Assembly: GCA_949282305.1 (NCBI GenBank)
Contig: CASDPB010000036.1
Span: forward strand, 66,425-130,424
Direction of reading: 5' to 3'
DNA from: an uncultured Lentisphaeria bacterium
GTDB lineage: Bacteria; Verrucomicrobiota; Lentisphaeria; Victivallales; UBA1829
DNA length: 64,000 nucleotides
The notes beneath the pieces are model-generated. The model was not told the origin of the DNA. It did not search any database and saw nothing but the letters and a program-made list of their open reading frames with translations. Both the position numbers and the translations under genes were made by a program. Shown piece by piece: positions 1 to 64,000 of this stretch (positions within the stretch are counted from its first letter, which is position 1; the number at the start of each line of letters is the position of its first letter).

Positions 1-586
1 CCTGCAAAGGAGGGAGCGGCCGCCGTTTCAGTCTGCTCCAGCTTCCGTCCGCCGCAGGGCGGGGCAGTTCCGCCGCATATTCCCAGCCGGAATCGTCGTA
101 ATCCGCCGCCGTCCAGTCCTCCCGCGCTTTCGCATCGAATTCAAAGCGGTATCCGACCGGGATGCTTGAGAAGCGGCAGTTCCCGCTGCGGTAGTCTGCG
201 GACTTGCGGACTTTCCAGCTGCCGTCTGAGCGGATGACACTTCCTCCGGCACTCAGTGCGAAGAGGAGTCCGCCGGGGCAGAGCCGGTGCGTCGCATTGC
301 CCATGCCGAGGCGCCAGACAAGGACCGCTACGGTATTCTCGCCCTCATGAAGATGCGGCGACAGATCCAATTCTGAAAACGTCTTTTCCCATTCAAAATC
401 AGGAAACTGCGTGACGGGAACGCGGTTTCCGTTCACATACAGGGAGAAATCCGTCTCCGCGGCAATCTGCGCCTTTGCCGGAACCGTTATTTTGTCCAGA
501 TGGAACTTCTTGCGGAAGCATAAATACAAATCCGGAACATTTTCCAGATCGCGCGCCCAGATTCTGGATGATTTCTCAATGGACAT
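1..586 (-). CDS. alpha-L-rhamnosidase (GH78)-like protein, N-terminal part; partial CDS running off the left edge
   Basis: Absent from the ORF track because it has no stop in the window. My minus-strand translation from ATG 586 (alt. 592) reads MSIEKSSRIWARDLENVPDLYLCFRKKFHLDKITVPAKAQIAAETDFSLYVNGNRVPVTQFPDFEWEKTFSELDLSPHLHEGENTVAVLVWRLG... and stays open to position 2. The pattern IWA..YL.FRK.F...A.L.I.A...F.LYVNG matches the N-terminal domain of bacterial GH78 rhamnosidases as I remember it. The start overlaps the stop (576-578) of the upstream GH28 gene. Confidence 0.5.
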   Translation of the reverse strand, partial: MSIEKSSRIWARDLENVPDLYLCFRKKFHLDKITVPAKAQIAAETDFSLYVNGNRVPVTQFPDFEWEKTFSELDLSPHLHEGENTVAVLVWRLGMGNATHRLCPGGLLFALSAGGSVIRSDGSWKVRKSADYRSGNCRFSSIPVGYRFEFDAKAREDWTAADYDDSGWEYAAELPRPAADGSWSRLKRRPLPPLQ

Positions 587-1928
587 GTTCATTGCCCTCT
601 TTGCTGTAGGATACATTGAAGAACGATTGCCCGGAGACGTTGTCGCTCCGGAAAAAACAATCCTGCCAGTGCCCGCTTGCCCGTTCGCAGCGGATGGCGG
701 AGTCTTTCATCGTGAGATTTTCCACATGCCGGAAGTAAAAACTCCACGGAATTCCCGAATAGGCGAGATCATTCCAGACCGGATACGGTTCGGGAATACG
801 GTTGCAGAAATCACCGCCCATGTGACCGGACAGCGTCATGCGGATATGACGGAAATCCAGCTCTTCGATCTTCCGGTCTCTCAGTCCCCCGATGTAGCTT
901 CCCCTGTGTGCCGTCGCGTTCAGATTCTCGAAATGAATCCGGCTGATTTTTCCGGAAAGAACATCTCCGCCCATTTTCAGGTGTTGCAGATTGAAGGTCT
1001 GTTCCGCGTCAATCTCCATGTCGGAAAAGGTGATGTCGTGAATCCGGGCTCCATGTCTGATCAGGGTTCCGCGCGGATTTTCCGGGTCGAGTACGGACAT
1101 GATTGAGATTCCGATCATGGACTGGTAGATGACATTGTCCTGAAAAACACAGTCCCGCAGTTCTCCGTCACCTTCGTATCCCACACGGATGCCGCAGGAG
1201 CTTGTGCGCAGCCGGCAGTTGGAGACCGTGATCTTTTCGCAGATCTTGTGATACCCGAGTTCATCAATGTCGCTCTTGATCGCGATTGCGTCATCGCCGG
1301 TGCTGATGTCGCAGCCGGAAACGTTGACGGACGAACAGCAATCTAGGTCAATTCCGTCTGTGTTGGGACTTTCCAGCGGCGCCGTGATTTTCAGATTGGC
1401 GAGGGAACATTCCTCGCATCCCAGGAGCCAGACCGCATAGCAGGGGGCGTTCTTCAGGGTGAAATCTTTCAGGGTGACGTGCTCCGAACTGCGGAAATGG
1501 ATCAGCCCCTTGGGACGGTGGAACTTCGGCCAGTATCTCTGCCCGAACAGCGGATACTCTTTCTCCGGGTCTATCTCCCAGAAGTCGCTTCCGTTGCCGT
1601 CGATGATGCCGTCTCCGGTAATGGCGGCGTCCTTGACGCCGATTCCCCCGATCAGCCAGCGGCGGTTGTTGGTCGTCGGCTCAACCGCCTTCGACAGGGG
1701 ATCCGGTATTGCTTTCAAGACACTTTTCAGGCAGGCTCCGCGACTGAGATGCAGTTCCACATGACTGCGCAGTTCGATCATCCCGGAACGGAACGTCCCC
1801 GCAGGAACGATCACACGGCCGCCGCCGGATTCCGCCGCCGAATCAACCGCTTTCTGAATGAACGGAGCGTTGTCGGGATGCAGAGTGTCCGCGCCGAAAC
1901 TGCAAATGTTCAAGGAAATCGTGTTCAT
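576..1928 (-). CDS. glycoside hydrolase family 28 (polygalacturonase-like, right-handed beta-helix), cytoplasmic
   Basis: 450-aa ORF with no signal peptide. Carries PFIQKAVDSAAESGGGRVIVPAGTFRSGMIELRSHVELHL and NTDGIDLDCCSSVNVSGCDISTGDDAIAIKS, which are GH28/pectate-lyase-fold signatures. TGATG stop/start overlap with the upstream gene at 1928. Confidence 0.85.
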   Translation of the reverse strand: MNTISLNICSFGADTLHPDNAPFIQKAVDSAAESGGGRVIVPAGTFRSGMIELRSHVELHLSRGACLKSVLKAIPDPLSKAVEPTTNNRRWLIGGIGVKDAAITGDGIIDGNGSDFWEIDPEKEYPLFGQRYWPKFHRPKGLIHFRSSEHVTLKDFTLKNAPCYAVWLLGCEECSLANLKITAPLESPNTDGIDLDCCSSVNVSGCDISTGDDAIAIKSDIDELGYHKICEKITVSNCRLRTSSCGIRVGYEGDGELRDCVFQDNVIYQSMIGISIMSVLDPENPRGTLIRHGARIHDITFSDMEIDAEQTFNLQHLKMGGDVLSGKISRIHFENLNATAHRGSYIGGLRDRKIEELDFRHIRMTLSGHMGGDFCNRIPEPYPVWNDLAYSGIPWSFYFRHVENLTMKDSAIRCERASGHWQDCFFRSDNVSGQSFFNVSYSKEGNEHVH

Positions 1929-2665
1929 CAGCGGAGCTTCTCCGGTCTGTTCTTTTCATCGTAGGAGTAAATGACCGAATCGGGCCATGCGGCGGTTTTG
2001 GAAAGATCAATGAGCCCCTGCTTGTGCAGTGCCGCGGCATGACCGTCCATGAAGAAACTGTTGCAGAATCCGGCATGGCGTCTGCTGTAGGAGCAGAAGA
2101 GTTCATATTGCGGCTCGATGTAGGGACGCTGCGTTTGTGTGCCGAAATCAAAACTGTCGAACAGGAATCCCCATGCGGAACTGTTCTTGGCGCGGGTGAT
2201 CTTTATATATGTGATGCTGTTGGTCCAATCGTATGTGGCAGCTCCCGCCGGGACGTTGGGGGTGTCCCATGCCATCCCGTAACATTCGTTGGGATAATCG
2301 TTTATGTCTTTCACCGGCTGCACCGGACAGCGCAATACCTGAATCTTTCCATCCCTTGCCAGGCTTGTGAAATACGGGTTGACCTGATTGATTCCGTAAT
2401 AAGAGCGGTTGCTGGCGATGTTGGCAAGAACGAAATCGTGTGAGTCGGAGGCATACAGCAGGAAGGTGTTGCCCAGTTGTCTCATGTTGCTCAGGCAGCT
2501 GACGGAGCTTGCCTTGTTTTTTGCCTTGTTCAGCGCGGGAAGCAGCATCGCCGCCAGGATCGCGATGATCGCTATTACGATAAGCAGTTCTATAAGAGTA
2601 AAATACGCAGTCCGCCGCCGTTTCTTTTTCCCGGACAGCTGGATGGTCATTTCACCGGTTCTCAT
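1928..2665 (-). CDS. type IV prepilin-like N-terminal methylation domain protein (DUF1559 / H-X9-DG family)
   Basis: The track ORF is 1928..2893, but the recognisable protein begins at ATG 2665 (alt. 2650). It reads ..[53 protein letters not shown]. The C-terminal [13 protein letters not shown] is an exact H-X9-DG tail. Confidence 0.85.
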
Positions 2666-2989
2666 GGTCGTGTGTCTGCGATTGCTTTCCGGCTGAATCA
2701 GGTTTGTCCTGCGTTCCGGCTTTTCGCCTGTTCCGAATTCATTCCTCATGGCTGGCTCCCTTTCCTTCCCTTTGAATTGAATTTTTATTTGATGGATTTG
2801 ACCCCATGCTCGATCGACGGTTTTTACTCCACTGACTTTTCCCCCGTTCCTGAGCACTCTTTCCGAGCCCGGGGATGTCTGCTCCCGCCGCATTCCGGCT
2901 GATTCCGCCGAGCCGCAGCGGGGCAGTGCTGTCCCGGGGATCCGTCATTGTTTCAGTGTTCCGATTCCCGCAGTCTGCGGCGGGACAGT

Positions 2990-5260
2990 TTATTTTTCAA
3001 CAAACAGCAGATGATCGACATAACTGCGCCGGATTTCCGGATTTACCTTGGAGTCCAGAAACAGGTAACTCTTGTTCCGGAACTGGTGCGTCCCGAGAGG
3101 TATGTAGAGATACCGGTCGACGGCGAGAGTGTCGGCATCCGGGTGGACATTGATGTAGAGTTCCCGTTTTACCAGATCATAGCCCCCGAACTGAAACAGA
3201 CCGTGCTTCGCCTTCTTGTCCAGACGGCAGGCGGCGTATACCTCATAAGATTTTTCGAGGTTGAATTCCGGGCGTATGGGAAGCTTTACCGCCCATGACG
3301 GTCCGATGTGTTTCAGCATGATCGTCCAGCCGTTTCGTGCTTTTTCATCCCGCACGACCTCGGCGTGGGTGTCCCCGTGAATGATGAATGCGTCTTCTTC
3401 AAAAATGAGTGTCTTTCTGTTCCTGAATCCTGCAAGGAAGGGATGCTGCTTCATTTTTTCCGGCGGATAGTTGATGAACCGCTCAAACTGTCTGCGGGTG
3501 GCGCCGATTTCATTGGTGGAAGCGATATGCGTCACCTGGCAGCGGGCAAGGAAATCAAGATAGTTTCTTGCAATCTTTGCCGCTTCCGCATACGGCGGGC
3601 AGCCTTTTTCCTTCTGCCAGCGCGTATAATCGGAGATCAGCAGATACTCGAACGGCTTCGACAGGATTGAAATCCGTTCCGCCGACACCGGATCATCGGC
3701 AACTGCCTTCTGCGCCTCGTCCAGTATCTGAAGACATTGGAACAGCAGTTCCGGCGCAACCCATTTTGCGGTATATTCAAAACAGCCGACGGTCTCCGGA
3801 TTTCTGAGCGCATCCGCACGGCGGACATTGAGATATTTTCTTACATAAGGCGCCGCCTTTCCGTAATATCCGTTCAGGAATTCGTCCTCCAGCTTTTCCG
3901 GGTCAAGCGAGGGATCCCATAAGAGGTGTGCTCCGAGCCATACCTTGAGCGGCAGGAGATCACCGATCGGATTGATGTTGGCGGCGTCGCATTCCAGAAG
4001 CAGCATGGAGGGAGAGAGTTTTCCCAGGAATCCCACGTCTTTTTTCAAGGATTCCAGATTCGGATGCGGCAGCAGGAAGTTGTTGAAATTCGAGACGTAG
4101 TACCACATGGCGAGCTTTGCACCGGTTTTCTGCCATGCCTTCAGATCTTTCAGGAAAGCCGCATTGTCCGGATTGTCCGGAGTCTCAAGCGGTTTTGAGA
4201 AGTCCGCCTCAATGGCGCACAGCAGAATGCTGACGTTCTTCCGGGGCACGATTCCCGCTGGCGGAGTGCGGGAATACTGATAGGCAAAAGTCTGCACTTC
4301 GACGCCGGGAAATTCTTTTTCCACATGTTCCGCAATGAAGTTGACGAAGGAGATGACAGACGCGGAGGGAGACTTTCCCGCTTTGTCGATTTTTTCGCAT
4401 TCCGGGCATTGGCAGTAGTTGTCGTTGTCGTTCTGGGAAACGGAAATGACCTTCGCATCCGGATTTTTCCTGAGTTCCTCCCTGACGATCTCCAGAAATT
4501 TCCGTCTGAGCGCCGGATTGCTCAGACAGAGCTGTCCCTGAAACTGACCGCCTGTGCGTTTCCCGTTGCGCAGACTGAAGTATTCCGGATTGGATTCCAA
4601 ATATTGTGAAGCCGGAAGAAAACGGTCGAAAGTGTGCCAGGGACCGATCAGATTGACATGATCTCCGCCCCATTCCGGAGAGCTTGTGTAATTGGGGCCG
4701 AAGCAGTGCATTTTCGCGGCAAAGTCCGGATTTTCGAGGAGGGACCGGAAATAGGGGAGGCGGACCTTGACGGGCGGCGCATACCGGAAGATTTTTTCCG
4801 GCATGGCAATCGTTTCGGATTTCGGCACCGACTCTTCCTTTGCCGTCCAGAACCGGATTCCCATGTGCTGCTTCATGAACTCGTAGACTGCATACAGAGT
4901 GCCGCGGGGACGTTCTCCGCAAAGAACCAGCATGTCTTTCGCGGGTGCGATGATGATTTCATCGCCTCTGAGCGACTTCAGGTCAATTCCGGGAAGCAGT
5001 TTCTGGGCTTCCTGCGAAAGACCGATGAGAATCTGCCGGTTTCCGGTATATTTGTCGCTGACGGCAATCCCGGTTCCCGTTGCCAGCTTCCAGTATTTCT
5101 GAAATTCCGCCGCCGCGTTCTTCTCCGCCGGTGTGGCGTCCGGCGAGACATAAATCCGGTAATCCGTTTTCCCGTTCTGGAAAATGAAACTGGACCCGTG
5201 GCAGGACAGAACCGCAAGAAAGAAAATGCCGCATACGGCAAGACTATGCCGAAACTTCAT
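2990..5260 (-). CDS. secreted DUF4838-like glycan-active protein (GH20/GH67-N-like module)
   Basis: 756 aa with signal peptide MKFRHSLAVCGIFFLAVLSCHG. The N-terminus FQNGKTDYRIYVSPDATPAEKNAAAEFQKYWKLATG is typical of DUF4838 proteins as I recall them. The family was not verified by search. Confidence 0.7.
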   Translation of the reverse strand: MKFRHSLAVCGIFFLAVLSCHGSSFIFQNGKTDYRIYVSPDATPAEKNAAAEFQKYWKLATGTGIAVSDKYTGNRQILIGLSQEAQKLLPGIDLKSLRGDEIIIAPAKDMLVLCGERPRGTLYAVYEFMKQHMGIRFWTAKEESVPKSETIAMPEKIFRYAPPVKVRLPYFRSLLENPDFAAKMHCFGPNYTSSPEWGGDHVNLIGPWHTFDRFLPASQYLESNPEYFSLRNGKRTGGQFQGQLCLSNPALRRKFLEIVREELRKNPDAKVISVSQNDNDNYCQCPECEKIDKAGKSPSASVISFVNFIAEHVEKEFPGVEVQTFAYQYSRTPPAGIVPRKNVSILLCAIEADFSKPLETPDNPDNAAFLKDLKAWQKTGAKLAMWYYVSNFNNFLLPHPNLESLKKDVGFLGKLSPSMLLLECDAANINPIGDLLPLKVWLGAHLLWDPSLDPEKLEDEFLNGYYGKAAPYVRKYLNVRRADALRNPETVGCFEYTAKWVAPELLFQCLQILDEAQKAVADDPVSAERISILSKPFEYLLISDYTRWQKEKGCPPYAEAAKIARNYLDFLARCQVTHIASTNEIGATRRQFERFINYPPEKMKQHPFLAGFRNRKTLIFEEDAFIIHGDTHAEVVRDEKARNGWTIMLKHIGPSWAVKLPIRPEFNLEKSYEVYAACRLDKKAKHGLFQFGGYDLVKRELYINVHPDADTLAVDRYLYIPLGTHQFRNKSYLFLDSKVNPEIRRSYVDHLLFVEK

Positions 5261-6341
5261 TTCTGCAAACCTCCTTCATAACTGTTGGTATGGGATTGTG
5301 ATATGAAACGGGGAGCATGAAAATGCCCGCCGGCTGTCTGCCTGTGGCGGAGTATTGCGCGGCAAGCTGGAAGATTCTGCCGCACTGCTGTTCAATGTCG
5401 GCTTCATAGGTCAGTATCGGAACCGGAAAATCCGACAGCGGCGAACCTTTATTCGCATGGGATACCAGAAAAACGTCTTTCCAGAGTGAATTCCGGCTTT
5501 GAAAGATCGCCGAGATGATCCCGTTTGTGAAGACTGAGTCCACACTGATGATTCCCAGCTTGTCGCAGTCCGCATTTTCGCGCAGCAGTTCCCGTGCCAT
5601 GGTGTAACCGCCGCGCGGAGATGTGTCGGATTCCTTGTACAAGGTGTCCTGAAAAATTCCGGGAGCCTCCGCCGTCAGCTCTCTGTAGCGTCCTTCAAAT
5701 GTCGTTACTTCCGGGGATTCCCAGCTGGCGGTGTCTCCCGTGTGATTGAGAAGAGCGATCCGGCTGCAGCCGGATTGACGAAGACGCCGCGCGGCGTCCC
5801 GGATCCAGTCGTTCGTGAAACTCATGGTGCATTTCAGCCATTTGTAGGGATACAGCCCGATTGCGAAAACGGGAAGGTCTTTCAGATACTTTCCGCAGTG
5901 TTCCGCAAAACATCGGCTGGCAATGATGACGACATCAAAAATATTCATCTTCATCTGCTTCTGTACCCGGAGGCAGTCGGACGGAGTGTCCACGTTTTCA
6001 AACACCGTGTAACTCATGCTGCCGCTTCTGCATTTCTCAATGAAATGTTTCATGAAGATTGCCTTGTGGGCAAAGGCGCCCAGCTCGGCGCGCGAATCGA
6101 AGATGACGGCAAAGCGGCATTTCACCTCTTCCTTCACATAGACACCCAGTCCGTTCAGGCGTTCGATCAGCCCTTCGTTTTCCAGGATTTCAAAAACCTT
6201 GCTGATGGTGGCGACGGATGTGCCGCAGTCCGCGGCAAGTTTCTGGATCGGCTCGAATTTTGTTCCTGCCGTCCATTCTCCGGAGCGGATTTTTCCGCGG
6301 AACCTTTGCGCCAGTTCAATGCTTTTTCCTTTGCTGCTCAT
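5244..6341 (-). CDS. GntR-type wHTH regulator fused to a periplasmic-binding-protein/LacI-like sugar-binding domain
   Basis: N-terminus IRSGEWTAGTKFEPIQKLAADCGTSVATISKVFEILENEGLIERLNGLGVYVKE is a GntR HTH, followed by about 290 aa of PBP-like domain. The 3' end overlaps the next gene by 17 nt (5244-5260). It is the first gene of the minus-strand operon. Confidence 0.85.
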   Translation of the reverse strand: MSSKGKSIELAQRFRGKIRSGEWTAGTKFEPIQKLAADCGTSVATISKVFEILENEGLIERLNGLGVYVKEEVKCRFAVIFDSRAELGAFAHKAIFMKHFIEKCRSGSMSYTVFENVDTPSDCLRVQKQMKMNIFDVVIIASRCFAEHCGKYLKDLPVFAIGLYPYKWLKCTMSFTNDWIRDAARRLRQSGCSRIALLNHTGDTASWESPEVTTFEGRYRELTAEAPGIFQDTLYKESDTSPRGGYTMARELLRENADCDKLGIISVDSVFTNGIISAIFQSRNSLWKDVFLVSHANKGSPLSDFPVPILTYEADIEQQCGRIFQLAAQYSATGRQPAGIFMLPVSYHNPIPTVMKEVCRNEVSA

Positions 6342-6394
6342 CCGATGGCATCCAATCCCTTCTGTGTCTGCTTTATATTATAGCTTACTAGAAT

Positions 6395-6409
6395 GGTATT
6401 GTCAATACC
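6395..6409. promoter_or_regulatory. 15-nt perfect palindrome, candidate operator of the adjacent GntR-type regulator
   Basis: GGTATTG-T-CAATACC lies about 55 nt upstream of the regulator ATG (6341, minus strand). GntR-family operators are typically short palindromes with a GT..AC core. Confidence 0.3.
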
Positions 6410-6568
6410 CTTTTCTGAAAAAACTGCATTTTTTATGAAAGTGCGAACTGCGCAAAAGTCATTCCGGCAGTAACGCGGAAACGGAAAGGAAAAGGTATGG
6501 CAGAAACAGAAATCACGGGGGAATCCGTAACATTGGGTGCAGACGTGAACCGCGCGCTTGGCGCAGAC

Positions 6569-6715
6569 TTACTGAAACAGTTTGATGATCTCGCGGAAAA
6601 TCTCGCTGAAGAAAGTATAAGGCAGGATGATATAAAACAGCGCGAAAATGAACACCAGCTTGAATGCTCTCCACAGGAATGAGATCAGAGAAAATTTCGG
6701 TTCGCAACAGTTCAT
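6569..6715 (-). CDS. possible 48-aa single-TM small protein
   Basis: Below the track size cut-off. ATG 6715 is preceded by AGGAGG with a 5-nt spacer (tataAGGAGGttgttATG). Translation: MNCCEPKFSLISFLWRAFKLVFIFALFYIILPYTFFSEIFREIIKLFQ*. It competes with an antisense 61-aa ORF at 6497..6682. Confidence 0.35.
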   Translation of the reverse strand: MNCCEPKFSLISFLWRAFKLVFIFALFYIILPYTFFSEIFREIIKLFQ

Positions 6716-6843
6716 AACAACCTCCTTATACTAAAGAAATATAAAAAGTTTTTCGCAAAATGCAAACATTTCCGACAAGATTTACGACAGATGTTTCACA
6801 ACACCTCCGTGCGATGGGATAGTTGCGGCTGCTCCCGAAAGCT

Positions 6844-7385
6844 GGACAGCTTGACTTGGTGTGAAATGCCCGTAAAATGAACCTGGAAAGGGGAGGGGAC
6901 TTTTATGAAAAGACCGTATGACTCCAAATTCAAAAGCCGCATTGGAAGCGCTGCACGGGGAAATATCAGATTCATCCGAATCAGATACCGCAGTTGAGAA
7001 AGAAGTTCATGGTAGAAGGTGCTTCCGAGATATTTCTGTCTAGGATTGAGCGGAAAGAAAGTAAATAATCTGATGGGAAAAGAGCGGACGTCCCGAAATC
7101 GGGAATGACTTTTTATGAAGTTCCATGTCAGTGGATATACTGCTTTGCGGAGTTTTCTGCCTGACTTCGGAATCTTTGACCGGTTCGCTGCAAGGTGCTT
7201 TGGAGCAACGTAGTGAACACAAAGGACATTTACAGACGCATTTTTCTATAGATAAGAACTTGAATGAATTATCGCGATGCAGGTATACCCACTGTCGGTT
7301 TCGCTTAGAGAGCAGGCGGCGTTTCATTACTGGAGCCCGACACACCCGCCCCTGTTCTCATGGAACAGCAGTTTGTTATCTGTCT
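6844..7385 (+). mobile_element. decayed IS3-family element, copy A (left IR, frameshifted OrfA N-terminus, internally deleted OrfB tail)
   Basis: The left end GGACAGCTTGACTTGGTGTGAAATGCCCGT (6844-6873) matches the inverted end of copy C with 2 mismatches. From ATG 6905 it reads MKRPYDSKFKSRIG.., and after a frameshift HPNQIPQLRKKFMVEGASEIF, the IS3 OrfA HTH pattern (..HPNQI.QWKK.L.EGA.E.F). The tail ..RRRFITGARHTRPCSHGTAV aligns with the OrfB C-termini of copies B and C. No intact transposase remains. Confidence 0.6.
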
Positions 7386-8278
7386 GCAACAATATCACCG
7401 ATGTAAATATTATTTCTTTCACTCTTTGGCAAAGACTTGATAAAATTATCGTCCTGAGGACATTTTATCTCTGCGGGTTTATATATATTCCTTAAAACAG
7501 CAGAAAAACGTCTGGCAAAATATAAAATATCCTCGCTTATCAGTGGAAGTTTTACGGGAGTGCTTCTTGCTCCTTCGGCAGTTGTAATTTTAATTTCTAT
7601 GCCGTCATACGAGCGCTGCTTTGATAACAGTGCACTGGCAATAAGCAGCCAGTTTGACGGAGGAATTCCTTTCAATTCAAAATTGCCGTTCTCATCTGTA
7701 ACTGTTTCCCATGTCGGAACATTTCCTTGTTCCAAAAACGTTTGAGGATAAATCCATGTTGCAGTGACTTTTGCGTTTGCGACAGGTTGTTTCGCCTGAT
7801 TGACAACTTTTCCATATAAGTCAACATGAAAAATATCAGGAGTAAAAATAACATGCTGCGGATGTCTGTCCTTCACGGTTATCAATTTACTTTCAGTTGC
7901 AGTCATTTTTGTATTAGGATAAACTCCGGCACGACCAGCCGCACAGGTCGTAACTGAATATTTGCCATACGGCAAATGATCAAAGGTAAAATTACCTTGA
8001 TTGTCTGCATAAGTTTTTCTGCGTATATTTTCTCCTTGTAAAATTACCATAGAACCGGAAAATGGGACTTTTTGTCCATATTTTTTATTGAAATCATTTA
8101 AAATTTTATCCAGTTCGCCTTCGGTTTCCGGTTTTGTCTTTTCTAAAGTATTGAGCAGTAAATTAACATCCGACTTTGGATATCCTTCAACAGTTCCGGT
8201 AATAATGCCGAGATTATTGTTCTGAGCATTGCATATCGCGGAAATTGCAAAACATATTGTTATGAGCAGACGTTTCAT
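7376..8278 (-). CDS. secreted protein with two carboxypeptidase-regulatory-like (CarboxypepD_reg/Cna-B-type) beta-sandwich repeats
   Basis: 300 aa, AT-rich, with signal peptide MKRLLITICFAISAICNA. Repeats read IITGTVEG..ADNQGNFTFDHLPYGKYSVT and LYGKVVNQAKQPVANAKVTAT..TDENGNFELKGIPP. It is a paralog of 8529..9443. Confidence 0.75.
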   Translation of the reverse strand: MKRLLITICFAISAICNAQNNNLGIITGTVEGYPKSDVNLLLNTLEKTKPETEGELDKILNDFNKKYGQKVPFSGSMVILQGENIRRKTYADNQGNFTFDHLPYGKYSVTTCAAGRAGVYPNTKMTATESKLITVKDRHPQHVIFTPDIFHVDLYGKVVNQAKQPVANAKVTATWIYPQTFLEQGNVPTWETVTDENGNFELKGIPPSNWLLIASALLSKQRSYDGIEIKITTAEGARSTPVKLPLISEDILYFARRFSAVLRNIYKPAEIKCPQDDNFIKSLPKSERNNIYIGDIVADR

Positions 8279-8528
8279 AATTTTTGGGTTTTCTATTGTA
8301 TCAATATATTTTATTGTTCGCAGATTGCAGGTATCGAAATTTGAATAATATCTTTACCCGCATACCCCAAAATATGTAATCGCATAATAAGCACTTGCTT
8401 ATAGATTTCCTCCTCATAACTGTTTTTTAGGTGATCTGGGAATAAAAACTTTGCAATTCGGTCAGGTTATTTCTTGATACACCCTCAATCTTTGGAGAAA
8501 CAATCTTTTCCTGATCGAAATGAAAATT

Positions 8529-9443
8529 TTATTTCCGATAAAGTACAATATCTCCCAATAAAATGGTATTCCCTTGACTAGGTGGAAATGTCCGATCCAA
8601 AATTTTAATTTTTTCTGTTCGTTTCCACTGCTTCAGCAACCGTTCAGCAATTGGTATAAGGCGTTTTGCCCGTTCAACAATATCTTCACTTACCATTGGT
8701 AATTCAAAATTATGATATTTCTTTGGAACTTGATAGCCTTCAACGGAAAAACGTATTTTTGCCATTGCACCGCCCAGATGTACTTTTTCGCTGGTCAAAT
8801 AGTTTGAAACTATAAGACTGGGAGCTCCCGTAACTCCATTAATTTCAAAAATCCCATCATGATTTGATCGGGCTCTCCAAGTCGGAGGCGCATGAAACTC
8901 GGAAAACGGGCGAGTTGTTACGATAACCATCCCATTCGCAATAGGGTTCCCATTCTGATCAATCAATTTTCCTTTTAAATTTACAGATTCCAAACTTAAG
9001 AGTAATACTATGGGAAATTTATCTTTTTCTGACACAATATTACTTACAGAAAGCTTTTGAACGGAAATATTCTTTGAGGAAGAACAAAATGGAGCTTCGA
9101 CCGTTATTGTATATTCTCCACAGGGAACCTGATCAAATATAAAATCACCACGTTGATTCAATAGTTTAGTTTTTTGCTTTTCCCCATTACCGGACAGATA
9201 AACTGTAACTTTATTATAATTGATTCGCGGCAAACTTTCCCGTAATGAAAAGAATAAATTGCTCCATTCTTGTGGAGATTTAGTATCAGCTTTTTCCATA
9301 CGGTCAAGCAGTACATCAAGATCATATGTGTTATTCAGGTCAACAGCCCCTGTAATAGTGAATGTTTCTTTTGCATTCAGGAAAAGTCCATTCAGCAAAA
9401 AGAGGGAGAGCAGTAAACATGTAAATATTTTTCCCATTTCCAT
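8529..9443 (-). CDS. secreted protein with two carboxypeptidase-regulatory-like repeats (paralog of 7376..8278)
   Basis: 304 aa with an N-terminal signal/TM segment (KIFTCLLLSLFLLNGLFLNA). Repeats read TITGAV..NQRGDFIFDQVPCGEYTITV and LKGKLIDQNGNPIANGMVIVT..NHDGIFEINGV. It shares a C-terminal module with its neighbour (LPMVSEDIVERAKR...LGDIVLYRK versus LPLISEDILYFARR...IGDIVADR). Confidence 0.75.
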   Translation of the reverse strand: MEMGKIFTCLLLSLFLLNGLFLNAKETFTITGAVDLNNTYDLDVLLDRMEKADTKSPQEWSNLFFSLRESLPRINYNKVTVYLSGNGEKQKTKLLNQRGDFIFDQVPCGEYTITVEAPFCSSSKNISVQKLSVSNIVSEKDKFPIVLLLSLESVNLKGKLIDQNGNPIANGMVIVTTRPFSEFHAPPTWRARSNHDGIFEINGVTGAPSLIVSNYLTSEKVHLGGAMAKIRFSVEGYQVPKKYHNFELPMVSEDIVERAKRLIPIAERLLKQWKRTEKIKILDRTFPPSQGNTILLGDIVLYRK

Positions 9444-9552
9444 TTTCCTCGTTTATAGATCAATAAAATGATGTTTCCTTGTATCCCTTGAAATTATTCT
9501 GGAACATCAGAACCGGAAATGCCAGGATTATAATGCGCTTTCCCCTCTGGTT

Positions 9553-9900
9553 GGACAGTTTTTTATTGAAAGATCGGTGTAAAGCTCCTTTGAGTTACTA
9601 TATCCTGCAGACTGCCGATTGCAAGTCCGGAAATAGACTTTGTCCGGAGTTTGATATTGCAGAGTCGGGCGAATCCGATCAGAGCTGTAAACGCTCACAA
9701 ATGCTGAACACCGAATCTGGGCTGATGCGGACGTGGATTGACCGTTCGCAAATTCTACGATTTCTGCAACTTGAGCCCCCGCTTATGATTTACTCTGGAT
9801 TCACGTCGATTCTGTTCCGAGGTCAAACGGGAAGGCATATCTGCAGGAGGGGATTCTTTTCTGCGTCTTTTCCTCTGATCGCTGGCAGGATGCCGAAATC
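9553..9900 (-). mobile_element. decayed IS3-family element, copy B (right end plus OrfB C-terminal remnant, 5' part missing)
   Basis: The forward sequence GGACAGTTTTTTATTGAAAGATCGGTGTAAAGCTCCTTTGAGTTACTATAT.. is collinear with the start of copy C (GGACAACTTTTTATTGAAGGACCAGTGAAAAGCCTTTGAATTACTATAT..). Minus-strand translation gives ..VSVYSSDRIRPTLQYQTPDKVYF, the rve-integrase C-terminal motif (YN..R.HS.L.Y.TP..). The frame is broken by stops upstream. Confidence 0.55.
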
Positions 9901-9921
9901 ATCGTATTTCACGTCTGTCGA

Positions 9922-10605
9922 TTACCAGGAATCCTGTAGAATTTCCTCTTCACTTTTCATAAAAAAACTGAGCATAAGTTCATTGATCGTTGTCAATGGC
10001 AGGAAATCCGGGTGCCCAAACTCTTCAATTGAATAAGTACCAGATATATACCGATAGAATGTCAAAGTATCAATTTTATCTAATAACCTACCTTGCTGGG
10101 AAACTAAAGAAGGAATATTTGCTGGCTCCGCATGAGCATCATTGTAAACAAATTTAACACTCTTAAATAAAGATAACATTTCATAGATTAACCCAACGGG
10201 GATTGAATAATCTCTCTTCCAGCGAAATATAAATCTATAAATATGTTGGAGCAATCTTCTATTGCAGAAATAAGTGATTACCCTGTAACGCCAAGACGCC
10301 CATTTAGAGATTTTGATGATACGATCTGCAGATTCAGTCTTTTGCGGTAATATGTTTTCTAATTTATTAATTACAAGGCTCATTTTCGCTAAATATTTTT
10401 TCTGATAATATTGCTTTCCCGTAAGCCAGGCAGATTCAGATTGCTTAGGATGAAAGTCATGACAATATGCACATAACCGGTAATGTTGAAATAAATAACA
10501 AACCAGTAGACATATCACTTCTTGTTTCATCAAGATTTTTTGTTTATTCATTTTATCGCTTCTTTGGATGTAAATCTGAAACATCAATTTCTGCCCCCCA
10601 CACAT
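9922..10605 (-). CDS. hypothetical protein (AT-rich island)
   Basis: 227-aa ORF with an ATG start (internal ATG alternative at 10551). I recognise no family. Confidence 0.55.
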   Translation of the reverse strand: MCGGQKLMFQIYIQRSDKMNKQKILMKQEVICLLVCYLFQHYRLCAYCHDFHPKQSESAWLTGKQYYQKKYLAKMSLVINKLENILPQKTESADRIIKISKWASWRYRVITYFCNRRLLQHIYRFIFRWKRDYSIPVGLIYEMLSLFKSVKFVYNDAHAEPANIPSLVSQQGRLLDKIDTLTFYRYISGTYSIEEFGHPDFLPLTTINELMLSFFMKSEEEILQDSW

Positions 10606-10921
10606 TTCATAAAAATTCCATCCGCCTTGTTTTGAAAACCAGGGGAATAATATCTGCGTCAGTTATTCACCGCTGAAACGAAAGGGATTTCTTTTACGTC
10701 TATCCTCCACAAGGAAGAGCCCCATCTTTTGGCATAAAGTAGCCAGACAATAGAAAATTTCAAGAGGCAAAACAGAAGACTTCATGGTTTCATTACTTAA
10801 AAAAAGATTGTTTTTTGTCAAAAAAACGTTGTCTTCATTTTATGATTGAAACCGGTTGTCTAAAATGCTTGTAAGCGGGATATGTCCTGAACGGAATGAA
10901 CTGTTTTGCGTTATGAAAATC

Positions 10922-11257
10922 TTAAAATGATTCACGATAAATGCTTTCACAAAAGAAATGTAAAGAATTATTCTCATATTCATCAAACTCCCATGAAATA
11001 TGTTCCAATTGTGAAGACGAAATGTCACGAATATCAATATAATATTCGTCTTCAACATTGCCATAGTTAAATTGATCTGTCAACTCTACTCCCTGAACAT
11101 TTACAAATATCAGGGACATATGATTATTGAAGGAGATTTTTAAATCTATTGTCTTATTTTCTCGATTTATCAAAAAATCCAGGTTTTGTAATTTTACTAC
11201 AGGCAAAGACAACAGGGCTTTCAGTTCAACTTCTGATGTTATCACTTCCTTGCTCAT
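10922..11257 (-). CDS. hypothetical small acidic protein, translationally coupled to the upstream TPR gene
   Basis: The track ORF extends to 11305, but ATG 11257 lies 1 nt after the TPR gene stop (TGAaATG). Translation: MSKEVITSEVELKALLSLPVVKLQNLDFLINRENKTIDLKISFNNHMSLIFVNVQGVEL... It has no signal peptide. Confidence 0.6.
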   Translation of the reverse strand: MSKEVITSEVELKALLSLPVVKLQNLDFLINRENKTIDLKISFNNHMSLIFVNVQGVELTDQFNYGNVEDEYYIDIRDISSSQLEHISWEFDEYENNSLHFFCESIYRESF

Positions 11258-11258
11258 T

Positions 11259-12170
11259 TCACCGTCCTTCGGGATATTGCTGATTATATTCATGAGATTT
11301 ATCATACTGAAAAATAGATCTCAAATTACAAAATATGTCCGCCTTAGGCTGAATCTCACCACTTGCAATGAAATCCATTATTGCATCATTAAAATTCTGC
11401 AGAAAAGCATAAGCCTGCCCTCTGTTAAATAATACATTTGCATCTTTGGGAGCATTCGATAAAAATACAGAGAAATCCTTAACAGCAGACTCATAATCTG
11501 ACATATAAAAATAGCAGCATCCACGAAAATGATATAATTTTATCTGCGCCGGGAAATTCTTTATGAGGAATTCATATTCCGAAAGAGCAAGCTCACATTC
11601 ACCTTTTGCTGTCAGACTTTCAGCATGATTCAATTTCTTTCCCAACCTTATTGGAGCTTTAATCGTTATTTGCCTGAGTCCTGCAATCTCTTTTATTTTC
11701 CGCATAAGTAACTTTAACGTATTCTGTATCTTTATATCTTCAGGCTTTAGCCGCAAAGCCTTTAGATAGGACTGTCGAGCTGATTCAAATTCATATAAAA
11801 ATTCATATATGATTCCCATATTAAGAAAAACATCATATTCCGGCAATAGATGACTGCTTTTCCGGTAATCACATAATGCCTTATTCCATTGTCCTGTATG
11901 TTGATAAGCTCTGCCGCGATTATATAAAGTTGAGGGAGCATCCGGTTTCAAGTCAAGGGCAATAGAATATTCGCGTATTGCGGCTTCCCAGTCTTTCTTT
12001 TTGGAATAGCATAATCCCCGCAGCGCATAGAAACGAGGATTATGAGGTTCTCCTGCAATTAACTGAGTATATATACGGATTGCCTCGTCAAAATTCTTTT
12101 TGTCATAGCAATCGTCGGCTTGAAAGATCAAATCATGAACCTGCTGTGTCATTTTGATAATGGTCCTCAT
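11259..12170 (-). CDS. tetratricopeptide (TPR) repeat protein
   Basis: 303 aa with repeated A..Y..AL.L.P......N.G motifs, for example EAIRIYTQLIAGEPHNPRFYALRGLCY, AAIREYSIALDLKPDAPSTLYNRGRAY and ARQSYLKALRLKPED. An alternative start is at 12152. Confidence 0.85.
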   Translation of the reverse strand: MRTIIKMTQQVHDLIFQADDCYDKKNFDEAIRIYTQLIAGEPHNPRFYALRGLCYSKKKDWEAAIREYSIALDLKPDAPSTLYNRGRAYQHTGQWNKALCDYRKSSHLLPEYDVFLNMGIIYEFLYEFESARQSYLKALRLKPEDIKIQNTLKLLMRKIKEIAGLRQITIKAPIRLGKKLNHAESLTAKGECELALSEYEFLIKNFPAQIKLYHFRGCCYFYMSDYESAVKDFSVFLSNAPKDANVLFNRGQAYAFLQNFNDAIMDFIASGEIQPKADIFCNLRSIFQYDKSHEYNQQYPEGR

Positions 12171-12340
12171 TCATATATTGTCTGATCCTGTCATTTTTGG
12201 GGATCCAGCTTATCTGGCAAATTTGTCCAGCCATACTCTGTTTCTCCAACAGTGCACCCTCCATTGACAACATATTAATGTCACGGAGACAATAAATAAA
12301 AGAACATATACATAAATATTCAGACTGCTTTTATTAAATT

Positions 12341-12694
12341 TTATCCTTTCAACAAAGTTATACTACCTAATAATCCCACAGTATATCTCATGTCATAGTG
12401 TTGAAATGGATTCTCCTGCTTAAAATAATCATCCGCGATCATTAGCATTGCTGCGATTACATAATTATTTTTGGATAAAAGCTCCATTGTTTCATTAATA
12501 TATCTATTGCTGCATGTAATTTGTGATGACGTAATTCCATTATAAAAAAATGAATTTTCTAAATGAACAAGTATTTGCGTTTCCGTTGCATTAATATCTT
12601 TGATTGTCCCAAACAGATACGGACTTCCAAAGACATCTTGAAAATCCCAAGGGTCACTTACAATGATTTTAACCTTTTTGCTGAATAATTCCAT
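12341..12694 (-). CDS. hypothetical small protein (AT-rich island)
   Basis: 117-aa ORF with ATG 12694 preceded by GGAAATGGG. No signal peptide and no family recognised. Confidence 0.6.
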   Translation of the reverse strand: MELFSKKVKIIVSDPWDFQDVFGSPYLFGTIKDINATETQILVHLENSFFYNGITSSQITCSNRYINETMELLSKNNYVIAAMLMIADDYFKQENPFQHYDMRYTVGLLGSITLLKG

Positions 12695-13065
12695 TACCCA
12701 TTTCCAAATGTGACTTGACGCAACTTTTCCTTACCTTACTCCACATTCATTGAGTTTGCAAGTGCGCTTTTCTTTCTCGTTTCCCATTTCGCCTTTGAAA
12801 TGTGTGCTGCCGTATCCTGAAAGACATGAATGTCACCATCGTCAGCACGAAATATTCTGAGCTTCGCCGGTCCCGGCTTTGTCTCAAACAGACTTCATCC
12901 ATGAAAACGCAGGGATGCGTTCCGGAAATCGGCAGCATACGACATTGGCTGACTTCACTGCAACAAGGATTTTACTGCTAATGCCGGGAGAGGGAAACAG
13001 GGGAAAGGTTCTAAACCGCCGGATGGGGTCTCTGAGCACTTCGGAAAAAGGGAAATGAGGAAGAT

Positions 13066-13103
13066 ATAAAAAAGCGGCGGTCTGCATGACCGCCGCTTTT
13101 TTG
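13066..13103 (-). terminator. rho-independent terminator downstream of secA (bidirectional shape)
   Basis: AAAAAAGCGGCGGTC-tgcat-GACCGCCGCTTTTTT: a 9-bp GC stem flanked by an A-run and a T-run, 13 nt after the secA stop. Confidence 0.65.
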
Positions 13104-13115
13104 TGCGTGGAGAAA

Positions 13116-16079
13116 TTATTTCCCGCAACAGTTCTTGTATTTTTTGCCTGAGCCGCAGGGACATTTGTCATTGCGGCCGACTTTCGGAACTTCACGCTTG
13201 AAAGAGATTGTAATCTCTTCCTCCGCCGGTTGCTCCTGCTGTTCTCCGGGGGCATTATCCGAGGCAAACTGGTCAAGACTCGGGTGAGTCAAGGTCTGCG
13301 GGAGTGATTCAAACATCTTCTCAAAAGCCTGAAGCGATGTCGCCGAACGGAACATGTTCGTCAGGATTTCCTGATCGATTTCCTGCATCAGCGCATCGAA
13401 CATCTTGAACGCCTCCTGCTTGTATTCCACCAGCGGATCTTTCTGCGCATAGGCGCGAAGCCCGATGCTGGAACGCAGATTGTCCATGGCATACAGGTGA
13501 TCCTGCCAGAGACGATCAATCGCGTTCAGGATGATATTGCGTTCGAGCCAGTGCAGCGCCTCCGGTTCCTCAAAAGAGGACTTCAATGTATAGACTTCCC
13601 TGATGCGCGCAAGAATCTTGTCGCACATGGCATCTGCATCGGGTGCGCCGTTTTCCCGGAAGATGAAGATTTCATCTTCCTTGAAACCGATCGGGAATGT
13701 CATGTTCAGCCAGGTCAGCAGCGCTTCCCGGTTGATATTGCTGTCCGATTCCTTGTCGGCGGCGGCAATCGCGTCTTCGATGTGACGGAAGACCTCGTTG
13801 TCGACGATGGAGAAGATCAGCTCCTGACAGTTGTCATTGAAAAGCGTCTGCTTGCGGAACCCGTAGATGACTTCACGCTGTTTGTTCATGACATCGTCAT
13901 ATTCCAGGGTGCGTTTACGGATCGAGAAATGATGCTGTTCCACACGGCGCTGTGCTGTTTCGATGGACTTGGTCAGCCACGGGTGCTGAAGCTCTTCTCC
14001 TTCTTCGAGTCCGAAACGCTCCATGATCTTGACAATGCGGTCGGAACCGAAAAGACGCATCAGATTGTCTTCCAGGGAGACATAGAAGCGGGATGCGCCG
14101 GGATCGCCCTGACGCGCGCTTCGTCCCCGCAACTGTCTGTCGATACGGCGGGAGTCGTGGCGCGAACTGCCGATCACATAAAGTCCTCCGAGTTCCGCGA
14201 CGCCTTCGCCGAGCTTGATGTCGGTTCCGCGTCCCGCCATGTTGGTTGCCACCGTGACAGCGAACTTCTGTCCTGCGCGCGCCACGATTTCGGATTCTTT
14301 CTCATGGTTTTTCGCGTTGAGGACGTTGTGCGGAATTTTACGGTATTTCAACATGCGGCTGACGATTTCGGAGTCTTCCACCGAGATCGTGCCGAGCAGA
14401 ACCGGCTGTCCGCGTTTGTATGCGGCTTCGGTTTCCTCCACAATCGCGTTGAACTTTTCACGTTTCGTCTTGTAGACGCAGTCATTGTAGTCCACCCGTT
14501 TGCAAGGTTTGTTGGTCGGAATGACGACGACATCAAGTTTGTAGATCTGATGGAATTCATTGGCTTCCGTTTCCGCGGTGCCTGTCATGCCCGCCAGTTT
14601 TTCATAGAGACGGAAATAGTTCTGAATTGTGATCGAGGCAAGAGTCTGCGTTTCCTTTTCAATCGTGACGTTTTCCTTTGCTTCGAGCGCCTGGTGCAGA
14701 CCTTCGCTGAAACGGCGTCCCGGAAGGATGCGGCCCGTGTGCTCGTCAACGATCAGCACCTTGTTGTCCTGAACGACATAATGCACGTCTTTCTCGAAAA
14801 GACAGTAGGCGCGGAGCAGCTGGGAAAGATTCTGAAGACGTTCGCTTTTTTCGGAGAACTCCTGCTGGAATGCCTGTTTCTTTTCCATTTTCTGCGCATC
14901 GGTCAGATTGGGATCGGTGTCGATCGCATGGATTTCCTCCAGCAGATCCGGCAGAACAAACGCATTGGGATCGGACGGGGAAATTGCGACACGTCCTTTT
15001 TCCGTCAGGTCGGCTTCATGCTGTTTTTCGTCCATGGCGAAGAAAAGTTCTTCCTGAACTTCCTGGAGCATGCCGCGGTTCTGATCGCTCTTGACAAACA
15101 TTTCCATTTTTTCAAGGCGCTTGAGAATGTCGCTGGATTCCAGAATGTGCATCAGCTGTTTGTGCTGAGGCATGCCGAGCTTGACCTGGAGCAGTTTGGT
15201 GATGGCCGTATCCATTTCCTCGTCGGAAGGATTTTCCTTGGCAAGAATCGCCTTCGCTTCCTGAATGAGTCTGCTGCAAAGGAGACTCTGGCGGTTGGCG
15301 AGATCCGCGATTGCAGGTTTGAGCTGTTCAAACTGGTGTGTGGAAACCGCCACCGGACCGGAAATGATGAGCGGGGTTCTGGCTTCGTCGATCAGGATCG
15401 AGTCCACTTCGTCGATGATCGCATAGAAGTGATCTCTCTGAACGAGATGTGATTTATCGGTCGCCATGCCCATGTCGCGCAGATAGTCGAAACCGAACTC
15501 ACTGTTTGTGCCGTAAGTGATGTCGCATTCATATTGGGCGCGGCGTTCGGGCGGATCCATTTCGTTCTGAATGCAGCCGACCGTGAGTCCGAGATAACGG
15601 AATACGGTTCCCATCCATTCCGAGTCACGTCTGGCGAGATAATCGTTGACCGTGACCAGCTGGCAGTTTTTCCCGGTCAGCGCATTGAGGTAAAGCGGGA
15701 AGACTGCGACGAGAGTTTTGCCTTCGCCGGTCGCCATTTCCGCGATTTTTCCCTGGTGAAGCACGATGCCGCCGATCATCTGGACGTCGAACGGAATCAT
15801 GTCCCAGGTGAGTTCATGGTCGCAGACCGTGACTGTTGTTCCGCAGAGTCTGCGGCAGGCGTTTTTCACTACCGCAAAGGCTTCGCACATGATGTCGTCG
15901 GTCGTTTCTCCCTTCTGGAGGCGATCCTTGAATTCCTGCGTTTTCGCCTTGAGCTCGTCCTCGGAAAGTTTCTGATAGGAAACTTCGAGCTCATTTATTT
16001 TATTGATCAACGGGCGCAGCCGTTTCACGTCGCGGCCGGATTTGCTCCCGAAAACCGCTTTTAGAATCTTAGTCAGCAT
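13116..16079 (-). CDS. secA: preprotein translocase ATPase SecA
   Basis: 987 aa. N-terminus [21 protein letters not shown]; Walker/DEAD-like motifs [11 protein letters not shown] and [21 protein letters not shown]; C-terminal zinc-binding tail [20 protein letters not shown]. Confidence 0.98.
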
Positions 16080-16120
16080 TGAAAAATACCGCCTTCCTGA
16101 GATAAATTATAAATAACGGA

Positions 16121-16690
16121 TCAGGATTTTGATCCAGGTCTTACTAAAGGAATTCCCTGTTTGCAGAGCGGGCATTCTTCCGGCTGATAAGTGGGGAGGT
16201 TCAGTTTGATGAGGCTGAAAAGCGGAATCCCGAAATCCACGGTGCCGCCGCTTCTGTCCGTGATGATGCCGACGGCGACCGGTTCGCCGCCGAGCGATCT
16301 TACCAGGTCGATCGTCTGCTGGACTCTGCCGCCTTTGGTGACGACGTCTTCCGCAACAATGACTTTTTCACCTTTGCGGATTGTGAAGCCGCGCTTGAGA
16401 ACCAGTTCGTCATTTTCCTTGTCCGCGAAGATCGCCTGAATTCCGAGAGCGCGTGCGAGCTCCTGCCCGACGAGAATGCCGCCGACTGCCGGAGATATGA
16501 CCGTTTCCGCGCCGAGTCCTTTCATTCTTTCCGCGAGGGTCCGGCAGAGTTTTTCCGCAATGTCAGGATATTTGAACAGAAGCGCCGCCTGGAAGAATTT
16601 GTTGCTGTGCAGTTTGCTGCGAAGAACGAAATGTCCGTCGAGAAGCGCCCCGACGTCCTGAAATGTTTTGATGATTTCCTGATCAGTCAT
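16121..16690 (-). CDS. pyrE: orotate phosphoribosyltransferase
   Basis: 189 aa. Carries GHFVLRSKLHSNKFFQ and the PRPP-binding loop KVIVAEDVVTKGGRV, matching the PyrE-type PRTase layout. Confidence 0.85.
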   Translation of the reverse strand: MTDQEIIKTFQDVGALLDGHFVLRSKLHSNKFFQAALLFKYPDIAEKLCRTLAERMKGLGAETVISPAVGGILVGQELARALGIQAIFADKENDELVLKRGFTIRKGEKVIVAEDVVTKGGRVQQTIDLVRSLGGEPVAVGIITDRSGGTVDFGIPLFSLIKLNLPTYQPEECPLCKQGIPLVRPGSKS

Positions 16691-16723
16691 AGTTTAGATG
16701 ATCCTTCTATAAGATGTTGGGAA

Positions 16724-17128
16724 TTAACGGAATGTATTGGCGGAGGTCGGTTCGATCCAGATATGGAAATCGACTTTTCTGTCTCCGATGTTCAGTGTAA
16801 TCATGGTATTCAGGCGTGTCAGGAGCAGAGCATAGGGGATTTTGACTTCACCGGCGGGGACTGTGACCGCGACATTGCAGTCTCCGAGAATCGGTTCGGC
16901 GTCGCGAAGAGCAAGAATCAGATTTTTGAGTTTGTTCAGTTTCGTTTTCAACGCGGTGTCAAACGCATAGGGTCGATGGCATTTCGGGCAGAGCACCTGA
17001 AAATCATCTGCCGCAAGGTCCATCAGGTTAAATTTTACCACGCCGTTACATTCGGGTTCCACGCAAATAAAATCCAGTTGCGCCTTGCTTGCATTGATTT
17101 CGTTCTGATTCGCCATGATTTCTTCCAT
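16724..17128 (-). CDS. hypothetical protein with a putative zinc-ribbon (CxxC...CxxC)
   Basis: 134-aa ORF containing CVEPECNGVVKFNLMDLAADDFQVLCPKCHRPY. No family recognised. Confidence 0.65.
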   Translation of the reverse strand: MEEIMANQNEINASKAQLDFICVEPECNGVVKFNLMDLAADDFQVLCPKCHRPYAFDTALKTKLNKLKNLILALRDAEPILGDCNVAVTVPAGEVKIPYALLLTRLNTMITLNIGDRKVDFHIWIEPTSANTFR

Positions 17129-17296
17129 AATTTTTTCTTAATCTCCATAATCCACCCGGGTATAGTCTGAATATCTACGATCCGGTGCAACATTGATTTA
17201 TAATATAATGCAACTTTGGCTATATAAAAGAGATTATTGAAAAAAAACACGGCTTTTCTGCTTCATCCCCAAAAACGATTTGATTTCCGTGATGTT

Positions 17297-18151
17297 TTAG
17301 CGCTGACAAAACTCCCGGCTTCCGTGTGTTCCGCGTCGGAGCTGCCGGGCATGGAATCCCTGCTGTGCCGTCAGTTCTATCTTCACAATTTCCGGCGGGC
17401 AGAAGATGCGGACTGGAATGAATGTGATGCCGAGACCCGCACTTACGAACATTTCAGTGCCGGTGTCTTTGTTTTCGTAAAGCCCGTATTCAAAACGCTT
17501 ACCGTGAATGGAGGACGTCAGAACCGCGCCGTATCCGGGGATTCGTATCTGTCCGCCGTGGGTGTGCCCGCAGAGAATGAGATCGGTTCCACGCAGATCC
17601 TGTTCCGTCATGGCAAGCGGAACGGCATCCGGATTATGGGAGAGGACGCAGTTGAAAAGCGGTTTCTTTTCCGGCGCTTCATAACGCGGAAAACCGGATT
17701 TGAAGTCGTCCAGCCCGAAAAAACGGATTCCGTCGATTGTGACTGCCTCATTGACCAGCGGAACAAAGGAGGCGCTTTCCAGTTCCCGCTCGAACACCTG
17801 AAAGGGAAACCAGGATGCGCGGCGTTTGTCCCAGTTGCCGTAAACAGACAACTTCCGTCTGCCCGGCATTGCTTTCAGAAAACTGATGCCCGCGTCGAAA
17901 CAGCAGATGTGACGGATCAGGTCTCCGCCGAACAGCGTATAATCCGGCTGAAACTCTTCCGCCACCCGCAATATCGCGTCTCCGGGGAAGCCGGCGTTAT
18001 GCCACGGCGGAAGATTTTTCCCGGCAGGTGCCTTTCCCGTGGGGCGCAGATGAATGTCGGAGAAGAAGAGCAGTTTGCGGCCGTGCAGGGAAGAAAGGCG
18101 CGGAGGAAGCTGGATTTTCAGCGTGACAGCACGCAATCCGCGCTCCGGCAT
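17297..18151 (-). CDS. calcineurin-like metallophosphoesterase (YaeI-like)
   Basis: Motifs LLFFSDIHL, FGGDLI, GNWD, LSHNPD and LILCGHTHGGQIRIPGYG. ATG 18151 is chosen as the start. The track ORF starts at TTG 18217, directly after the greA stop, and remains possible. Confidence 0.85.
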   Translation of the reverse strand: MPERGLRAVTLKIQLPPRLSSLHGRKLLFFSDIHLRPTGKAPAGKNLPPWHNAGFPGDAILRVAEEFQPDYTLFGGDLIRHICCFDAGISFLKAMPGRRKLSVYGNWDKRRASWFPFQVFERELESASFVPLVNEAVTIDGIRFFGLDDFKSGFPRYEAPEKKPLFNCVLSHNPDAVPLAMTEQDLRGTDLILCGHTHGGQIRIPGYGAVLTSSIHGKRFEYGLYENKDTGTEMFVSAGLGITFIPVRIFCPPEIVKIELTAQQGFHARQLRRGTHGSREFCQR

Positions 18152-18219
18152 ATTCCTGAATTCACCGGCATGGCTCCGGCGCCAGGACGCCGGAGCACTT
18201 TTTTCCTGCTTTCTCAAGT

Positions 18220-20340
18220 TCAGTCTTCGGGGGAAAGCTCTTTTGCAAGGGCTTCCGGGAGGGCGGAAATCTTTTTGATTCTGACGCTGTCGCCATGCGG
18301 CAGCCGGACGGTATCACCGACTTTGGAGCCGAGGAGCGCTTCTCCGAATTTTGTCTTGTAGGAGACCATGTTTTTATCGGGATCGCCGTCCCATGCGCCG
18401 ACGATGTAGTAATCGGTTGTTTTTCCGTCCGCGGCTTCCACCGTGACCGTCGTGCCGAAAGAGACTTTTTCCGGGTCGATCTTGATGACGCGGAAATCAA
18501 TGGGCTGAACAGTCGCAATCAGCGTTTCGAGTTCGGAACGGCGTCTCTGGAGGAAGCGTCTGCGTTCCTTTGCCGCATCGTATTCGGCGTTTTCGCGGAA
18601 GTCGCCGAAGCCGCGCGCATGTTCAATTGCCTTGTTGTTTTCCGGCACCTGAACCTTGACGATGTCGTCGAGTTCGGCGACGAGTCCTTTGTAGGAACGG
18701 ACGGAGGTCATCGGCGGTCCTTCCTTCGGCTTCTTGCCCGCTTCCGCTTCCTGTGCCGCGAGCAGTTTTCTGCCTTCGCCGCTTTCGATGTGCTCCTTGA
18801 GCGCTTCGGAATGACGGGAGAGTTTTACAAGCAGACTCTGGCATTCGCCGGGAGCCATGTTGCGCATTCTCTGGATGGCGTTGATGACGGACGGGATATT
18901 GGAACCTGCGTTGGCGAGCACGAATTTCTGGAATTCGGCTTTGTCAAACAGCGATTTTTTGAGTTCGCGCTGAGCCGCCGCCCACTCTTTCGGGAGTCCT
19001 TCGACGGAGAGTGCAGCGGAGATGTTTGCCATTGTGATGAAGTCTGTAAGCTCGCTCGGGAATTTCGCTCTGTTTTTCCAGATTGCCAGGATGATGTCGG
19101 AATTGAGATTGTTTGCCGCGAAGACTGCGTCGCTGATGTCATCCACGGTCAGTGTCTCGAAAATGATTGAGATGCAGCGGAGCGGAAGCATGGTGGCGAG
19201 TTTTGCGATTTCAAGCCGGTCATAAACGAGGCTTGCGGCTTTCAGAAAGCCGGTGAAATGCTTGACGGGAAGTCTGCCCCAGACTTCAAGCTGTTTCAGC
19301 GGAATGGAGTCGTTGATCGTCTGCGGCCAGAATGCGACTTTGCCGCGCAGCGGCTGATACATGACTTTCAGTGTCTCCGCGTCCGCCGAATTTGCAAGGA
19401 GCGCAATACATTCCGCCAGCATTTCGAGGTCTTTCGGAGACATGACCGGTTTCAGGTGCAGGAAGAGTTTGGAAAGTTTCTGCGCCGCCGGCAGATCGAC
19501 TTTGACTGTCGCGGGATCCAGCGGGGCGAGGAGCGTGGAAAGTTCGAGAATGCTTCTGGCATCCTGAAATTCCCGTTGTCTGCGCACTGCCGCCGCCGGT
19601 GCTTCCGTGGAAGACCACCATGTCCCGAATTCCTCCTGGGAAAGAATCCGCGGGATGAACATTTTGGAGAGAATCTCCTTCATCTTGGATTCGGAGAGAT
19701 CGCCGAGAGAGTATTTTTCAAGTTTCTGGCGGTAGAAGGAAGAGGGTTTGAGGTTGCGTTTTTCCGTGGCGATGATGGAAGTCATTTCAACGCTCGGCTC
19801 GAAAAAGAGGCAGCCCGCAAGAGCGTTCGCAATCGGAATGGAGAGCTGTGCGCCTGTTGCGAAAGTATTGACCGCGATGGTTGCAACAACCTTGTCGACG
19901 TTGACGACTCTGCCCCAGCTCTGGGAATCAATCTGATAGACAAAGGCGTTGGTTTTGAGTTTCTGAAGTTTCCTGATGCGCGCCGCGACGTCGTGAACCG
20001 GAACGGACTGGTCTCTTGCCCCCACTGTTTTTGCGATGCCCGGGCTTGAGATATAAGGAGGAAGGAATTTTCTGACTGCGTTATGGAGTGCCGTACGGAA
20101 ATTCTGCGTGTCAAGAACTGAATTTTCTGCAAGATAAAGGCAAACGGCTGCTTTGTCATCGAATTTGGCGACGGTGTCGTCCCATGCCTCGAAAAGGAAA
20201 TCGAAATTTGCCGCCGAGTCCTTTAAGAGTTTTACATCACAAGTTTTTATCTCCGAGAGAAGTTTGATTACCGCCGCATCGTTGTTTTCTTGTGCCGCGG
20301 TAACGATCAGGTCATCCAACGCCTGTTGTTCCGTAATCAT
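18220..20340 (-). CDS. greA: long-form transcription elongation factor GreA (about 550-aa N-terminal extension plus GreA/GreB core)
   Basis: 706 aa. The C-terminal 150 aa read ..ARGFGDFRENAEYDAAKERRRFLQRRRSELETLIATVQPIDF...VSFGTTVTVE...YYIVGAWDGDPDKNMVSYKTKFGEALLGSKVGDTV, which is the GreA coiled-coil tip plus FKBP-like domain. The length class is like the roughly 715-aa GreA I recall from Chlamydia. Confidence 0.85.
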   Translation of the reverse strand: MITEQQALDDLIVTAAQENNDAAVIKLLSEIKTCDVKLLKDSAANFDFLFEAWDDTVAKFDDKAAVCLYLAENSVLDTQNFRTALHNAVRKFLPPYISSPGIAKTVGARDQSVPVHDVAARIRKLQKLKTNAFVYQIDSQSWGRVVNVDKVVATIAVNTFATGAQLSIPIANALAGCLFFEPSVEMTSIIATEKRNLKPSSFYRQKLEKYSLGDLSESKMKEILSKMFIPRILSQEEFGTWWSSTEAPAAAVRRQREFQDARSILELSTLLAPLDPATVKVDLPAAQKLSKLFLHLKPVMSPKDLEMLAECIALLANSADAETLKVMYQPLRGKVAFWPQTINDSIPLKQLEVWGRLPVKHFTGFLKAASLVYDRLEIAKLATMLPLRCISIIFETLTVDDISDAVFAANNLNSDIILAIWKNRAKFPSELTDFITMANISAALSVEGLPKEWAAAQRELKKSLFDKAEFQKFVLANAGSNIPSVINAIQRMRNMAPGECQSLLVKLSRHSEALKEHIESGEGRKLLAAQEAEAGKKPKEGPPMTSVRSYKGLVAELDDIVKVQVPENNKAIEHARGFGDFRENAEYDAAKERRRFLQRRRSELETLIATVQPIDFRVIKIDPEKVSFGTTVTVEAADGKTTDYYIVGAWDGDPDKNMVSYKTKFGEALLGSKVGDTVRLPHGDSVRIKKISALPEALAKELSPED

Positions 20341-20487
20341 CGGATCACGCTCCTTATTTTTATGTCAATTAGCCGATTGTAATTTCTCATAACCTGATAA
20401 TATACGGTTTCCGGCATTGTTTTTCAAGAAGTCGTCGTTCCGATTTTTCTTTTTTTTGAGGGAAACGGGGCACTGATACGGCGGCCG

Positions 20488-21498
20488 TCACCCTCTGGAC
20501 AGCCTGCGTTCCTGTGCCGGATTCTGTTCCAGAGTCTGCCAGTAGCGCGGAGACGGACCCCTGCGGACTTCCCGCATCAAAGCCCGGAATGCGTCGAGGG
20601 TATTCAGGAAGGGCACGGAGGCGCGGAGCTCGCCGGGAAAACCGCGTCCGCGCAGATACTCCAGGATGGTCTTGCGGCTGATCCGGAGCGCCAGTTCCTC
20701 CCCGTAGAAATCAACTGCGGAATAAAAGTGCGTCTCCATTTCGTCCGCGAGTTCTTCCGGAGTCGGCGGTTCCGCCTCCGGATCCGCGATTTCCCGGAAG
20801 ATCCAGGGATTGCCGAGGGCGCCGCGCGCGACCATGCCGTTTTCACAGCCGCTTTCCGCGACAAGATTACGGTAAAGAGCGGCGGACAGCGCCCCTCCGT
20901 TCGCCACGACGGGGATGGAAAGGTTTTTCCTGACTTCTCTTATGATTTCATGGTGCACCGGCCCCGAGTAGAACATTTTCATCAGGCGCCCGTGAATTGT
21001 GATCGTCCGCGCTCCCGCATTTTCCAGCCGTTTTGCAAACTCGACGGTCGGTGCGGGATCATTCTCGTCCAGAATGCGCATCTTTGCCGTGACCGGAATT
21101 TTTGAATGTTCCGCAAGAATGGAAAAGGCTTCGACAGCCTGATCCGGGCGCCGGACGACGAAAGTTGCGCCTTCTCCTTTTTTCGCAACTTTCGGGGCAG
21201 GGCATCCGAGATTGAAGTCAAGAACGGAAAAATCAAGTCCGTTGATGATTTCGACCGCCTTTTTCAGAATCTCCGGTTCCGAGCCGACAAGCTGGATTCC
21301 CAGGAAATCTTCGGCGGGAGCGCGTTTGATCAGAGTCATGGTCTTGTGATTGCCGAACACGAGGGATCCCGCGTCCACCATTTCCGTGAATGCGTAACAG
21401 CAGCCGTGGCGTCTTGCGGAAAGACGCATCGGCAGGTCGGTGTGCCCTGCGAGCGGAGCGAGAATTGCGGTCCCCGCCGGATAAATGCGGTTGTTCAT
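20488..21498 (-). CDS. tRNA-dihydrouridine synthase (Dus family)
   Basis: Motifs LAPLAGHTDLPMRLSARRHG, IQLVGSEP, DFNLGCPAPKVAKKGEGA, VTAKMRI and TIHGR. ATG 21498 is chosen; the track ORF starts at TTG 21537. Confidence 0.9.
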   Translation of the reverse strand: MNNRIYPAGTAILAPLAGHTDLPMRLSARRHGCCYAFTEMVDAGSLVFGNHKTMTLIKRAPAEDFLGIQLVGSEPEILKKAVEIINGLDFSVLDFNLGCPAPKVAKKGEGATFVVRRPDQAVEAFSILAEHSKIPVTAKMRILDENDPAPTVEFAKRLENAGARTITIHGRLMKMFYSGPVHHEIIREVRKNLSIPVVANGGALSAALYRNLVAESGCENGMVARGALGNPWIFREIADPEAEPPTPEELADEMETHFYSAVDFYGEELALRISRKTILEYLRGRGFPGELRASVPFLNTLDAFRALMREVRRGPSPRYWQTLEQNPAQERRLSRG

Positions 21499-21569
21499 GA
21501 AGTGAGCTGTCCGTAAAATGAAATTCCCCGCATTCAAGCGGGGAAAGAGGGGTTCAAACCGTTGAAAAA

Positions 21570-22448
21570 TCAGCGGGAGAAAAACTTCGCCGCGTCTTTT
21601 TCATTCTTGATTTCGGGGGCTCCGTCCGCCGCGCACCATTCCTCGACGTGGACGATTTCCTCGCCGGGGCCGAGCTGATAGAGCGGACTGAGGGTTTCCG
21701 CTTCAAGCATTTTTTCGTTGGTGTAGATTTCAACGCTGCATCCGTTGTCCGGATATTCGGCATCAATGAAGTTCTCGAAACTTTTGGTGAAGACCGTTCC
21801 CTTGTTGATGTAGGAGAGCCAGCCGTTTTCGCAGTTGAATCCGAGTTTGCAGGGAGATTTTTTCGGATCCTGGCGAACCAGCAGGAAGTCTTCTCCGAAT
21901 GTGTAGCGCGGATCGTTCATGCGGGTGTAGGGCCAGAATGCGTAGAAGGTGTTCGGCAGGAGCGCGAACGGCGCCTTGTTCTGCGGCGCCACTGCGACAC
22001 CGCCCGGAGCCATGACCGTGATCGCCCATGCCGCGACTTCGATTTCCCACATGTTGTCGTTGCGGAGATGGTGTTCGATTTTGAATTTGTTTCCGCCGAG
22101 GGGCGTGATGACAATGGTTTTGGTGATGCCGGTGGTCTTTTCCCTGCCAGCCGAGAAAGAGACACCGCCGTCCTTGAGTTCCTTGACTGTCACTTTGGAA
22201 TTGTCCGGCGCATAGGTTCTGGGCATGATTTCAGGGGAATGCCAGAGACGGTGCCCCCCGTAGTTGACCCATTCTTTCGCGCCGCTTGTTCCGGCGAGGT
22301 CTTTATCGACATTGAAAATATTGTGTTTGTTTTTGCCGACGAAACCGCCCATGACGCGCGGTCCGACATCGGTTGTGACGATCAGTTTGAAATCGCCGCT
22401 TTTGAGTTCCACACAGTTTTTCCAACCTTGAAATGCTGTTTTTTTCAT
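21570..22448 (-). CDS. hypothetical protein, possibly galactose-mutarotase-like fold (DUF4380-like)
   Basis: The track ORF runs to 22841, but its first 131 aa are low-complexity. ATG 22448 gives MKKTAFQGWKNCVELKSGDFKLIVTTDVGPRVMGGF...YGGHRLWHSPE. The fold guess is from memory only. Confidence 0.7.
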   Translation of the reverse strand: MKKTAFQGWKNCVELKSGDFKLIVTTDVGPRVMGGFVGKNKHNIFNVDKDLAGTSGAKEWVNYGGHRLWHSPEIMPRTYAPDNSKVTVKELKDGGVSFSAGREKTTGITKTIVITPLGGNKFKIEHHLRNDNMWEIEVAAWAITVMAPGGVAVAPQNKAPFALLPNTFYAFWPYTRMNDPRYTFGEDFLLVRQDPKKSPCKLGFNCENGWLSYINKGTVFTKSFENFIDAEYPDNGCSVEIYTNEKMLEAETLSPLYQLGPGEEIVHVEEWCAADGAPEIKNEKDAAKFFSR

Positions 22449-22745
22449 GTTCCTGCCTCTGTTTTTTATCGTGATGCGATACAATACACCCGGAAATGCC
22501 GTGATTCCAGCAAGGTTTTTTATTCTTCCGTCTTTTTTCCGGGGAAGTGCATTTTCAGACAGGGCGGCCCCCGCCGCAGCAGACGTTTCCGGCGGGAGAA
22601 TCGGGATTATTTTGTTCCGTCCTCCCATGGGCGTGTTTGAAACTTGCAGGCGACGGGATATATTATGCGGTCGCCGCAGCAGTTTCCCCTTTGCCGGAAC
22701 GCTGTTTTGGAAGATTTGACCGTTGTTTTGTGAAGAGGTGTCCTC

Positions 22746-23879
22746 ATGAGGATTGCGTTTGCCGTATTGAAATATTTTCCGTTCGGAGGACTGGAACGGG
22801 ATATGCTGCGGATGGCGGAATGTGCCGCAAAAAGGGGACATCGCGTCGTGATTTACACTTCAAAGTGGGAGGATGACGCCCGGCTGCCGGAGAATATCGA
22901 AGTAAAACTTCTCCCGCTGAAAGGCTTTTCCAATCACGGCAGGATGCGTGAGTTTGAACAGAAGTTCGATCAGGCTGTGAAAGAGAGTGTCTTTGATGTG
23001 AAAGTCGCCTTCAACAGGATCGGAGGATGTGACTTTTATTTTGCCGCCGACAACTGTTACGCGGTCGAGATGCCGAAGAAACATTCAAAATGGGTGTTGT
23101 CGCTCCTGCCGCGCTACCGTGCTTTTCTGAAGCAGGAAAGAACGGTCTTCGCTCCGGAGTCGTCCACTCGCATATTTTATATTGCGCCGCATCAGAAAGA
23201 GGATTTCATCCGCAGTTATGGAACGCAGGAGGAACGTTTTCTTTATCTGCCCCCCGGAATCAATGAAAAATGTGTCCGTCCTGCGGATGCGGATGAAATC
23301 CGCGCGGCGAAACGCCGGGAACTCGGCGTCGCGGAAGAGGAGCGGATGCTTCTTCAGGTTGCGTCCAATTACAGACTGAAAGGCGGCGACCGTTCAATTG
23401 AAGCGCTGTCTTCCCTGCCGGAAAGCCTCCGGAAGCGTTGCCGGCTGTTTTTTGCGGGGGTGCCGGAGGGCGGAGCGGGAGAGTCCCTGGCGCGGGAACT
23501 GCATCTGGAACGGCAGGTTGTTTTTCTCGGCGGGCGCAAGGATGTTCCGGAGCTGCTGCTTGCGGCGGATCTGCTGGTGCATCCCGCGCGGAACGAGGCG
23601 ACGGGGACGGTTCTTGCCGAAGCGATTGCGGCGGGGCTTCCGCTGATTTCATCCGGTGTGTGCGGATTCCGGAACTTTGTGGAGGATGCCGGCTGTCCGG
23701 TCATTGCGGAGCCGTGGGATCAGGAGGCGTTCAACCGTTCGCTTGCCGAAGTTCTGGAGCATCGGGAAGAATATCGCAGGAGAGCGCTGAAGCACGCATC
23801 CGAAGTCGATTTCTGCCGCCGTGCCGATGCCGCGGTTGATTTTATGGAACAATTTGCCGGGAAGTCCCGGAAAAAATAA
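22746..23879 (+). CDS. waaG: GT4 glycosyltransferase, LPS-core glucosyltransferase I (WaaG/RfaG)-like
   Basis: 377 aa. MRIAFAVLKYFPFGGLERDMLRMAECAAKRGHRVVIYTSKWEDD closely parallels the E. coli WaaG N-terminus (..CLYKYFPFGGLQRDFMRIA..RGH.V.VYT..WEGD). The C-terminal E..G.V..EA.A.GLP motif is present. Confidence 0.8.
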   Translation: MRIAFAVLKYFPFGGLERDMLRMAECAAKRGHRVVIYTSKWEDDARLPENIEVKLLPLKGFSNHGRMREFEQKFDQAVKESVFDVKVAFNRIGGCDFYFAADNCYAVEMPKKHSKWVLSLLPRYRAFLKQERTVFAPESSTRIFYIAPHQKEDFIRSYGTQEERFLYLPPGINEKCVRPADADEIRAAKRRELGVAEEERMLLQVASNYRLKGGDRSIEALSSLPESLRKRCRLFFAGVPEGGAGESLARELHLERQVVFLGGRKDVPELLLAADLLVHPARNEATGTVLAEAIAAGLPLISSGVCGFRNFVEDAGCPVIAEPWDQEAFNRSLAEVLEHREEYRRRALKHASEVDFCRRADAAVDFMEQFAGKSRKK

Positions 23880-23883
23880 GAAA

Positions 23884-23917
23884 GCAGGGGGGGCGGAATG
23901 GGTATTCGCCTCCCTGC
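23884..23917 (-). terminator. GC-rich hairpin between convergent genes (likely terminator of the minus-strand operon)
   Basis: GCAGGGGGGGCG..(loop)..CGCCTCCCTGC forms a stem of about 11 bp with one G.T pair and one bulge. On the minus strand it is followed by TTTCTTATTTTTTCC. Confidence 0.4.
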
Positions 23918-23940
23918 CGGTGGTGGAGTCTGAATCAGTT

Positions 23941-25308
23941 TCAGCACTGGATCAGCAGTCCGGAACAGGCTCTGATGTTGAAATTGAATGTAATCGTATC
24001 GTTTGCCAGGTTGAACGGAACTTCAAAACAGTTTGTTTTCGCGTCCAGAAGGCGGACGGTCAACGTTTCCTTTTCCTCTCCGGTCAGACCTTTGAGCTTG
24101 ATTTCCATTTTCTTGAACCGAAAATTGTCATCATCGCTAAAAGAGCCGATCACGACCGCTTTCCTGCCTTTTTTGTCCGTCGCCCCGAGAACCTGCACCA
24201 TTGCATCGTCTGATCCGGATTCGACTTCCGTGCCGAGACTTGCCAGTTTTTCAAACATGAAGTAGGAATACCAGGGTTTCTGAAGGTCGAACGTGACGGG
24301 ATGCCAGAGTCCGTTCATTCCGCAGCCGACCCGCATATCGTAATACATCAGCATGTCCAGCGGCAGTTTCTGGCAGCCGAGCATTGCGCAGAGCGCATAT
24401 GCTGCGCCTTTCATGCCCGCCTCCTGTTCCAGGGAATAACCCCAGGCGTCAGTCCAGCCTTTCACGTAATTCCATTCGTTCAGAATGCTTTCCGCCTGCG
24501 GCTGACCGTGGGTGTCCATGTAGTCGCGGACTTCCTGTACACTTGTAAAAATATCCGATACATTGCAGGCATAGCGGTGCCAGCTGTAGAAGTCCAGCTT
24601 GATGTGCTGTTTTTTCAGTTCGGCGAAGAACTTTTCGGTCCACTGGTCTCCGCGCCAGTTGTTGATCGGGGCGCAGGAGGCTGGACCGCCGATTTTGAGT
24701 TCAGGGAAACATTTTTTGAGATGCTTTGCCGTGATGCAGAACATCTGCCGGAATTCCTCGGCGGTTCCCTGCCAGTTGCGCTTGTTGGGGGAATCGTCAC
24801 CATCCAGATCGGCTTCGTTCCAGATTTCCCAATAGGTGATTTTCATGTTGAGCCCGTTTGCCCAGGAGCCGGTGCAGTGTCTGATGATATGTTCGCAGAT
24901 GACCGCAAACTTCCTGAAATCCGGGGGAGCGCAGGTGAACCATTTTCTCGGATTGTGTTCGATGCTGCCGCCGAGACGGAAGAACGGTTCGGTTCCGGCA
25001 CGTTCGATGCCTTTCAGGTAAAGGTCCGTCATGACGAAATCATAACTTGCCGGATCGGTCGGGTCGGCGTTGAAATCCTTGAAGATTGCGCGGACGTCAA
25101 CGGTATGCGGCGCACCGTATGCGCTGCAGAGATTTGCGTCATGCAGCCTGGCATATGGAATGTGCAGCATTTTGAACGTGTCGAAATTCCCGCTGGTCTG
25201 GTCGTCCTTTGGGATTTTGGGACCGTTGTTACCTGCGTTCATCGGTTTGATTCTGCCAAGCCTTTTGGTGAAATCCACGGAAATCCTGGAGTGCGTCCGA
25301 TCTGCCAT
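23941..25308 (-). CDS. clan GH-A glycoside hydrolase, GH39-like (beta-xylosidase/iduronidase-type), cytoplasmic
   Basis: 455 aa with no signal peptide. ITYWEIWNEADL (acid/base Glu region), DFYSWHRY and ILNEWNY (nucleophile Glu region) have the spacing typical of GH39. Confidence 0.7.
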   Translation of the reverse strand: MADRTHSRISVDFTKRLGRIKPMNAGNNGPKIPKDDQTSGNFDTFKMLHIPYARLHDANLCSAYGAPHTVDVRAIFKDFNADPTDPASYDFVMTDLYLKGIERAGTEPFFRLGGSIEHNPRKWFTCAPPDFRKFAVICEHIIRHCTGSWANGLNMKITYWEIWNEADLDGDDSPNKRNWQGTAEEFRQMFCITAKHLKKCFPELKIGGPASCAPINNWRGDQWTEKFFAELKKQHIKLDFYSWHRYACNVSDIFTSVQEVRDYMDTHGQPQAESILNEWNYVKGWTDAWGYSLEQEAGMKGAAYALCAMLGCQKLPLDMLMYYDMRVGCGMNGLWHPVTFDLQKPWYSYFMFEKLASLGTEVESGSDDAMVQVLGATDKKGRKAVVIGSFSDDDNFRFKKMEIKLKGLTGEEKETLTVRLLDAKTNCFEVPFNLANDTITFNFNIRACSGLLIQC

Positions 25309-25324
25309 GATAGCCCCCTGTCCT

Positions 25325-26692
25325 TTAGATAAGTTTTATGCCGTTGATTGCGCAATAGTTCCGGATGAGCTCCAGATTGTCGCCGTAAGTGACGATGTAA
25401 TGCTGGCTCATGACGTTTTTCAGAAAATCATCGGACGGTCTGCCGAAACAGACCTCAAGGCTCGGGAGCTGCGGGGCAGGGGGCGCCCATCCTGCCTCCT
25501 CCCATTTTTCAGGTGTCTTCGCTTCCGCTTTGACCGCGTGAATCACGAGTTCGCCGCCGACCTGCGCCAGACGCACGATCGTGACGGTGCCGGTTCTGAC
25601 TTTGGAGACATTCAGCAGCCCCTCGCCGAAAGAGCCGAACGCATTCGGCATGACGGTGACTTTTCCATCGACCGCGGATGCGGGAACGTAGTCCGGCACG
25701 CCCATGAACGCAGAATCTTTCGTGAATTCATAGAACTCCATATACGCAGGCGATTTTCCCGTGAGATATTTCATGATGAGTTCCGTGACTGCCCCGTAAG
25801 AATCGTTTTCCGGCACGGACGGAATGTCCATCTCGTCATGCAGGAGCGTCAGAGCACCTGCCGGAGCGAATTTCAGCAGTTTCTTCACGCCGTCCACATC
25901 GCAGAAGGAAAATGCGTCATATCCGCGCTCTTGAATCTTCTTCCGGAACGCAAGGGCGAGGCGCACGGAATTTTCCACGGTGCCCTCCTGCGGTGCACGC
26001 ACGAACTCCCAGTTTTTCCTGATTTTCTCCGCAAGAGCGTCGATTTCATCCTGCGGGATTTTCCTGATGAGGTTGTCGATTTCCAGCAGATCGAAGTGCT
26101 CGATTTCCGCGCCGATTTTCCTTTTGAGGAGGTTTCCGTCGTAAAGCGTGCCGAAAAGACGCATGTCTCGATAACCGCTCATGCCGATGAAGGCATGGTG
26201 CATCATAGCCGTCGCGGAAGCCGCCCGCAGGTAGGAGACGGCTTCATCATAGCGCGGGGCGGAGTCTTTGAAATTCACGAGATACTTGAAGTTGTAACCC
26301 ATCTCCTGCATCGGGGCGCGGAGCGCCGTGGTGCCTGCCTGATCAGCGGTGGTGACGAAATGACCGCTGTCGCGCCAGCCGCTGAGTCCCCAGAGGAGCA
26401 TCGGTTTATGCTTGAAAGGTTCGATGACCTTGATGACCGCCCAGGTCGGAATCCAGCCAGCGATGCAGACGACCAGGGCGTCGAAGTCGCCTCTGGAGAG
26501 TTCTTCGACCGCGCGCTGCGCCTGTTTCCCCTCCGGATCATCGCTGACCGGTGCTGTTTCGACCAGCTCCACGCCGCGTTTTTTGAGCTCATCCGCGGCG
26601 GTTCTGCATCTGCCGTCGATGAATTCACGCGGTGTGTTGACCTCGCCGAATCCTACGAAACCGGCACGGATTTTCCATTCTTTACGGATCAT
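25325..26692 (-). CDS. L-fucose/L-arabinose isomerase family protein
   Basis: 455 aa. The N-terminus IRAGFVGFGEVNTPREFIDGRC...FDALVVCIAGWIPTWAVIKVIEPFKHKPMLLWGLSGW resembles the short FucI-like isomerases. ATGA overlap with the upstream kinase gene. Confidence 0.75.
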   Translation of the reverse strand: MIRKEWKIRAGFVGFGEVNTPREFIDGRCRTAADELKKRGVELVETAPVSDDPEGKQAQRAVEELSRGDFDALVVCIAGWIPTWAVIKVIEPFKHKPMLLWGLSGWRDSGHFVTTADQAGTTALRAPMQEMGYNFKYLVNFKDSAPRYDEAVSYLRAASATAMMHHAFIGMSGYRDMRLFGTLYDGNLLKRKIGAEIEHFDLLEIDNLIRKIPQDEIDALAEKIRKNWEFVRAPQEGTVENSVRLALAFRKKIQERGYDAFSFCDVDGVKKLLKFAPAGALTLLHDEMDIPSVPENDSYGAVTELIMKYLTGKSPAYMEFYEFTKDSAFMGVPDYVPASAVDGKVTVMPNAFGSFGEGLLNVSKVRTGTVTIVRLAQVGGELVIHAVKAEAKTPEKWEEAGWAPPAPQLPSLEVCFGRPSDDFLKNVMSQHYIVTYGDNLELIRNYCAINGIKLI

Positions 26693-28173
26693 AATCTACC
26701 TCCGAATGTTGGCATTAACAATGAATTTAATTTTTGATACTGTCTGAAATATTCCTGATACGCGGCGGATTCGCCGTCCGGTTCAATGCGGGCGGAAATC
26801 CTGACCATGCGCGCGGCGGCGGCAGCGGTATCCGCAAAATCGCCGCAGGGGACTGCGCCGAGAATCGCCGCTCCGAGCGAAGTCGCCTCTTCGCATTCCG
26901 TGACCGTGACCGGCAGATTCAGGACGTCCGCCTTGATCTGAAGCCACAGGCGGCTCCTGGCCGCGCCGCCCAGAGAACGGATTTCCGTGATTTCCGCGCC
27001 GAGAGAACGCAGGACTTCGATGTTGTCGCGCAGGAGATAAGCCACGGATTCCATGATCGCACGTGCCCAGTGTCCGCGTTTGTGCGCCAGCGTGATCCCG
27101 TAGGCGATTCCGCGCGCTTCGGGATTGCAGACCGGCGACACCGCGCCCGCGCAGTGGGGCAGGAGAATCAGCCCTTCGCTTCCCGCCCTGACCGTCGCGG
27201 CGGCTTCATCGAACTCTTTGTAGCTCATGCCCCCCGTGAATTCATCCCGGAAATGTTTCAGGAGCATTCCGGCGGTCGGCGCCCACGGCAGGAGGACGAA
27301 GGTGTCCGGGGCGAACCCCAGATAGGTGCTGAGGCGCCGCTCCTCATCATAGACCAGCGACGGAAAGGCGGCGCAGAGCGCAAGAGTGCATCCGGTGGTT
27401 TCCGAGATCATCCCTTTTCCCGCACAGCCGCTTCCGAGGTTGCCGCAGACATGGTCGATCGGCGCCGCCGCCACCGGGGTGCCTGCCGGGATCACGGAAT
27501 CGTTTTCGATACATTCCCCGATGATCTCACCGGAGTCCCTGAGTCCAGGCAGCTGCTCCTCCCGTATCCCGAGAAAATCCAGCATATCCGCATCGTATTT
27601 TTTGGTACGGATGTCATAATAAAGACTTGACGGCATCAGTCCGCGGCAGGTTGCACAGCGTCCGGTCAGCTTGTGGACGATATAATCCTCGACCATCAGG
27701 AACTTTTCCGTTTTCGCGAAGAGCTCCGGTTCGTTTTCGCGGAACCACAGGATCTTCGCCGCAGGCCAGCAGGGCAGCATTTCCGTCTGTCCGGACAGAC
27801 GGAAGAGCGAGCCGGAGGTGAACTCTCTCTCTATGATTTTCGCCTCGCGGCCCGCCCGGTTGTCCAGCCATACAATCGCCTTGCGGAGCGGCTTGTGATC
27901 CGCCCCTGTCATAATCAGCGTTTCCGCCTGTCCCGTGACGGACAGCGCGCGGATGTTTTCCGGGGCGATTCCGGATCTCTCAACGGCGGTCTTTACGGCT
28001 TCCCGGGTGGAAGTCCAATACTGTTCCGCCTCCAGTTCGACAATGTCCGGCGCCGGTGTTTCGAGTGTGTATTCGGACAGGCCGCTTCCGCAGAGAGCGC
28101 CGCTGTCGTCGAACACCGCGGCTTTGATGCCGGTTGTCCCAATATCAATTCCAAGATAATACTTGTCGCTCAT
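26689..28173 (-). CDS. FGGY-family carbohydrate kinase (xylulokinase-like)
   Basis: 494 aa with YYLGIDIGTTGIKAAVFDDSG at the N-terminus and ..SLGGAARSRLWLQIKADVLNLPV.. at the C-terminus, both FGGY signatures. Confidence 0.9.
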   Translation of the reverse strand: MSDKYYLGIDIGTTGIKAAVFDDSGALCGSGLSEYTLETPAPDIVELEAEQYWTSTREAVKTAVERSGIAPENIRALSVTGQAETLIMTGADHKPLRKAIVWLDNRAGREAKIIEREFTSGSLFRLSGQTEMLPCWPAAKILWFRENEPELFAKTEKFLMVEDYIVHKLTGRCATCRGLMPSSLYYDIRTKKYDADMLDFLGIREEQLPGLRDSGEIIGECIENDSVIPAGTPVAAAPIDHVCGNLGSGCAGKGMISETTGCTLALCAAFPSLVYDEERRLSTYLGFAPDTFVLLPWAPTAGMLLKHFRDEFTGGMSYKEFDEAAATVRAGSEGLILLPHCAGAVSPVCNPEARGIAYGITLAHKRGHWARAIMESVAYLLRDNIEVLRSLGAEITEIRSLGGAARSRLWLQIKADVLNLPVTVTECEEATSLGAAILGAVPCGDFADTAAAAARMVRISARIEPDGESAAYQEYFRQYQKLNSLLMPTFGGRL

Positions 28174-28177
28174 AATC

Positions 28178-29314
28178 TTAATCGCTTTCCCGGGTGGAAC
28201 GGATTTCCACCTGATTCATGATGAGACGGCGGACACGGTTTGCCACGATTGCCTGCGTGCCCGCGGTTTCCGAAACGATTCCGCTGAAATGGATGTCGTC
28301 AATCCATGTCTCCCGGCTGCCCTCCAGACGGATCGGCTGTTTTGCGCGGATGCGGAAATTCGAGAACGTCATTGCGCCGATGTGGCGGAGGCGGACGGAG
28401 TCTTCCACATTGATCCACAGCGGAACCCTCTCCGAATCAATCACGAAATTCGTGAACGTCAGGTCGCGCAGGTCAAGATACCCCGTGCATCCCTTGCGGA
28501 GATAGCGCACCGGATTGTCGATGCTGATTCCGTTGCCGCGCCCCTTGAACGTGATGCTGCTGAAGGTGCAGCGGCGGATTGTGTCGTCGCTCGGGCATCC
28601 GATGCGGATTCCCTGGCACCAGCTGTCCAGAGTGCAGTTGCTGACCGTGACGTCTTCAGAGACGGCATGGTGGTCCGGTGAACGGCGGATCGCGCGCAGG
28701 ACGATGCAGTCGTCGCCGGTGCGGAAAAAGCTGTCGCTGACCGTGACCCGGCGGCAGTCGTCGATGTCGATTCCGTCGTTGTTGATCATCTGCTGACAGC
28801 CCGTGACGCGGATTCGCGAGACATGCACGTCGTCGCATCCCAGCAGCCAGAAGGTCCAGCCGGGGGAGTCAACGAAGGAGACCCCCTCGAACAATACGTT
28901 TTTGCAGTCGAAGAACTGAATCATGCGGGGCCGCGGGTGCGGCGGCTTTGCGAATGCTGTGCCTGCGGGGACGTCCGTATCATAGAAATCGGTGCCTGAA
29001 CCGTTGATTTCTCCCATGCCGGTGATCGAAACATTCTCGGCGTGTGCCGCCGCGATCAGGCACTTGCGGCTTCCTTCCGGCGACACGTTGTCGAAGCCCG
29101 GATCACGGAAATCGTCATACTGTTCCGGATCGGAATATCCCTTGAGCTTCGCGCCCGCGGGAAGATGGAGTTCCACATTGCTTTTCAGGTAGATCGTGCC
29201 GGAAAGATAAAGCCCCGGCTCAAGGCAGACTCTGCCGCCGCCCGCCTGATGCGCCGCATCGACCGCCGCCTGAATCGCCGCTCCTGTCTTTTCTGTGACA
29301 GTATGATCCGCCAT
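28178..29314 (-). CDS. glycoside hydrolase family 28-like beta-helix protein, cytoplasmic
   Basis: 378 aa with no signal peptide. Carries IQAAVDAAHQAGGGRVCLEPGLYLSGTIYLKSNVELHL and NNDGIDIDDCRRVTVSDSFFRTGDDCIVLR. Confidence 0.85.
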   Translation of the reverse strand: MADHTVTEKTGAAIQAAVDAAHQAGGGRVCLEPGLYLSGTIYLKSNVELHLPAGAKLKGYSDPEQYDDFRDPGFDNVSPEGSRKCLIAAAHAENVSITGMGEINGSGTDFYDTDVPAGTAFAKPPHPRPRMIQFFDCKNVLFEGVSFVDSPGWTFWLLGCDDVHVSRIRVTGCQQMINNDGIDIDDCRRVTVSDSFFRTGDDCIVLRAIRRSPDHHAVSEDVTVSNCTLDSWCQGIRIGCPSDDTIRRCTFSSITFKGRGNGISIDNPVRYLRKGCTGYLDLRDLTFTNFVIDSERVPLWINVEDSVRLRHIGAMTFSNFRIRAKQPIRLEGSRETWIDDIHFSGIVSETAGTQAIVANRVRRLIMNQVEIRSTRESD

Positions 29315-29329
29315 AAACTGCTCTCCTGT

Positions 29330-30808
29330 TCAGTCAAACAGTTTGTTGATCTCGTCTACTGTGACGTCCGCCAGCTTGTATCCGCCGTCGGAACCGACCT
29401 GCCCGTTGATGATGAGTCCGCCGTATCCGCCGAATTTTTCCGCGTCGGGGCTGGGCAGATAGCCCGCGTGGAAGTTGCCGCCGCCGGAAAGCTGGACGAG
29501 AAAGGTCTGGAACGCATGAGCGCGCGCCTTGATATTCTGACCGTAATAGAGATACAGCTCAAACGGATTGTTTGCAATGGCGACGTCGCCGATGCGGACC
29601 ACGTTCATCTCAAAGATGTATTCCGGGTCTGCATCCTGATCTTCATAGCGCTTGATTACCGCCTGCGCATTCTTTATCAGGACAAAATGATGCAGTTTGC
29701 TGTCATAGGGCCCGGGACCGTCAAGTTTTTCGTTCGCATGGGTTTCCGCGCAGAACTCTTCAAACGCCTTGTCTTCCGGCATAATCGCCGTCAGGCGCGC
29801 AAGCTCCGCCTGCGCCTCTTTGAAATCCGTATAGGATGCGCGGCGGCGCGGAAGCGTTACGGTCACGACGCCGCTTTTCAACACGGGCGCGTAATCCACC
29901 GTGCCCGGAACGGCGGATCTGACTGCGTTGAGCAGACGCTCCGCAAGAACCGGAACTCCGTCCGCATGCCAGAAATCCGGTTCCGTCGTATAGTGTCTGA
30001 CAAGATCGCGGGGAGACTGGCAGCCCGCCGGGGAAATCTGGTAAATCGTATGGAAATTTTCTCCGTATTCCTTTTTGAGAAGCTCGCGCGTCGCCCCCGC
30101 GAAATCGGAGGACACCACGTAGGTGGATTCCATATTCTGCGACGGACATGCCGCATTGAGAATCATGCCGGTGCGCTTTCCCTGTTCGTCGAACGTGAAA
30201 AGCATTTCGATCCCGGTGTCCTCGCCCGCTTCCATACCGATGAAATCGGGACGTGTCGTGTCTCCGTACATTTCCGCTTTTCCGTTGGAGTAAACGGCGC
30301 GGCGGCAATGTCCGATGCGTGCATTGCCGAACGCTCTTGCGATTCCTCCGGGTTTCCGGTTTTTCCATGCGTTGATGATGTTGTCCGCGATGACGGGAAT
30401 TGCAAAATCCGCATATTCTTCCGGGCTGAGCGTCTCATCTTTGATTTTATCCCATGCCTTTGCCGTGACATCGAGGACTCCTTTTTCCGTGTTTTGGAAC
30501 GCGATGGACGGCGCGTTGTGCGTGTGGATGGCATTGAGAAATATCTTTTTCGTGTCGATGGAGGGATCCCGCCTTGCGACTTCTTCGCGCAGACGGTCCA
30601 CGAATTGCTGAGGGCATCCGCAGTTGTCAATTGAGCCCGTAATGAAATAATCGTCGCCGGCACTGACTGCCAGCACAATATTTTTGAGCCGGGAATGTAT
30701 CCCTGTCGCAATCCGGGTGTAATACTGTCCGTAAAGCGGAATCTTTTTGCCGAGGGAGTCCGGGGTGATGTCCGCTTCGCTCCATCCGATCATCAGTTTT
30801 TCGTTCAT
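29330..30808 (-). CDS. neutral/alkaline-ceramidase-N-like hydrolase family protein (function unknown)
   Basis: ATG 30808 gives MNEKLMIGWSEADITPDSLGKKIPLYGQYYTRIATGIHSRLKNIVLAVSAGDDYFITGSIDN, the pattern I associate with the ceramidase_alk N-terminal fold family. The track ORF extends to 30907 across the MFS gene end. Confidence 0.6.
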   Translation of the reverse strand: MNEKLMIGWSEADITPDSLGKKIPLYGQYYTRIATGIHSRLKNIVLAVSAGDDYFITGSIDNCGCPQQFVDRLREEVARRDPSIDTKKIFLNAIHTHNAPSIAFQNTEKGVLDVTAKAWDKIKDETLSPEEYADFAIPVIADNIINAWKNRKPGGIARAFGNARIGHCRRAVYSNGKAEMYGDTTRPDFIGMEAGEDTGIEMLFTFDEQGKRTGMILNAACPSQNMESTYVVSSDFAGATRELLKKEYGENFHTIYQISPAGCQSPRDLVRHYTTEPDFWHADGVPVLAERLLNAVRSAVPGTVDYAPVLKSGVVTVTLPRRRASYTDFKEAQAELARLTAIMPEDKAFEEFCAETHANEKLDGPGPYDSKLHHFVLIKNAQAVIKRYEDQDADPEYIFEMNVVRIGDVAIANNPFELYLYYGQNIKARAHAFQTFLVQLSGGGNFHAGYLPSPDAEKFGGYGGLIINGQVGSDGGYKLADVTVDEINKLFD

Positions 30809-30821
30809 AAGAAACTGCCTT

Positions 30822-32039
30822 TCAGTTTTGTTGTTTTGTATTGTCAATGTATTTTGCAGCCAGAAACAGGGTCGGTACCAGCAGGAGGAACAGGAACGCC
30901 CCCACAAGGAAAATGTTGCGTGTACCGAAGAAATAGATTACCACCCCGCCGAACAGCGAACTCAGCAGAATGCCGATCATGCGCAGGCTTGAGGCAAGCC
31001 CGAACAGAACTCCGCGGCGGCTTTCCGGCGAAGATCGGGACAGCATGGTCTGAAACGCGGGTTCAAGTCCGCCCGCCGCAAGAAAATTGAGAAAACGTGC
31101 CCCGCCGAACAGGGTCAGGGACATGGCATATGCCTGCAGCAGCATGGTTGCCGCGGAGACGAGCAGCGAGGGCAGGGCGATTTTCTGCGGCGAATAACGG
31201 TCGCAGAGCCTGCCGATCAGGACGCCCGACAGAATGCCGCCCGCCGCCGCCAGTGCGCTGATCCAGCCCGTATAGCTGGCTGTGTTCTCCATCCCGTGTA
31301 TTTTTTCGACCATCATTGCAATGTAAGGCTCATCGAATCTCCGGGCGACGCCCATCATGACAAAGAGAAGCAGAATGATCCATATGCCGGTGGAGAAGCC
31401 GCTCAGCATTCCCTGTTTCTTCTCTTCTCTGCGGGGATTTTCCGCGCGGACGAAATTTTCATCTACGAAGAATTGAACCAGGATTCCGCCGACCAAGTAC
31501 ATGATCCCGCAAATTGTGAATGCACAGGCAAACCCGAAATAGTTGACGATCAGTCCGCCCGCGAGAAATCCTACCATATTGCCGCTCCAGAGCGCTGTGC
31601 TGAGCGTGCCGAGGGCGAATCCGTGGTGCGCTTCCGGAGTGTTTGTGACGACAAGGGTCTGCGCCGCCGTCACTGTGCCTGAAAACGCGGAGATGAAGAA
31701 CCGGATTATGATTAGGACAATGACGTTCGGCGCGAGAATCAGGCAGGGAAAGAGAAAACCGGAAACATAATTTGCGCGCAGGAGCATCAGTTTCCTGCCG
31801 TATTTGTCCGCGAGCACTCCCCACAGCGGCGACGACAGGCAGAAACTGAAGAGACCGAAGAAATTGAATGCGGACACCCAAAGCCCGCGCATCTGTTCGT
31901 CTTCGATGTGCAGATGATCCCTCAGATAGATGGGGATAAACGGCATGACCGCCGCAAATCCCGCCATGGACAGAATCTGCGACAGCCACAGGAAGAACAG
32001 GTTCTTTTTCCAGTTGATCTCCCGCGCAGGGGCGTTCAT
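30822..32039 (-). CDS. MFS transporter
   Basis: 405 aa with about 12 hydrophobic segments. The loop 2-3 motif GVLADKYGRKLMLL is characteristic of MFS transporters. Confidence 0.9.
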   Translation of the reverse strand: MNAPAREINWKKNLFFLWLSQILSMAGFAAVMPFIPIYLRDHLHIEDEQMRGLWVSAFNFFGLFSFCLSSPLWGVLADKYGRKLMLLRANYVSGFLFPCLILAPNVIVLIIIRFFISAFSGTVTAAQTLVVTNTPEAHHGFALGTLSTALWSGNMVGFLAGGLIVNYFGFACAFTICGIMYLVGGILVQFFVDENFVRAENPRREEKKQGMLSGFSTGIWIILLLFVMMGVARRFDEPYIAMMVEKIHGMENTASYTGWISALAAAGGILSGVLIGRLCDRYSPQKIALPSLLVSAATMLLQAYAMSLTLFGGARFLNFLAAGGLEPAFQTMLSRSSPESRRGVLFGLASSLRMIGILLSSLFGGVVIYFFGTRNIFLVGAFLFLLLVPTLFLAAKYIDNTKQQN

Positions 32040-33166
32040 AACTTGACCCAGCTCCTTTTTTCCGCCGATTCCTTGACTTTTTCAAGGAGATATTGAATGT
32101 AAATACCCTGTTCGAGGGTCGGTCCCAGCGCCTTGCCGCTGTGAATTGAGTTCAGGAACGTGTAAAGACAGTGCATGTGCCCGCGCAGCCAGCCCATCGG
32201 CGCTTTCGGCGTCGGGAATCCTGCAGGCTTGTCATAACGCTGTCCGCAGTCGATGGCGGTCCAGCCGCGCATTCCGCCGATTGGTTTTGAGGCGGCGGCG
32301 CAGTCGTAATAATAGAGCCGGTGCAGATCCATCGGCACCATCTTCAGCGCGCCTTTGCTTCCGTAGATTTCAAAGCTCATCTCATCCTCGGTGCCCGTCG
32401 CGATTTTTGACGCATTGATGTTGCCGCAGGCTCCGTTCGGCAGACGCACCGTCGCCAGCATATTGTCCTCCGCATCGACTTTGACCATTTTCGACGGGTC
32501 GTCGGCGGAAGGTCTTTCGGGATATGCGGTATGCGTGACCGCGGAAAGCTCGCTGAAGTCTCCGAGCAGATAGTTCATAAGGTCGAGCACATGGCTGCCG
32601 AGATCCGCCACGACTCCGCCGCCGGATGCTCCCGACAGTTTCCATTTCAGCGGCGCTTTCGGATCGGAACTGCCGGAGTGCAGGTAAGACGCGCGGAATT
32701 CCAGAATGTCGCCGATCTTCCCTTCCTCGATCAGCTGCTTCGCGCGGAGCGTGATCGGGAAAAAGCGGTTCTGCAGCGTCATCTGCGAGATGCCTTTGTA
32801 GTTCCTGAGCGCTTCCCGGATCTGCATTGCCTCGTCGAGCGTCGCCGTCAGCGGCTTGTCGCAGTAAATGTGCTTGTTGTGCCGGATTGCGGACATGAGC
32901 GCCTCGAAATGGAGGTTGTTCGGAGTGCAGATGTCCACGATGTCGATATCCGGGTTTTCCGTGATTTCACGGTAATCGGTGACAGCGTGTTCCGCTCCGA
33001 CCTGCGCCGCGCCCTTTTCCGCGGTGGCGGTCTTCGACGTGCAGACATGCGTGATTTTGCTTTTGAACTCCTGCTGATCGTAAAACAGCGGAATGTTCAT
33101 GTGCCCGTAGGCATGAACTTTTCCGATGAATCCGAATCCGACCATTCCGACTTTATAAATATCCAT
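32036..33166 (-). CDS. Gfo/Idh/MocA-family NAD(P)-dependent oxidoreductase
   Basis: 376 aa. Rossmann N-terminus YKVGMVGFGFIGKVHAYG, then ..ICTPNNLHFEALMSAIRHNKHIYCDKPL.. 4-nt overlap with the MFS gene. Confidence 0.9.
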   Translation of the reverse strand: MDIYKVGMVGFGFIGKVHAYGHMNIPLFYDQQEFKSKITHVCTSKTATAEKGAAQVGAEHAVTDYREITENPDIDIVDICTPNNLHFEALMSAIRHNKHIYCDKPLTATLDEAMQIREALRNYKGISQMTLQNRFFPITLRAKQLIEEGKIGDILEFRASYLHSGSSDPKAPLKWKLSGASGGGVVADLGSHVLDLMNYLLGDFSELSAVTHTAYPERPSADDPSKMVKVDAEDNMLATVRLPNGACGNINASKIATGTEDEMSFEIYGSKGALKMVPMDLHRLYYYDCAAASKPIGGMRGWTAIDCGQRYDKPAGFPTPKAPMGWLRGHMHCLYTFLNSIHSGKALGPTLEQGIYIQYLLEKVKESAEKRSWVKL

Positions 33167-33265
33167 ACTTTATTTTCTCCCGTTGATGCTGGTGTTTTTG
33201 AATCTAGCGCATAAATCCCGTTTTTTCCAGGATTTTTTCCGAAGATTCCGGAAAACAATGCCGTT

Positions 33266-33292
33266 CCCGGCGGTATGGCTGATGCCGCCGGG
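33266..33292 (-). terminator. GC hairpin between the aminotransferase and oxidoreductase genes (weak internal terminator/attenuator candidate)
   Basis: CCCGGCGG-(11 nt)-CCGCCGGG. On the minus strand a short T-run (TTGTTTTCC) follows about 10 nt later, so it is not a canonical terminator. Confidence 0.3.
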
Positions 33293-33314
33293 AGCGATTC
33301 TGCCGTATACGGGA

Positions 33315-34682
33315 TCAGCCCAGCAGTTCTTTTTCCGTTTCCGCGATCGCCTCTTCGATGATGTCCATTCCCTTGAGGGCGACTTCGTTCGGCATGATGA
33401 TCGGCGGGCTCATGCGCAGGATGTGTCCGGCGGGAACCCATGCCAGCCCCTTGCCGAACGCTTTCTGGTAGACCATCTTGCCCGCTTCGTCAAACGGGGT
33501 CTTGAGAACTTTGTCTTTGACCAGTTCGATACCGAGCAGACATCCCTTGCAGCGGGTGTCGCCGACGATTTTGTATTTCGTGGTCCAGTCCGCCATGCGC
33601 TTTTTGAAGAGAACTTCCAGTTCCTGCGCATGTTCCAGCAGTCCTTCCTCTTCGATGACTTCAAAGCAGGCGAGAGCCGCGGCGCATGCCATCGGATTGC
33701 CTCCGTAGCTGGTCGAGGCGCTGATCCTGTCGACTGCGTCCGCATACGGCGTGCGCACCGCCATGCAGGTCACGGGGAAGCCGTTTCCGAAGCCTTTGCC
33801 CATGGTGACGACATCCGGCAGGACGTTCCAGTGTTCGCAGCAGAGAATCTTGCCGGTTCTGCCCATGCTTGTGAGGACTTCATCTGCGAAAAGCAGAATA
33901 TTGCGCTCGTCAAGGAACTTGCGGAGTTTCGGGAAGAAGTCGTCCGGCGGCATGATGCTTCCGCCCCAGCCCTGAATGGGTTCGAGGACGAACGCCGCAA
34001 CCTGTCCGGTGGTGGATTCCCTGATGAACTTGTCGTAGAATTCCAGATAGCGTTCCGTGTCGAGCGTGCCGTCGGGACGTGTCCACCACGGACGGTAGGT
34101 GTCGGGACGCGGAACGAGATAAAATCCTTCGGGACGCGCCGAACCGCTGAATTTGGTCATGCGGGCGAGTCCGATGGAGTGTCCGCTCTTGCCGTGGAAA
34201 TCCATGAAACAGCTGATGAACTCATGTTTGCCTGTTGCCGCGCGGCAGGTGCGCAGACCTGCTTCGACTGCTGTGGTGCCGCTGTCATAGAGCTGGAAGC
34301 ATTTCAGGTCGCCGGGAAGGACGGACGCCATTTTTTCAAGCAGCCTGACTTTGATTTCAGTCGTGAAGTCGTGGGCGTTCATCAGCTGTTTTGCATACTT
34401 GGCGACCCCTTCGGAAATTTTCGGGTGGCAGTGACCGAGCGTCGTTACGTAAATGCCGCTGGAGAAGTCGATGTACTGATTGCCGTCAACGTCTTCCAGC
34501 ATACAGCCGGAGCCGCGTTCAAATGCGACGGGAAACAGTTTGACCTGTCCGGAGAGTCCGCGGTAATATTTTGCGGCTCTGGCATGAAGTTCTCTGCTTT
34601 TCGGCCCCGGAATCGTATCCGTCACAAGATGCGGATAATGGTTGAGGTCGAGTTGATACGGCGCGGGATTGTACTTGCCCAT
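33315..34682 (-). CDS. class-III PLP-dependent aminotransferase
   Basis: 455 aa with GSGCMLEDVDGNQYIDFSSGIYVTTLGHCHP, FADEVLTSMGRTGK and DVVTMGKGFGNGFP (PLP lysine region). Confidence 0.9.
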   Translation of the reverse strand: MGKYNPAPYQLDLNHYPHLVTDTIPGPKSRELHARAAKYYRGLSGQVKLFPVAFERGSGCMLEDVDGNQYIDFSSGIYVTTLGHCHPKISEGVAKYAKQLMNAHDFTTEIKVRLLEKMASVLPGDLKCFQLYDSGTTAVEAGLRTCRAATGKHEFISCFMDFHGKSGHSIGLARMTKFSGSARPEGFYLVPRPDTYRPWWTRPDGTLDTERYLEFYDKFIRESTTGQVAAFVLEPIQGWGGSIMPPDDFFPKLRKFLDERNILLFADEVLTSMGRTGKILCCEHWNVLPDVVTMGKGFGNGFPVTCMAVRTPYADAVDRISASTSYGGNPMACAAALACFEVIEEEGLLEHAQELEVLFKKRMADWTTKYKIVGDTRCKGCLLGIELVKDKVLKTPFDEAGKMVYQKAFGKGLAWVPAGHILRMSPPIIMPNEVALKGMDIIEEAIAETEKELLG

Positions 34683-34822
34683 TCTTCTGCTCCTTCTGAA
34701 TAGATGTTAAAAAATAAATCGGTATGATTTGTTTTGCTAAGATAAATTATACCCCTTTTTCCCTTTTTCTCAAGAGACAAACAGTATGATGTGTTATTTT
34801 ATCTTTAAAATAATGTCATTTT

Positions 34823-36769
34823 TTAACAATCTGCTGTCCCTTCCAGTCTGAACACCGCCGGCTCGTAATTTGCCAGGTCTCTGAATATTTCCAGCGCGGT
34901 GCCGTCCTGCTCCCAGGCGGACTCTTTCCATATTCCGTCACCTGCGAGATATTGGACTTTTGTCACCTGCTTGTGGGCGCGGATATGAATGCCGGAAAGC
35001 GCGTCGAAGTTCAGATTGACTACCGCCAGCAGATCCGCACGGTCCGGCAATATCGCATGAAGCGCATAAATGTTCTGCTCCTCCATGACAACATAGGGCA
35101 AGGGAGTTCCGTTCAGTTTGTCCAGCACCCGGATCAGCAGGCGCTTTCTGCCGGGTGACAGATAATTGAACCATGGCATCTGCAGATGAACCGTACAGAC
35201 TGCAACCCTTCCTCCGAGAGCATTCCGGAAGAATGTTGTGCCCGGAGCGATGACGGTTTCCTCGGAAGACTTCAGGTAAGGACTTGAAACAAGCTGCGTC
35301 AGTATCTCCGTATCGGGGCTGTTGACCGTAAGGAACGGGCAGACGAAATCGTTCATCAGGCTCAGCTGCTCTTTTGTTTCGCAGTTTTCTTCATAGCTGA
35401 AGCGGAATTCCCGGGTTTCGGCATTGACGCCGATCTCTCTGGAAAAACCGCGTTTGCAGAACTCTTTCGCCGCCGTGCCGTCAAGAAGCAGAGCGCCGGA
35501 CAGCATATTCCCGAGTTCATCGTCGGAGAAAAACGCGACGCTGTCTTCCCCGGCGAGCATACGGATGCCGGGTTCGGACGGAAATTCATAACGTGCGGGA
35601 ATTCCCGTCTGCCCCAGAACCTGCGGCTGCCAGTCGGATTTCCAGAATGCGTTTTCCGGTTTCAGCGGATGCCAGAATTTCCCCCAGTCGTGAATCGGAG
35701 TGATCGGTCCCTGAAGTTCTGCCGTGCGCATGGTCTCTTCCAATACCTGGTAAAATCCGGCGTGCTTTCCCATGATTTCATCGTAAGGTTTTTCCGTGAC
35801 GGGGTCGGGCCAGCCGAGATTTGTCAGCCAGAGCTTTGCCGCGTTGAGTCCGTTCAGGATTGCGCCGGTGATATGGGCGTGCATACTGATCGCCGCCTTG
35901 CTGTAACGGTGCTGCGGGAACGTATCCGATTCATCCAGAACTTCGGGGATGTCGCTGTTGATCCTGCGCAGGGACTGAGTATATGCCATCCGGAGGGGGA
36001 AGAATTTCGCATCGCCTTCCAGATACATTGCGTTGTTGATCCGCAGAAACGGTTTTGTGCCGCCGGCAAGCGTTTTCGCCATCCTGCCTGTAAGGAGAAA
36101 CTCGGAGCCGGGTGTGCAGTAGCCGCACCGTATGGCGGGATTGACCGAATCAATCGCTTTGCGGATGATGCCGGCGAACTCAAGAAGAGAATCCGTGCGC
36201 ACCTTTTCAAAACGTTCGAGGAGCGGATCGCCGGGTTCCGCGTTTTTCACGAGTTCCCGAAGCTCCTCCGAGGTGTATTCCCGTTCCGAAAGTGCGTTGA
36301 AGCGCTCCATGTGAAGCGGGCAGAAACACTCCAGCCCGTGACCGTCAATCAGGCGGACATCGTCATCAACAAGGAAGGAATACGGCTCTTCTTCTGCGAG
36401 CATGGTGACGGTCTTTTTCACATAATCCTGAAATCCGGGGTCAAGCGGGCACCAGCGGACCAGACTGCCGTGGATATTGAGTGTCCTCTGCCATTTTTCC
36501 TGCGAGACCGGAGCCCCCGGCCAGCCGTGTCCGATCAGGCTTTGGAGCAGGATTCCCACGTGAATGCCGGTTCCCTCAAGCGCTTTTTTGTATTCTCTGA
36601 AAAGTTTTACATAATACATCGGCTTTTCGATTGCCGGGAATCCTTCCGGGTGAAGCGTCAGACTTAAGGCGACTTCATTGAGCCCCGATTCCTTCTGCAG
36701 ACGTTTTGCCTCGCTGACCATATAATCCAGTTTGTCGGGAAACAGCCCGACCACATTGATGAATCTCAT
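34823..36769 (-). CDS. hypothetical 648-aa cytoplasmic protein, first gene of the catabolic operon
   Basis: Long ORF with coherent codon usage and no signal peptide. It begins MRFINVVGLFPDKLDYMVSEAKRLQKESGLNEVALSLTLHPEG. No family recognised. Confidence 0.8.
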   Translation of the reverse strand: MRFINVVGLFPDKLDYMVSEAKRLQKESGLNEVALSLTLHPEGFPAIEKPMYYVKLFREYKKALEGTGIHVGILLQSLIGHGWPGAPVSQEKWQRTLNIHGSLVRWCPLDPGFQDYVKKTVTMLAEEEPYSFLVDDDVRLIDGHGLECFCPLHMERFNALSEREYTSEELRELVKNAEPGDPLLERFEKVRTDSLLEFAGIIRKAIDSVNPAIRCGYCTPGSEFLLTGRMAKTLAGGTKPFLRINNAMYLEGDAKFFPLRMAYTQSLRRINSDIPEVLDESDTFPQHRYSKAAISMHAHITGAILNGLNAAKLWLTNLGWPDPVTEKPYDEIMGKHAGFYQVLEETMRTAELQGPITPIHDWGKFWHPLKPENAFWKSDWQPQVLGQTGIPARYEFPSEPGIRMLAGEDSVAFFSDDELGNMLSGALLLDGTAAKEFCKRGFSREIGVNAETREFRFSYEENCETKEQLSLMNDFVCPFLTVNSPDTEILTQLVSSPYLKSSEETVIAPGTTFFRNALGGRVAVCTVHLQMPWFNYLSPGRKRLLIRVLDKLNGTPLPYVVMEEQNIYALHAILPDRADLLAVVNLNFDALSGIHIRAHKQVTKVQYLAGDGIWKESAWEQDGTALEIFRDLANYEPAVFRLEGTADC

Positions 36770-36915
36770 TGTCTTTCCTCTGGTTGATTTGAGAACTCAT
36801 GCTTGCATGCTGGAAAAATATCCGGCAAAAGGAATTTCGCAAGAAAAAAAATCCGGAAGATTTGTTTTTTATAGAATATAATGTTAATTTATAACATCAA
36901 AGAGGAGACGGCGGA

Positions 36916-37680
36916 ATGCACCAGCGTCATAAAAAAATATTGGACATGCTTCAGTCCGGCAAACTGCGGATCAAGGATGCCGCCGTTGAGCTTGGAGTTA
37001 CGGAAATGACTCTGCGCCGGGATTTGAAGGAGCTTGAGGCGAAAAAACTGGTGCTTCTCGTGAAGGGCGGCGCCGTTTCCCACCCCGCGCGCTATGAGCC
37101 GGAGCAGACGGAAACCGAATTGCTGGGACGCAAGTTTGCGATCGCCAAAGCGCTTTTTCTGCGGATTCTTCCGACGGATACGATTTTCATCAGCACTGGC
37201 TCGACAAGTCTTGCATTTGCAAAGATCGTTGCACGGCAGAATGTTCTGCCGATGACGGTTGTGACGAATTCTCTGTCGGTGGCGTCAACTCTGTTCCGTT
37301 CCTGCTGCAAGGTCATTCTGCTGGGTGGGGAGCTGCGGACAAATTCTTTGGATCTGGTCGGACCCATATCCGAAAAGAACATAGAAGAATATCATGTGGA
37401 TTGGCTGATTACCGGCTGTGACGGAGCATTTGCCGATTATGGTTTTTACACGTCGGACATCAGTCTTTCCAATCTGGAGAAAAGATCAATCGGGATTGCC
37501 GATCATGTCGCCGTGGTCGCGGACAGTACTAAATTCGACCGAAAGGCGCTGACTCGTTTTGCCGCCTTGAAGGATATTGACCTGCTTGTTACAGACTCCG
37601 GGCTGTCCGATGAGGATTGCGAAAAACTGAAAAAAGCCGAAATTGAAGTGATTAAAGTGGATCTTGAAACTTCGGGATAA
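36916..37680 (+). CDS. DeoR-family transcriptional regulator
   Basis: 254 aa. MHQRHKKILDMLQSGKLRIKDAAVELGVTEMTLRRDLKELEAKKLV is a DeoR HTH, followed by a DeoR C-terminal sensor domain. The RBS is AGAGGAG. It is divergent from the 34823-36769 operon. Confidence 0.9.
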   Translation: MHQRHKKILDMLQSGKLRIKDAAVELGVTEMTLRRDLKELEAKKLVLLVKGGAVSHPARYEPEQTETELLGRKFAIAKALFLRILPTDTIFISTGSTSLAFAKIVARQNVLPMTVVTNSLSVASTLFRSCCKVILLGGELRTNSLDLVGPISEKNIEEYHVDWLITGCDGAFADYGFYTSDISLSNLEKRSIGIADHVAVVADSTKFDRKALTRFAALKDIDLLVTDSGLSDEDCEKLKKAEIEVIKVDLETSG

Positions 37681-37857
37681 TCTGTCTGACGGATCTTGAA
37701 ACCGGCTTTCCTGCATGACCGCCGGGCAGCAGGACCTGCCGGTGTAATCCGCAAAGGATATCCGGCTGTTCTCCGGCGGGATGTTCACAAGTTCGCAGTC
37801 TTGAATCTGTTTTTCAGATTTCAGCATGAACTTTCAATTCCCATGCTGAAATCCCCC

Positions 37858-37885
37858 TTGACTTTTTATTTTTTTGTATTATAAT
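37858..37885 (+). promoter_or_regulatory. near-consensus sigma70-type promoter (TTGACT-16 nt-TATAAT)
   Basis: TTGACT at 37858-37863 and TATAAT at 37880-37885. The predicted start is about 37892, the first base of the hairpin RNA below. Confidence 0.5.
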
Positions 37886-37891
37886 ATTGCT

Positions 37892-37966
37892 GTGAGTCAT
37901 TCTAAGGCCGGTCGGGCAACGGCGCAAGCCGCCCTCCGGAGAGTTTACGGAATGACTCACTTTTTT
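37892..37966 (+). ncRNA. candidate 75-nt structured small RNA (unknown class)
   Basis: GTGAGTCATTC (37892-37902) pairs perfectly with GAATGACTCAC (37950-37960), followed by TTTTTT. The interior can fold as CCGG/CCGG, GGG/CCC and CGGC-GCAA-GCCG (a GNRA-type tetraloop). It sits in a 420-nt gap with no credible ORF. Confidence 0.45.
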
Positions 37967-38100
37967 GTATAGATGATGCTTTGCATTGCCGGAAGAGATG
38001 TGCGCGGGATTTTCAGTTCTGCGGCAATCCGTCTGCGCTGAAATGCCGGTTGCCGCAGACGGAATTTTCCGATTACCCGTATGCCTTGCATCGTGGGAAT

Positions 38101-40098
38101 TCATTTTCCCGATCTCAGCAGATTTTCGGGCGCGATGGCAAAAACTGAATTCAGCGGTTCGATGAAGCGGAGCTGCACATCTTCAACCACGTCTTTCAGG
38201 GAGACGGACCAGATTTCCCGTTCCGTCGAGGTGCGCTTCAGCGTGAAAAACTGCGGACCGTCGAAATCCTTCTTCACAGCCTGCACTTTCCCGTCGGGTC
38301 CGGAAACCGCCGCCGTGACGGTTTCTCCCGGATAGCCGGTCACTTCCAGCTGAAACTCCTTTACTCCGGCGGGAACTTCAAAATACAGCCGCGTATTGCT
38401 GCGGGGTCTGAAGAAATTGACATATCCTTTTCCCGAGGTATCGCCCGTTACGGACCATGCCTGACTGGTCAGCATGCGGAAAGACATCATGTTGAATGCG
38501 ATATTCATCCGGAGCCGGCAGACGCCTGCGGTTTTCGGGGTGAACGTGAATTTGCGTCTGTCGCCGGGTTCGATTCTGCCGAGTTCAAATACCGCATTCT
38601 GCGGGCCGGTGACGGTGACGGGGACATCTCTTACACGCTGGCGCATATCGCGGTATGCGAGTTCAAATGAGACCGGTTTTCCGGCTTCCCCCCAGATCAG
38701 GATGTTGAATGTCTGACGGATCAGCGGAAGGGGCGACATCCGGTATTTTCCCGGTTGCGGCGGAGCCGTCAGCTGCGCAGGTTCGATTTTGCCGGTCCGG
38801 TATTCGCGGGGAACATCAAATCCCTGTTCCTTGATGAAGGCGGCCGCATCAATGACCTTTCCGTCTGCGGTGATCTGTCCTGTCACATTGCCCAGATAGG
38901 TGTTCGGCGTCCAGTTTTTGAATGCGATCAGCTCGCGTCCTGGAATGGTTTTGACCGTGACGTATTCAAAGTGGACATTGCCTGCCATGCCTGCCGTCGG
39001 ACGGTCGTAAGTGAAGCTGATCGGGGTGATGCCGCGGGCTGTTCCGGAATTCTCAAGATGACAGTTCTGGAACGTGATCCGGTAGAATTTAGCAAGGTGA
39101 TTGCCCACGACGATGCCGCTGTTGGTATTGTCGCGAAAACGGCAGTCGGTGACTTCCACGCTGCCCGGATTGGTGCGTCTGCGGTCCGTCGGCGGCGTGC
39201 AGGATATGCCGCGGCTGCCTCCGATGATTTCGCAGCGGCGGATTTTCAGGTCTACGGGGGTGTTGATTTCCGTTGCCACCAGAATGCCGCCTCCGGAGTT
39301 GTTTTCCACGCGGCAGTCCTCCACGATGCAGTCCTGGATGATTTCATCGGCTGCATTGGGCTCGAAGTCGATTCCGGCGGCTGGTGCCGTTCCCCTGGTG
39401 TTCTTCAGGACGCAGCGGCGGATGCGCAGGTTGCTTGCGCTGATGACGCTGATGCCCTGCCGGTGATGATCGTCGCAGATGACATTTTCAATCAGGATGT
39501 TTCTGCCGGGGCGGGAGAGTCCGCGCTGTGTCGGAGGGGCGTTCTTCAGTTCCTTGACGTTATACCAGTTCGCCCCCAGATAAATGCCGTCGCCGCCGCT
39601 GGATTTGATGGTCAGGTCGCGGATCACGACATTTTCACATCCCCAGAGTGCAATTGCATGACGCCATTCGGAGCGTTTATACTGTTTTTTGTCCTGATAA
39701 TCGGCTTTGTGCATCTCAATGACAGCCCCGTCCTCGCCGCGGATGACGATATTCTTTTTTCCGTAGGCGGACATCAGACTGTCGCGAATGCCCTTGAACC
39801 CTCCGCGCCTGGCGATGATGCGGACATTCTTTTCCAAAACGATTTCCTGATCGCCGGGCAGGATGACCGGATCAATGATCCAGTCGCTGCCGGTCTGGTC
39901 GATAATCAGCTTTTTGACGCCGGAATTCAGCGCCGCCTGCAGGTGTTCAGTTGCATTGGTCTTGTCGAAGCCCCACCAGCTGGCTTTGGCTTCCGTGCGC
40001 CGCCCCGCCTTGATTTCCGCCAGTTCCCTGGAGTAATCGGCTCCGGCTGCGCTGAGGGTGACGGCGGCGAGTGCGGCTGATAACCATTGTTTCAGCAT
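38101..40098 (-). CDS. secreted right-handed beta-helix (pectate-lyase-fold) protein
   Basis: ATG 40098 is preceded by AAAGGAAAT and gives the signal peptide MLKQWLSAALAAVTLSAAGA. Repeated beta-helix turns follow (..IRDLTIKSSGGDGIYLG.., ..ENVICDDHHRQGISVISA.., ..VEDCRVENNSGGGILVA..). The track start at 40125 is 27 nt further upstream. Confidence 0.8.
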   Translation of the reverse strand: MLKQWLSAALAAVTLSAAGADYSRELAEIKAGRRTEAKASWWGFDKTNATEHLQAALNSGVKKLIIDQTGSDWIIDPVILPGDQEIVLEKNVRIIARRGGFKGIRDSLMSAYGKKNIVIRGEDGAVIEMHKADYQDKKQYKRSEWRHAIALWGCENVVIRDLTIKSSGGDGIYLGANWYNVKELKNAPPTQRGLSRPGRNILIENVICDDHHRQGISVISASNLRIRRCVLKNTRGTAPAAGIDFEPNAADEIIQDCIVEDCRVENNSGGGILVATEINTPVDLKIRRCEIIGGSRGISCTPPTDRRRTNPGSVEVTDCRFRDNTNSGIVVGNHLAKFYRITFQNCHLENSGTARGITPISFTYDRPTAGMAGNVHFEYVTVKTIPGRELIAFKNWTPNTYLGNVTGQITADGKVIDAAAFIKEQGFDVPREYRTGKIEPAQLTAPPQPGKYRMSPLPLIRQTFNILIWGEAGKPVSFELAYRDMRQRVRDVPVTVTGPQNAVFELGRIEPGDRRKFTFTPKTAGVCRLRMNIAFNMMSFRMLTSQAWSVTGDTSGKGYVNFFRPRSNTRLYFEVPAGVKEFQLEVTGYPGETVTAAVSGPDGKVQAVKKDFDGPQFFTLKRTSTEREIWSVSLKDVVEDVQLRFIEPLNSVFAIAPENLLRSGK

Positions 40099-40129
40099 GT
40101 TCGGATTTCCTTTCTGCAATATCATATTT

Positions 40130-40852
40130 TCAATACATTATACCGTTGACTTCTATGCCCCGTCGTCCGCCGGTCCAGTTGATTGTGTTGTTGGTTCCCA
40201 GCGTCGCATAAGGATTCAGGCGGCTTTGCACCCGGACGCCGACGGCGTGTCCGTCAAGATAAAGAACATTGACTGTGCCGTCATGACGCACTGCGTCGAT
40301 CGTGCCGTTTCCGGAAGAACTGCCGGGATATTCGATGACCCGGTAGTTGCCGGTGTCGTAACGCCCGTTGTTCTTGGCGGCGTCCATGACCAGATAGCCC
40401 TCCGACGGGCGCTTGAACTCCTGAAGTTTGGCGGATCTGGTGCTGTCCACATTTGCGGAGGGAATTCCTCTGCCGGCATAACTGCCGACGTAACGGAAAT
40501 TGTAACCGTAACCGGAATAACTGTATCCGCCGTAGGTCTTATCCTGCGCTATGACCGCTTTCAATCCGGGATCGACGATTGATTTTACGGTGATACCGCC
40601 GTTTTCCAGCAGAAGATTGATCCATGTGATGTCTTTCGCATCCCGTTTCATGCCGTAAATCGGAAAATAGCCGTCATAATTGTCATTGTAAAGCATGAAA
40701 CTCACCCCCTGCTGGCGCAGATTGCCGATGCAGTTGATGCTGTAGGCTTTTTTCCGTGCCACACTTAACGCGGGCAGCAGCATTGAGGCTAAAATCGCGA
40801 TGATCGCTATCACGATGAGGAGCTCGATCAACGTGAACGTCTCTGTTTTCAC
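40130..40852 (-). CDS. type IV prepilin-like protein (DUF1559 / H-X9-DG family)
   Basis: The track ORF runs to 41098, but no ATG lies near the pilin segment. GTG 40852 gives (M)[48 protein letters not shown], parallel to MKTGVFTLIELL of 48211. The tail is HDGTVNVLYLDGH (H-X9-DG). Confidence 0.8.
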   Translation of the reverse strand: MKTETFTLIELLIVIAIIAILASMLLPALSVARKKAYSINCIGNLRQQGVSFMLYNDNYDGYFPIYGMKRDAKDITWINLLLENGGITVKSIVDPGLKAVIAQDKTYGGYSYSGYGYNFRYVGSYAGRGIPSANVDSTRSAKLQEFKRPSEGYLVMDAAKNNGRYDTGNYRVIEYPGSSSGNGTIDAVRHDGTVNVLYLDGHAVGVRVQSRLNPYATLGTNNTINWTGGRRGIEVNGIMY

Positions 40853-41113
40853 CCGGCAGGGCCGGAATTCCGAACGAGGGACGAGGAAAGAGGAAAGAAC
40901 GGGGATACGGGCGGACAAGCCGGATGAAGGGGAAAGAACGGGCAGGGACTGCTTCTTTCCTGTTCCGTGCCGCGGAACAGGTTCAGACTTTGCAGGGGCA
41001 ATGCAGTCCGTTTGCGTCTTGCCCTGCAGCCGGAATGAAATATCCCGTCTGCGACTTTTCCTCATGGACAACTCCATCAACCTGGAACTCCTTCTCATAA
41101 CGGCCTCCGCTTG

Positions 41114-42256
41114 TTATAATAGTTTGAAAACATCCTGTTGCGTCAATAATACCTCCTCCGAGGCCAGTTCCGGCGGAGGCGGTTCGATATAGGGGCTGGA
41201 GTGCTCCAGCGTCAGCGGGAATCCTTCCCAGTAGATGATCTTTTCCTGATGTTCGGGACAGCCGCAGCTCCGGCTGATGCGGTAAAGCGGCTGAATCAGT
41301 TCCGGTCCGCTGGGAGAGTGCGGCCTGTCCGGCTGCTCCATCTTTTCCAGCAGCCGGCTGACCGCGCGGCGTGCGACATGGTCAAGCGGCTGTACGATGG
41401 TGGTAAGCGGGACCACTCCCTGATTGGCGGCTTCAAGACCGTCCACTCCGAACAAGGCGATGTCCCCGGGAACGCTCAGCCCCTGCCGTCTGAGCCAGTG
41501 CATGAAACGGTTGGCAAGCAGATCTCCGGCGACGGCAAAAGCCGTCACATGTTTTTTCCCGATCAGATTCAACAGCTGATCTGCGAAACCGGTATTCCAG
41601 GAGAGCTCCACCAGGTATTCCCGATTCCACGGAATGCCCGCTTCCGCCAGAGCGTCCCTGAGCCCGTCCAGTTTCATGGCATTGTATTTCAGGCTGGAAC
41701 AGAGAAATGCGATTCTGCGGTGTCCGTGCGCCAGCAGATGGCGCGTCATGGTGTAAAAACCTGTTTTCAGGTCAACGCCGATATCATAGGATGCGAGAGT
41801 TTCCGAAATCATGACAACCGGCATCGGATAATCCTGCTGTTTCAGGTTGGCAAGCGAATAACTGGCGAGAACTCCCGCGAATCCGCGCGAAGCCAGTTCA
41901 TTGAGCGTTTCCAGTTCCTGCTGGGGATCGGTAACGGGCACAAAGAAACTTTTGTAGCCGGCCAGCCGTAGCTGGATGGCGAGACGGCGAATCATTTCAT
42001 CATGAATGCCGAGCACATAGCAACTGTGGACGATGCCGACTGCCTTGTCCTTTTTGCCTGTCAGCTGGATGGCTGCGAGATTGGGGCGGTATTTCAGATT
42101 GCGGGCAATGTCAAGGATGCGTTCCCGTTTTTCCTGGGAAACCTTGATGCTGGAATTCTCCCGGTTGTTCAGCACCGCCGACACCGCAGGCCGGGACACC
42201 CCTGCCAGTTTGGCTATCTGTTGCATCGTAACCGGTTTCCGAACATCAAGAGGCAT
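41114..42256 (-). CDS. LacI-family transcriptional regulator
   Basis: ATG 42256 gives MPLDVRKPVTMQQIAKLAGVSRPAVSAVLNNRENSSIKVSQEKRERILDIARNLKYRPN, a LacI HTH followed by a PBP-like effector domain. The upstream 186 codons of the track ORF look non-coding. Confidence 0.9.
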   Translation of the reverse strand: MPLDVRKPVTMQQIAKLAGVSRPAVSAVLNNRENSSIKVSQEKRERILDIARNLKYRPNLAAIQLTGKKDKAVGIVHSCYVLGIHDEMIRRLAIQLRLAGYKSFFVPVTDPQQELETLNELASRGFAGVLASYSLANLKQQDYPMPVVMISETLASYDIGVDLKTGFYTMTRHLLAHGHRRIAFLCSSLKYNAMKLDGLRDALAEAGIPWNREYLVELSWNTGFADQLLNLIGKKHVTAFAVAGDLLANRFMHWLRRQGLSVPGDIALFGVDGLEAANQGVVPLTTIVQPLDHVARRAVSRLLEKMEQPDRPHSPSGPELIQPLYRISRSCGCPEHQEKIIYWEGFPLTLEHSSPYIEPPPPELASEEVLLTQQDVFKLL

Positions 42257-42282
42257 TCTGAATTGTCCCTGTTTTCTGATTT

Positions 42283-42373
42283 TAATTACTCGCGTTATTT
42301 CTATTATATGCAAAACTCCTGAAAATGCAATACCTGAAAATAAAAAAAACGGAAAAATAATTACTCGCGTTAT
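42283..42373. promoter_or_regulatory. two exact copies of a 16-nt motif (TAATTACTCGCGTTAT) 75 bp apart in the LacI/alpha-galactosidase divergent region
   Basis: Copies lie at 42283-42298 and 42358-42373; the first is 27 nt upstream of the LacI ATG. They are direct repeats, not palindromes. Confidence 0.35.
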
Positions 42374-42745
42374 CTTGGAGAGGGGGAACTTTCCGGAAAT
42401 CTTTCTCCGGCCGTTTGTGAGGGGAGGGGCTCTGCGGATATTCCGGTCTGTGCAGGATGCGGAACGCGAGTTCCTGTCTGCCGCAGAAAACGGGGAAAGC
42501 ATCCGCCGCCGGCGTGCCTTCCGATGAGCCTTCGACATCCGGAGAACTGATTCCGGCACCGCGCATTCCTGATCGGGGAAACGTCCCCGGCAGGTGGAGA
42601 AATCACCTGAAAAAGCACAGAAATACTGTATTTCGGCACATATTTTACATAATTGTGCATTCCCCGCTCTTTCAATCCAGCTGAAAAGTCTTATATTGAC
42701 TCTGCAAAGGAGTTTTCTGAAACAGAGAAAAAAGGATGGAGTCAA

Positions 42746-44665
42746 ATGAAAAAATTTGAATTGCGGGGAAAGGCGGCGTCGTTCACATTTCACGAGGGAA
42801 CGGGAGAATATCATATTGCGTCATCTTCTTTTTCGCTGGCGGGCTGCAGACCGGTCCTGCGCCTGAACGGAAAAGCGGTTTCCTTCGGGCGCTGGAAAGT
42901 GACGAAGCATACGGGGAGTACCATTGCGGCTTCCGCGAAAGGCAAAGCCGGAGACTGGACTTTGGAATGCAGGCTTGCTCCCGGCGATGCGCTGACTCTC
43001 AGACTGAAAGGCGGGCTGAAAAAGGCTTGCGACGATGTGGAGCTTCTCTATTTTGACGGGCTGAACATGAAAGCGGATCATCTCCTTTCGCAGGGAATCA
43101 GGATGGGCGGGTGTGCCGCGATTCCCCTGGTCAAAGGCACGAAGAAGGATTTCTACGGCGCGATGCAGCTTCTCGTGACGGGAAAAGGCGAACAGCTCCG
43201 TCTCTCCTATCCGCTCCGCTGCGAGTTCATGCCGTTTTTCTCCGGCAGGGCGATGCCCGGCAGGATCTGCGAGTTCAAGACGGGAGCCGTCATCAGGCAT
43301 TGCTCTCTGAAAAAGTTTGCGCTGGAGCCGTTGACTTTGCGCACCGGCGACGGTTTTGCCCTGATGAAGGAATATGCCGCTGAAAACGTGACGGAGAAAA
43401 AGGACTTTTCCGACCTGGCTGCTCCCGGATGGAATTCATGGGACTACTACCGCTGGACTGTCACGGAGGATGAAGTGCTGGAAAATGCCGAATTCATCGC
43501 GGCGGATCCCGTTCTTTCAAAACATGTGAAGAAGATCATCGTTGACGACGGCTGGCAGTATGCCTACGGGGAGTGGGAGGCGAACAGTCTTTTCCCGCAC
43601 GGCATGAAATATCTGGCGGACAGAATCACGAAACTGGGGTTTGAACCCGGGCTCTGGGTGGCGCCGGTGATTGTCGAGCCTCATGCGCGCATTGCACAGC
43701 TGGACCCGGATATGCTGGCGAAGGCGGAGAACGGGCTCCCGACCCTCTGCTGGTCCTGTATGCAGAGGCATGGGTTCATTCTCGATCCGACAGTGGAGCG
43801 GTCGCAGAAGTTTATCAGGGACACGTTCGAGCGCCTTGTGTCTTACGGCTACCGTCATTTCAAACTGGATTTCCTCGGCGGCGTCCTGAACGCCAGACAG
43901 TTCACCGACAAAACCGTGACGCGCGGCAGACTGATGGATCTGACGATCGGCACGGCGCGCAGGGCGGTTGCCGGACGCGCCCGCCTGCTCGGATGCAACT
44001 ATCTGTTCTGCGGCGGCTCGGAACCCGTCGATTCGGTTCGCGTCGGTGGGGACATTCATGCAAAATGGAAATCAATTCAGGGGAATACGCCCTCCATTGC
44101 CGCGCGCTTCTGGTCGAATAAGACTCTTTGGCTGAACGATCCCGACTTTGCGCTCTGCCGCGGTTTTGACACGGCGGACGATCCGGATCTGAACCGTCTG
44201 CTGCCGTGCTTGGTGTATATTTCCCCGGAAAGCACGGAAAAGAATCATCCGGGGCTTTTCACGCTTGTCGATGTGTACCGTCCGCAGACGGAAATCCTGC
44301 TGAGCCTCGTCATTGCCGCCGGAGGCGCGGTCAATCTCTCCGACAAGATGACGCGCCTGAATGAATCCGGGCTTGATCTTGCGCGGCGCACCGTTTCCGC
44401 CGAATCCGGGGAGGCGGCAATTCCGCTGGATCTCTTTTCCACGGCTCTTCCGAAATACTGGGTTCAGAAAGTCGGGAATTACCATCGCGTCCTGCTGATT
44501 AACTGGGAGGACGAAGCGGCGGAGCTTTCGATGGATCTGGAAAAAGCCGGTGTCGCCGGGCGCAAGGCGGTCAACTTCTGGAATGACAAGCCGGTCAAAA
44601 TCAGGAACGGACGGATTACCGCGGAACTGGCGCCGCGTTCCTGTCTCTTCGCAGTGGTCCGGTGA
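42746..44665 (+). CDS. alpha-galactosidase-like glycoside hydrolase (clan GH-D, GH36/GH27-type)
   Basis: ATG 42746 (RBS AGGATGGAG) gives MKKFELRG... Carries the clan-D signatures GWNSWDYY, KKIIVDDGWQ, YRHFKLDFL and LWLNDPDF. Confidence 0.8.
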   Translation: MKKFELRGKAASFTFHEGTGEYHIASSSFSLAGCRPVLRLNGKAVSFGRWKVTKHTGSTIAASAKGKAGDWTLECRLAPGDALTLRLKGGLKKACDDVELLYFDGLNMKADHLLSQGIRMGGCAAIPLVKGTKKDFYGAMQLLVTGKGEQLRLSYPLRCEFMPFFSGRAMPGRICEFKTGAVIRHCSLKKFALEPLTLRTGDGFALMKEYAAENVTEKKDFSDLAAPGWNSWDYYRWTVTEDEVLENAEFIAADPVLSKHVKKIIVDDGWQYAYGEWEANSLFPHGMKYLADRITKLGFEPGLWVAPVIVEPHARIAQLDPDMLAKAENGLPTLCWSCMQRHGFILDPTVERSQKFIRDTFERLVSYGYRHFKLDFLGGVLNARQFTDKTVTRGRLMDLTIGTARRAVAGRARLLGCNYLFCGGSEPVDSVRVGGDIHAKWKSIQGNTPSIAARFWSNKTLWLNDPDFALCRGFDTADDPDLNRLLPCLVYISPESTEKNHPGLFTLVDVYRPQTEILLSLVIAAGGAVNLSDKMTRLNESGLDLARRTVSAESGEAAIPLDLFSTALPKYWVQKVGNYHRVLLINWEDEAAELSMDLEKAGVAGRKAVNFWNDKPVKIRNGRITAELAPRSCLFAVVR

Positions 44666-44734
44666 GGAGAGAAGTGCCACGCTGCGGCGGGCGGGGTCTC
44701 ATGGGGACCGCCGTTCGGAATCTTCTGCAAAATG

Positions 44735-44799
44735 AAAAACTCCGGTTTCCGGCTGAATCCTGTCGGACAGCGGGATCAGACTGGAGACCGGAGTTTTTT
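44735..44799. terminator. bidirectional terminator-like hairpin between convergent genes
   Basis: AAAAACTCCGGT...(40-nt loop)...ACCGGAGTTTTTT. The CTCCGGT/ACCGGAG stem has A- and T-runs on both sides. Confidence 0.5.
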
Positions 44800-44824
44800 A
44801 TGCACAGTGAATCACCGGCGGAAA

Positions 44825-45346
44825 TTACACTGTCTGAGCCGCCGCCGGAGGCGTTGCCGCGGGACGTGTCTGCAGTTCGGCGTCAATAAAGAGAAGCGCC
44901 TTTTCATCGGTTCCGGCTCTTTCAAGTTTGTCTATGATGGTTTGAACGGAACGTTCTTCCTGTACCTGTTCCGTGACGAAGAAGTTCAGGAATGCCATTG
45001 TGGCATAGCCGCCGGACTTGATGGAAAGTTCCACCAGCTTGTTGATTCTGGCAGTGACGAGTTTTTCGTGTTTGAGCGCTTCTTTGAAAGCGTCGAGCGG
45101 AGTTTTGACTTTCCCGAGTTCCGGTTTTTTGATTGTGTCGAGCACGATATCTTCGCCCTGGTCGTTGAGATAGTTGTAGAAAATACCTGCATGGATGATC
45201 TCCTCGTCCACCTGAATCCTCATCCAGTGCGCCGCTCCCGGCAGTTTCATTTTTTCAAGACAGGCTGCGAGGCCCAGGTAAATGTAACTGGAGTAGAGTT
45301 CAAACACCATCTGGTCGTTCAGAGCGCTTGCAAGTTCTTTTTTCAT
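44825..45346 (-). CDS. ftnA: bacterial non-haem ferritin
   Basis: ATG 45346 is preceded by AAAAGGAGG. MKKELASALNDQMVFELYSSYIYLGLAACLE...GAAHWMRIQVDEEIIHAGIFYNYL... is collinear with E. coli FtnA (..[21 protein letters not shown]...GAA.FLR.HAQEEMTHMQRLFDYL). The upstream 94 codons of the track ORF are spurious. Confidence 0.9.
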   Translation of the reverse strand: MKKELASALNDQMVFELYSSYIYLGLAACLEKMKLPGAAHWMRIQVDEEIIHAGIFYNYLNDQGEDIVLDTIKKPELGKVKTPLDAFKEALKHEKLVTARINKLVELSIKSGGYATMAFLNFFVTEQVQEERSVQTIIDKLERAGTDEKALLFIDAELQTRPAATPPAAAQTV

Positions 45347-45620
45347 GGCAACCTCCTTTTTCTGTTGTTTTCGGGTGGATGAACTTAATTTAGCATGGGA
45401 CACACTCTTTTGCAAGACTTCCGGTCGGAAAACAGAGTTTTCCGGAGCATTTCCGACGGAACTTGCCGGAAATCCGCAGGACAGAATCGGAACGTGCTGA
45501 CGGAAAAGCGTCTCCTTTCCGGTTTCATCCGCGAAAAAGTTTGCTGATTCCCCCGCTGCTGAACTTGAATTTTTGAAAAAATGGAGTTTTTTATGGTGAA
45601 CCGTAAAAATCCGTAAAGGA

Positions 45621-46715
45621 ATGAGCATGGCATCGGAACAGAATGTTTTTCCATATATTGTTGCGCCTTTGCTGGCATGGTATGACGCCCATGCGCGTAT
45701 TCTGCCGTGGCGCGGGAATCCGGCGCCCTATCGGGTCTGGATTTCCGAAATCATGCTTCAGCAGACCCGTGTCGAGGCGGTAAAGCCTTATTTCGAGCGA
45801 TTCATTGCGGAGCTGCCTGACCTCAAGGCGCTTGCCGCCGCGCCGGAGGAGCTGCTTCTGAAGTTATGGGAAGGGCTCGGCTACTATAATCGCGTCCGCA
45901 ATCTCCGGAGGACTGCGGAAGTGGTTCTGGAACGTTACGGCGGTGTGTTTCCCGCTTCCTGCGAAGAGCTGATGTCTCTGCCGGGAATCGGCGAATATAC
46001 GGCGGGGGCGATTGCATCAATTTCGTTCGGTCTGCCCTGTCCCGCGGTGGACGGCAATGTACTGCGTGTGATTGCGCGGGTGACGGAGAACCGCGGAGAT
46101 ATGATGAAGGACAAAGTGCGCAGGGAGATCGCTTCGCGTCTGAAGGCGGTTTACCCGGCGGGGCGCTGCGGCGACTTCACGCAGAGCCTGATGGAACTCG
46201 GGGCGACGGTCTGTCTGCCGAATGGTGCGCCGAAATGCGGAAAATGCCCGCTTGCGGAGCTTTGTCGCGGTTTCAGGAACGGGACTGCTTCGGAACTTCC
46301 TGTCAAGGCGGGGAAAAAAGCGCGGCGCAAGGAACGGAGAACCGTTTTCCTGCTACGCTGCGGCGACAGGATTGCGCTTTGCAGACGTCCGGAGAAGGGA
46401 GTGCTTGCCGGGTTATGGGAGTTTCCGAACGTGGAAGGTTCCCCGGACAGGCGTGAAGTTGCGGAGCTGATGGCGCAATGGGGGCTCTCTGTTCTTCATA
46501 TTCAGCCGTCGGTAAGTGCAAAACATGTTTTCACGCACCTGGAGTGGCACATGTCGAGCTGGTTCATTGAGTGCGCGGAACCGGTTCCCCGGTTTCACTG
46601 GGTGACTCGTGAAACTCTGCGCGGAAAAATATCCCTGCCGTCCGCGTGGAAAGCCTTTACCGGGGTGGTTTTTTCCGATTCTCCTCTTGAACTGGAACTG
46701 CCTTTCAAAGATTGA
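45621..46715 (+). CDS. mutY: A/G-specific adenine DNA glycosylase MutY
   Basis: 364 aa with LLAWYDAHARILPWRGNPAPYRVWISEIMLQQTRVEAVKPYFERF, the HhH-GPD motif LPGIGEYTAGAI, an iron-sulfur Cys cluster (C..PKCGKCPLAELC) and a NUDIX-like C-terminal domain. Confidence 0.92.
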   Translation: MSMASEQNVFPYIVAPLLAWYDAHARILPWRGNPAPYRVWISEIMLQQTRVEAVKPYFERFIAELPDLKALAAAPEELLLKLWEGLGYYNRVRNLRRTAEVVLERYGGVFPASCEELMSLPGIGEYTAGAIASISFGLPCPAVDGNVLRVIARVTENRGDMMKDKVRREIASRLKAVYPAGRCGDFTQSLMELGATVCLPNGAPKCGKCPLAELCRGFRNGTASELPVKAGKKARRKERRTVFLLRCGDRIALCRRPEKGVLAGLWEFPNVEGSPDRREVAELMAQWGLSVLHIQPSVSAKHVFTHLEWHMSSWFIECAEPVPRFHWVTRETLRGKISLPSAWKAFTGVVFSDSPLELELPFKD

Positions 46716-46780
46716 TCCCGCTCCTGTTGCCGGCGACGCCGTTTTCCGTTGATCTGCCGTCCGGAGACGGTGCCCGTGTG

Positions 46781-46810
46781 CGCCGCATCGGCGCGGCGGC
46801 TCTTTTTTTT
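46781..46810 (+). terminator. rho-independent terminator after mutY
   Basis: CGCCGC-atcggc-GCGGCG followed by gcTCTTTTTTTT (an 8-T run). Confidence 0.55.
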
Positions 46811-46900
46811 CCGATTTTTTTTGATGTGCCCCTTGTTTTTTTGTTTGATCTGCTTATAATTAAATACAAGGATAATATACATGTATGGAAAGGTGCTGCG

Positions 46901-48001
46901 ATGCTGGATTCCATGATAAAAAGATCGTCTTTCCGCAAGAACAGCGAAGTGGTGTATTCGCCTCTGGTGAAGGAGCTTGAGGCTTCGATCCGGCGGGGGG
47001 AGCTGGCGCCGGGCGAACAGATTCCTCCGGAAAATCTGCTTGCGGAACAGTTCGGAATCAGCCGTTCCTCGGTGCGTCTGGGGCTGAATCTTCTGGAGAC
47101 CCGGGGGATTGTGGTGAAGCGCGCGGGGAAGGGGACGTTCGTGCGGGACTGCACGGAGGAGAATGTGCCCTCGAAATCCGCGGTCAAGACCATCGGGATC
47201 AACATTCCGCTGCAGGAGGACGGCAAGGAGAACTGGTATGATTCCAAGATCATGGCGTCTGTCCTGCCTGTCTGCAATGAACGCAATCTGCGTCTGAGCG
47301 TTGTCGGCAGGAAGGAAGTGGGGCTCCTTGGCAGGGCTTTCGTGGACGCGTTGCTTCTGCTGTGCTACAACGGTTCGCGTGAAGAACTTCTGATGCTTCA
47401 GTCCTCGGGGATTGAGACGATTCTTTTCAACCGTATTTTTGCGCATGAGAAGATCGCCTATGTTTCGGTGAATTACCGCTACGAGTCGGAGAAGGCGGTG
47501 CGGTTCATCCGCGGACTCGGGCATGACAGGATCGGCGTGATAACGGTGCCTACGGAGGACAACACCTCGACGGGGCTGCGCGAGTCCGGCTATCTGGATG
47601 CGATGGAACTGCGCGAGTTCGACCCGGATCTGACCTGTCGTGTCAAACCGCAGTGTTCCGATGCGTATTATACGGACCGGATCGAGTCGTTTCTGAAAGA
47701 GCGGGGGCGGAATTTCAGCGCGCTGTTTCTCCCGAACGGAAGTTTTGGCGTGCCGGCATTTCTTGCGTGCATGCGTCTGGGGCTGCGTGTGCCGGACGAC
47801 CTTGAACTGCTCTGCTTCGACGACATCGCCTATCTTTACCAGACTTACCGGATCCCGTTCCATTATATCAAGATGCCGCTACACGAGATGGCGGCGGACG
47901 CGGTGAATTATCTTTCCGCGAAGATGGCGGACCCTGCCGTGCCGGTATTGAAACGTCTGTATCAGGTGGAAATCTTAAAAATGGAAGAGAAGGAGGAGTG
48001 A
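46901..48001 (+). CDS. GntR-type wHTH regulator fused to a LacI/PBP-like sugar-binding domain
   Basis: ATG 46901 gives MLDSMIKRSSFRKNSEVVYSPLVKELEASIRRGELAPGEQIPPENLLAEQFGISRSSVRLGLNLLETRGIVVKRAGKGTFV. It has the same architecture as 5244..6341. The antisense 422-aa ORF is rejected. Confidence 0.85.
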   Translation: MLDSMIKRSSFRKNSEVVYSPLVKELEASIRRGELAPGEQIPPENLLAEQFGISRSSVRLGLNLLETRGIVVKRAGKGTFVRDCTEENVPSKSAVKTIGINIPLQEDGKENWYDSKIMASVLPVCNERNLRLSVVGRKEVGLLGRAFVDALLLLCYNGSREELLMLQSSGIETILFNRIFAHEKIAYVSVNYRYESEKAVRFIRGLGHDRIGVITVPTEDNTSTGLRESGYLDAMELREFDPDLTCRVKPQCSDAYYTDRIESFLKERGRNFSALFLPNGSFGVPAFLACMRLGLRVPDDLELLCFDDIAYLYQTYRIPFHYIKMPLHEMAADAVNYLSAKMADPAVPVLKRLYQVEILKMEEKEE

Positions 48002-48210
48002 AGATGAGCAGTGGACACGGATTTTCTGCTTTGCAGTCCGAACGGGAAAACAGGGGGATGATGTGTTCGCTCCGCTCTTCGCGGCGCGGAACGGTTTCCG
48101 TCGGAGGGCGCAGTCAATCCGCTGTCTGCCTTGCTGATACATTCCGTCTGCCCGGTGTCCGCTTGTTCCGATGCTTCCCCGTTTCCGGCGCTTCCGTTCC
48201 CGCTTTCAGA

Positions 48211-48987
48211 ATGAAAACGGGAGTTTTCACATTGATTGAGCTTCTGATTGTAATTGCGATCATCGCCATTCTTGCCGGGATGCTGCTTCCGGCGTTGAAT
48301 AAAGCGAGGGCAAATGCGAAAACGATTGCCTGTCTCGGCAATATCAAACAGATGGGAATGGCGACAATCGGCTATGGAATGGATTATGAGGACATTGTCC
48401 TGCCTTTCGTCGGATACAAGGAGGACAGCACCCGGAATATAGGCGGGCCCGGCGATGAATTCAAATACTGGATTTATTATGCCAGGAGTTATGCAGGGAT
48501 TCACATTGACAATCCTGATACCGGTGCACTGTATGCGATCAATGTCCCGGCGAAGTATTGGCATGGCGTCATGAAGTGTCCTGCCGCGGGAGGGCGTGTC
48601 AATTCCCTGGGATATGTCAGCTATGGAATGCTGCAATACTTCATTGGGGGACGTGTCGCCTACGGTACATCAACGGCGGGGTTGAAGTTCCACAAAATCA
48701 GGCAGCCGTCCAAAGTTGCCTATCTGATGGATTCTGTTTATCCGGTGCCATCCATTCTTGCCGGGCCTTTGAATGGCGGAATGGATCTTTCTCCGCTGAC
48801 CAACTCCGGTATTTATTATGTCAGCAACGGCGGGCAGAATATTTCCCGGCGCAGACACGGCGGGAAGAGCAATACTTTCTTTCCCGACGGTCATGCGGAA
48901 ACTCTGCTGGAAAGTTTTCTGAAACAGGAGGACAACGGCGGAAGATGGTATGCGTCCTGGCTGCTGGGATACAACGCATTCAAATAA
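48211..48987 (+). CDS. type IV prepilin-like protein (DUF1559 / H-X9-DG family)
   Basis: ATG 48211 gives [49 protein letters not shown]. The tail is HGGKSNTFFPDGH (H-X9-DG). Confidence 0.85.
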   Translation: MKTGVFTLIELLIVIAIIAILAGMLLPALNKARANAKTIACLGNIKQMGMATIGYGMDYEDIVLPFVGYKEDSTRNIGGPGDEFKYWIYYARSYAGIHIDNPDTGALYAINVPAKYWHGVMKCPAAGGRVNSLGYVSYGMLQYFIGGRVAYGTSTAGLKFHKIRQPSKVAYLMDSVYPVPSILAGPLNGGMDLSPLTNSGIYYVSNGGQNISRRRHGGKSNTFFPDGHAETLLESFLKQEDNGGRWYASWLLGYNAFK

Positions 48988-49025
48988 AAATCAAAAATCA
49001 TCAATAAAACAGGAGAATTTCAATT

Positions 49026-49847
49026 ATGAGAAAAGCAGTTTTCTGTCTTGCCGGTGCCGCATTCGCAGTCACGGCTGTTGCCGAAATGAAAAACAACCCT
49101 GACCCGAACACCCTCTGGTGCGAAGATGGAAAGGCGATTGTCACGCAGGCGGGAAATTCCCGCAATGGCTGGAACAATGCATTGAAATATGAGTCTATGC
49201 CCGACGGGAAAGGTTTCAGCGTGGAGTTTGAGGGGAAGCCGACAGGAGGGCGCTATGTTGAGGTATCGGCAGAATATCCGTGGTTCGTCTATGAGATTTC
49301 CGACGTTGAATTGAAAAAAGGATACTGCCAGAATGCCATTGGTTTCCAGCGGGTTGCGCGACATGCGCAGATCGGCAAGATTTTTCCGGGTGTTTATGCG
49401 TTCAACCTCTATGAGAACTCTGCTCTGGAAAAGAAAGGGAGACCTTTCATGCGGATTGACCAGTTCGGCTCAAAACTGACATACCGTTACATGAAAATGG
49501 TGAAGACGCCGGAGAATTACATCCAGTGCGTGTCCGAAGCATTCAAAAGCAAAAAGGCGTTCGGAGCGGGTGATAAACTGAATTTCACCGTGACACTGAA
49601 AGACCCCGCGGAGGATGTGGTGCTCTCCTTCTTCAAGTCCTACACGATGCCGCAGGTCAAGCTGGGAGGCGGGACGAGTCTGCAGCTGAAACCGGCGGAC
49701 AAGGACGGCAGGATCTGGACGGGGGAACTGACGGTCGCCCCGCTGGACGGAAAGTTCAAAGTGAATGACATCTGGGTCAAAGCGGACGTCGTCGGCGGAG
49801 GAATCGCCCTGCCTCTCTGGACTGTGATTCCGTATGAATACAAGTAA
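49026..49847 (+). CDS. secreted hypothetical protein
   Basis: 273 aa with signal peptide MRKAVFCLAGAAFAVTAVA. No family recognised. Confidence 0.8.
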   Translation: MRKAVFCLAGAAFAVTAVAEMKNNPDPNTLWCEDGKAIVTQAGNSRNGWNNALKYESMPDGKGFSVEFEGKPTGGRYVEVSAEYPWFVYEISDVELKKGYCQNAIGFQRVARHAQIGKIFPGVYAFNLYENSALEKKGRPFMRIDQFGSKLTYRYMKMVKTPENYIQCVSEAFKSKKAFGAGDKLNFTVTLKDPAEDVVLSFFKSYTMPQVKLGGGTSLQLKPADKDGRIWTGELTVAPLDGKFKVNDIWVKADVVGGGIALPLWTVIPYEYK

Positions 49848-49866
49848 AAGACCGGATTGAGGCAAG

Positions 49867-52395
49867 ATGATGAAACAAACCCTGATGATGCTGTTGATGC
49901 TCTGTTTCTGGTGCGTCTGCGGCGCGAACCTGAAACCGCCGTTCCGCGCGGAGGCGATGGCATTTTACTTTGTCCATGACGGCGGACCCCTCAAGCTGGA
50001 ATTGAAGGTTGCGACGGATGGAGAGAACCAGAACGCACCCGCCTATCTGCGCCGGGACGGTGCATTCGTCGGACGCATTTTCGATGCGGATGAGAAACTG
50101 GCTGAATGGGATTACCGGAAGGTCAAGGCGGGGACGGAGACGGTGTTTTCCCATGATTTCGGCGAGAGTGCGCCGGCGGGCATTTACCAGATTCGTTACA
50201 GCGGCGCCAATGTTGTCGTGACGCCGTCCTCGGTTCCCGAAAGGAAATTCGGTGCGGCGCCCTTGCGATGCACTGTGAATGCCACTGCTCCGGATCAGTT
50301 TTCCGGGACCTGGTTTTATATTCCGGAAAATGCTTCGGAACTGAGCGTGGCGTCAATCGGGGGAAAGCCGACGGTGAAAAATGCAAAAGGGGAGGCGGTT
50401 GGAAAGACGGGGAAGATTGATCTGGCGGCGCACCGCGGGGAAGTCTGGCAGTTCAGTATGCCGATGAAGCCGGGAAAATATGAGCGTTTCGGCTTCAACG
50501 GCGCAACGCTGATTCTCTGTCCCGACGCGGAAACGGCAGAACGGATCCGGGGCAGTCTGGAGACGGCGTCCGACGGGACGCTCTATCCGCATAAGTTTCA
50601 GGTGAGGATTCACGACTGGATTCAGAACGCGAAGAAGACGGATCTGAAAATGGAAACCGTCGATCTGCGCAAATTCGTGCCGGAGATGGAAAAAGACCCC
50701 GCCGCACGCGGACTGATCGGTCCGTGGGGGCTGTTCACTTATCTGAACGACATGATTGCAAAACAGAATATCGACCCGGCGAGTCCCGCGTTCGGCGAGA
50801 CGAAATACGCCGATGCCCTTGCCGCCGCCTACGCCATGAACAAACCCTACAATCCGTATTACCTGAATCCGGTTCTGGAGAAGCGTTTCCTGATTGCGGA
50901 ACTGAAGAAGTTTCTGAGCATGACGGAAAATGAAACCTGGGCGCAGTCGTCTTCGAATTATTCCGGCGGGGACGCGCTGTCGGTTGTAAAAAAATACGAG
51001 GTGTTTCATGAGGCATACCGTTCTCTGAAGGACAGGGAGGCCGCGGAGCTCTGGTATGATGCGGTAAGACGGACCGCCGACCGTTTTTCGATGTTCCGCG
51101 TAAGCTGCGAGAACCAGTCTTCGCACTGGCCGTTCATCTATCAGAATCTGTATGAGGCGGCGGGCAATGAGAAATACCGAGAAATGGCGGAGGATTATGT
51201 CGGAGGCATGAGCCGCGAGGGCGGCGATCCCTTTATGCAGACCGGATATCTGCAGGAGGCATACGGTCCCGATGCGACCTATCAGGGGCTTGGCGCGTGT
51301 TATCTCGCGCTCTATTACCGCATGAGCGGCAATCCCGTTGCAAAAAACATGCTCCGCACGATTTACGATTTCTTCAATCACAGCGTCGCGCCGGAGCCGG
51401 ACGGCAGTATTTTCGGCGCGAGCAATTTCTCGCACCGCACGATGGGCTCATGGGTAAAGCGTCAGTACGGCGGCGGGCTTCAGATGATGAAAGGGGAACT
51501 TCCGGAGGCGGCGGTGTGGTTTTCCGAGCCTGAAAATCAGAGCATCGGGGAAACGTTCAAACCGCAGGAGTGCTCACACGGGGCGATCTATGCGACTCAT
51601 GTGATTGCGCCTTATTACTCCGATTTCAAATATCCGTCGGGATTGCTGAAAGACGCAAAACTGCCGGTGATGCGGAGCGACAGCTTCACGAAAAACTTCA
51701 ACAACGAGTTTATCGCAGTCCGCAGACCTGCCTGTTATGCGTTCGCCTACATCGGGCAGACCGCGCCGAAGTGGACCGCTTCGCAGCGTCCGAAGAAACC
51801 GGAGAAGTATCACTACAACAACAAATGGACTCAGACCCAGGGGCTTTCCATGCTCTGGTTTCCGGGATTCGGCTCCTTTGTCCTTGCAATGAACTGGAGC
51901 GGCGACACCGCGCAGATTTTGCGCGCTGATCTTGACAACGGCGAGTGTGCCTATCCCGACTACTGGGATTTCTCCGGCAAGTTTGTAAACGGCAAACTGC
52001 TCATCAGGAGCAGCATGTTCAACCTGAAAGATGTTGTATTCGACCGGATCATCAACTTTCTCGACAACGGAATTTCCCAGAAACTGATCGTGAACTTCCG
52101 GAAGGATGTCCGGGTGAAAGACCTGTATGAGCAGATTCCGTTCCTGATGGAAGGGAAAAAACTGAAATTCGAGTTCCTCGTCGACGGGAAATGGCAGAGT
52201 GTGCCGGGCATTGCGAATGAGATTCGCGTCAATGACTCAATCCGGATCAAGCTGTCCCGTCCGCTGTTCTGCGATTTCGGTCCGGAGTGCCGTTATCAGA
52301 ACCAGAAGATGGGCGTATTGCGTCTGCATCTGGGGAATGAATTCAAATCCGGAGACCGTTTTCTGCTGACTTATTCCATTGAACGGGAGAAATGA
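49867..52395 (+). CDS. secreted 842-aa protein of unknown function (paralog of 54436..56964)
   Basis: Signal peptide [20 protein letters not shown]. It is collinear with its paralog at several blocks (see findings). ATGA overlap with the next gene. Confidence 0.85.
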
Positions 52396-53093
52396 GAATG
52401 GGGCGTATCGGGAAAGATCGGATTTTCACCCTTGTGGAGCTCCTGATCGTGATTGCGATCATCGCGATTCTGGCGGCGATGCTTCTGCCTGCTCTGGGCA
52501 AGGCGCGGAATTACGCGCGCAGGATTCAATGTGTCGGAAACTATCGGCAGATTTTCCTCGGCACCGTCAATTATCAGGACGAGAATAAGGAATTCATCTG
52601 CAATGGGGACATCCGCGGAACGGTTTTCGGCGGAGTCGGACAGTACTGGCATAGCCGCATTCTTTATTATGCCGGAGGTCAGAAAGGGAAAAACAGCGCG
52701 AAGATTTTCAACTGTCCTTCGGAGCCCGCCCCGGAAAATTTTCCTTACACTTCCTACGGAATCAACTGCGCTTTCACCGGTGTCGCATGGCGTTCCGACG
52801 CGACTTACGGGGCGTTCATGCGCAAGACCTCCTCCGTGAAGGAGCCGTCCAGAGTGCTCCATGTGGCGGAGGGCGGGGGGATGAATTACCGGATCGACAG
52901 TGCGAACTGGTGGTATTTCCGGCATGGCGGAACTTACCTGCGCGCGCCGGGAACTTTGAACTATGGACCGGGCGCAAAGACCAATGTCATGTATTTTGAC
53001 GGTCATGTCGCGCTGATGACACAGCCTGAGTCCCGGCAGGTGAATATGCAGGACGGCTTTTATGCCAATGCAAAGGTGGACTGGCACGAATGA
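52392..53093 (+). CDS. type IV prepilin-like protein (DUF1559-type, H-X9-DG tail degenerate)
   Basis: [55 protein letters not shown], with C-terminal ..[12 protein letters not shown]. It has 4-nt overlaps with both neighbours. Confidence 0.85.
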
Positions 53094-54442
53094 GCACGGA
53101 TTCCTTTGAAATTTTTCCGGGACTGGTTCCCTCGGACCGGAGTTCCGTTCTGCGCATCGTGCCGCGTGCCGGTCATTCATTGAATGAACTCGGTGCCTTT
53201 ACGCTTTATTACCGCGCCCATGAGAATCTCCTCCGCGACGGAAGAATTACGCCGGATACGGTGAAACATCCTCTGCCTTCATGGCGTGAGGAGGACGGAC
53301 AGCTTGTGATCGAAGGATTTTTCGCCGGAGAACAGGAGCATTCCATTGACCTGATCCGTCCGGGAAGCGAGTCGCGGCCCGAAGTGCTTGCCGCATTCCG
53401 GGTTTATTCTTTGAAAGAGGATTTTCACGGTTTGAAGCCTTATCGCGGCAACTTCCACCAGCACAGCACGAACAGCCGCTGCTGTCATGCGCCTGAAGAT
53501 ACTCCTGCCCATGTTGCCGCGGAGAGCCGCAGGATCGGCATGGATTTCACGACGATCAGCGATCACTCCTATTATGACTCCGTTCGGGAAGCGGAGGCAG
53601 TGTATGCGGATGTCCCGCTTGATCTGGCTCTGTTCCCCGGCGAGGAGGTACATCCGATGCAGTGGAGTCAGCATATCGTGAATTTCGGCGGGCGTCACAG
53701 CATTACCGGGCTGATCGAAGCCGACAGGGAGAAGTTTTACCGGGAGGTGGAGGAGATACGGAAAAAGCTGTGCCTGCCGGATCGGATGGATCAGTTTGTC
53801 ATTGCCGCGTCGCAATGGGCGTTTGCGCGGATACGGGAAGCGGGCGGGCTCGCGATTCTGGCGCATCCGTTCTGGTATTACAATCCGCTTGCCGGGTTGA
53901 TGGTGTCTCCCGCTGTGACGGAGGAGCTGATCCGGGGGGGCGGGTTTGACGCGATGGAGGTCGTCAGCGGTTTCTATTATGATATCGCCGAATATAACAA
54001 CTGGCAGCTTGTCCGCTGGTTTGAGAGCCGGGCGGAGGGACGGCGGATTCCGCCTCTTGGTGTCAATGACTCGCATCGCTGCCGGGGGGAAAAGTCGGAG
54101 TTCGACTGGTATTCCACCGTGCTTCTTTCGGAATCAACCTCGTTTGAGGATATCCGGAATGCGGTTCTGGACTGCCGTTGCGGCGCGGTTGAAAGCCTGC
54201 CCGGGGCTCCGGTGAAAGTGTATGCCTCCCTGCGTCTCGTCAAATATATCCATTTCCTGCTGCGGGAATATTTTCCCGTGCATGACGCTCTGTGCCGGAA
54301 GGAAGGTCAGGCAATGGAGGCATACTGCCTGGGCGTGCCCGGTGCCGCGGAACGGCTCTCCACACTGAGCGGCGGGACGGAGGAATGGCGCCGGCGTTTT
54401 ATGGGAATGCTTTATCAAAAACAGAAGGATGGAAAATGTTGA
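53090..54442 (+). CDS. PHP-domain metal-dependent phosphoesterase-like protein, cytoplasmic
   Basis: 450 aa. The four PHP motifs appear in order: [23 protein letters not shown] and GVNDSHRC. No signal peptide. Confidence 0.75.
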
Positions 54443-56964
54443 AGCTGATTGCAGCCTGTTCTCTTGCGGCGGCTTCCGCGGTTCTCGCGGCGGCTGAATT
54501 TCTCGGGCCGGACCGGTTCTGGCGTCCGAGGGAAAATATGATGTTTTACCTCAACGATGAAACCGGAGGCGGTTTCGAGCTGAAGATTGATCTCCGCGAT
54601 ATGAACGTTTACTGCGAGGGGGCGCGTGACGCATACGTGTTTGTGATCGCGCCGGACGGCAGGATTCTTGCGCGGCGTCTTCTGCCGGATGACGGAATCA
54701 CGAAAAATGATCCCAGGTATAAGGACGGCTGTGCGGACATCGGTCTGGACTTCCGTTACCGCGCATATCATCGGCTGAATTCGGAAAACGGCACTCCGCC
54801 GGGCAAGGAGCGTTCCCCGTATCTGTCGGAGCCGCGGAAACTCGGAGCGCGCACGTTCTCCCTGAAGATTCCCGACGCGGGGAAGGGCATTTACCGGCTT
54901 GCCGTCGCGGGATGCTGGGATCACTGGTTTTCCGTGACTCCATCGCGCAGAATGCCCGCCGCGCTTCATCCGGGGCAGGGCGGCGTTTATCTGCACCGTA
55001 ATCAGCTGCGGGATGGGTATCTTTATATCCCCGCGGGAACGAAGGATGCGGGGATCGCGCTGACCGGGGAAATCCCGCCGTTCAACTGGCGTGTTTCCGC
55101 GGAGATTGACGGAAAGAGACTTGCCGAAGTTCAGATGAAGCGGTTTTATCATTACTGCGTGCTGAAAAATCTGCCGCCCGGAAAGGTGCTCCGCCTGAAG
55201 ACCTCCGGCGATACCGCAGGGGCGATGCTCCACGTGAAAGGAATCCCTTTCATTGTCTGCGAGGATGCGGCGACGGCGCTGAAAATAGCGGGCGGCGTTC
55301 GGGAACCCGCATTGAAGACTGTGGAGCGGTACGGCTCCGGGGACGACTGGTTGAAACATGTGCGGATGTTCGGCAGCGCGTTCGGATTCAGGGACTATGA
55401 CGGTTCGGGGCTGACGATCAGGGAAAAAGAGAATCCCGCTCTCTGGCGTTCCTCCTGGTGGGACTTCAGAGACGGGAACGGAGTTGTGCCTCCGAAAGAG
55501 GTGCCGGCGGACGTGAAGCGGGCGTTGACCGATCTGTATGAGAAGTGGGCGCTCAACCGTTATGTGATGGAGCTCGGCACATGCACGAATCAATGGGGGA
55601 AGATTCTGGAAAACATGGCGGCGATGTATGAATTCACAAAGAGTCCGGTGATTCTGGAGGCTTTGCGGTACAATGTGAAACGGATGTGCACGAAGAACTC
55701 GCTCGGGCGTGTGAATCCCGATCCCGATTCCTTCAAATCCGGGTATGAGCCGGATTCCGGACGGATTGACAACGGGATCATGGCGGAGTGTCTGGGGCAT
55801 GACAACGAATACAATCTTGAGACGGACGCCCACATGAGCCGGGTTTACCGGACTACGAAACAGCGGGAGATTGTCGATTACCAGACTGCGTATTACCGCC
55901 TGAAAACACATCTGACCCTCTCGCGGACAGGCGGGATTCCTGCGAATCTTTTCAACGGAACATGCAGTCCGACGGACGCCAATTTCCGCACCCGGTTCTA
56001 CACCCACAAGGCGGGAGCGCTTCTTGACCTGATCCCTTACGGCGATCTCTGGAACGATGAAAGCGGTTTGAAAAAATCGCAGTGGCCCTGTCTCGAAAAG
56101 GAGCCGTTCAGCCGCGATCTGGAAGGACGTTACCGCGCCGTGAACACCGGGACTTATTACGCGCTGTTCTACACGGGTCCCTCCTATCCCCGCTGGCAGG
56201 CATGGGGCGCGCCGGAATTCGACGGGAACGGCATGGAGTATACCGGATTCAACGGCATGGGATACGGCGGCTGGCAGGCTTCCCCGAACAAGTCCGGCGG
56301 CTTGTGCGCCGTCTGGATTCCCGGATGCGGGCCGCTGCTCCTTGCGAACAATCACAATGTGATGTACGGGAATACGCTCTGGGGCGAGAACCTGTCTCCG
56401 GCGGCGGAGAATTCCGCACCGAATGTGAATTCCGCCGTGACTGCGGATGCCTATTGCGATGCGGTTGCCGGGTTTGACCCAGTGAAGAATGTATTCGTCC
56501 GCAAGGGGGTGATTCCCGATACGCCGCTGCGTTTCGAGCGCCGGATCACGGTCGGAAAGACGGAACTGAAAGTGGATGTCGCGCTCTTTGCGGAAAAGGA
56601 TTTCCGCATGAAGTGTCTTTATGAGGCGGTTCCGTTTTTTGCCGATCAGCGGGAGCTGACTGTTGACGGCAGGAGGATGCCGCTTCCCGCGGCGCGTGTG
56701 ACTCCGACGATGACGTATGACAGACGGACAGAAGGGTTTGCCGGGGATACGATGAGTTTCCGGGCTTCCGGAATCGTTCTGACAGCACCTTCCGGCAGGG
56801 GTGCGGAAATTGTTTTCGACAGGGAATATGAGTTCATCACTTCCACGCCGCTCCGCTACCGGAGCATTGCCGCCGCCATGAGCAGTTTCAATCTCAGGCT
56901 GCCGTCCGTCTGGAAAAAGGGGATGGATTACCGGCTGAGTTATACTCTGAAAATCCTTCCCTGA
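54436..56964 (+). CDS. secreted 842-aa protein of unknown function (paralog of 49867..52395)
   Basis: ATG 54436 overlaps the upstream stop by 7 nt and gives the signal peptide [20 protein letters not shown]. The track ORF starts 144 nt earlier, inside the upstream gene. Confidence 0.85.
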   Translation: MLKLIAACSLAAASAVLAAAEFLGPDRFWRPRENMMFYLNDETGGGFELKIDLRDMNVYCEGARDAYVFVIAPDGRILARRLLPDDGITKNDPRYKDGCADIGLDFRYRAYHRLNSENGTPPGKERSPYLSEPRKLGARTFSLKIPDAGKGIYRLAVAGCWDHWFSVTPSRRMPAALHPGQGGVYLHRNQLRDGYLYIPAGTKDAGIALTGEIPPFNWRVSAEIDGKRLAEVQMKRFYHYCVLKNLPPGKVLRLKTSGDTAGAMLHVKGIPFIVCEDAATALKIAGGVREPALKTVERYGSGDDWLKHVRMFGSAFGFRDYDGSGLTIREKENPALWRSSWWDFRDGNGVVPPKEVPADVKRALTDLYEKWALNRYVMELGTCTNQWGKILENMAAMYEFTKSPVILEALRYNVKRMCTKNSLGRVNPDPDSFKSGYEPDSGRIDNGIMAECLGHDNEYNLETDAHMSRVYRTTKQREIVDYQTAYYRLKTHLTLSRTGGIPANLFNGTCSPTDANFRTRFYTHKAGALLDLIPYGDLWNDESGLKKSQWPCLEKEPFSRDLEGRYRAVNTGTYYALFYTGPSYPRWQAWGAPEFDGNGMEYTGFNGMGYGGWQASPNKSGGLCAVWIPGCGPLLLANNHNVMYGNTLWGENLSPAAENSAPNVNSAVTADAYCDAVAGFDPVKNVFVRKGVIPDTPLRFERRITVGKTELKVDVALFAEKDFRMKCLYEAVPFFADQRELTVDGRRMPLPAARVTPTMTYDRRTEGFAGDTMSFRASGIVLTAPSGRGAEIVFDREYEFITSTPLRYRSIAAAMSSFNLRLPSVWKKGMDYRLSYTLKILP

Positions 56965-57003
56965 AGCATGGGAATCCGGCTTGCGTCTCCGCCGGACAGA
57001 TCG

Positions 57004-57049
57004 AAAAAAGCCCTGCGGATCCGATGACCCGCAGGGCTGAACTTTTTAT
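57004..57049. terminator. bidirectional rho-independent terminator between convergent genes
   Basis: AAAAAAGCCCTGCGG-(10 nt)-CCGCAGGGCTgaacTTTTTATT: a 10-bp stem (57009-57018 / 57029-57038) with T-runs on both strands. Confidence 0.7.
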
Positions 57050-58323
57050 TCCCACTCGATTGTTCCCGGGGGCTTGGATGTGATGTCGTAGACAACGCGG
57101 TTGACGCCTTCGACTTCGCGGATGATCCGTTCCGTCATGGTGTCGAGGAGTTCCCACGGCAGACGCACGACCTGTGCCGTAACCGCGTCCACGCTGTTGA
57201 TGGAGCGGATCGCGATCACATAGTCGTAGGTGCGCTTGTGGTTTTTCATGCCGACCGTCTTGACCGGAACGAAAATGGCGAATGTCTGCCATGTTTTATG
57301 GTACCAGCCGGACTTCATCAGCTCCTCGGTGACGATGGCATCGGCTTCGCGCAGGATTTTCAAGGTGCTGCGGTCGATGGCGCCGAGGTGACGCACTCCG
57401 AGAGAGGGACCGGGGAAGGGATGTCTGTCGATGAGCTCGGAGGGAAGTCCGAGAAGACGCCCGACCACGCGGACTTCATCTTTGAACAGACGTTCGACCG
57501 GTTCCACGAGTTTGAACTTCATATCTTTGGGAAGCCCGCCGACGTTGTGATGGCTCTTGATGACTCCGGCGGGATTGCCGTCCAGCGGAATGCTCTCAAG
57601 AATGTCCGGATAGATCGTGCCCTGTCCGAGGAACGGGGCGTCAATTTTTGCGGCGGCCTCGGCGAAGACTTCGATAAATTCCTTGCCGATGATCTTGCGT
57701 TTCTGTTCGGGATCGCTCACCCCCTGCAGTTTGTCGAGGAAGCGGTCGGAGGCGTCAATGTAGCAGAGATTCATGTCGAAGTTGCGCGCGAAAACCTCCT
57801 GCACCATCTCCGGCTCGTTCTTGCGGAGCAGTCCGTGGTTGACGAAAACACAGGTGAGCTGTTTCCCGATTGCCTTGTGGATCAGGGCGGCGACGACGGA
57901 GGAATCCACCCCGCCGGAGAGCCCGAGCACAACTTTCTGATCCCCGACCTGTTCGCGAATGTCCCTGACGGCTTCTTCGATGAAATGTTCCATGGTCCAG
58001 GAACCTTTGCATCCGCACTGGTTGTGGCAGAATTCGACGGCGCGTTCAATCTTTTCCGTCAGATCGGCTCCCTTGCTGTTCATGATTTTCATGACAGGCA
58101 GTCCGAGTGCCGTGAATTTTTCGAGTTCCTGCCGATGCTCGGGAGCTCCGGCATCCGTACAGAGAATGAGTCCGACTGGCTTTTCCTGCATCAGGCGTTC
58201 GACGCTGACCGTGTAGGGCATGACCATCGTATAGATGTGTTTGTCGCGAATCGCCCGTGCGATCTTCTGGATGTCTTCGCAGACAAAGTTCAGAAGAACA
58301 ATAGTTTCCGGTGTTTGCTTCAT
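57046..58323 (-). CDS. guaA: GMP synthase, ATP-pyrophosphatase plus dimerisation domains, with a vestigial N-terminal GATase remnant
   Basis: 425 aa. VVLGLSGGVDSSVVAALIHKAIGKQLTCVFVNHGLLR (PP-loop), ..IKSHHNVGGLP.. and C-terminal KPPGTIEWE are collinear with E. coli GuaA residues about 200-525. Only about 80 aa of GATase-like sequence remain, without the catalytic Cys/His/Glu (see finding). Confidence 0.9.
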   Translation of the reverse strand: MKQTPETIVLLNFVCEDIQKIARAIRDKHIYTMVMPYTVSVERLMQEKPVGLILCTDAGAPEHRQELEKFTALGLPVMKIMNSKGADLTEKIERAVEFCHNQCGCKGSWTMEHFIEEAVRDIREQVGDQKVVLGLSGGVDSSVVAALIHKAIGKQLTCVFVNHGLLRKNEPEMVQEVFARNFDMNLCYIDASDRFLDKLQGVSDPEQKRKIIGKEFIEVFAEAAAKIDAPFLGQGTIYPDILESIPLDGNPAGVIKSHHNVGGLPKDMKFKLVEPVERLFKDEVRVVGRLLGLPSELIDRHPFPGPSLGVRHLGAIDRSTLKILREADAIVTEELMKSGWYHKTWQTFAIFVPVKTVGMKNHKRTYDYVIAIRSINSVDAVTAQVVRLPWELLDTMTERIIREVEGVNRVVYDITSKPPGTIEWE

Positions 58324-58589
58324 AAAAAATAATCCCGTAATAATTAATTGACAATCTCTGGAAGATACACCGCTTTTGCCGTGAAGTCAAGAGCGGTGTT
58401 GAAGATTTCCTGATTCCTTCGTCTCTGTGCGGCGCCCCTGAACTGGTTTTGCGCGGGGGAGGGATCATATGGATGCGGACTGTGTTCATGCTCCGACACT
58501 TTCCGAACCGTTTTCCGTTATGCGATTTCCGCCTCAAAAATCTTTCCCCCTCCCGCATCCGCTTCTCCATGCAGCTGACTGGCGCTTGC

Positions 58590-59060
58590 TCATAAAGAGA
58601 AGTTTTCGGAAAGGTATTCCCTCAACAATTTCAGGCGAGTCTGCAGCGCAATTCCATTTTCCTTTGAAAAATCAGCTTCTACCGGTGGCAGGTCGGGACG
58701 ATAAGTTTGGGCTGTCGCTGCCTCTGCCCAGACAGTCATTACTTCTATATACCTTGATAAAGCGTCAGCGGGAGTTGCAGCTGCTTCTGTCACCAGATAC
58801 AGCGGTGGCAGATCTCCGGCAACGACCCATAAATATTCCTCAATATTTTCATCTGATGGAATGATTTTAAACAGAAAAACGCCCAGAATATATCCTTCAT
58901 CAATCCCCAGAAACGATTCAAGTATTTTGAGGCACCATTTCTGATTTTCCATATATTCTCTGGCACTCTGATAGGTCTCAGAAATTTCATATAATGATTT
59001 CTCATCTAAATCTTCAATTGAGATAATTGACGAAAAATCAATGTCATCTTTATTGTTCAT
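58590..59060 (-). CDS. hypothetical acidic protein (possibly DUF4826-like)
   Basis: 156 aa, AT-rich, RBS GAGGGGAAATA-ATG. It contains ..EEYLWVVAGDLPPLYLVTE.. The family recollection is uncertain. Confidence 0.65.
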   Translation of the reverse strand: MNNKDDIDFSSIISIEDLDEKSLYEISETYQSAREYMENQKWCLKILESFLGIDEGYILGVFLFKIIPSDENIEEYLWVVAGDLPPLYLVTEAAATPADALSRYIEVMTVWAEAATAQTYRPDLPPVEADFSKENGIALQTRLKLLREYLSENFSL

Positions 59061-59316
59061 TATTTCCCCTCATTATCCTTCCTCGCTTGACAAAAGATCA
59101 AGTCGGTCGGCATTCATGAACATATTCTTTTTTAATTTGAAAAGGTTTGATTTCCCATTATTTATAGGGAAACCGTTATCAATTTCACTATCATGAAAAG
59201 CCTTGAGATATGCAGTTTGGCATAGAGCCACTGCTTCTGCATTGGACAGGCAGCCACAAAAAACAAGGAAATCTTGTTTTTCCCGATTATTTGCAATATC
59301 ATGTCAAACCTTTTCT

Positions 59317-60018
59317 TTACTCAGTGCTATCACTATTCTGCAGACGTTTTAGCGCGTCTTTTAGATCCAAACGGGCTGCGTGAGACTTTATCTTCTTAAG
59401 ACCGCCTTTAAACGCTGTCTTTACAAAGGATGCTTCAGTCTGGGTAATGGGCAATATATTTCCTATGCTGTTTGCAATGAAACATACAACCCTGTAATCT
59501 GCTGAATTTAGCATTGCTGACAGCAATGTTAAAAATCCTCTTTCTCCCAAGAGGATTAACGCAATATATATCCCCGCCTTTGTCTGTTCATTTTTTGTTG
59601 TTTGTAACTTCGATTTGAAGATAGGAATATATTCTGAATAATTGTTTTGTGCAATAGCGATTGCTAGATTTCTTCTGACAATACTGTTTCTTGATTTATT
59701 ATACTCCAATAGCAACTCTTTGGTTTGTTCGCGGGATAAAACGCAATCATAGAGCTCTTCGCTGGCAGTGAGCCTGACGATCTCTTCTTTATCTTTCAAT
59801 GCAGCAAACAAATATTTTATTTGTTCTTCCGGAGCATATCGGGATAAACATTCCAGAAAAGCAACGCGCACAAAAGGACTTCCGGAGGAAAATAACGGTT
59901 TTATTTTTTTTAGAGGAAGAAAAATTTTCTCTGCAGCAATATTATACAGCAAAACTTCTGCTGCTGTATCTTCTTGTTGCCTTCTCATTGTTTTTATATT
60001 TTCATCATTATGCGGCAT
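59317..60018 (-). CDS. HEAT/ARM-like repeat protein
   Basis: 233 aa with repeated units of about 30 aa, such as SPFVRVAFLECLSRY, EEIVRLTASEELYDC, NSIVRRNLAIAIAQN and DYRVVCFIANSIGNI (PBS-lyase HEAT-like). RBS AGGAAG. Confidence 0.7.
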   Translation of the reverse strand: MPHNDENIKTMRRQQEDTAAEVLLYNIAAEKIFLPLKKIKPLFSSGSPFVRVAFLECLSRYAPEEQIKYLFAALKDKEEIVRLTASEELYDCVLSREQTKELLLEYNKSRNSIVRRNLAIAIAQNNYSEYIPIFKSKLQTTKNEQTKAGIYIALILLGERGFLTLLSAMLNSADYRVVCFIANSIGNILPITQTEASFVKTAFKGGLKKIKSHAARLDLKDALKRLQNSDSTE

Positions 60019-60085
60019 GAGTTTCTTCCTGAAATATGAAGTATGACTGAAATAATTGCAGAATATTGCGCCTTTTCCGCAACTC

Positions 60086-60492
60086 GGACAACTTTTTATT
60101 GAAGGACCAGTGAAAAGCCTTTGAATTACTATATTACATTGTTTGCTGATTGCAAGTCCCGAAATAAATTTCTTCTGACCTCTGATACTGCAGAACCGAA
60201 TGAATCCGCCTGGTATTGCAAAAGCTCACATAAGGCTGAACACCGAATCCTTGCTGATGTGGACGTGGATAAAACGTCCGAAAATTCAATGATTCTGCAA
60301 TTGGCACATCCGTTTGTGAATTTCCCTGCAATCACGGCGTTTCAGTTCCGCAGTCAAATCCATAAAGCGGCGTATCCATCTCAGGAACATACTTCGTAAA
60401 AAAGTCATTCCAGATTTCGGGACGACCAATCTTTCCCCTTCAGCTTATTCAAAGTCAATTGAACGGGCATTTTACACCAAGTCAAGTTGTCC
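60086..60492 (-). mobile_element. MITE-like non-autonomous IS3-family derivative, copy C (both terminal inverted repeats present)
   Basis: The ends are GGACAACTT (60086-60094) and AAGTTGTCC (60484-60492). The left IR (reverse complement of 60463-60492) matches copy A at 6844-6873. The interior encodes only an OrfB tail, ..FCNTRRIHSVLQYQRSEEIYF. The element is 407 bp in total. Confidence 0.6.
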
Positions 60493-60527
60493 GGTTTTCG
60501 GCGGTAGCCGAATCATACTCTCAGCAT

Positions 60528-61043
60528 TCATTCCCATACCTTGTCGACATCGTAAAAATAAGGCGAATACAAAGATGGTTTTCCTTCTTCTAATGCACGT
60601 AATGCAAGAGAAAAATCATGGTATGCTTCCGTTCCTGGACTGCAGGAAGTATCACGACATTCTTTTACTGTTGGAATATACTTTGGATCATTATAAAAAA
60701 CAATGCCAAATAATGCTTGAGAAGCAACCTCTTTGTTCTTGTCATACAAGAAATGGAGAGCTGCTTTTATTGTATTGGGATTTTTCTTACCAAAAACATA
60801 TACTCCATTCAAAAAACAAATCTTGCTTAAGCGATCCGTCAAAAGATTATTTGTAAGGATTTCATTGACTACATTCCAAAAATCAGTTCGTCTAATGAGA
60901 ACTCCTATGGCAGTGCCTGCAATTTTAGCAGAATGTGAATTCAGATAATCTATTAGTTCAATCGAATCCTTTTGTTCCAAATATTCTTGAATTTTCTCAT
61001 AAGACTGCTTTATCAGCCATTTTCTTACTGATACATCAAGCAT
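60528..61043 (-). CDS. hypothetical alpha-helical (HEAT/ARM-like?) protein
   Basis: ATG 61043 is preceded by AAGGAG and gives MLDVSVRKWLIKQSYEKIQEYLEQKDSIELIDYLNSHSAKIAGTAIGVLIRR... The track ORF's extra 67 N-terminal codons are Cys/Phe-rich junk. Confidence 0.6.
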   Translation of the reverse strand: MLDVSVRKWLIKQSYEKIQEYLEQKDSIELIDYLNSHSAKIAGTAIGVLIRRTDFWNVVNEILTNNLLTDRLSKICFLNGVYVFGKKNPNTIKAALHFLYDKNKEVASQALFGIVFYNDPKYIPTVKECRDTSCSPGTEAYHDFSLALRALEEGKPSLYSPYFYDVDKVWE

Positions 61044-61239
61044 GACATATCTCCTTGATTGATAACATCCGGAAAATTGCGCACATTTTGAAAAAGGGAA
61101 CTCGAAACATGACCTGTTTTCTGAATTGATTGCAATGACCAGACCGCAATCAAAAGAAAACAACCCGTGGAAAATGTAGTGCAAGAAGATGAAAAAGCAA
61201 TTCACGGAACAATTAAAATAGATGAAAAAGAATTTCGGA

Positions 61240-61572
61240 CACATTTCGTCAGTCGAGGATACGCTGAATGCGGAAGCTGACGCGATCTGTCTGGTTTCGA
61301 GTTATGCACAGTCCGGATCGGCAGGATATGCAGGGGATTGATAAACGCAAGTTTCAGACGAAAGCGGACAAAGTGGAGGTTCGCTTTCCATGTTTGTGAA
61401 CGTTGCCATTTGAAACGCGGTTCATTGAGCGTTATAAGACGAAGCAAAGCAGCGTCGAGGAAAACCTGATTGAGATGTTGTATCCGGCGGGCGTGTCTGT
61501 CCGGAGCGAGGCGAATATTGCCGAGGCATTGCGGGTGCGAAAGTCCGTTTCAGCATGCTGCGTGAATTAAAA
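61240..61572 (+). pseudogene. IS256-family (Mutator-like) transposase fragment, frameshifted
   Basis: Three consecutive frames read ..VEDTLNAEADAICLVSSYAQSGSAGYAGD* / GIDKRKFQTKADKVEVRFPCL* / TLPFETRFIERYKTKQSSVEENLIEMLYPAGVSVRSEANIAEALRVRKSVS.. This is collinear with the IS256 pattern ..EAE.dE.lGa.RYERs..R.gyRNGy..R.l.T..G.lel.vPr.R...F...l.eRYqR.E.al..al.EMY..GVSTR.v..i.e.L. The DDE core is absent, and the patch is less AT-rich than its surroundings. Confidence 0.65.
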
Positions 61573-61600
61573 TAAACGATTTGCGGAAAAATTTTCTGCT

Positions 61601-61939
61601 TTAGATGCTGTCAATTTCAATTTTTATTTCAAATTCTGTTGCAAAAATCTCAAAAATTAGTGGAATATTTGTGATAACCTTCAGCTTTTTCTCTTTTTCT
61701 ATCCATTGTATATAATTAAAATCATAATATTGAATTCTTTCCGTGTCAATAATCTTTACATCTATAACATGTTCAACCGTTATCTTGCCTTCTATTGCGG
61801 TCAGTGAAGCATCTGCGTAATAACATAACTGCATCTGACGGGTATTATGATTAACAGAAACTGCTTCTATATCGAAAAATCTATCATGGATCAGACCTGT
61901 GATCGAAGCTCGATCAAAACATTTGAATTCTTTTATCAT
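61601..61939 (-). CDS. hypothetical small beta-rich protein
   Basis: 112 aa; ATG 61939 with AAGGA upstream. It begins MIKEFKCFDRASITGLIHDRFFDIEAVSVNHNTRQMQLCYYAD... No signal peptide. Confidence 0.55.
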   Translation of the reverse strand: MIKEFKCFDRASITGLIHDRFFDIEAVSVNHNTRQMQLCYYADASLTAIEGKITVEHVIDVKIIDTERIQYYDFNYIQWIEKEKKLKVITNIPLIFEIFATEFEIKIEIDSI

Positions 61940-61998
61940 GGCAGAGACATCCTTATAATGCAGTCGGCAATGGAGAATTTCAAGGATTGACCGCAGTA

Positions 61999-62523
61999 TT
62001 ATTCAAGACGGATTTTTTCTATATGCTCTAACATTTTTAATGCCAATGGTTCTTTCGGATTAATTTTTATTTTTTTAAAAACCAAGGATAGATAAAAAAT
62101 CCTATTGCTGGAATCAGATAAACACTTCATTATTATAGATTGCGCCCGCCTTGGAGAAGTCAAGGTTCCTATTTCTGCGCATAAGAAAATCGAATTGTCA
62201 AGAATAAGATCTTGTGTAAAAGCAGAATGTTCCGGTTCCAGGCAGAAATAAGATATTTCAGAAAAATTCAGAGCAAAATCAACATCAACAAATTCATTTC
62301 TATTATTTATATAATTAGGACAATTCAGATCAAGAATCAATTCCCCTTGAGATATATCCATTGAGATTTTGCTTAATCTTCCGTCATGGAAATAATCGTA
62401 AGAGAACATTTTATAAAAGTCCTCATCTATATATTTTTTGTTTTTTGATAAAAAATCCTGATATATTCTATCGCAGGTTTTATATCCTCTTGAAGGAAAT
62501 ATTTTCTTCCTAAGTTTGAACAT
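61999..62523 (-). CDS. hypothetical protein
   Basis: 174 aa with RBS AAAGGAG. It contains ..YFHDGRLSKISMDISQGELILDLNCPNY..VDFALNFSEISYFCLE.. No signal peptide. Confidence 0.6.
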   Translation of the reverse strand: MFKLRKKIFPSRGYKTCDRIYQDFLSKNKKYIDEDFYKMFSYDYFHDGRLSKISMDISQGELILDLNCPNYINNRNEFVDVDFALNFSEISYFCLEPEHSAFTQDLILDNSIFLCAEIGTLTSPRRAQSIIMKCLSDSSNRIFYLSLVFKKIKINPKEPLALKMLEHIEKIRLE

Positions 62524-62955
62524 TTTATTCTCCTTTGCAAATAATTTTTGATTTTATTAAGTGAATCCACCGGATTTTGAACGTAAAAATGCTTTAAGAA
62601 TAAGAACTTATATAGAAAAAATAAAAAGTGAATGTTTATGAAAACTGTGCAATGCCCCCCTTGATTCGATATTATGTTGTTCCATATAGTCATAATCAGA
62701 TTTCAACTTTACTTCGGCTGCGGAATTCTCCGATTTTATCAGACGGTGTTCACTGCTCCATGTATAAGTTCAGGCTTCGTCCATCAGCATATTACCGTTC
62801 GCTTCATAAGATGCAAGGCGTCAAGGCAGATACAACTGACGAACTTGCGTATGATTTTTCAAATAACACAGGAGACGGTTCTCTCCATTCGCACTTATCG
62901 TTATTCATTGATATAAAATACATCCTTACAGTGTATCTTACAATGATGCAAACAC

Positions 62956-63447
62956 TTAATTTCTATCGTTTCCTGCGAATCTTGCAATTACTGCGGAAAT
63001 ATCCGGATTTCCGTAAATATCCAAATCTGTATTACCATTTTTCAAAGGAAGTGAATACAAGGGGAATATCTTATAACATGCCTCGTCAGATTCGATATGA
63101 AGAGATTCCGGATATCCACGAATAAAAAAATGCGAAGATTCAAATCCCATAGAATATGAATAGGATGCTCCCAAATATTTTTCCCCTATTATAAATTTTT
63201 GAACATCGGAAAAAATAATCTCAAAAGCGGGGTGTTTTTTATCTTGGGAATGAAACAGCAATTTGATATGCAAGCCTGTGTTATCCAGCATTGTTCTATC
63301 AGAAAATACACATGCATCATATAGAAGCCTGATCTCATGGCAGCAACAATCATGAAAATTATCTATTTCCGCAAGAAAATCATCAACACTGTCCTGCCCT
63401 TCAAACAGTTTATATCCTGTTTCTAATTCAAAAAGAGATGTGTTCAT
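62956..63447 (-). CDS. hypothetical protein
   Basis: ATG 63447 is preceded by AAGGGAG and gives MNTSLFELETGYKLFEGQDSVDDFLAEIDNFHDCCCHEIRLLYDACVF..LHIKLLFHSQ... The track ORF starts at TTG 63495. Confidence 0.6.
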   Translation of the reverse strand: MNTSLFELETGYKLFEGQDSVDDFLAEIDNFHDCCCHEIRLLYDACVFSDRTMLDNTGLHIKLLFHSQDKKHPAFEIIFSDVQKFIIGEKYLGASYSYSMGFESSHFFIRGYPESLHIESDEACYKIFPLYSLPLKNGNTDLDIYGNPDISAVIARFAGNDRN

Positions 63448-63498
63448 TTCGTTCTCCCTTGTCTTCACAGTCTGCATCAATATCTTTACAGACAATGC

Positions 63499-63804
63499 TC
63501 ATTCAAACTCTTTTGCTTCTGTCACTGTTAATTTCAATATGTGGCAAGAGAATGTTTTCCTCTCAGCGTAATGTAGCCATACAATAGAAAATTTCAAGGA
63601 GCAGAAGATTCCATCGTTCCACCATTTGCCGGCGGCAGGAAAAATCATGCTGAAGACTCCTTGAAACGTTCCGGTTGTTCCGGCAAAATCCTGTCCGGCG
63701 GTTCTTCGATTGTTTTCCGATTTCATGCCAGGACTTTGAACAACGGCAGATTTGACATCAGCGAAACGCACATTCGACTGCCGTTTCCCGTTCAACTGAA
63801 TCAC
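63499..63804 (-). CDS. doubtful 101-aa ORF (GTG start) of unknown nature
   Basis: GTG start with no RBS seen. The composition shifts within the ORF. It sits between a possible transposase fragment and the last small island gene. Confidence 0.25.
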   Translation of the reverse strand: MIQLNGKRQSNVRFADVKSAVVQSPGMKSENNRRTAGQDFAGTTGTFQGVFSMIFPAAGKWWNDGIFCSLKFSIVWLHYAERKTFSCHILKLTVTEAKEFE

Positions 63805-63861
63805 ATGCTGACACCTGATGTCTGCAACAGGCAGAGAATGAATCTGGAGAGTCAGGACAGT

Positions 63862-64000
63862 TCAGATACCTTCGGGATACTGCATGTTTGTCTCGATGAT
63901 CACCGCTTCGGAGCGGATGATGTCCTGCTTTTTACCCGCCGGACCATTTGTGAATATATTCAGATTTTATGCAATCCCATGTTTGCAGACTTGATTTTTT
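63862..64000 (-). pseudogene. possible IS4/IS5-type (DDE_Tnp_1) transposase fragment, runs to the right edge
   Basis: The minus strand reads GKKQDIIRSEAVIIETNMQYPEGI*, resembling the first-Asp region ..lriDSTvvEtNIhYPTDs.. of IS5/IS1182-like transposases with the Asp lost. The upstream part needs a frameshift. This is weak evidence. Confidence 0.3.

What the first reader, a model, noticed from the sequence alone, without database searches (positions are those of the whole stretch)
58590..64000. AT-rich island of eight or more small, mutually unrelated, same-strand ORFs riddled with IS debris: a candidate orphan 'polyimmunity' island in a PVC bacterium
Seen:
- Immediately upstream of guaA the composition switches from GC-rich to clearly AT-rich. 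The antisense shadow ORFs that litter the GC-rich parts of the track become much shorter and rarer here.
- All credible ORFs are on the minus strand: 58590-59060, a start-less frame at 59076-59303, 59317-60018, 60528-61043, 61601-61939, 61999-62523, 62956-63447 and 63499-63804.
- Most are 100-230 aa, cytoplasmic (no signal peptide), and most have their own Shine-Dalgarno sequence.
- None resembles another except two HEAT/ARM-like repeat proteins.
- Remnants of three different IS families lie between them: an IS3-derived MITE at 60086-60492, an IS256 fragment at 61240-61572 and a possible IS4/5 fragment at the right edge.
- No enzyme, transporter, regulator, toxin or secretion gene is present.

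Established:
- Arrays of heterogeneous small immunity genes, including HEAT, TPR and beta-rich 'Imm' families, occur as polyimmunity loci next to or detached from polymorphic toxin genes. Mobile orphan-immunity islands are described in gut Bacteroidales.

Inference:
- This island, together with the one at 6844-12700, may be such an acquired interbacterial-defence or immunity repository, which as far as I know is not described for Lentisphaerota-like organisms.
- Several ORFs share a loose ..FHD..(hydrophobic-x)n.. strand pattern that reminds me of Imm-type proteins. I cannot verify this.
Basis: partly seen in the sequence, partly recalled or inferred. Interest (0 to 1): 0.7.

Follow-up and report, generated by a model that had tools for sequence, protein, structure and literature searches.

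The report
Orphan Rhs-toxin immunity gene island
This AT-rich stretch in a gut Lentisphaeria (Victivallales) genome is mostly a set of antidote ("immunity") genes left behind from Rhs toxin loci whose toxin parts were deleted, a known type of bacterial self-defence store not previously documented in this phylum.

Summary
The AT-rich island is real: GC is 30-45% against about 57% in the flanks, over about 58.55-64.0 kb. It carries six intact minus-strand genes where about 0.5 ORFs are expected by chance.

Its core (B4-B7) derives from Rhs polymorphic-toxin loci:
- In other gut assemblies, the 95%-identical homolog of B6 (61999-62523) lies 33 nt downstream of an Rhs C-terminal toxin domain (CT1).
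- The 98%-identical homolog of B4 (60528-61043) is the first gene after a second, orphan Rhs toxin cassette (CT2).
- A 34%-identical B6 relative follows a full-length 1,788-aa Rhs carrying a CT1-like toxin, so toxin and immunity co-vary.
- The window keeps a degenerate YD-repeat stub (62614-62895) and the last codons of CT1 just upstream of B6. The toxin domain is gone.
- B5, B7 and two genes of the other island (A3, A4) occur together in one such Rhs-linked array elsewhere.
- All six genes show dN/dS of 0.08-0.35.

B1 is probably unrelated, and B3 (HEAT repeats) is unresolved. The IS256 fragment and a MITE-like repeat are confirmed. The IS3 and IS4/5 labels are not.

This is a new member of a known kind, in a phylum where it had not been documented.

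The parts
58590..59060 (-). B1, a 156-aa small protein (DUF4826-like, phrog_30002). It sits at the island edge with intermediate GC and is probably not an immunity gene.
   Evidence: phrog_30002 at 5e-20 and weak DUF4826 at 2.7e-4. A 34%-identical homolog lies between ilvN and rpmH/ilvC. A 72%-identical copy lies next to a sigma-54 regulator. No toxin linkage was seen.
59076..59303 (-). B2, an open frame with no start codon; probably a gene fragment.
   Evidence: There is no start codon. No family hit. No homolog in any fetched locus.
59317..60018 (-). B3, a 233-aa HEAT-repeat protein; an immunity candidate by analogy only.
   Evidence: Pfam HEAT_2 at 2.8e-14. It has an SD sequence. HEAT repeats are a listed immunity type in Zhang 2012. 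No relatives or context were found.
60077..60501 (.). MITE-like non-coding repeat with 18-nt imperfect terminal inverted repeats, shared with island A.
   Evidence: Inverted repeat 60077-60094 / 60484-60501. It is 72% identical to 9530-9827, with pieces at 7064-7121 and 6826-6873 and in L016. No transposase signal.
60528..61043 (-). B4, a 171-aa predicted immunity protein for Rhs toxin domain CT2. It is all-alpha in a low-confidence model.
   Evidence: 98%-identical homologs are the first gene downstream of the orphan Rhs-CT2 cassette in L006-L010. The 366-nt spacer has no ORF. dN/dS is 0.08. The AF2 model has nine helices at pLDDT 59.
61316..61564 (+). IS256-family (Transposase_mut) pseudogene fragment. 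It occupies the position that the CT2 toxin cassette holds in other strains.
   Evidence: Pfam PF00872, E = 1e-9, profile positions 56-137 of 379, with in-frame stops.
61601..61939 (-). B5, a 112-aa member of the Rhs-linked small-gene array; a probable immunity gene.
   Evidence: An 89%-identical homolog lies in the L007/L008 array downstream of the Rhs cassettes. dN/dS is 0.18. It has an SD sequence.
61999..62523 (-). B6, a 174-aa predicted immunity protein for Rhs toxin domain CT1. It defines a family with invariant FHDG, PN, E and S positions.
   Evidence: A 95%-identical homolog lies 33 nt downstream of Rhs-CT1 in more than 10 assemblies. A 34%-identical relative lies 28 nt downstream of a 1,788-aa Rhs with a CT1-like toxin. 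The family has 59 representatives. dN/dS is 0.11.
62557..62572 (-). Last codons (…GGFT*) of the deleted CT1 toxin gene.
   Evidence: DNA homology with L007 runs to 62572, which is 49 nt upstream of the B6 start. The translated frame ends …SGGFT**, against …RCGGFT* for CT1.
62614..62895 (-). Degenerate Rhs YD-repeat remnant (pseudogene with an in-frame stop).
   Evidence: tblastn hits from six independent Rhs proteins at the same relative position, best E = 5e-12 at 40% identity. The reading frame is …YEANGNMLMDEA*TYTWSSEHRLIKSENSAAEVKLKSDYDYMEQ….
62956..63447 (-). B7, a 163-aa member of the Rhs-linked small-gene array; a probable immunity gene.
   Evidence: A 91%-identical homolog is the last gene seen in the L007 array. 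A B7-like fragment lies just upstream of an orphan Rhs cassette in L105. dN/dS is 0.35. It has an SD sequence.
63499..63804 (-). B8, a doubtful ORF in the island's right border zone.
   Evidence: GTG start and no SD. No family hit. It contains a 41-nt repeat shared with island A at 10732-10772.
9922..10605 (-). A3 (island A). Its homolog lies in the same Rhs-linked array as the B4-B7 homologs.
   Evidence: 89% identical to L007 5397-6026. dN/dS is 0.31.
10922..11305 (-). A4 (island A). Its homolog lies in the same Rhs-linked array.
   Evidence: 84% identical to L007 6045-6380. dN/dS is 0.23.

Best explanation
The core of the island (B4, B5, B6, B7, about 60.5-63.5 kb) is a cluster of orphan immunity genes derived from Rhs polymorphic-toxin loci, with the toxin parts removed.

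How such loci work in related gut Victivallales:
- Large secreted Rhs proteins (1,770-2,250 aa, with an N-terminal Sec signal peptide) end in a conserved core motif followed by a variable toxin domain.
- The next gene is a small, AT-rich, cytoplasmic immunity gene. Its product is expected to bind and block that toxin.
- Further 'orphan' toxin-tip/immunity cassettes and toxin-less small genes follow.

What happened in this genome:
- The toxin-encoding parts were removed. CT1 was lost by an internal deletion that left a YD-repeat stub and the last five codons of the toxin.
- CT2 is replaced by sequence that holds an IS256 fragment.
- The immunity genes stayed intact, kept ribosome-binding sites, and remain under purifying selection.

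Inferred function: the cell makes these proteins to survive Rhs toxins delivered by neighbouring relatives that still carry CT1, CT2 and other tips.

Shown: the genomic linkage, toxin-immunity co-variation, the toxin remnant, purifying selection, strain variability and lineage-specific location.
Inferred: expression, physical neutralisation of the toxins, and the immunity role of B5 and B7 (array membership only) and of B3 (HEAT repeat, analogy only). B1 is probably an unrelated small gene at the island edge.
For: 1. B6 linkage. The 95%-identical homolog lies 33 nt after an ORF with RHS repeats, the core end [32 protein letters not shown] and a unique tail (CT1). This holds in more than 10 independent assemblies.
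2. Replication at distance. A 34%-identical family member lies 28 nt after a full-length 1,788-aa Rhs in five assemblies. That Rhs carries a CT1-like tail, with the motif GPE.HTPKGR.H.HVKGYNRQ..PDGTQIPHG.GG conserved.
3. B4 linkage. The 98%-identical homolog is the first gene after orphan cassette CT2.
4. A physical remnant in the window: a YD-repeat pseudogene and the …GGFT* end of CT1 directly upstream of B6.
5. B5, B7, A3 and A4 homologs sit in the same array as the B4 and B6 homologs in L007/L008. Other array members also follow Rhs tips elsewhere.
6. dN/dS is 0.08-0.35 for all six genes, and they have SD sequences.
7. Low GC (0.23-0.38) is typical of the genes just downstream of Rhs tips in this clade. 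This explains the island's composition.
8. Homology between strains is confined to cassette-sized blocks in different orders.
9. The island is absent from the guaA flank in 80 relatives.
10. Other B6-family members sit beside an Imm-NTF2-2 protein and a Sel1-repeat protein.
Against: - No ORF matches a curated immunity family (Imm*, SUKH) in Pfam, and no solved structure matches.
- The B6 structure prediction failed at pLDDT 32.
- The toxin activities of CT1 and CT2 are unidentified.
- B4 is separated from CT2 by 366 nt, so the coupling is looser than for B6.
- B5 and B7 have no direct toxin neighbour.
- B3 has no relatives or context.
- The distant B1 homolog is in a housekeeping context.
- Some B6-family members (P0017, P0086) have no toxin in view.
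- Whether this genome encodes CT1 or CT2 elsewhere could not be checked, so 'orphan' is shown for the locus only.
- The taxonomy of the comparison contigs L006-L016 and L162-L166 was not verified.
- Expression and neutralisation are untested.
Confidence: 0.77

Rival explanations
1. The island is a functionless, decaying wreck of a former Rhs locus. The small genes are leftovers on their way to loss and give no protection.
For: - The Rhs stub is a pseudogene with an in-frame stop.
- B2 lacks a start codon and B8 is doubtful.
- IS and MITE debris lie between the genes.
- Intergenic gaps of 430-560 nt break up any operon.
Against: - The toxin parts are selectively gone, while six small genes are intact with ribosome-binding sites.
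- dN/dS is 0.08-0.35 against orthologs in toxin-bearing arrays.
- Six long ORFs on one strand of 35%-GC DNA are far beyond chance.
- Orphan immunity genes have been shown to be functional in other systems (PMC3150448, PMC12247911).
Confidence: 0.1
2. The genes are not orphan. The genome still encodes Rhs proteins with CT1 and CT2 elsewhere, and these are spare or displaced self-immunity copies.
For: - Only 64 kb plus about 8 kb of this genome could be inspected.
- B6 is 95% and B4 is 98% identical to toxin-linked copies. That is much closer than the roughly 30-62% (as low as about 30%) reported for Bacteroidales rAID orphans.
- Rhs loci commonly leave displaced immunity genes behind after tip switching (PMC3150448).
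Against: - No intact Rhs gene lies in the window or its extension.
- The only Rhs sequence present is a toxin-less stub.
- This rival changes the label ('orphan') but not the nature of the genes.
Confidence: 0.2
3. The island is a generic horizontally acquired set of ORFans, such as phage or mobile-element cargo or an anti-phage defence island, and is unrelated to interbacterial toxins.
For: - AT-rich composition.
- A PHROG hit for B1.
- IS and MITE fragments.
- Most ORFs have no family assignment.
Against: - No PADLOC hit beyond a weak HEAT match.
- No phage structural, integrase or replication gene, no tRNA and no Rfam hit.
- Direct Rhs linkage for B4 and B6, and an Rhs remnant in place.
- The AT-richness is shared with the genes downstream of Rhs tips in this clade.
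Confidence: 0.05

Closest known systems
Rhs-CT/RhsI toxin-immunity pairs and orphan rhs-CT/rhsI modules (Dickeya, Yersinia, Salmonella, E. coli; Poole et al. 2011, PMC3150448; Koskiniemi et al. 2014, PMC3967940)
   Same: In the related strains (L006-L011, L162-L166):
- A large YD-repeat protein has a conserved core end and a variable toxin tip.
- A small immunity gene lies immediately downstream.
- Further core-fragment + tip + immunity cassettes follow.
- A 160-nt core-end direct repeat could act as a recombination substrate.
The window's B4 and B6 are near-identical to those immunity genes.
   Different: - The window has no main rhs gene and no toxin tips. Only a toxin-less YD stub and the immunity genes remain.
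- Poole et al. noted that it was unclear why toxin fragments are retained if cells are simply collecting immunity genes. Here they have been purged.
- The Rhs proteins of this clade start with Sec signal peptides, and no PAAR or VgrG domain was detected. Delivery may therefore differ from the T6SS-linked Rhs of Proteobacteria.
Heterogeneous polyimmunity loci (Zhang et al. 2012, PMC3482391)
   Same: - Same-strand set of small, structurally unrelated predicted immunity genes without intervening intact toxins.
- Strong differences between strains.
- Two such loci in one genome, as in the roughly 13% of polyimmunity-locus-bearing organisms reported there.
- HEAT, TPR and Sel1-type repeat proteins among the members.
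   Different: - Intergenic gaps are large (430-560 nt) in three places and hold an Rhs stub, an IS256 fragment and a MITE-like repeat.
- No recombinase is adjacent.
- None of the genes belongs to a named Imm or SUKH family.
- Only two genes have direct toxin linkage.
- In 2012, extended polyimmunity loci were reported only from Proteobacteria, Bacteroidetes, Firmicutes and Actinobacteria.
AID-1 and recombinase-associated AID (rAID) orphan-immunity systems of gut Bacteroidales (Ross et al. 2019, as described in PMC12247911)
   Same: - Gut habitat.
- Arrays of co-oriented short genes (about 100-300 codons) with GC below about 41%.
- The genes encode orphan immunity proteins related to toxin-linked cognates.
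   Different: - No tyrosine recombinase and no conserved intergenic motif in the window.
- The toxins concerned are Rhs tips with Sec-type leaders, not Bacteroidales T6SS effectors.
- The orphans are 95-98% identical to their cognates, against roughly 30-62% in rAID.
- No evidence of an ICE or other vehicle.
T6SS immunity-gene arrays formed by sequential effector displacement in Vibrio cholerae (Kirchberger et al. 2017, PMC5361080)
   Same: Immunity genes are retained after loss or replacement of the effector. This gives strain-specific arrays of orphan immunity genes. The comparison rests on that paper's title and abstract only.
   Different: Those arrays stay at the 3' end of an active T6SS effector locus. 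Here the genes lie detached from any delivery or toxin gene, next to guaA.

Membership tests
Rhs-associated immunity gene (RhsI-type), applied to B6 | Homologs are encoded immediately downstream of an Rhs C-terminal toxin domain, on the same strand. | tested here: met
   33 nt downstream of Rhs-CT1 in L006-L015 and L107. 28 nt downstream of a 1,788-aa Rhs in L162-L166.
Rhs-associated immunity gene (RhsI-type), applied to B6 | The immunity family co-varies with one toxin-domain family. | tested here: met
   Both lineages pair a B6-family gene (34% identity between them) with a CT1-type tail sharing GPE.HTPKGR.H.HVKGYNRQ..PDGTQIPHG.GG. Only two lineages were sampled.
Rhs-associated immunity gene (RhsI-type), applied to B6 and B4 | The protein binds its cognate toxin domain and specifically neutralises it. 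| not testable with these tools
   This needs co-expression and pull-down experiments. The structure prediction of B6 alone failed.
Rhs-associated immunity gene (RhsI-type), applied to B4 | Homologs are encoded immediately downstream of an Rhs C-terminal toxin domain. | tested here: met
   B4 is the first downstream gene after orphan Rhs-CT2 in L006-L010. However, a 366-nt ORF-free spacer separates them. One lineage only.
Rhs-associated immunity gene, applied to B5 and B7 | Homologs are encoded immediately downstream of a toxin domain. | tested here: not met
   Homologs lie in the toxin-less distal part of the L007/L008 array. A B7 fragment lies upstream of an orphan Rhs cassette in L105, not downstream. 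Array membership supports 'works like' but not direct pairing.
Orphan rhs-CT/rhsI module (Poole 2011) | Rhs core fragment with the conserved core-end motif, plus toxin tip, plus immunity gene, downstream of a main rhs gene. | tested here: not met
   The window has no main rhs, no core-end motif and no toxin tip. Only a YD stub and the final five toxin codons remain. The feature is met in L007, L009 and L162.
Heterogeneous polyimmunity locus (Zhang 2012) | Tandem immunity genes are never interrupted by toxin genes or cassettes. | tested here: met
   There is no intact toxin or cassette between B3 and B7, only a toxin-less Rhs pseudogene stub.
Heterogeneous polyimmunity locus (Zhang 2012) | Same orientation with small intergenic distances (a likely single transcript). 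| tested here: inconclusive
   All genes are on the minus strand. Gaps are 13, 15 and 59 nt, but also 432, 509 and 557 nt filled with debris. The promoter and terminator scan was uninformative.
Heterogeneous polyimmunity locus (Zhang 2012) | The number and type of immunity genes differ between strains. | tested here: met
   Different gene sets and orders in the window, L006, L007, L009 and L010. Homology is limited to cassette-sized blocks.
Heterogeneous polyimmunity locus (Zhang 2012) | Four or more tandem genes each identifiable as immunity genes (an 'extended' locus). | tested here: inconclusive
   Two have direct toxin linkage (B4, B6). Two have array association (B5, B7). One rests on analogy (B3). 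None is in a named Imm family.
Heterogeneous polyimmunity locus (Zhang 2012) | Often adjacent to a XerC/D-type recombinase. | tested here: not met
   There is no recombinase in the island or its flanks, only an IS256 fragment. Two tyrosine recombinases do flank the related Rhs array in L162 and L164.
rAID system (Bacteroidales) | A tyrosine recombinase plus an array of co-oriented short low-GC genes plus conserved intergenic motifs. | tested here: not met
   The array and low GC are present. The recombinase and conserved intergenic motifs are absent: only SD sequences are shared.
Pfam Imm*/SUKH immunity families | A significant match to a curated immunity-family profile. | tested here: not met
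   No Imm or SUKH hit for any island ORF at E <= 1. For 48 B6-family members the only hits were sub-threshold, to DUF4085 and YxiG_2.

The most novel reading that the evidence does not exclude
Gut Victivallales run a Sec-dependent Rhs warfare system that does not use a T6SS, with its own uncatalogued toxin tips (CT1, CT2) and immunity families (the FHDG family and others). Some lineages have turned former Rhs arrays into dispersed, toxin-free chromosomal 'immunity banks' (islands A and B). Cassettes move between these banks by an unknown route, possibly involving the shared MITE-like repeat. This would be a PVC-phylum counterpart of the Bacteroidales AID/rAID systems that arose independently.
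Probability: 0.2. Interest if true: 0.65.

Novelty: new member of a known kind. Interest (0 to 1): 0.45.

Why it matters
Orphan immunity genes are thought to shape which strains can coexist in the gut. So far they have been worked out mainly in Bacteroidales and Proteobacteria.

This locus adds the following:
- A clean, sequence-level example in Lentisphaerota, with the 'before' state in related assemblies (Rhs + toxin tip + immunity) and the 'after' state here (toxin deleted in place, immunity kept under purifying selection).
- A testable toxin-immunity pair: CT1 with the FHDG-motif family of 59 cluster representatives. A second pair is CT2 with B4. None of these is in Pfam.
- An indication that the Rhs proteins of this clade use Sec-type leaders rather than PAAR or VgrG fusions.
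- Practical help for annotating AT-rich 'hypothetical' islands in PVC genomes.

Tried and rejected
- Pfam, NCBIfam, PADLOC and PHROGs scans of all island ORFs gave only HEAT_2 for B3 and DUF4826/phrog_30002 for B1.
- No Rfam family and no tRNA in the island.
- The word-indexed homolog search found only near-identical relatives for B6 and B7. The exhaustive HMMER search was needed to find the B6 family.
- Single-sequence AF2: B6 was unusable at pLDDT 32. B4 reached pLDDT 59, and Foldseek against PDB gave no hit with E < 0.26.
- The B6-family profile gave nothing against PDB. Against Pfam it gave only sub-threshold DUF4085 and YxiG_2 hits.
- hhalign of the B6 family against B7, B5 and A4 was not significant. 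The shared-superfamily idea is therefore not supported.
- Locus scans with the B6-family alignments failed because no conserved 7-10-residue stretch exists.
- The B3 metagenome scan found no relative.
- IS3 and IS4/5 attributions were rejected after Pfam and tblastn against plasmids.
- CT1 and CT2 have no Pfam or PDB match.
- No integron- or rAID-like junction repeats were found.
- The sigma-70 promoter and terminator scan was uninformative in AT-rich DNA.
- No clean 'empty site' could be defined. Synteny on both sides of guaA is already lost in the closest species.

Full report
OBSERVATION

The compositional break is real. GC is 0.55-0.60 up to about 58.2 kb. It drops to 0.29-0.45 from 58.5 kb to the window end.

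An ENA contig that carries the same genes (L001, reverse orientation) continues past 64000. There, GC returns to about 0.52 from about 64.1 kb. A 119-aa lipoprotein, two APH-type kinases, ppk and ppx follow. The island is therefore about 5.5 kb and essentially complete in the window. A second island of the same composition lies at about 6.5-13 kb.

The listed minus-strand ORFs exist. Six ATG-started ORFs of at least 100 aa lie on the minus strand and one on the plus strand. First-order Markov resamples of the island expect 0.49 in total.

Other points that hold:
- SD-like sequences precede B1, B3, B4, B5, B6 and B7, but not B8.
- All-against-all BLASTP finds no relationship among the island-B ORFs.
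- Pfam, NCBIfam, PADLOC and PHROGs give only HEAT_2 for B3 (2.8e-14) and a DUF4826/phrog_30002 match for B1.
- There is no tRNA and no Rfam hit.

MOBILE DEBRIS

The IS256 fragment is confirmed: Transposase_mut, E = 1e-9, plus strand, about 61316-61564, with internal stops.

The 60.08-60.50 kb element has 18-nt imperfect terminal inverted repeats. It recurs in island A at 9530-9827 (72% identity), with inverted pieces at 7064-7121 and 6826-6873. 'MITE-like repeat' therefore holds. An IS3 origin has no support from Pfam or tblastn. The supposed IS4/5 fragment at the right edge has no support either.

ORGANISM AND SYNTENY

A GuaA scan of species-representative genomes returns only Lentisphaeria/Victivallales, mostly gut MAGs. 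The best is UBA11452 at 98% identity, and Victivallis vadensis is at 83%.

None of the 80 loci carries an island gene, an AT-rich tract next to guaA, or the window's flanking markers. With the closest species, nucleotide homology is confined to guaA plus about 100 nt upstream. The island is therefore lineage-specific and not a conserved feature of the clade. No clean empty site can be defined, because the neighbourhood is rearranged on both sides.

THE DECISIVE EVIDENCE

B6 and B7 have only near-identical relatives in the word-indexed search. Looking up where the 95%-identical B6 relative is encoded gave 20 contigs.

In all contigs that extend upstream, the B6 relative lies 33 nt downstream of an ORF with these features:
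- RHS repeats (Pfam RHS_repeat at 3.6e-6; precomputed TEN_YD-shell);
- the canonical Rhs core end …[45 protein letters not shown];
- a unique tail, here called CT1, ending …RCGGFT*.

Next comes an orphan Rhs fragment with the same core end but a different tail (CT2). After a 366-nt spacer with stops in all frames comes a 98%-identical B4 homolog.

In L007/L008 the array continues in this order:
- a 109-aa membrane protein;
- a 234-aa protein;
- a Sel1-repeat protein;
- an 83-aa protein;
- homologs of island-A genes A3 (89%) and A4 (84%);
- homologs of B5 (89%) and B7 (91%).

Genes of both window islands thus co-occur in one Rhs-linked array elsewhere.

REMNANT IN THE WINDOW

Six independent Rhs proteins hit 62614-62895 (minus strand) at the same relative position, with best E = 5e-12. 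The frame reads …YEANGNMLMDEA*TYTWSSEHRLIKSENSAAEVKLKSDYDYMEQ…, a YD repeat with an in-frame stop. About 25 codons later it reads …SGGFT**, matching the end of CT1, directly before the B6 ribosome-binding site.

DNA homology with the toxin-bearing strains runs from the end of B6 to 49 nt upstream of its start and then stops. The toxin domain and core end were therefore deleted in place. At the position of CT2 the window has unrelated sequence that contains the IS256 fragment.

Inter-strain homology is limited to four cassette-sized blocks in a different order: 60526-61056, 61592-61955, 61954-62572 and 62897-63538.

INDEPENDENT REPLICATION

Exhaustive HMMER finds 59 cluster representatives of the B6 family. 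All are about 170-200 aa and aligned full-length, with invariant FHDG, PN, E and S positions.

One member, 34% identical to B6, lies 28 nt downstream of a full-length 1,788-aa Rhs in five assemblies. Orphan Rhs cassettes and two tyrosine recombinases follow it. That Rhs ends in a tail homologous to CT1, with GPE.HTPKGR.H.HVKGYNRQ..PDGTQIPHG.GG conserved. Toxin and immunity families therefore co-vary.

Contexts of other members:
- One sits beside a protein with a Pfam Imm-NTF2-2 domain (6.7e-11).
- One sits beside a Sel1-repeat protein.
- Two have no toxin in view.

A scan with the shared Rhs core end brought 57 more loci. In L112 the 109-aa membrane protein follows another Rhs tip. In L105 a B7-like fragment precedes an orphan cassette.

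Full-length Rhs proteins in these loci are 1,770-2,250 aa. They begin with Sec-type signal peptides and score RHS_repeat down to 1e-42. No PAAR or VgrG domain was detected. They are followed by ORFs of GC 0.23-0.38. Low GC is thus a property of this cassette pool, which explains the island's composition without invoking a foreign donor.

ARE THE ORPHAN GENES ALIVE?

dN/dS values for window versus L007 orthologs:

| Gene | dN/dS |
|---|---|
| B4 | 0.08 |
| B5 | 0.18 |
| B6 | 0.11 |
| B7 | 0.35 |
| A3 | 0.31 |
| A4 | 0.23 |

Together with the intact frames and SD sequences, this argues against plain decay.

WHAT REMAINS WEAK

- B1: a 34%-identical homolog sits between ilvN and rpmH/ilvC, and a 72%-identical copy sits beside a sigma-54 regulator. 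B1 is probably not part of the immunity set.
- B2 has no start codon and no relatives.
- B3 is a HEAT-repeat protein. Zhang et al. 2012 list HEAT repeats as an immunity type, but no relatives or context could be found.
- B4 is modelled as nine short helices at pLDDT 59. ARM-repeat proteins top the fold search, but with E > 0.26. It is not detectably similar to B3.
- The 'FHD' pattern is the invariant motif of the B6 family. It aligns in register with B7, but not significantly: hhalign E = 0.028, probability under 2%.
- CT1 and CT2 match no Pfam family or solved structure, so the toxic activities are unknown.
- Whether this genome holds CT1 or CT2 elsewhere could not be checked.
- The taxonomy of the comparison contigs was not verified.

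COMPARISON WITH WHAT IS KNOWN

The related arrays are textbook Rhs-CT/RhsI loci with orphan modules (PMC3150448). The window's locus lacks the defining parts of such a module: main rhs, core-end motif and toxin tip.

It fits the 'heterogeneous polyimmunity locus' of Zhang et al. 2012 on several criteria:
- orientation;
- absence of intervening toxins;
- unrelated members;
- strain variability;
- two loci per genome.

It does not fit on tight spacing or recombinase adjacency. Only two genes have direct toxin linkage.

It resembles Bacteroidales rAID arrays in gene size, co-orientation, low GC and habitat. It lacks their tyrosine recombinase and conserved intergenic motifs. Its orphans are 95-98% identical to toxin-linked copies, against roughly 30-62% in rAID.

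In the searched library no paper combines a Lentisphaerota term with Rhs or orphan immunity. The exception is a phyletic table entry in Zhang 2012, which also stated that extended polyimmunity loci were then known from only four phyla.

VERDICT

This is a new member of a known kind, in a new phylum and with uncatalogued toxin and immunity families. It includes an unusually clear in-place record of toxin loss. Interest is moderate.

Noticed in passing
window 57046-58323 (-): GuaA here is 425 aa and has only the ATP-pyrophosphatase (NAD_synthase-like) and GMP_synt_C domains. The first ~110 residues hit no glutaminase (GATase) family. This length is conserved across 80 Victivallales genomes, which suggests a split or GATase-less GMP synthase as in some archaea.
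   Followed up: partly
window 57046-58421 versus L017 9903-11278: Against the closest species (93% nt identity in guaA), homology stops at both ends of guaA. Neither flank is syntenic, so gene order is unusually fluid around this housekeeping gene.
   Followed up: partly
window 2523-2603 and 52424-52504; L022 15906-15990: An 81-nt inverted repeat pair (80% complementary) lies about 50 kb apart in GC-normal DNA. One arm also matches a related genome (79%). It may be a dispersed repeat or small element.
   Followed up: no
window 7376-8278 and 8529-9443 (-), island A: Two paralogous (27% identical) signal-peptide proteins with CarboxypepD_reg/transthyretin-like domains lie in island A. A 303-aa TPR protein lies at 11259-12170 and a 117-aa ORF at 12341-12694. 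Their relation to the immunity cassettes A3 and A4 is unknown.
   Followed up: partly
L113 1276-6576, L128 172-6795, L119, L163 2607-7973: Full-length Rhs proteins of these gut Lentisphaeria-like contigs start with Sec-type signal peptides, and no PAAR or VgrG domain was detected. Delivery may not depend on a T6SS.
   Followed up: partly
L009 and L010 (whole loci): The unit [CT1 - B6 - CT2 - B4 - 88 aa - 234 aa - Sel1 - 83 aa] appears circularly permuted between contigs. This suggests tandem duplication of the whole array or assembly through a repeat.
   Followed up: no
L162 11091-13879 and L164 5202-7990: Two adjacent tyrosine recombinase (Phage_integrase) genes directly flank the Rhs toxin/immunity array that holds the distant B6 relative. 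This is reminiscent of recombinase-associated immunity arrays.
   Followed up: no
window 62628-63125 (+): A 165-aa plus-strand ORF lies antisense to B7 and the Rhs stub. Gene callers annotated a shorter form of it (157 or 142 aa) in L001-L003. It is most likely a shadow ORF, but its coding status was not tested.
   Followed up: no
L109 1282-6576 (C-terminus): One related Rhs protein ends in a weak Ntox37 match (E = 4e-5, below the Pfam cutoff). This was the only toxin tip in the set with any family hint.
   Followed up: no
window 61954/61955: The B6 and B5 homology blocks abut to the nucleotide, and the junction removes the N-terminal extension that the B5 homolog has in L007 (129 aa there, 112 aa here). 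This is a precise recombination joint with no recognisable repeat.
   Followed up: partly
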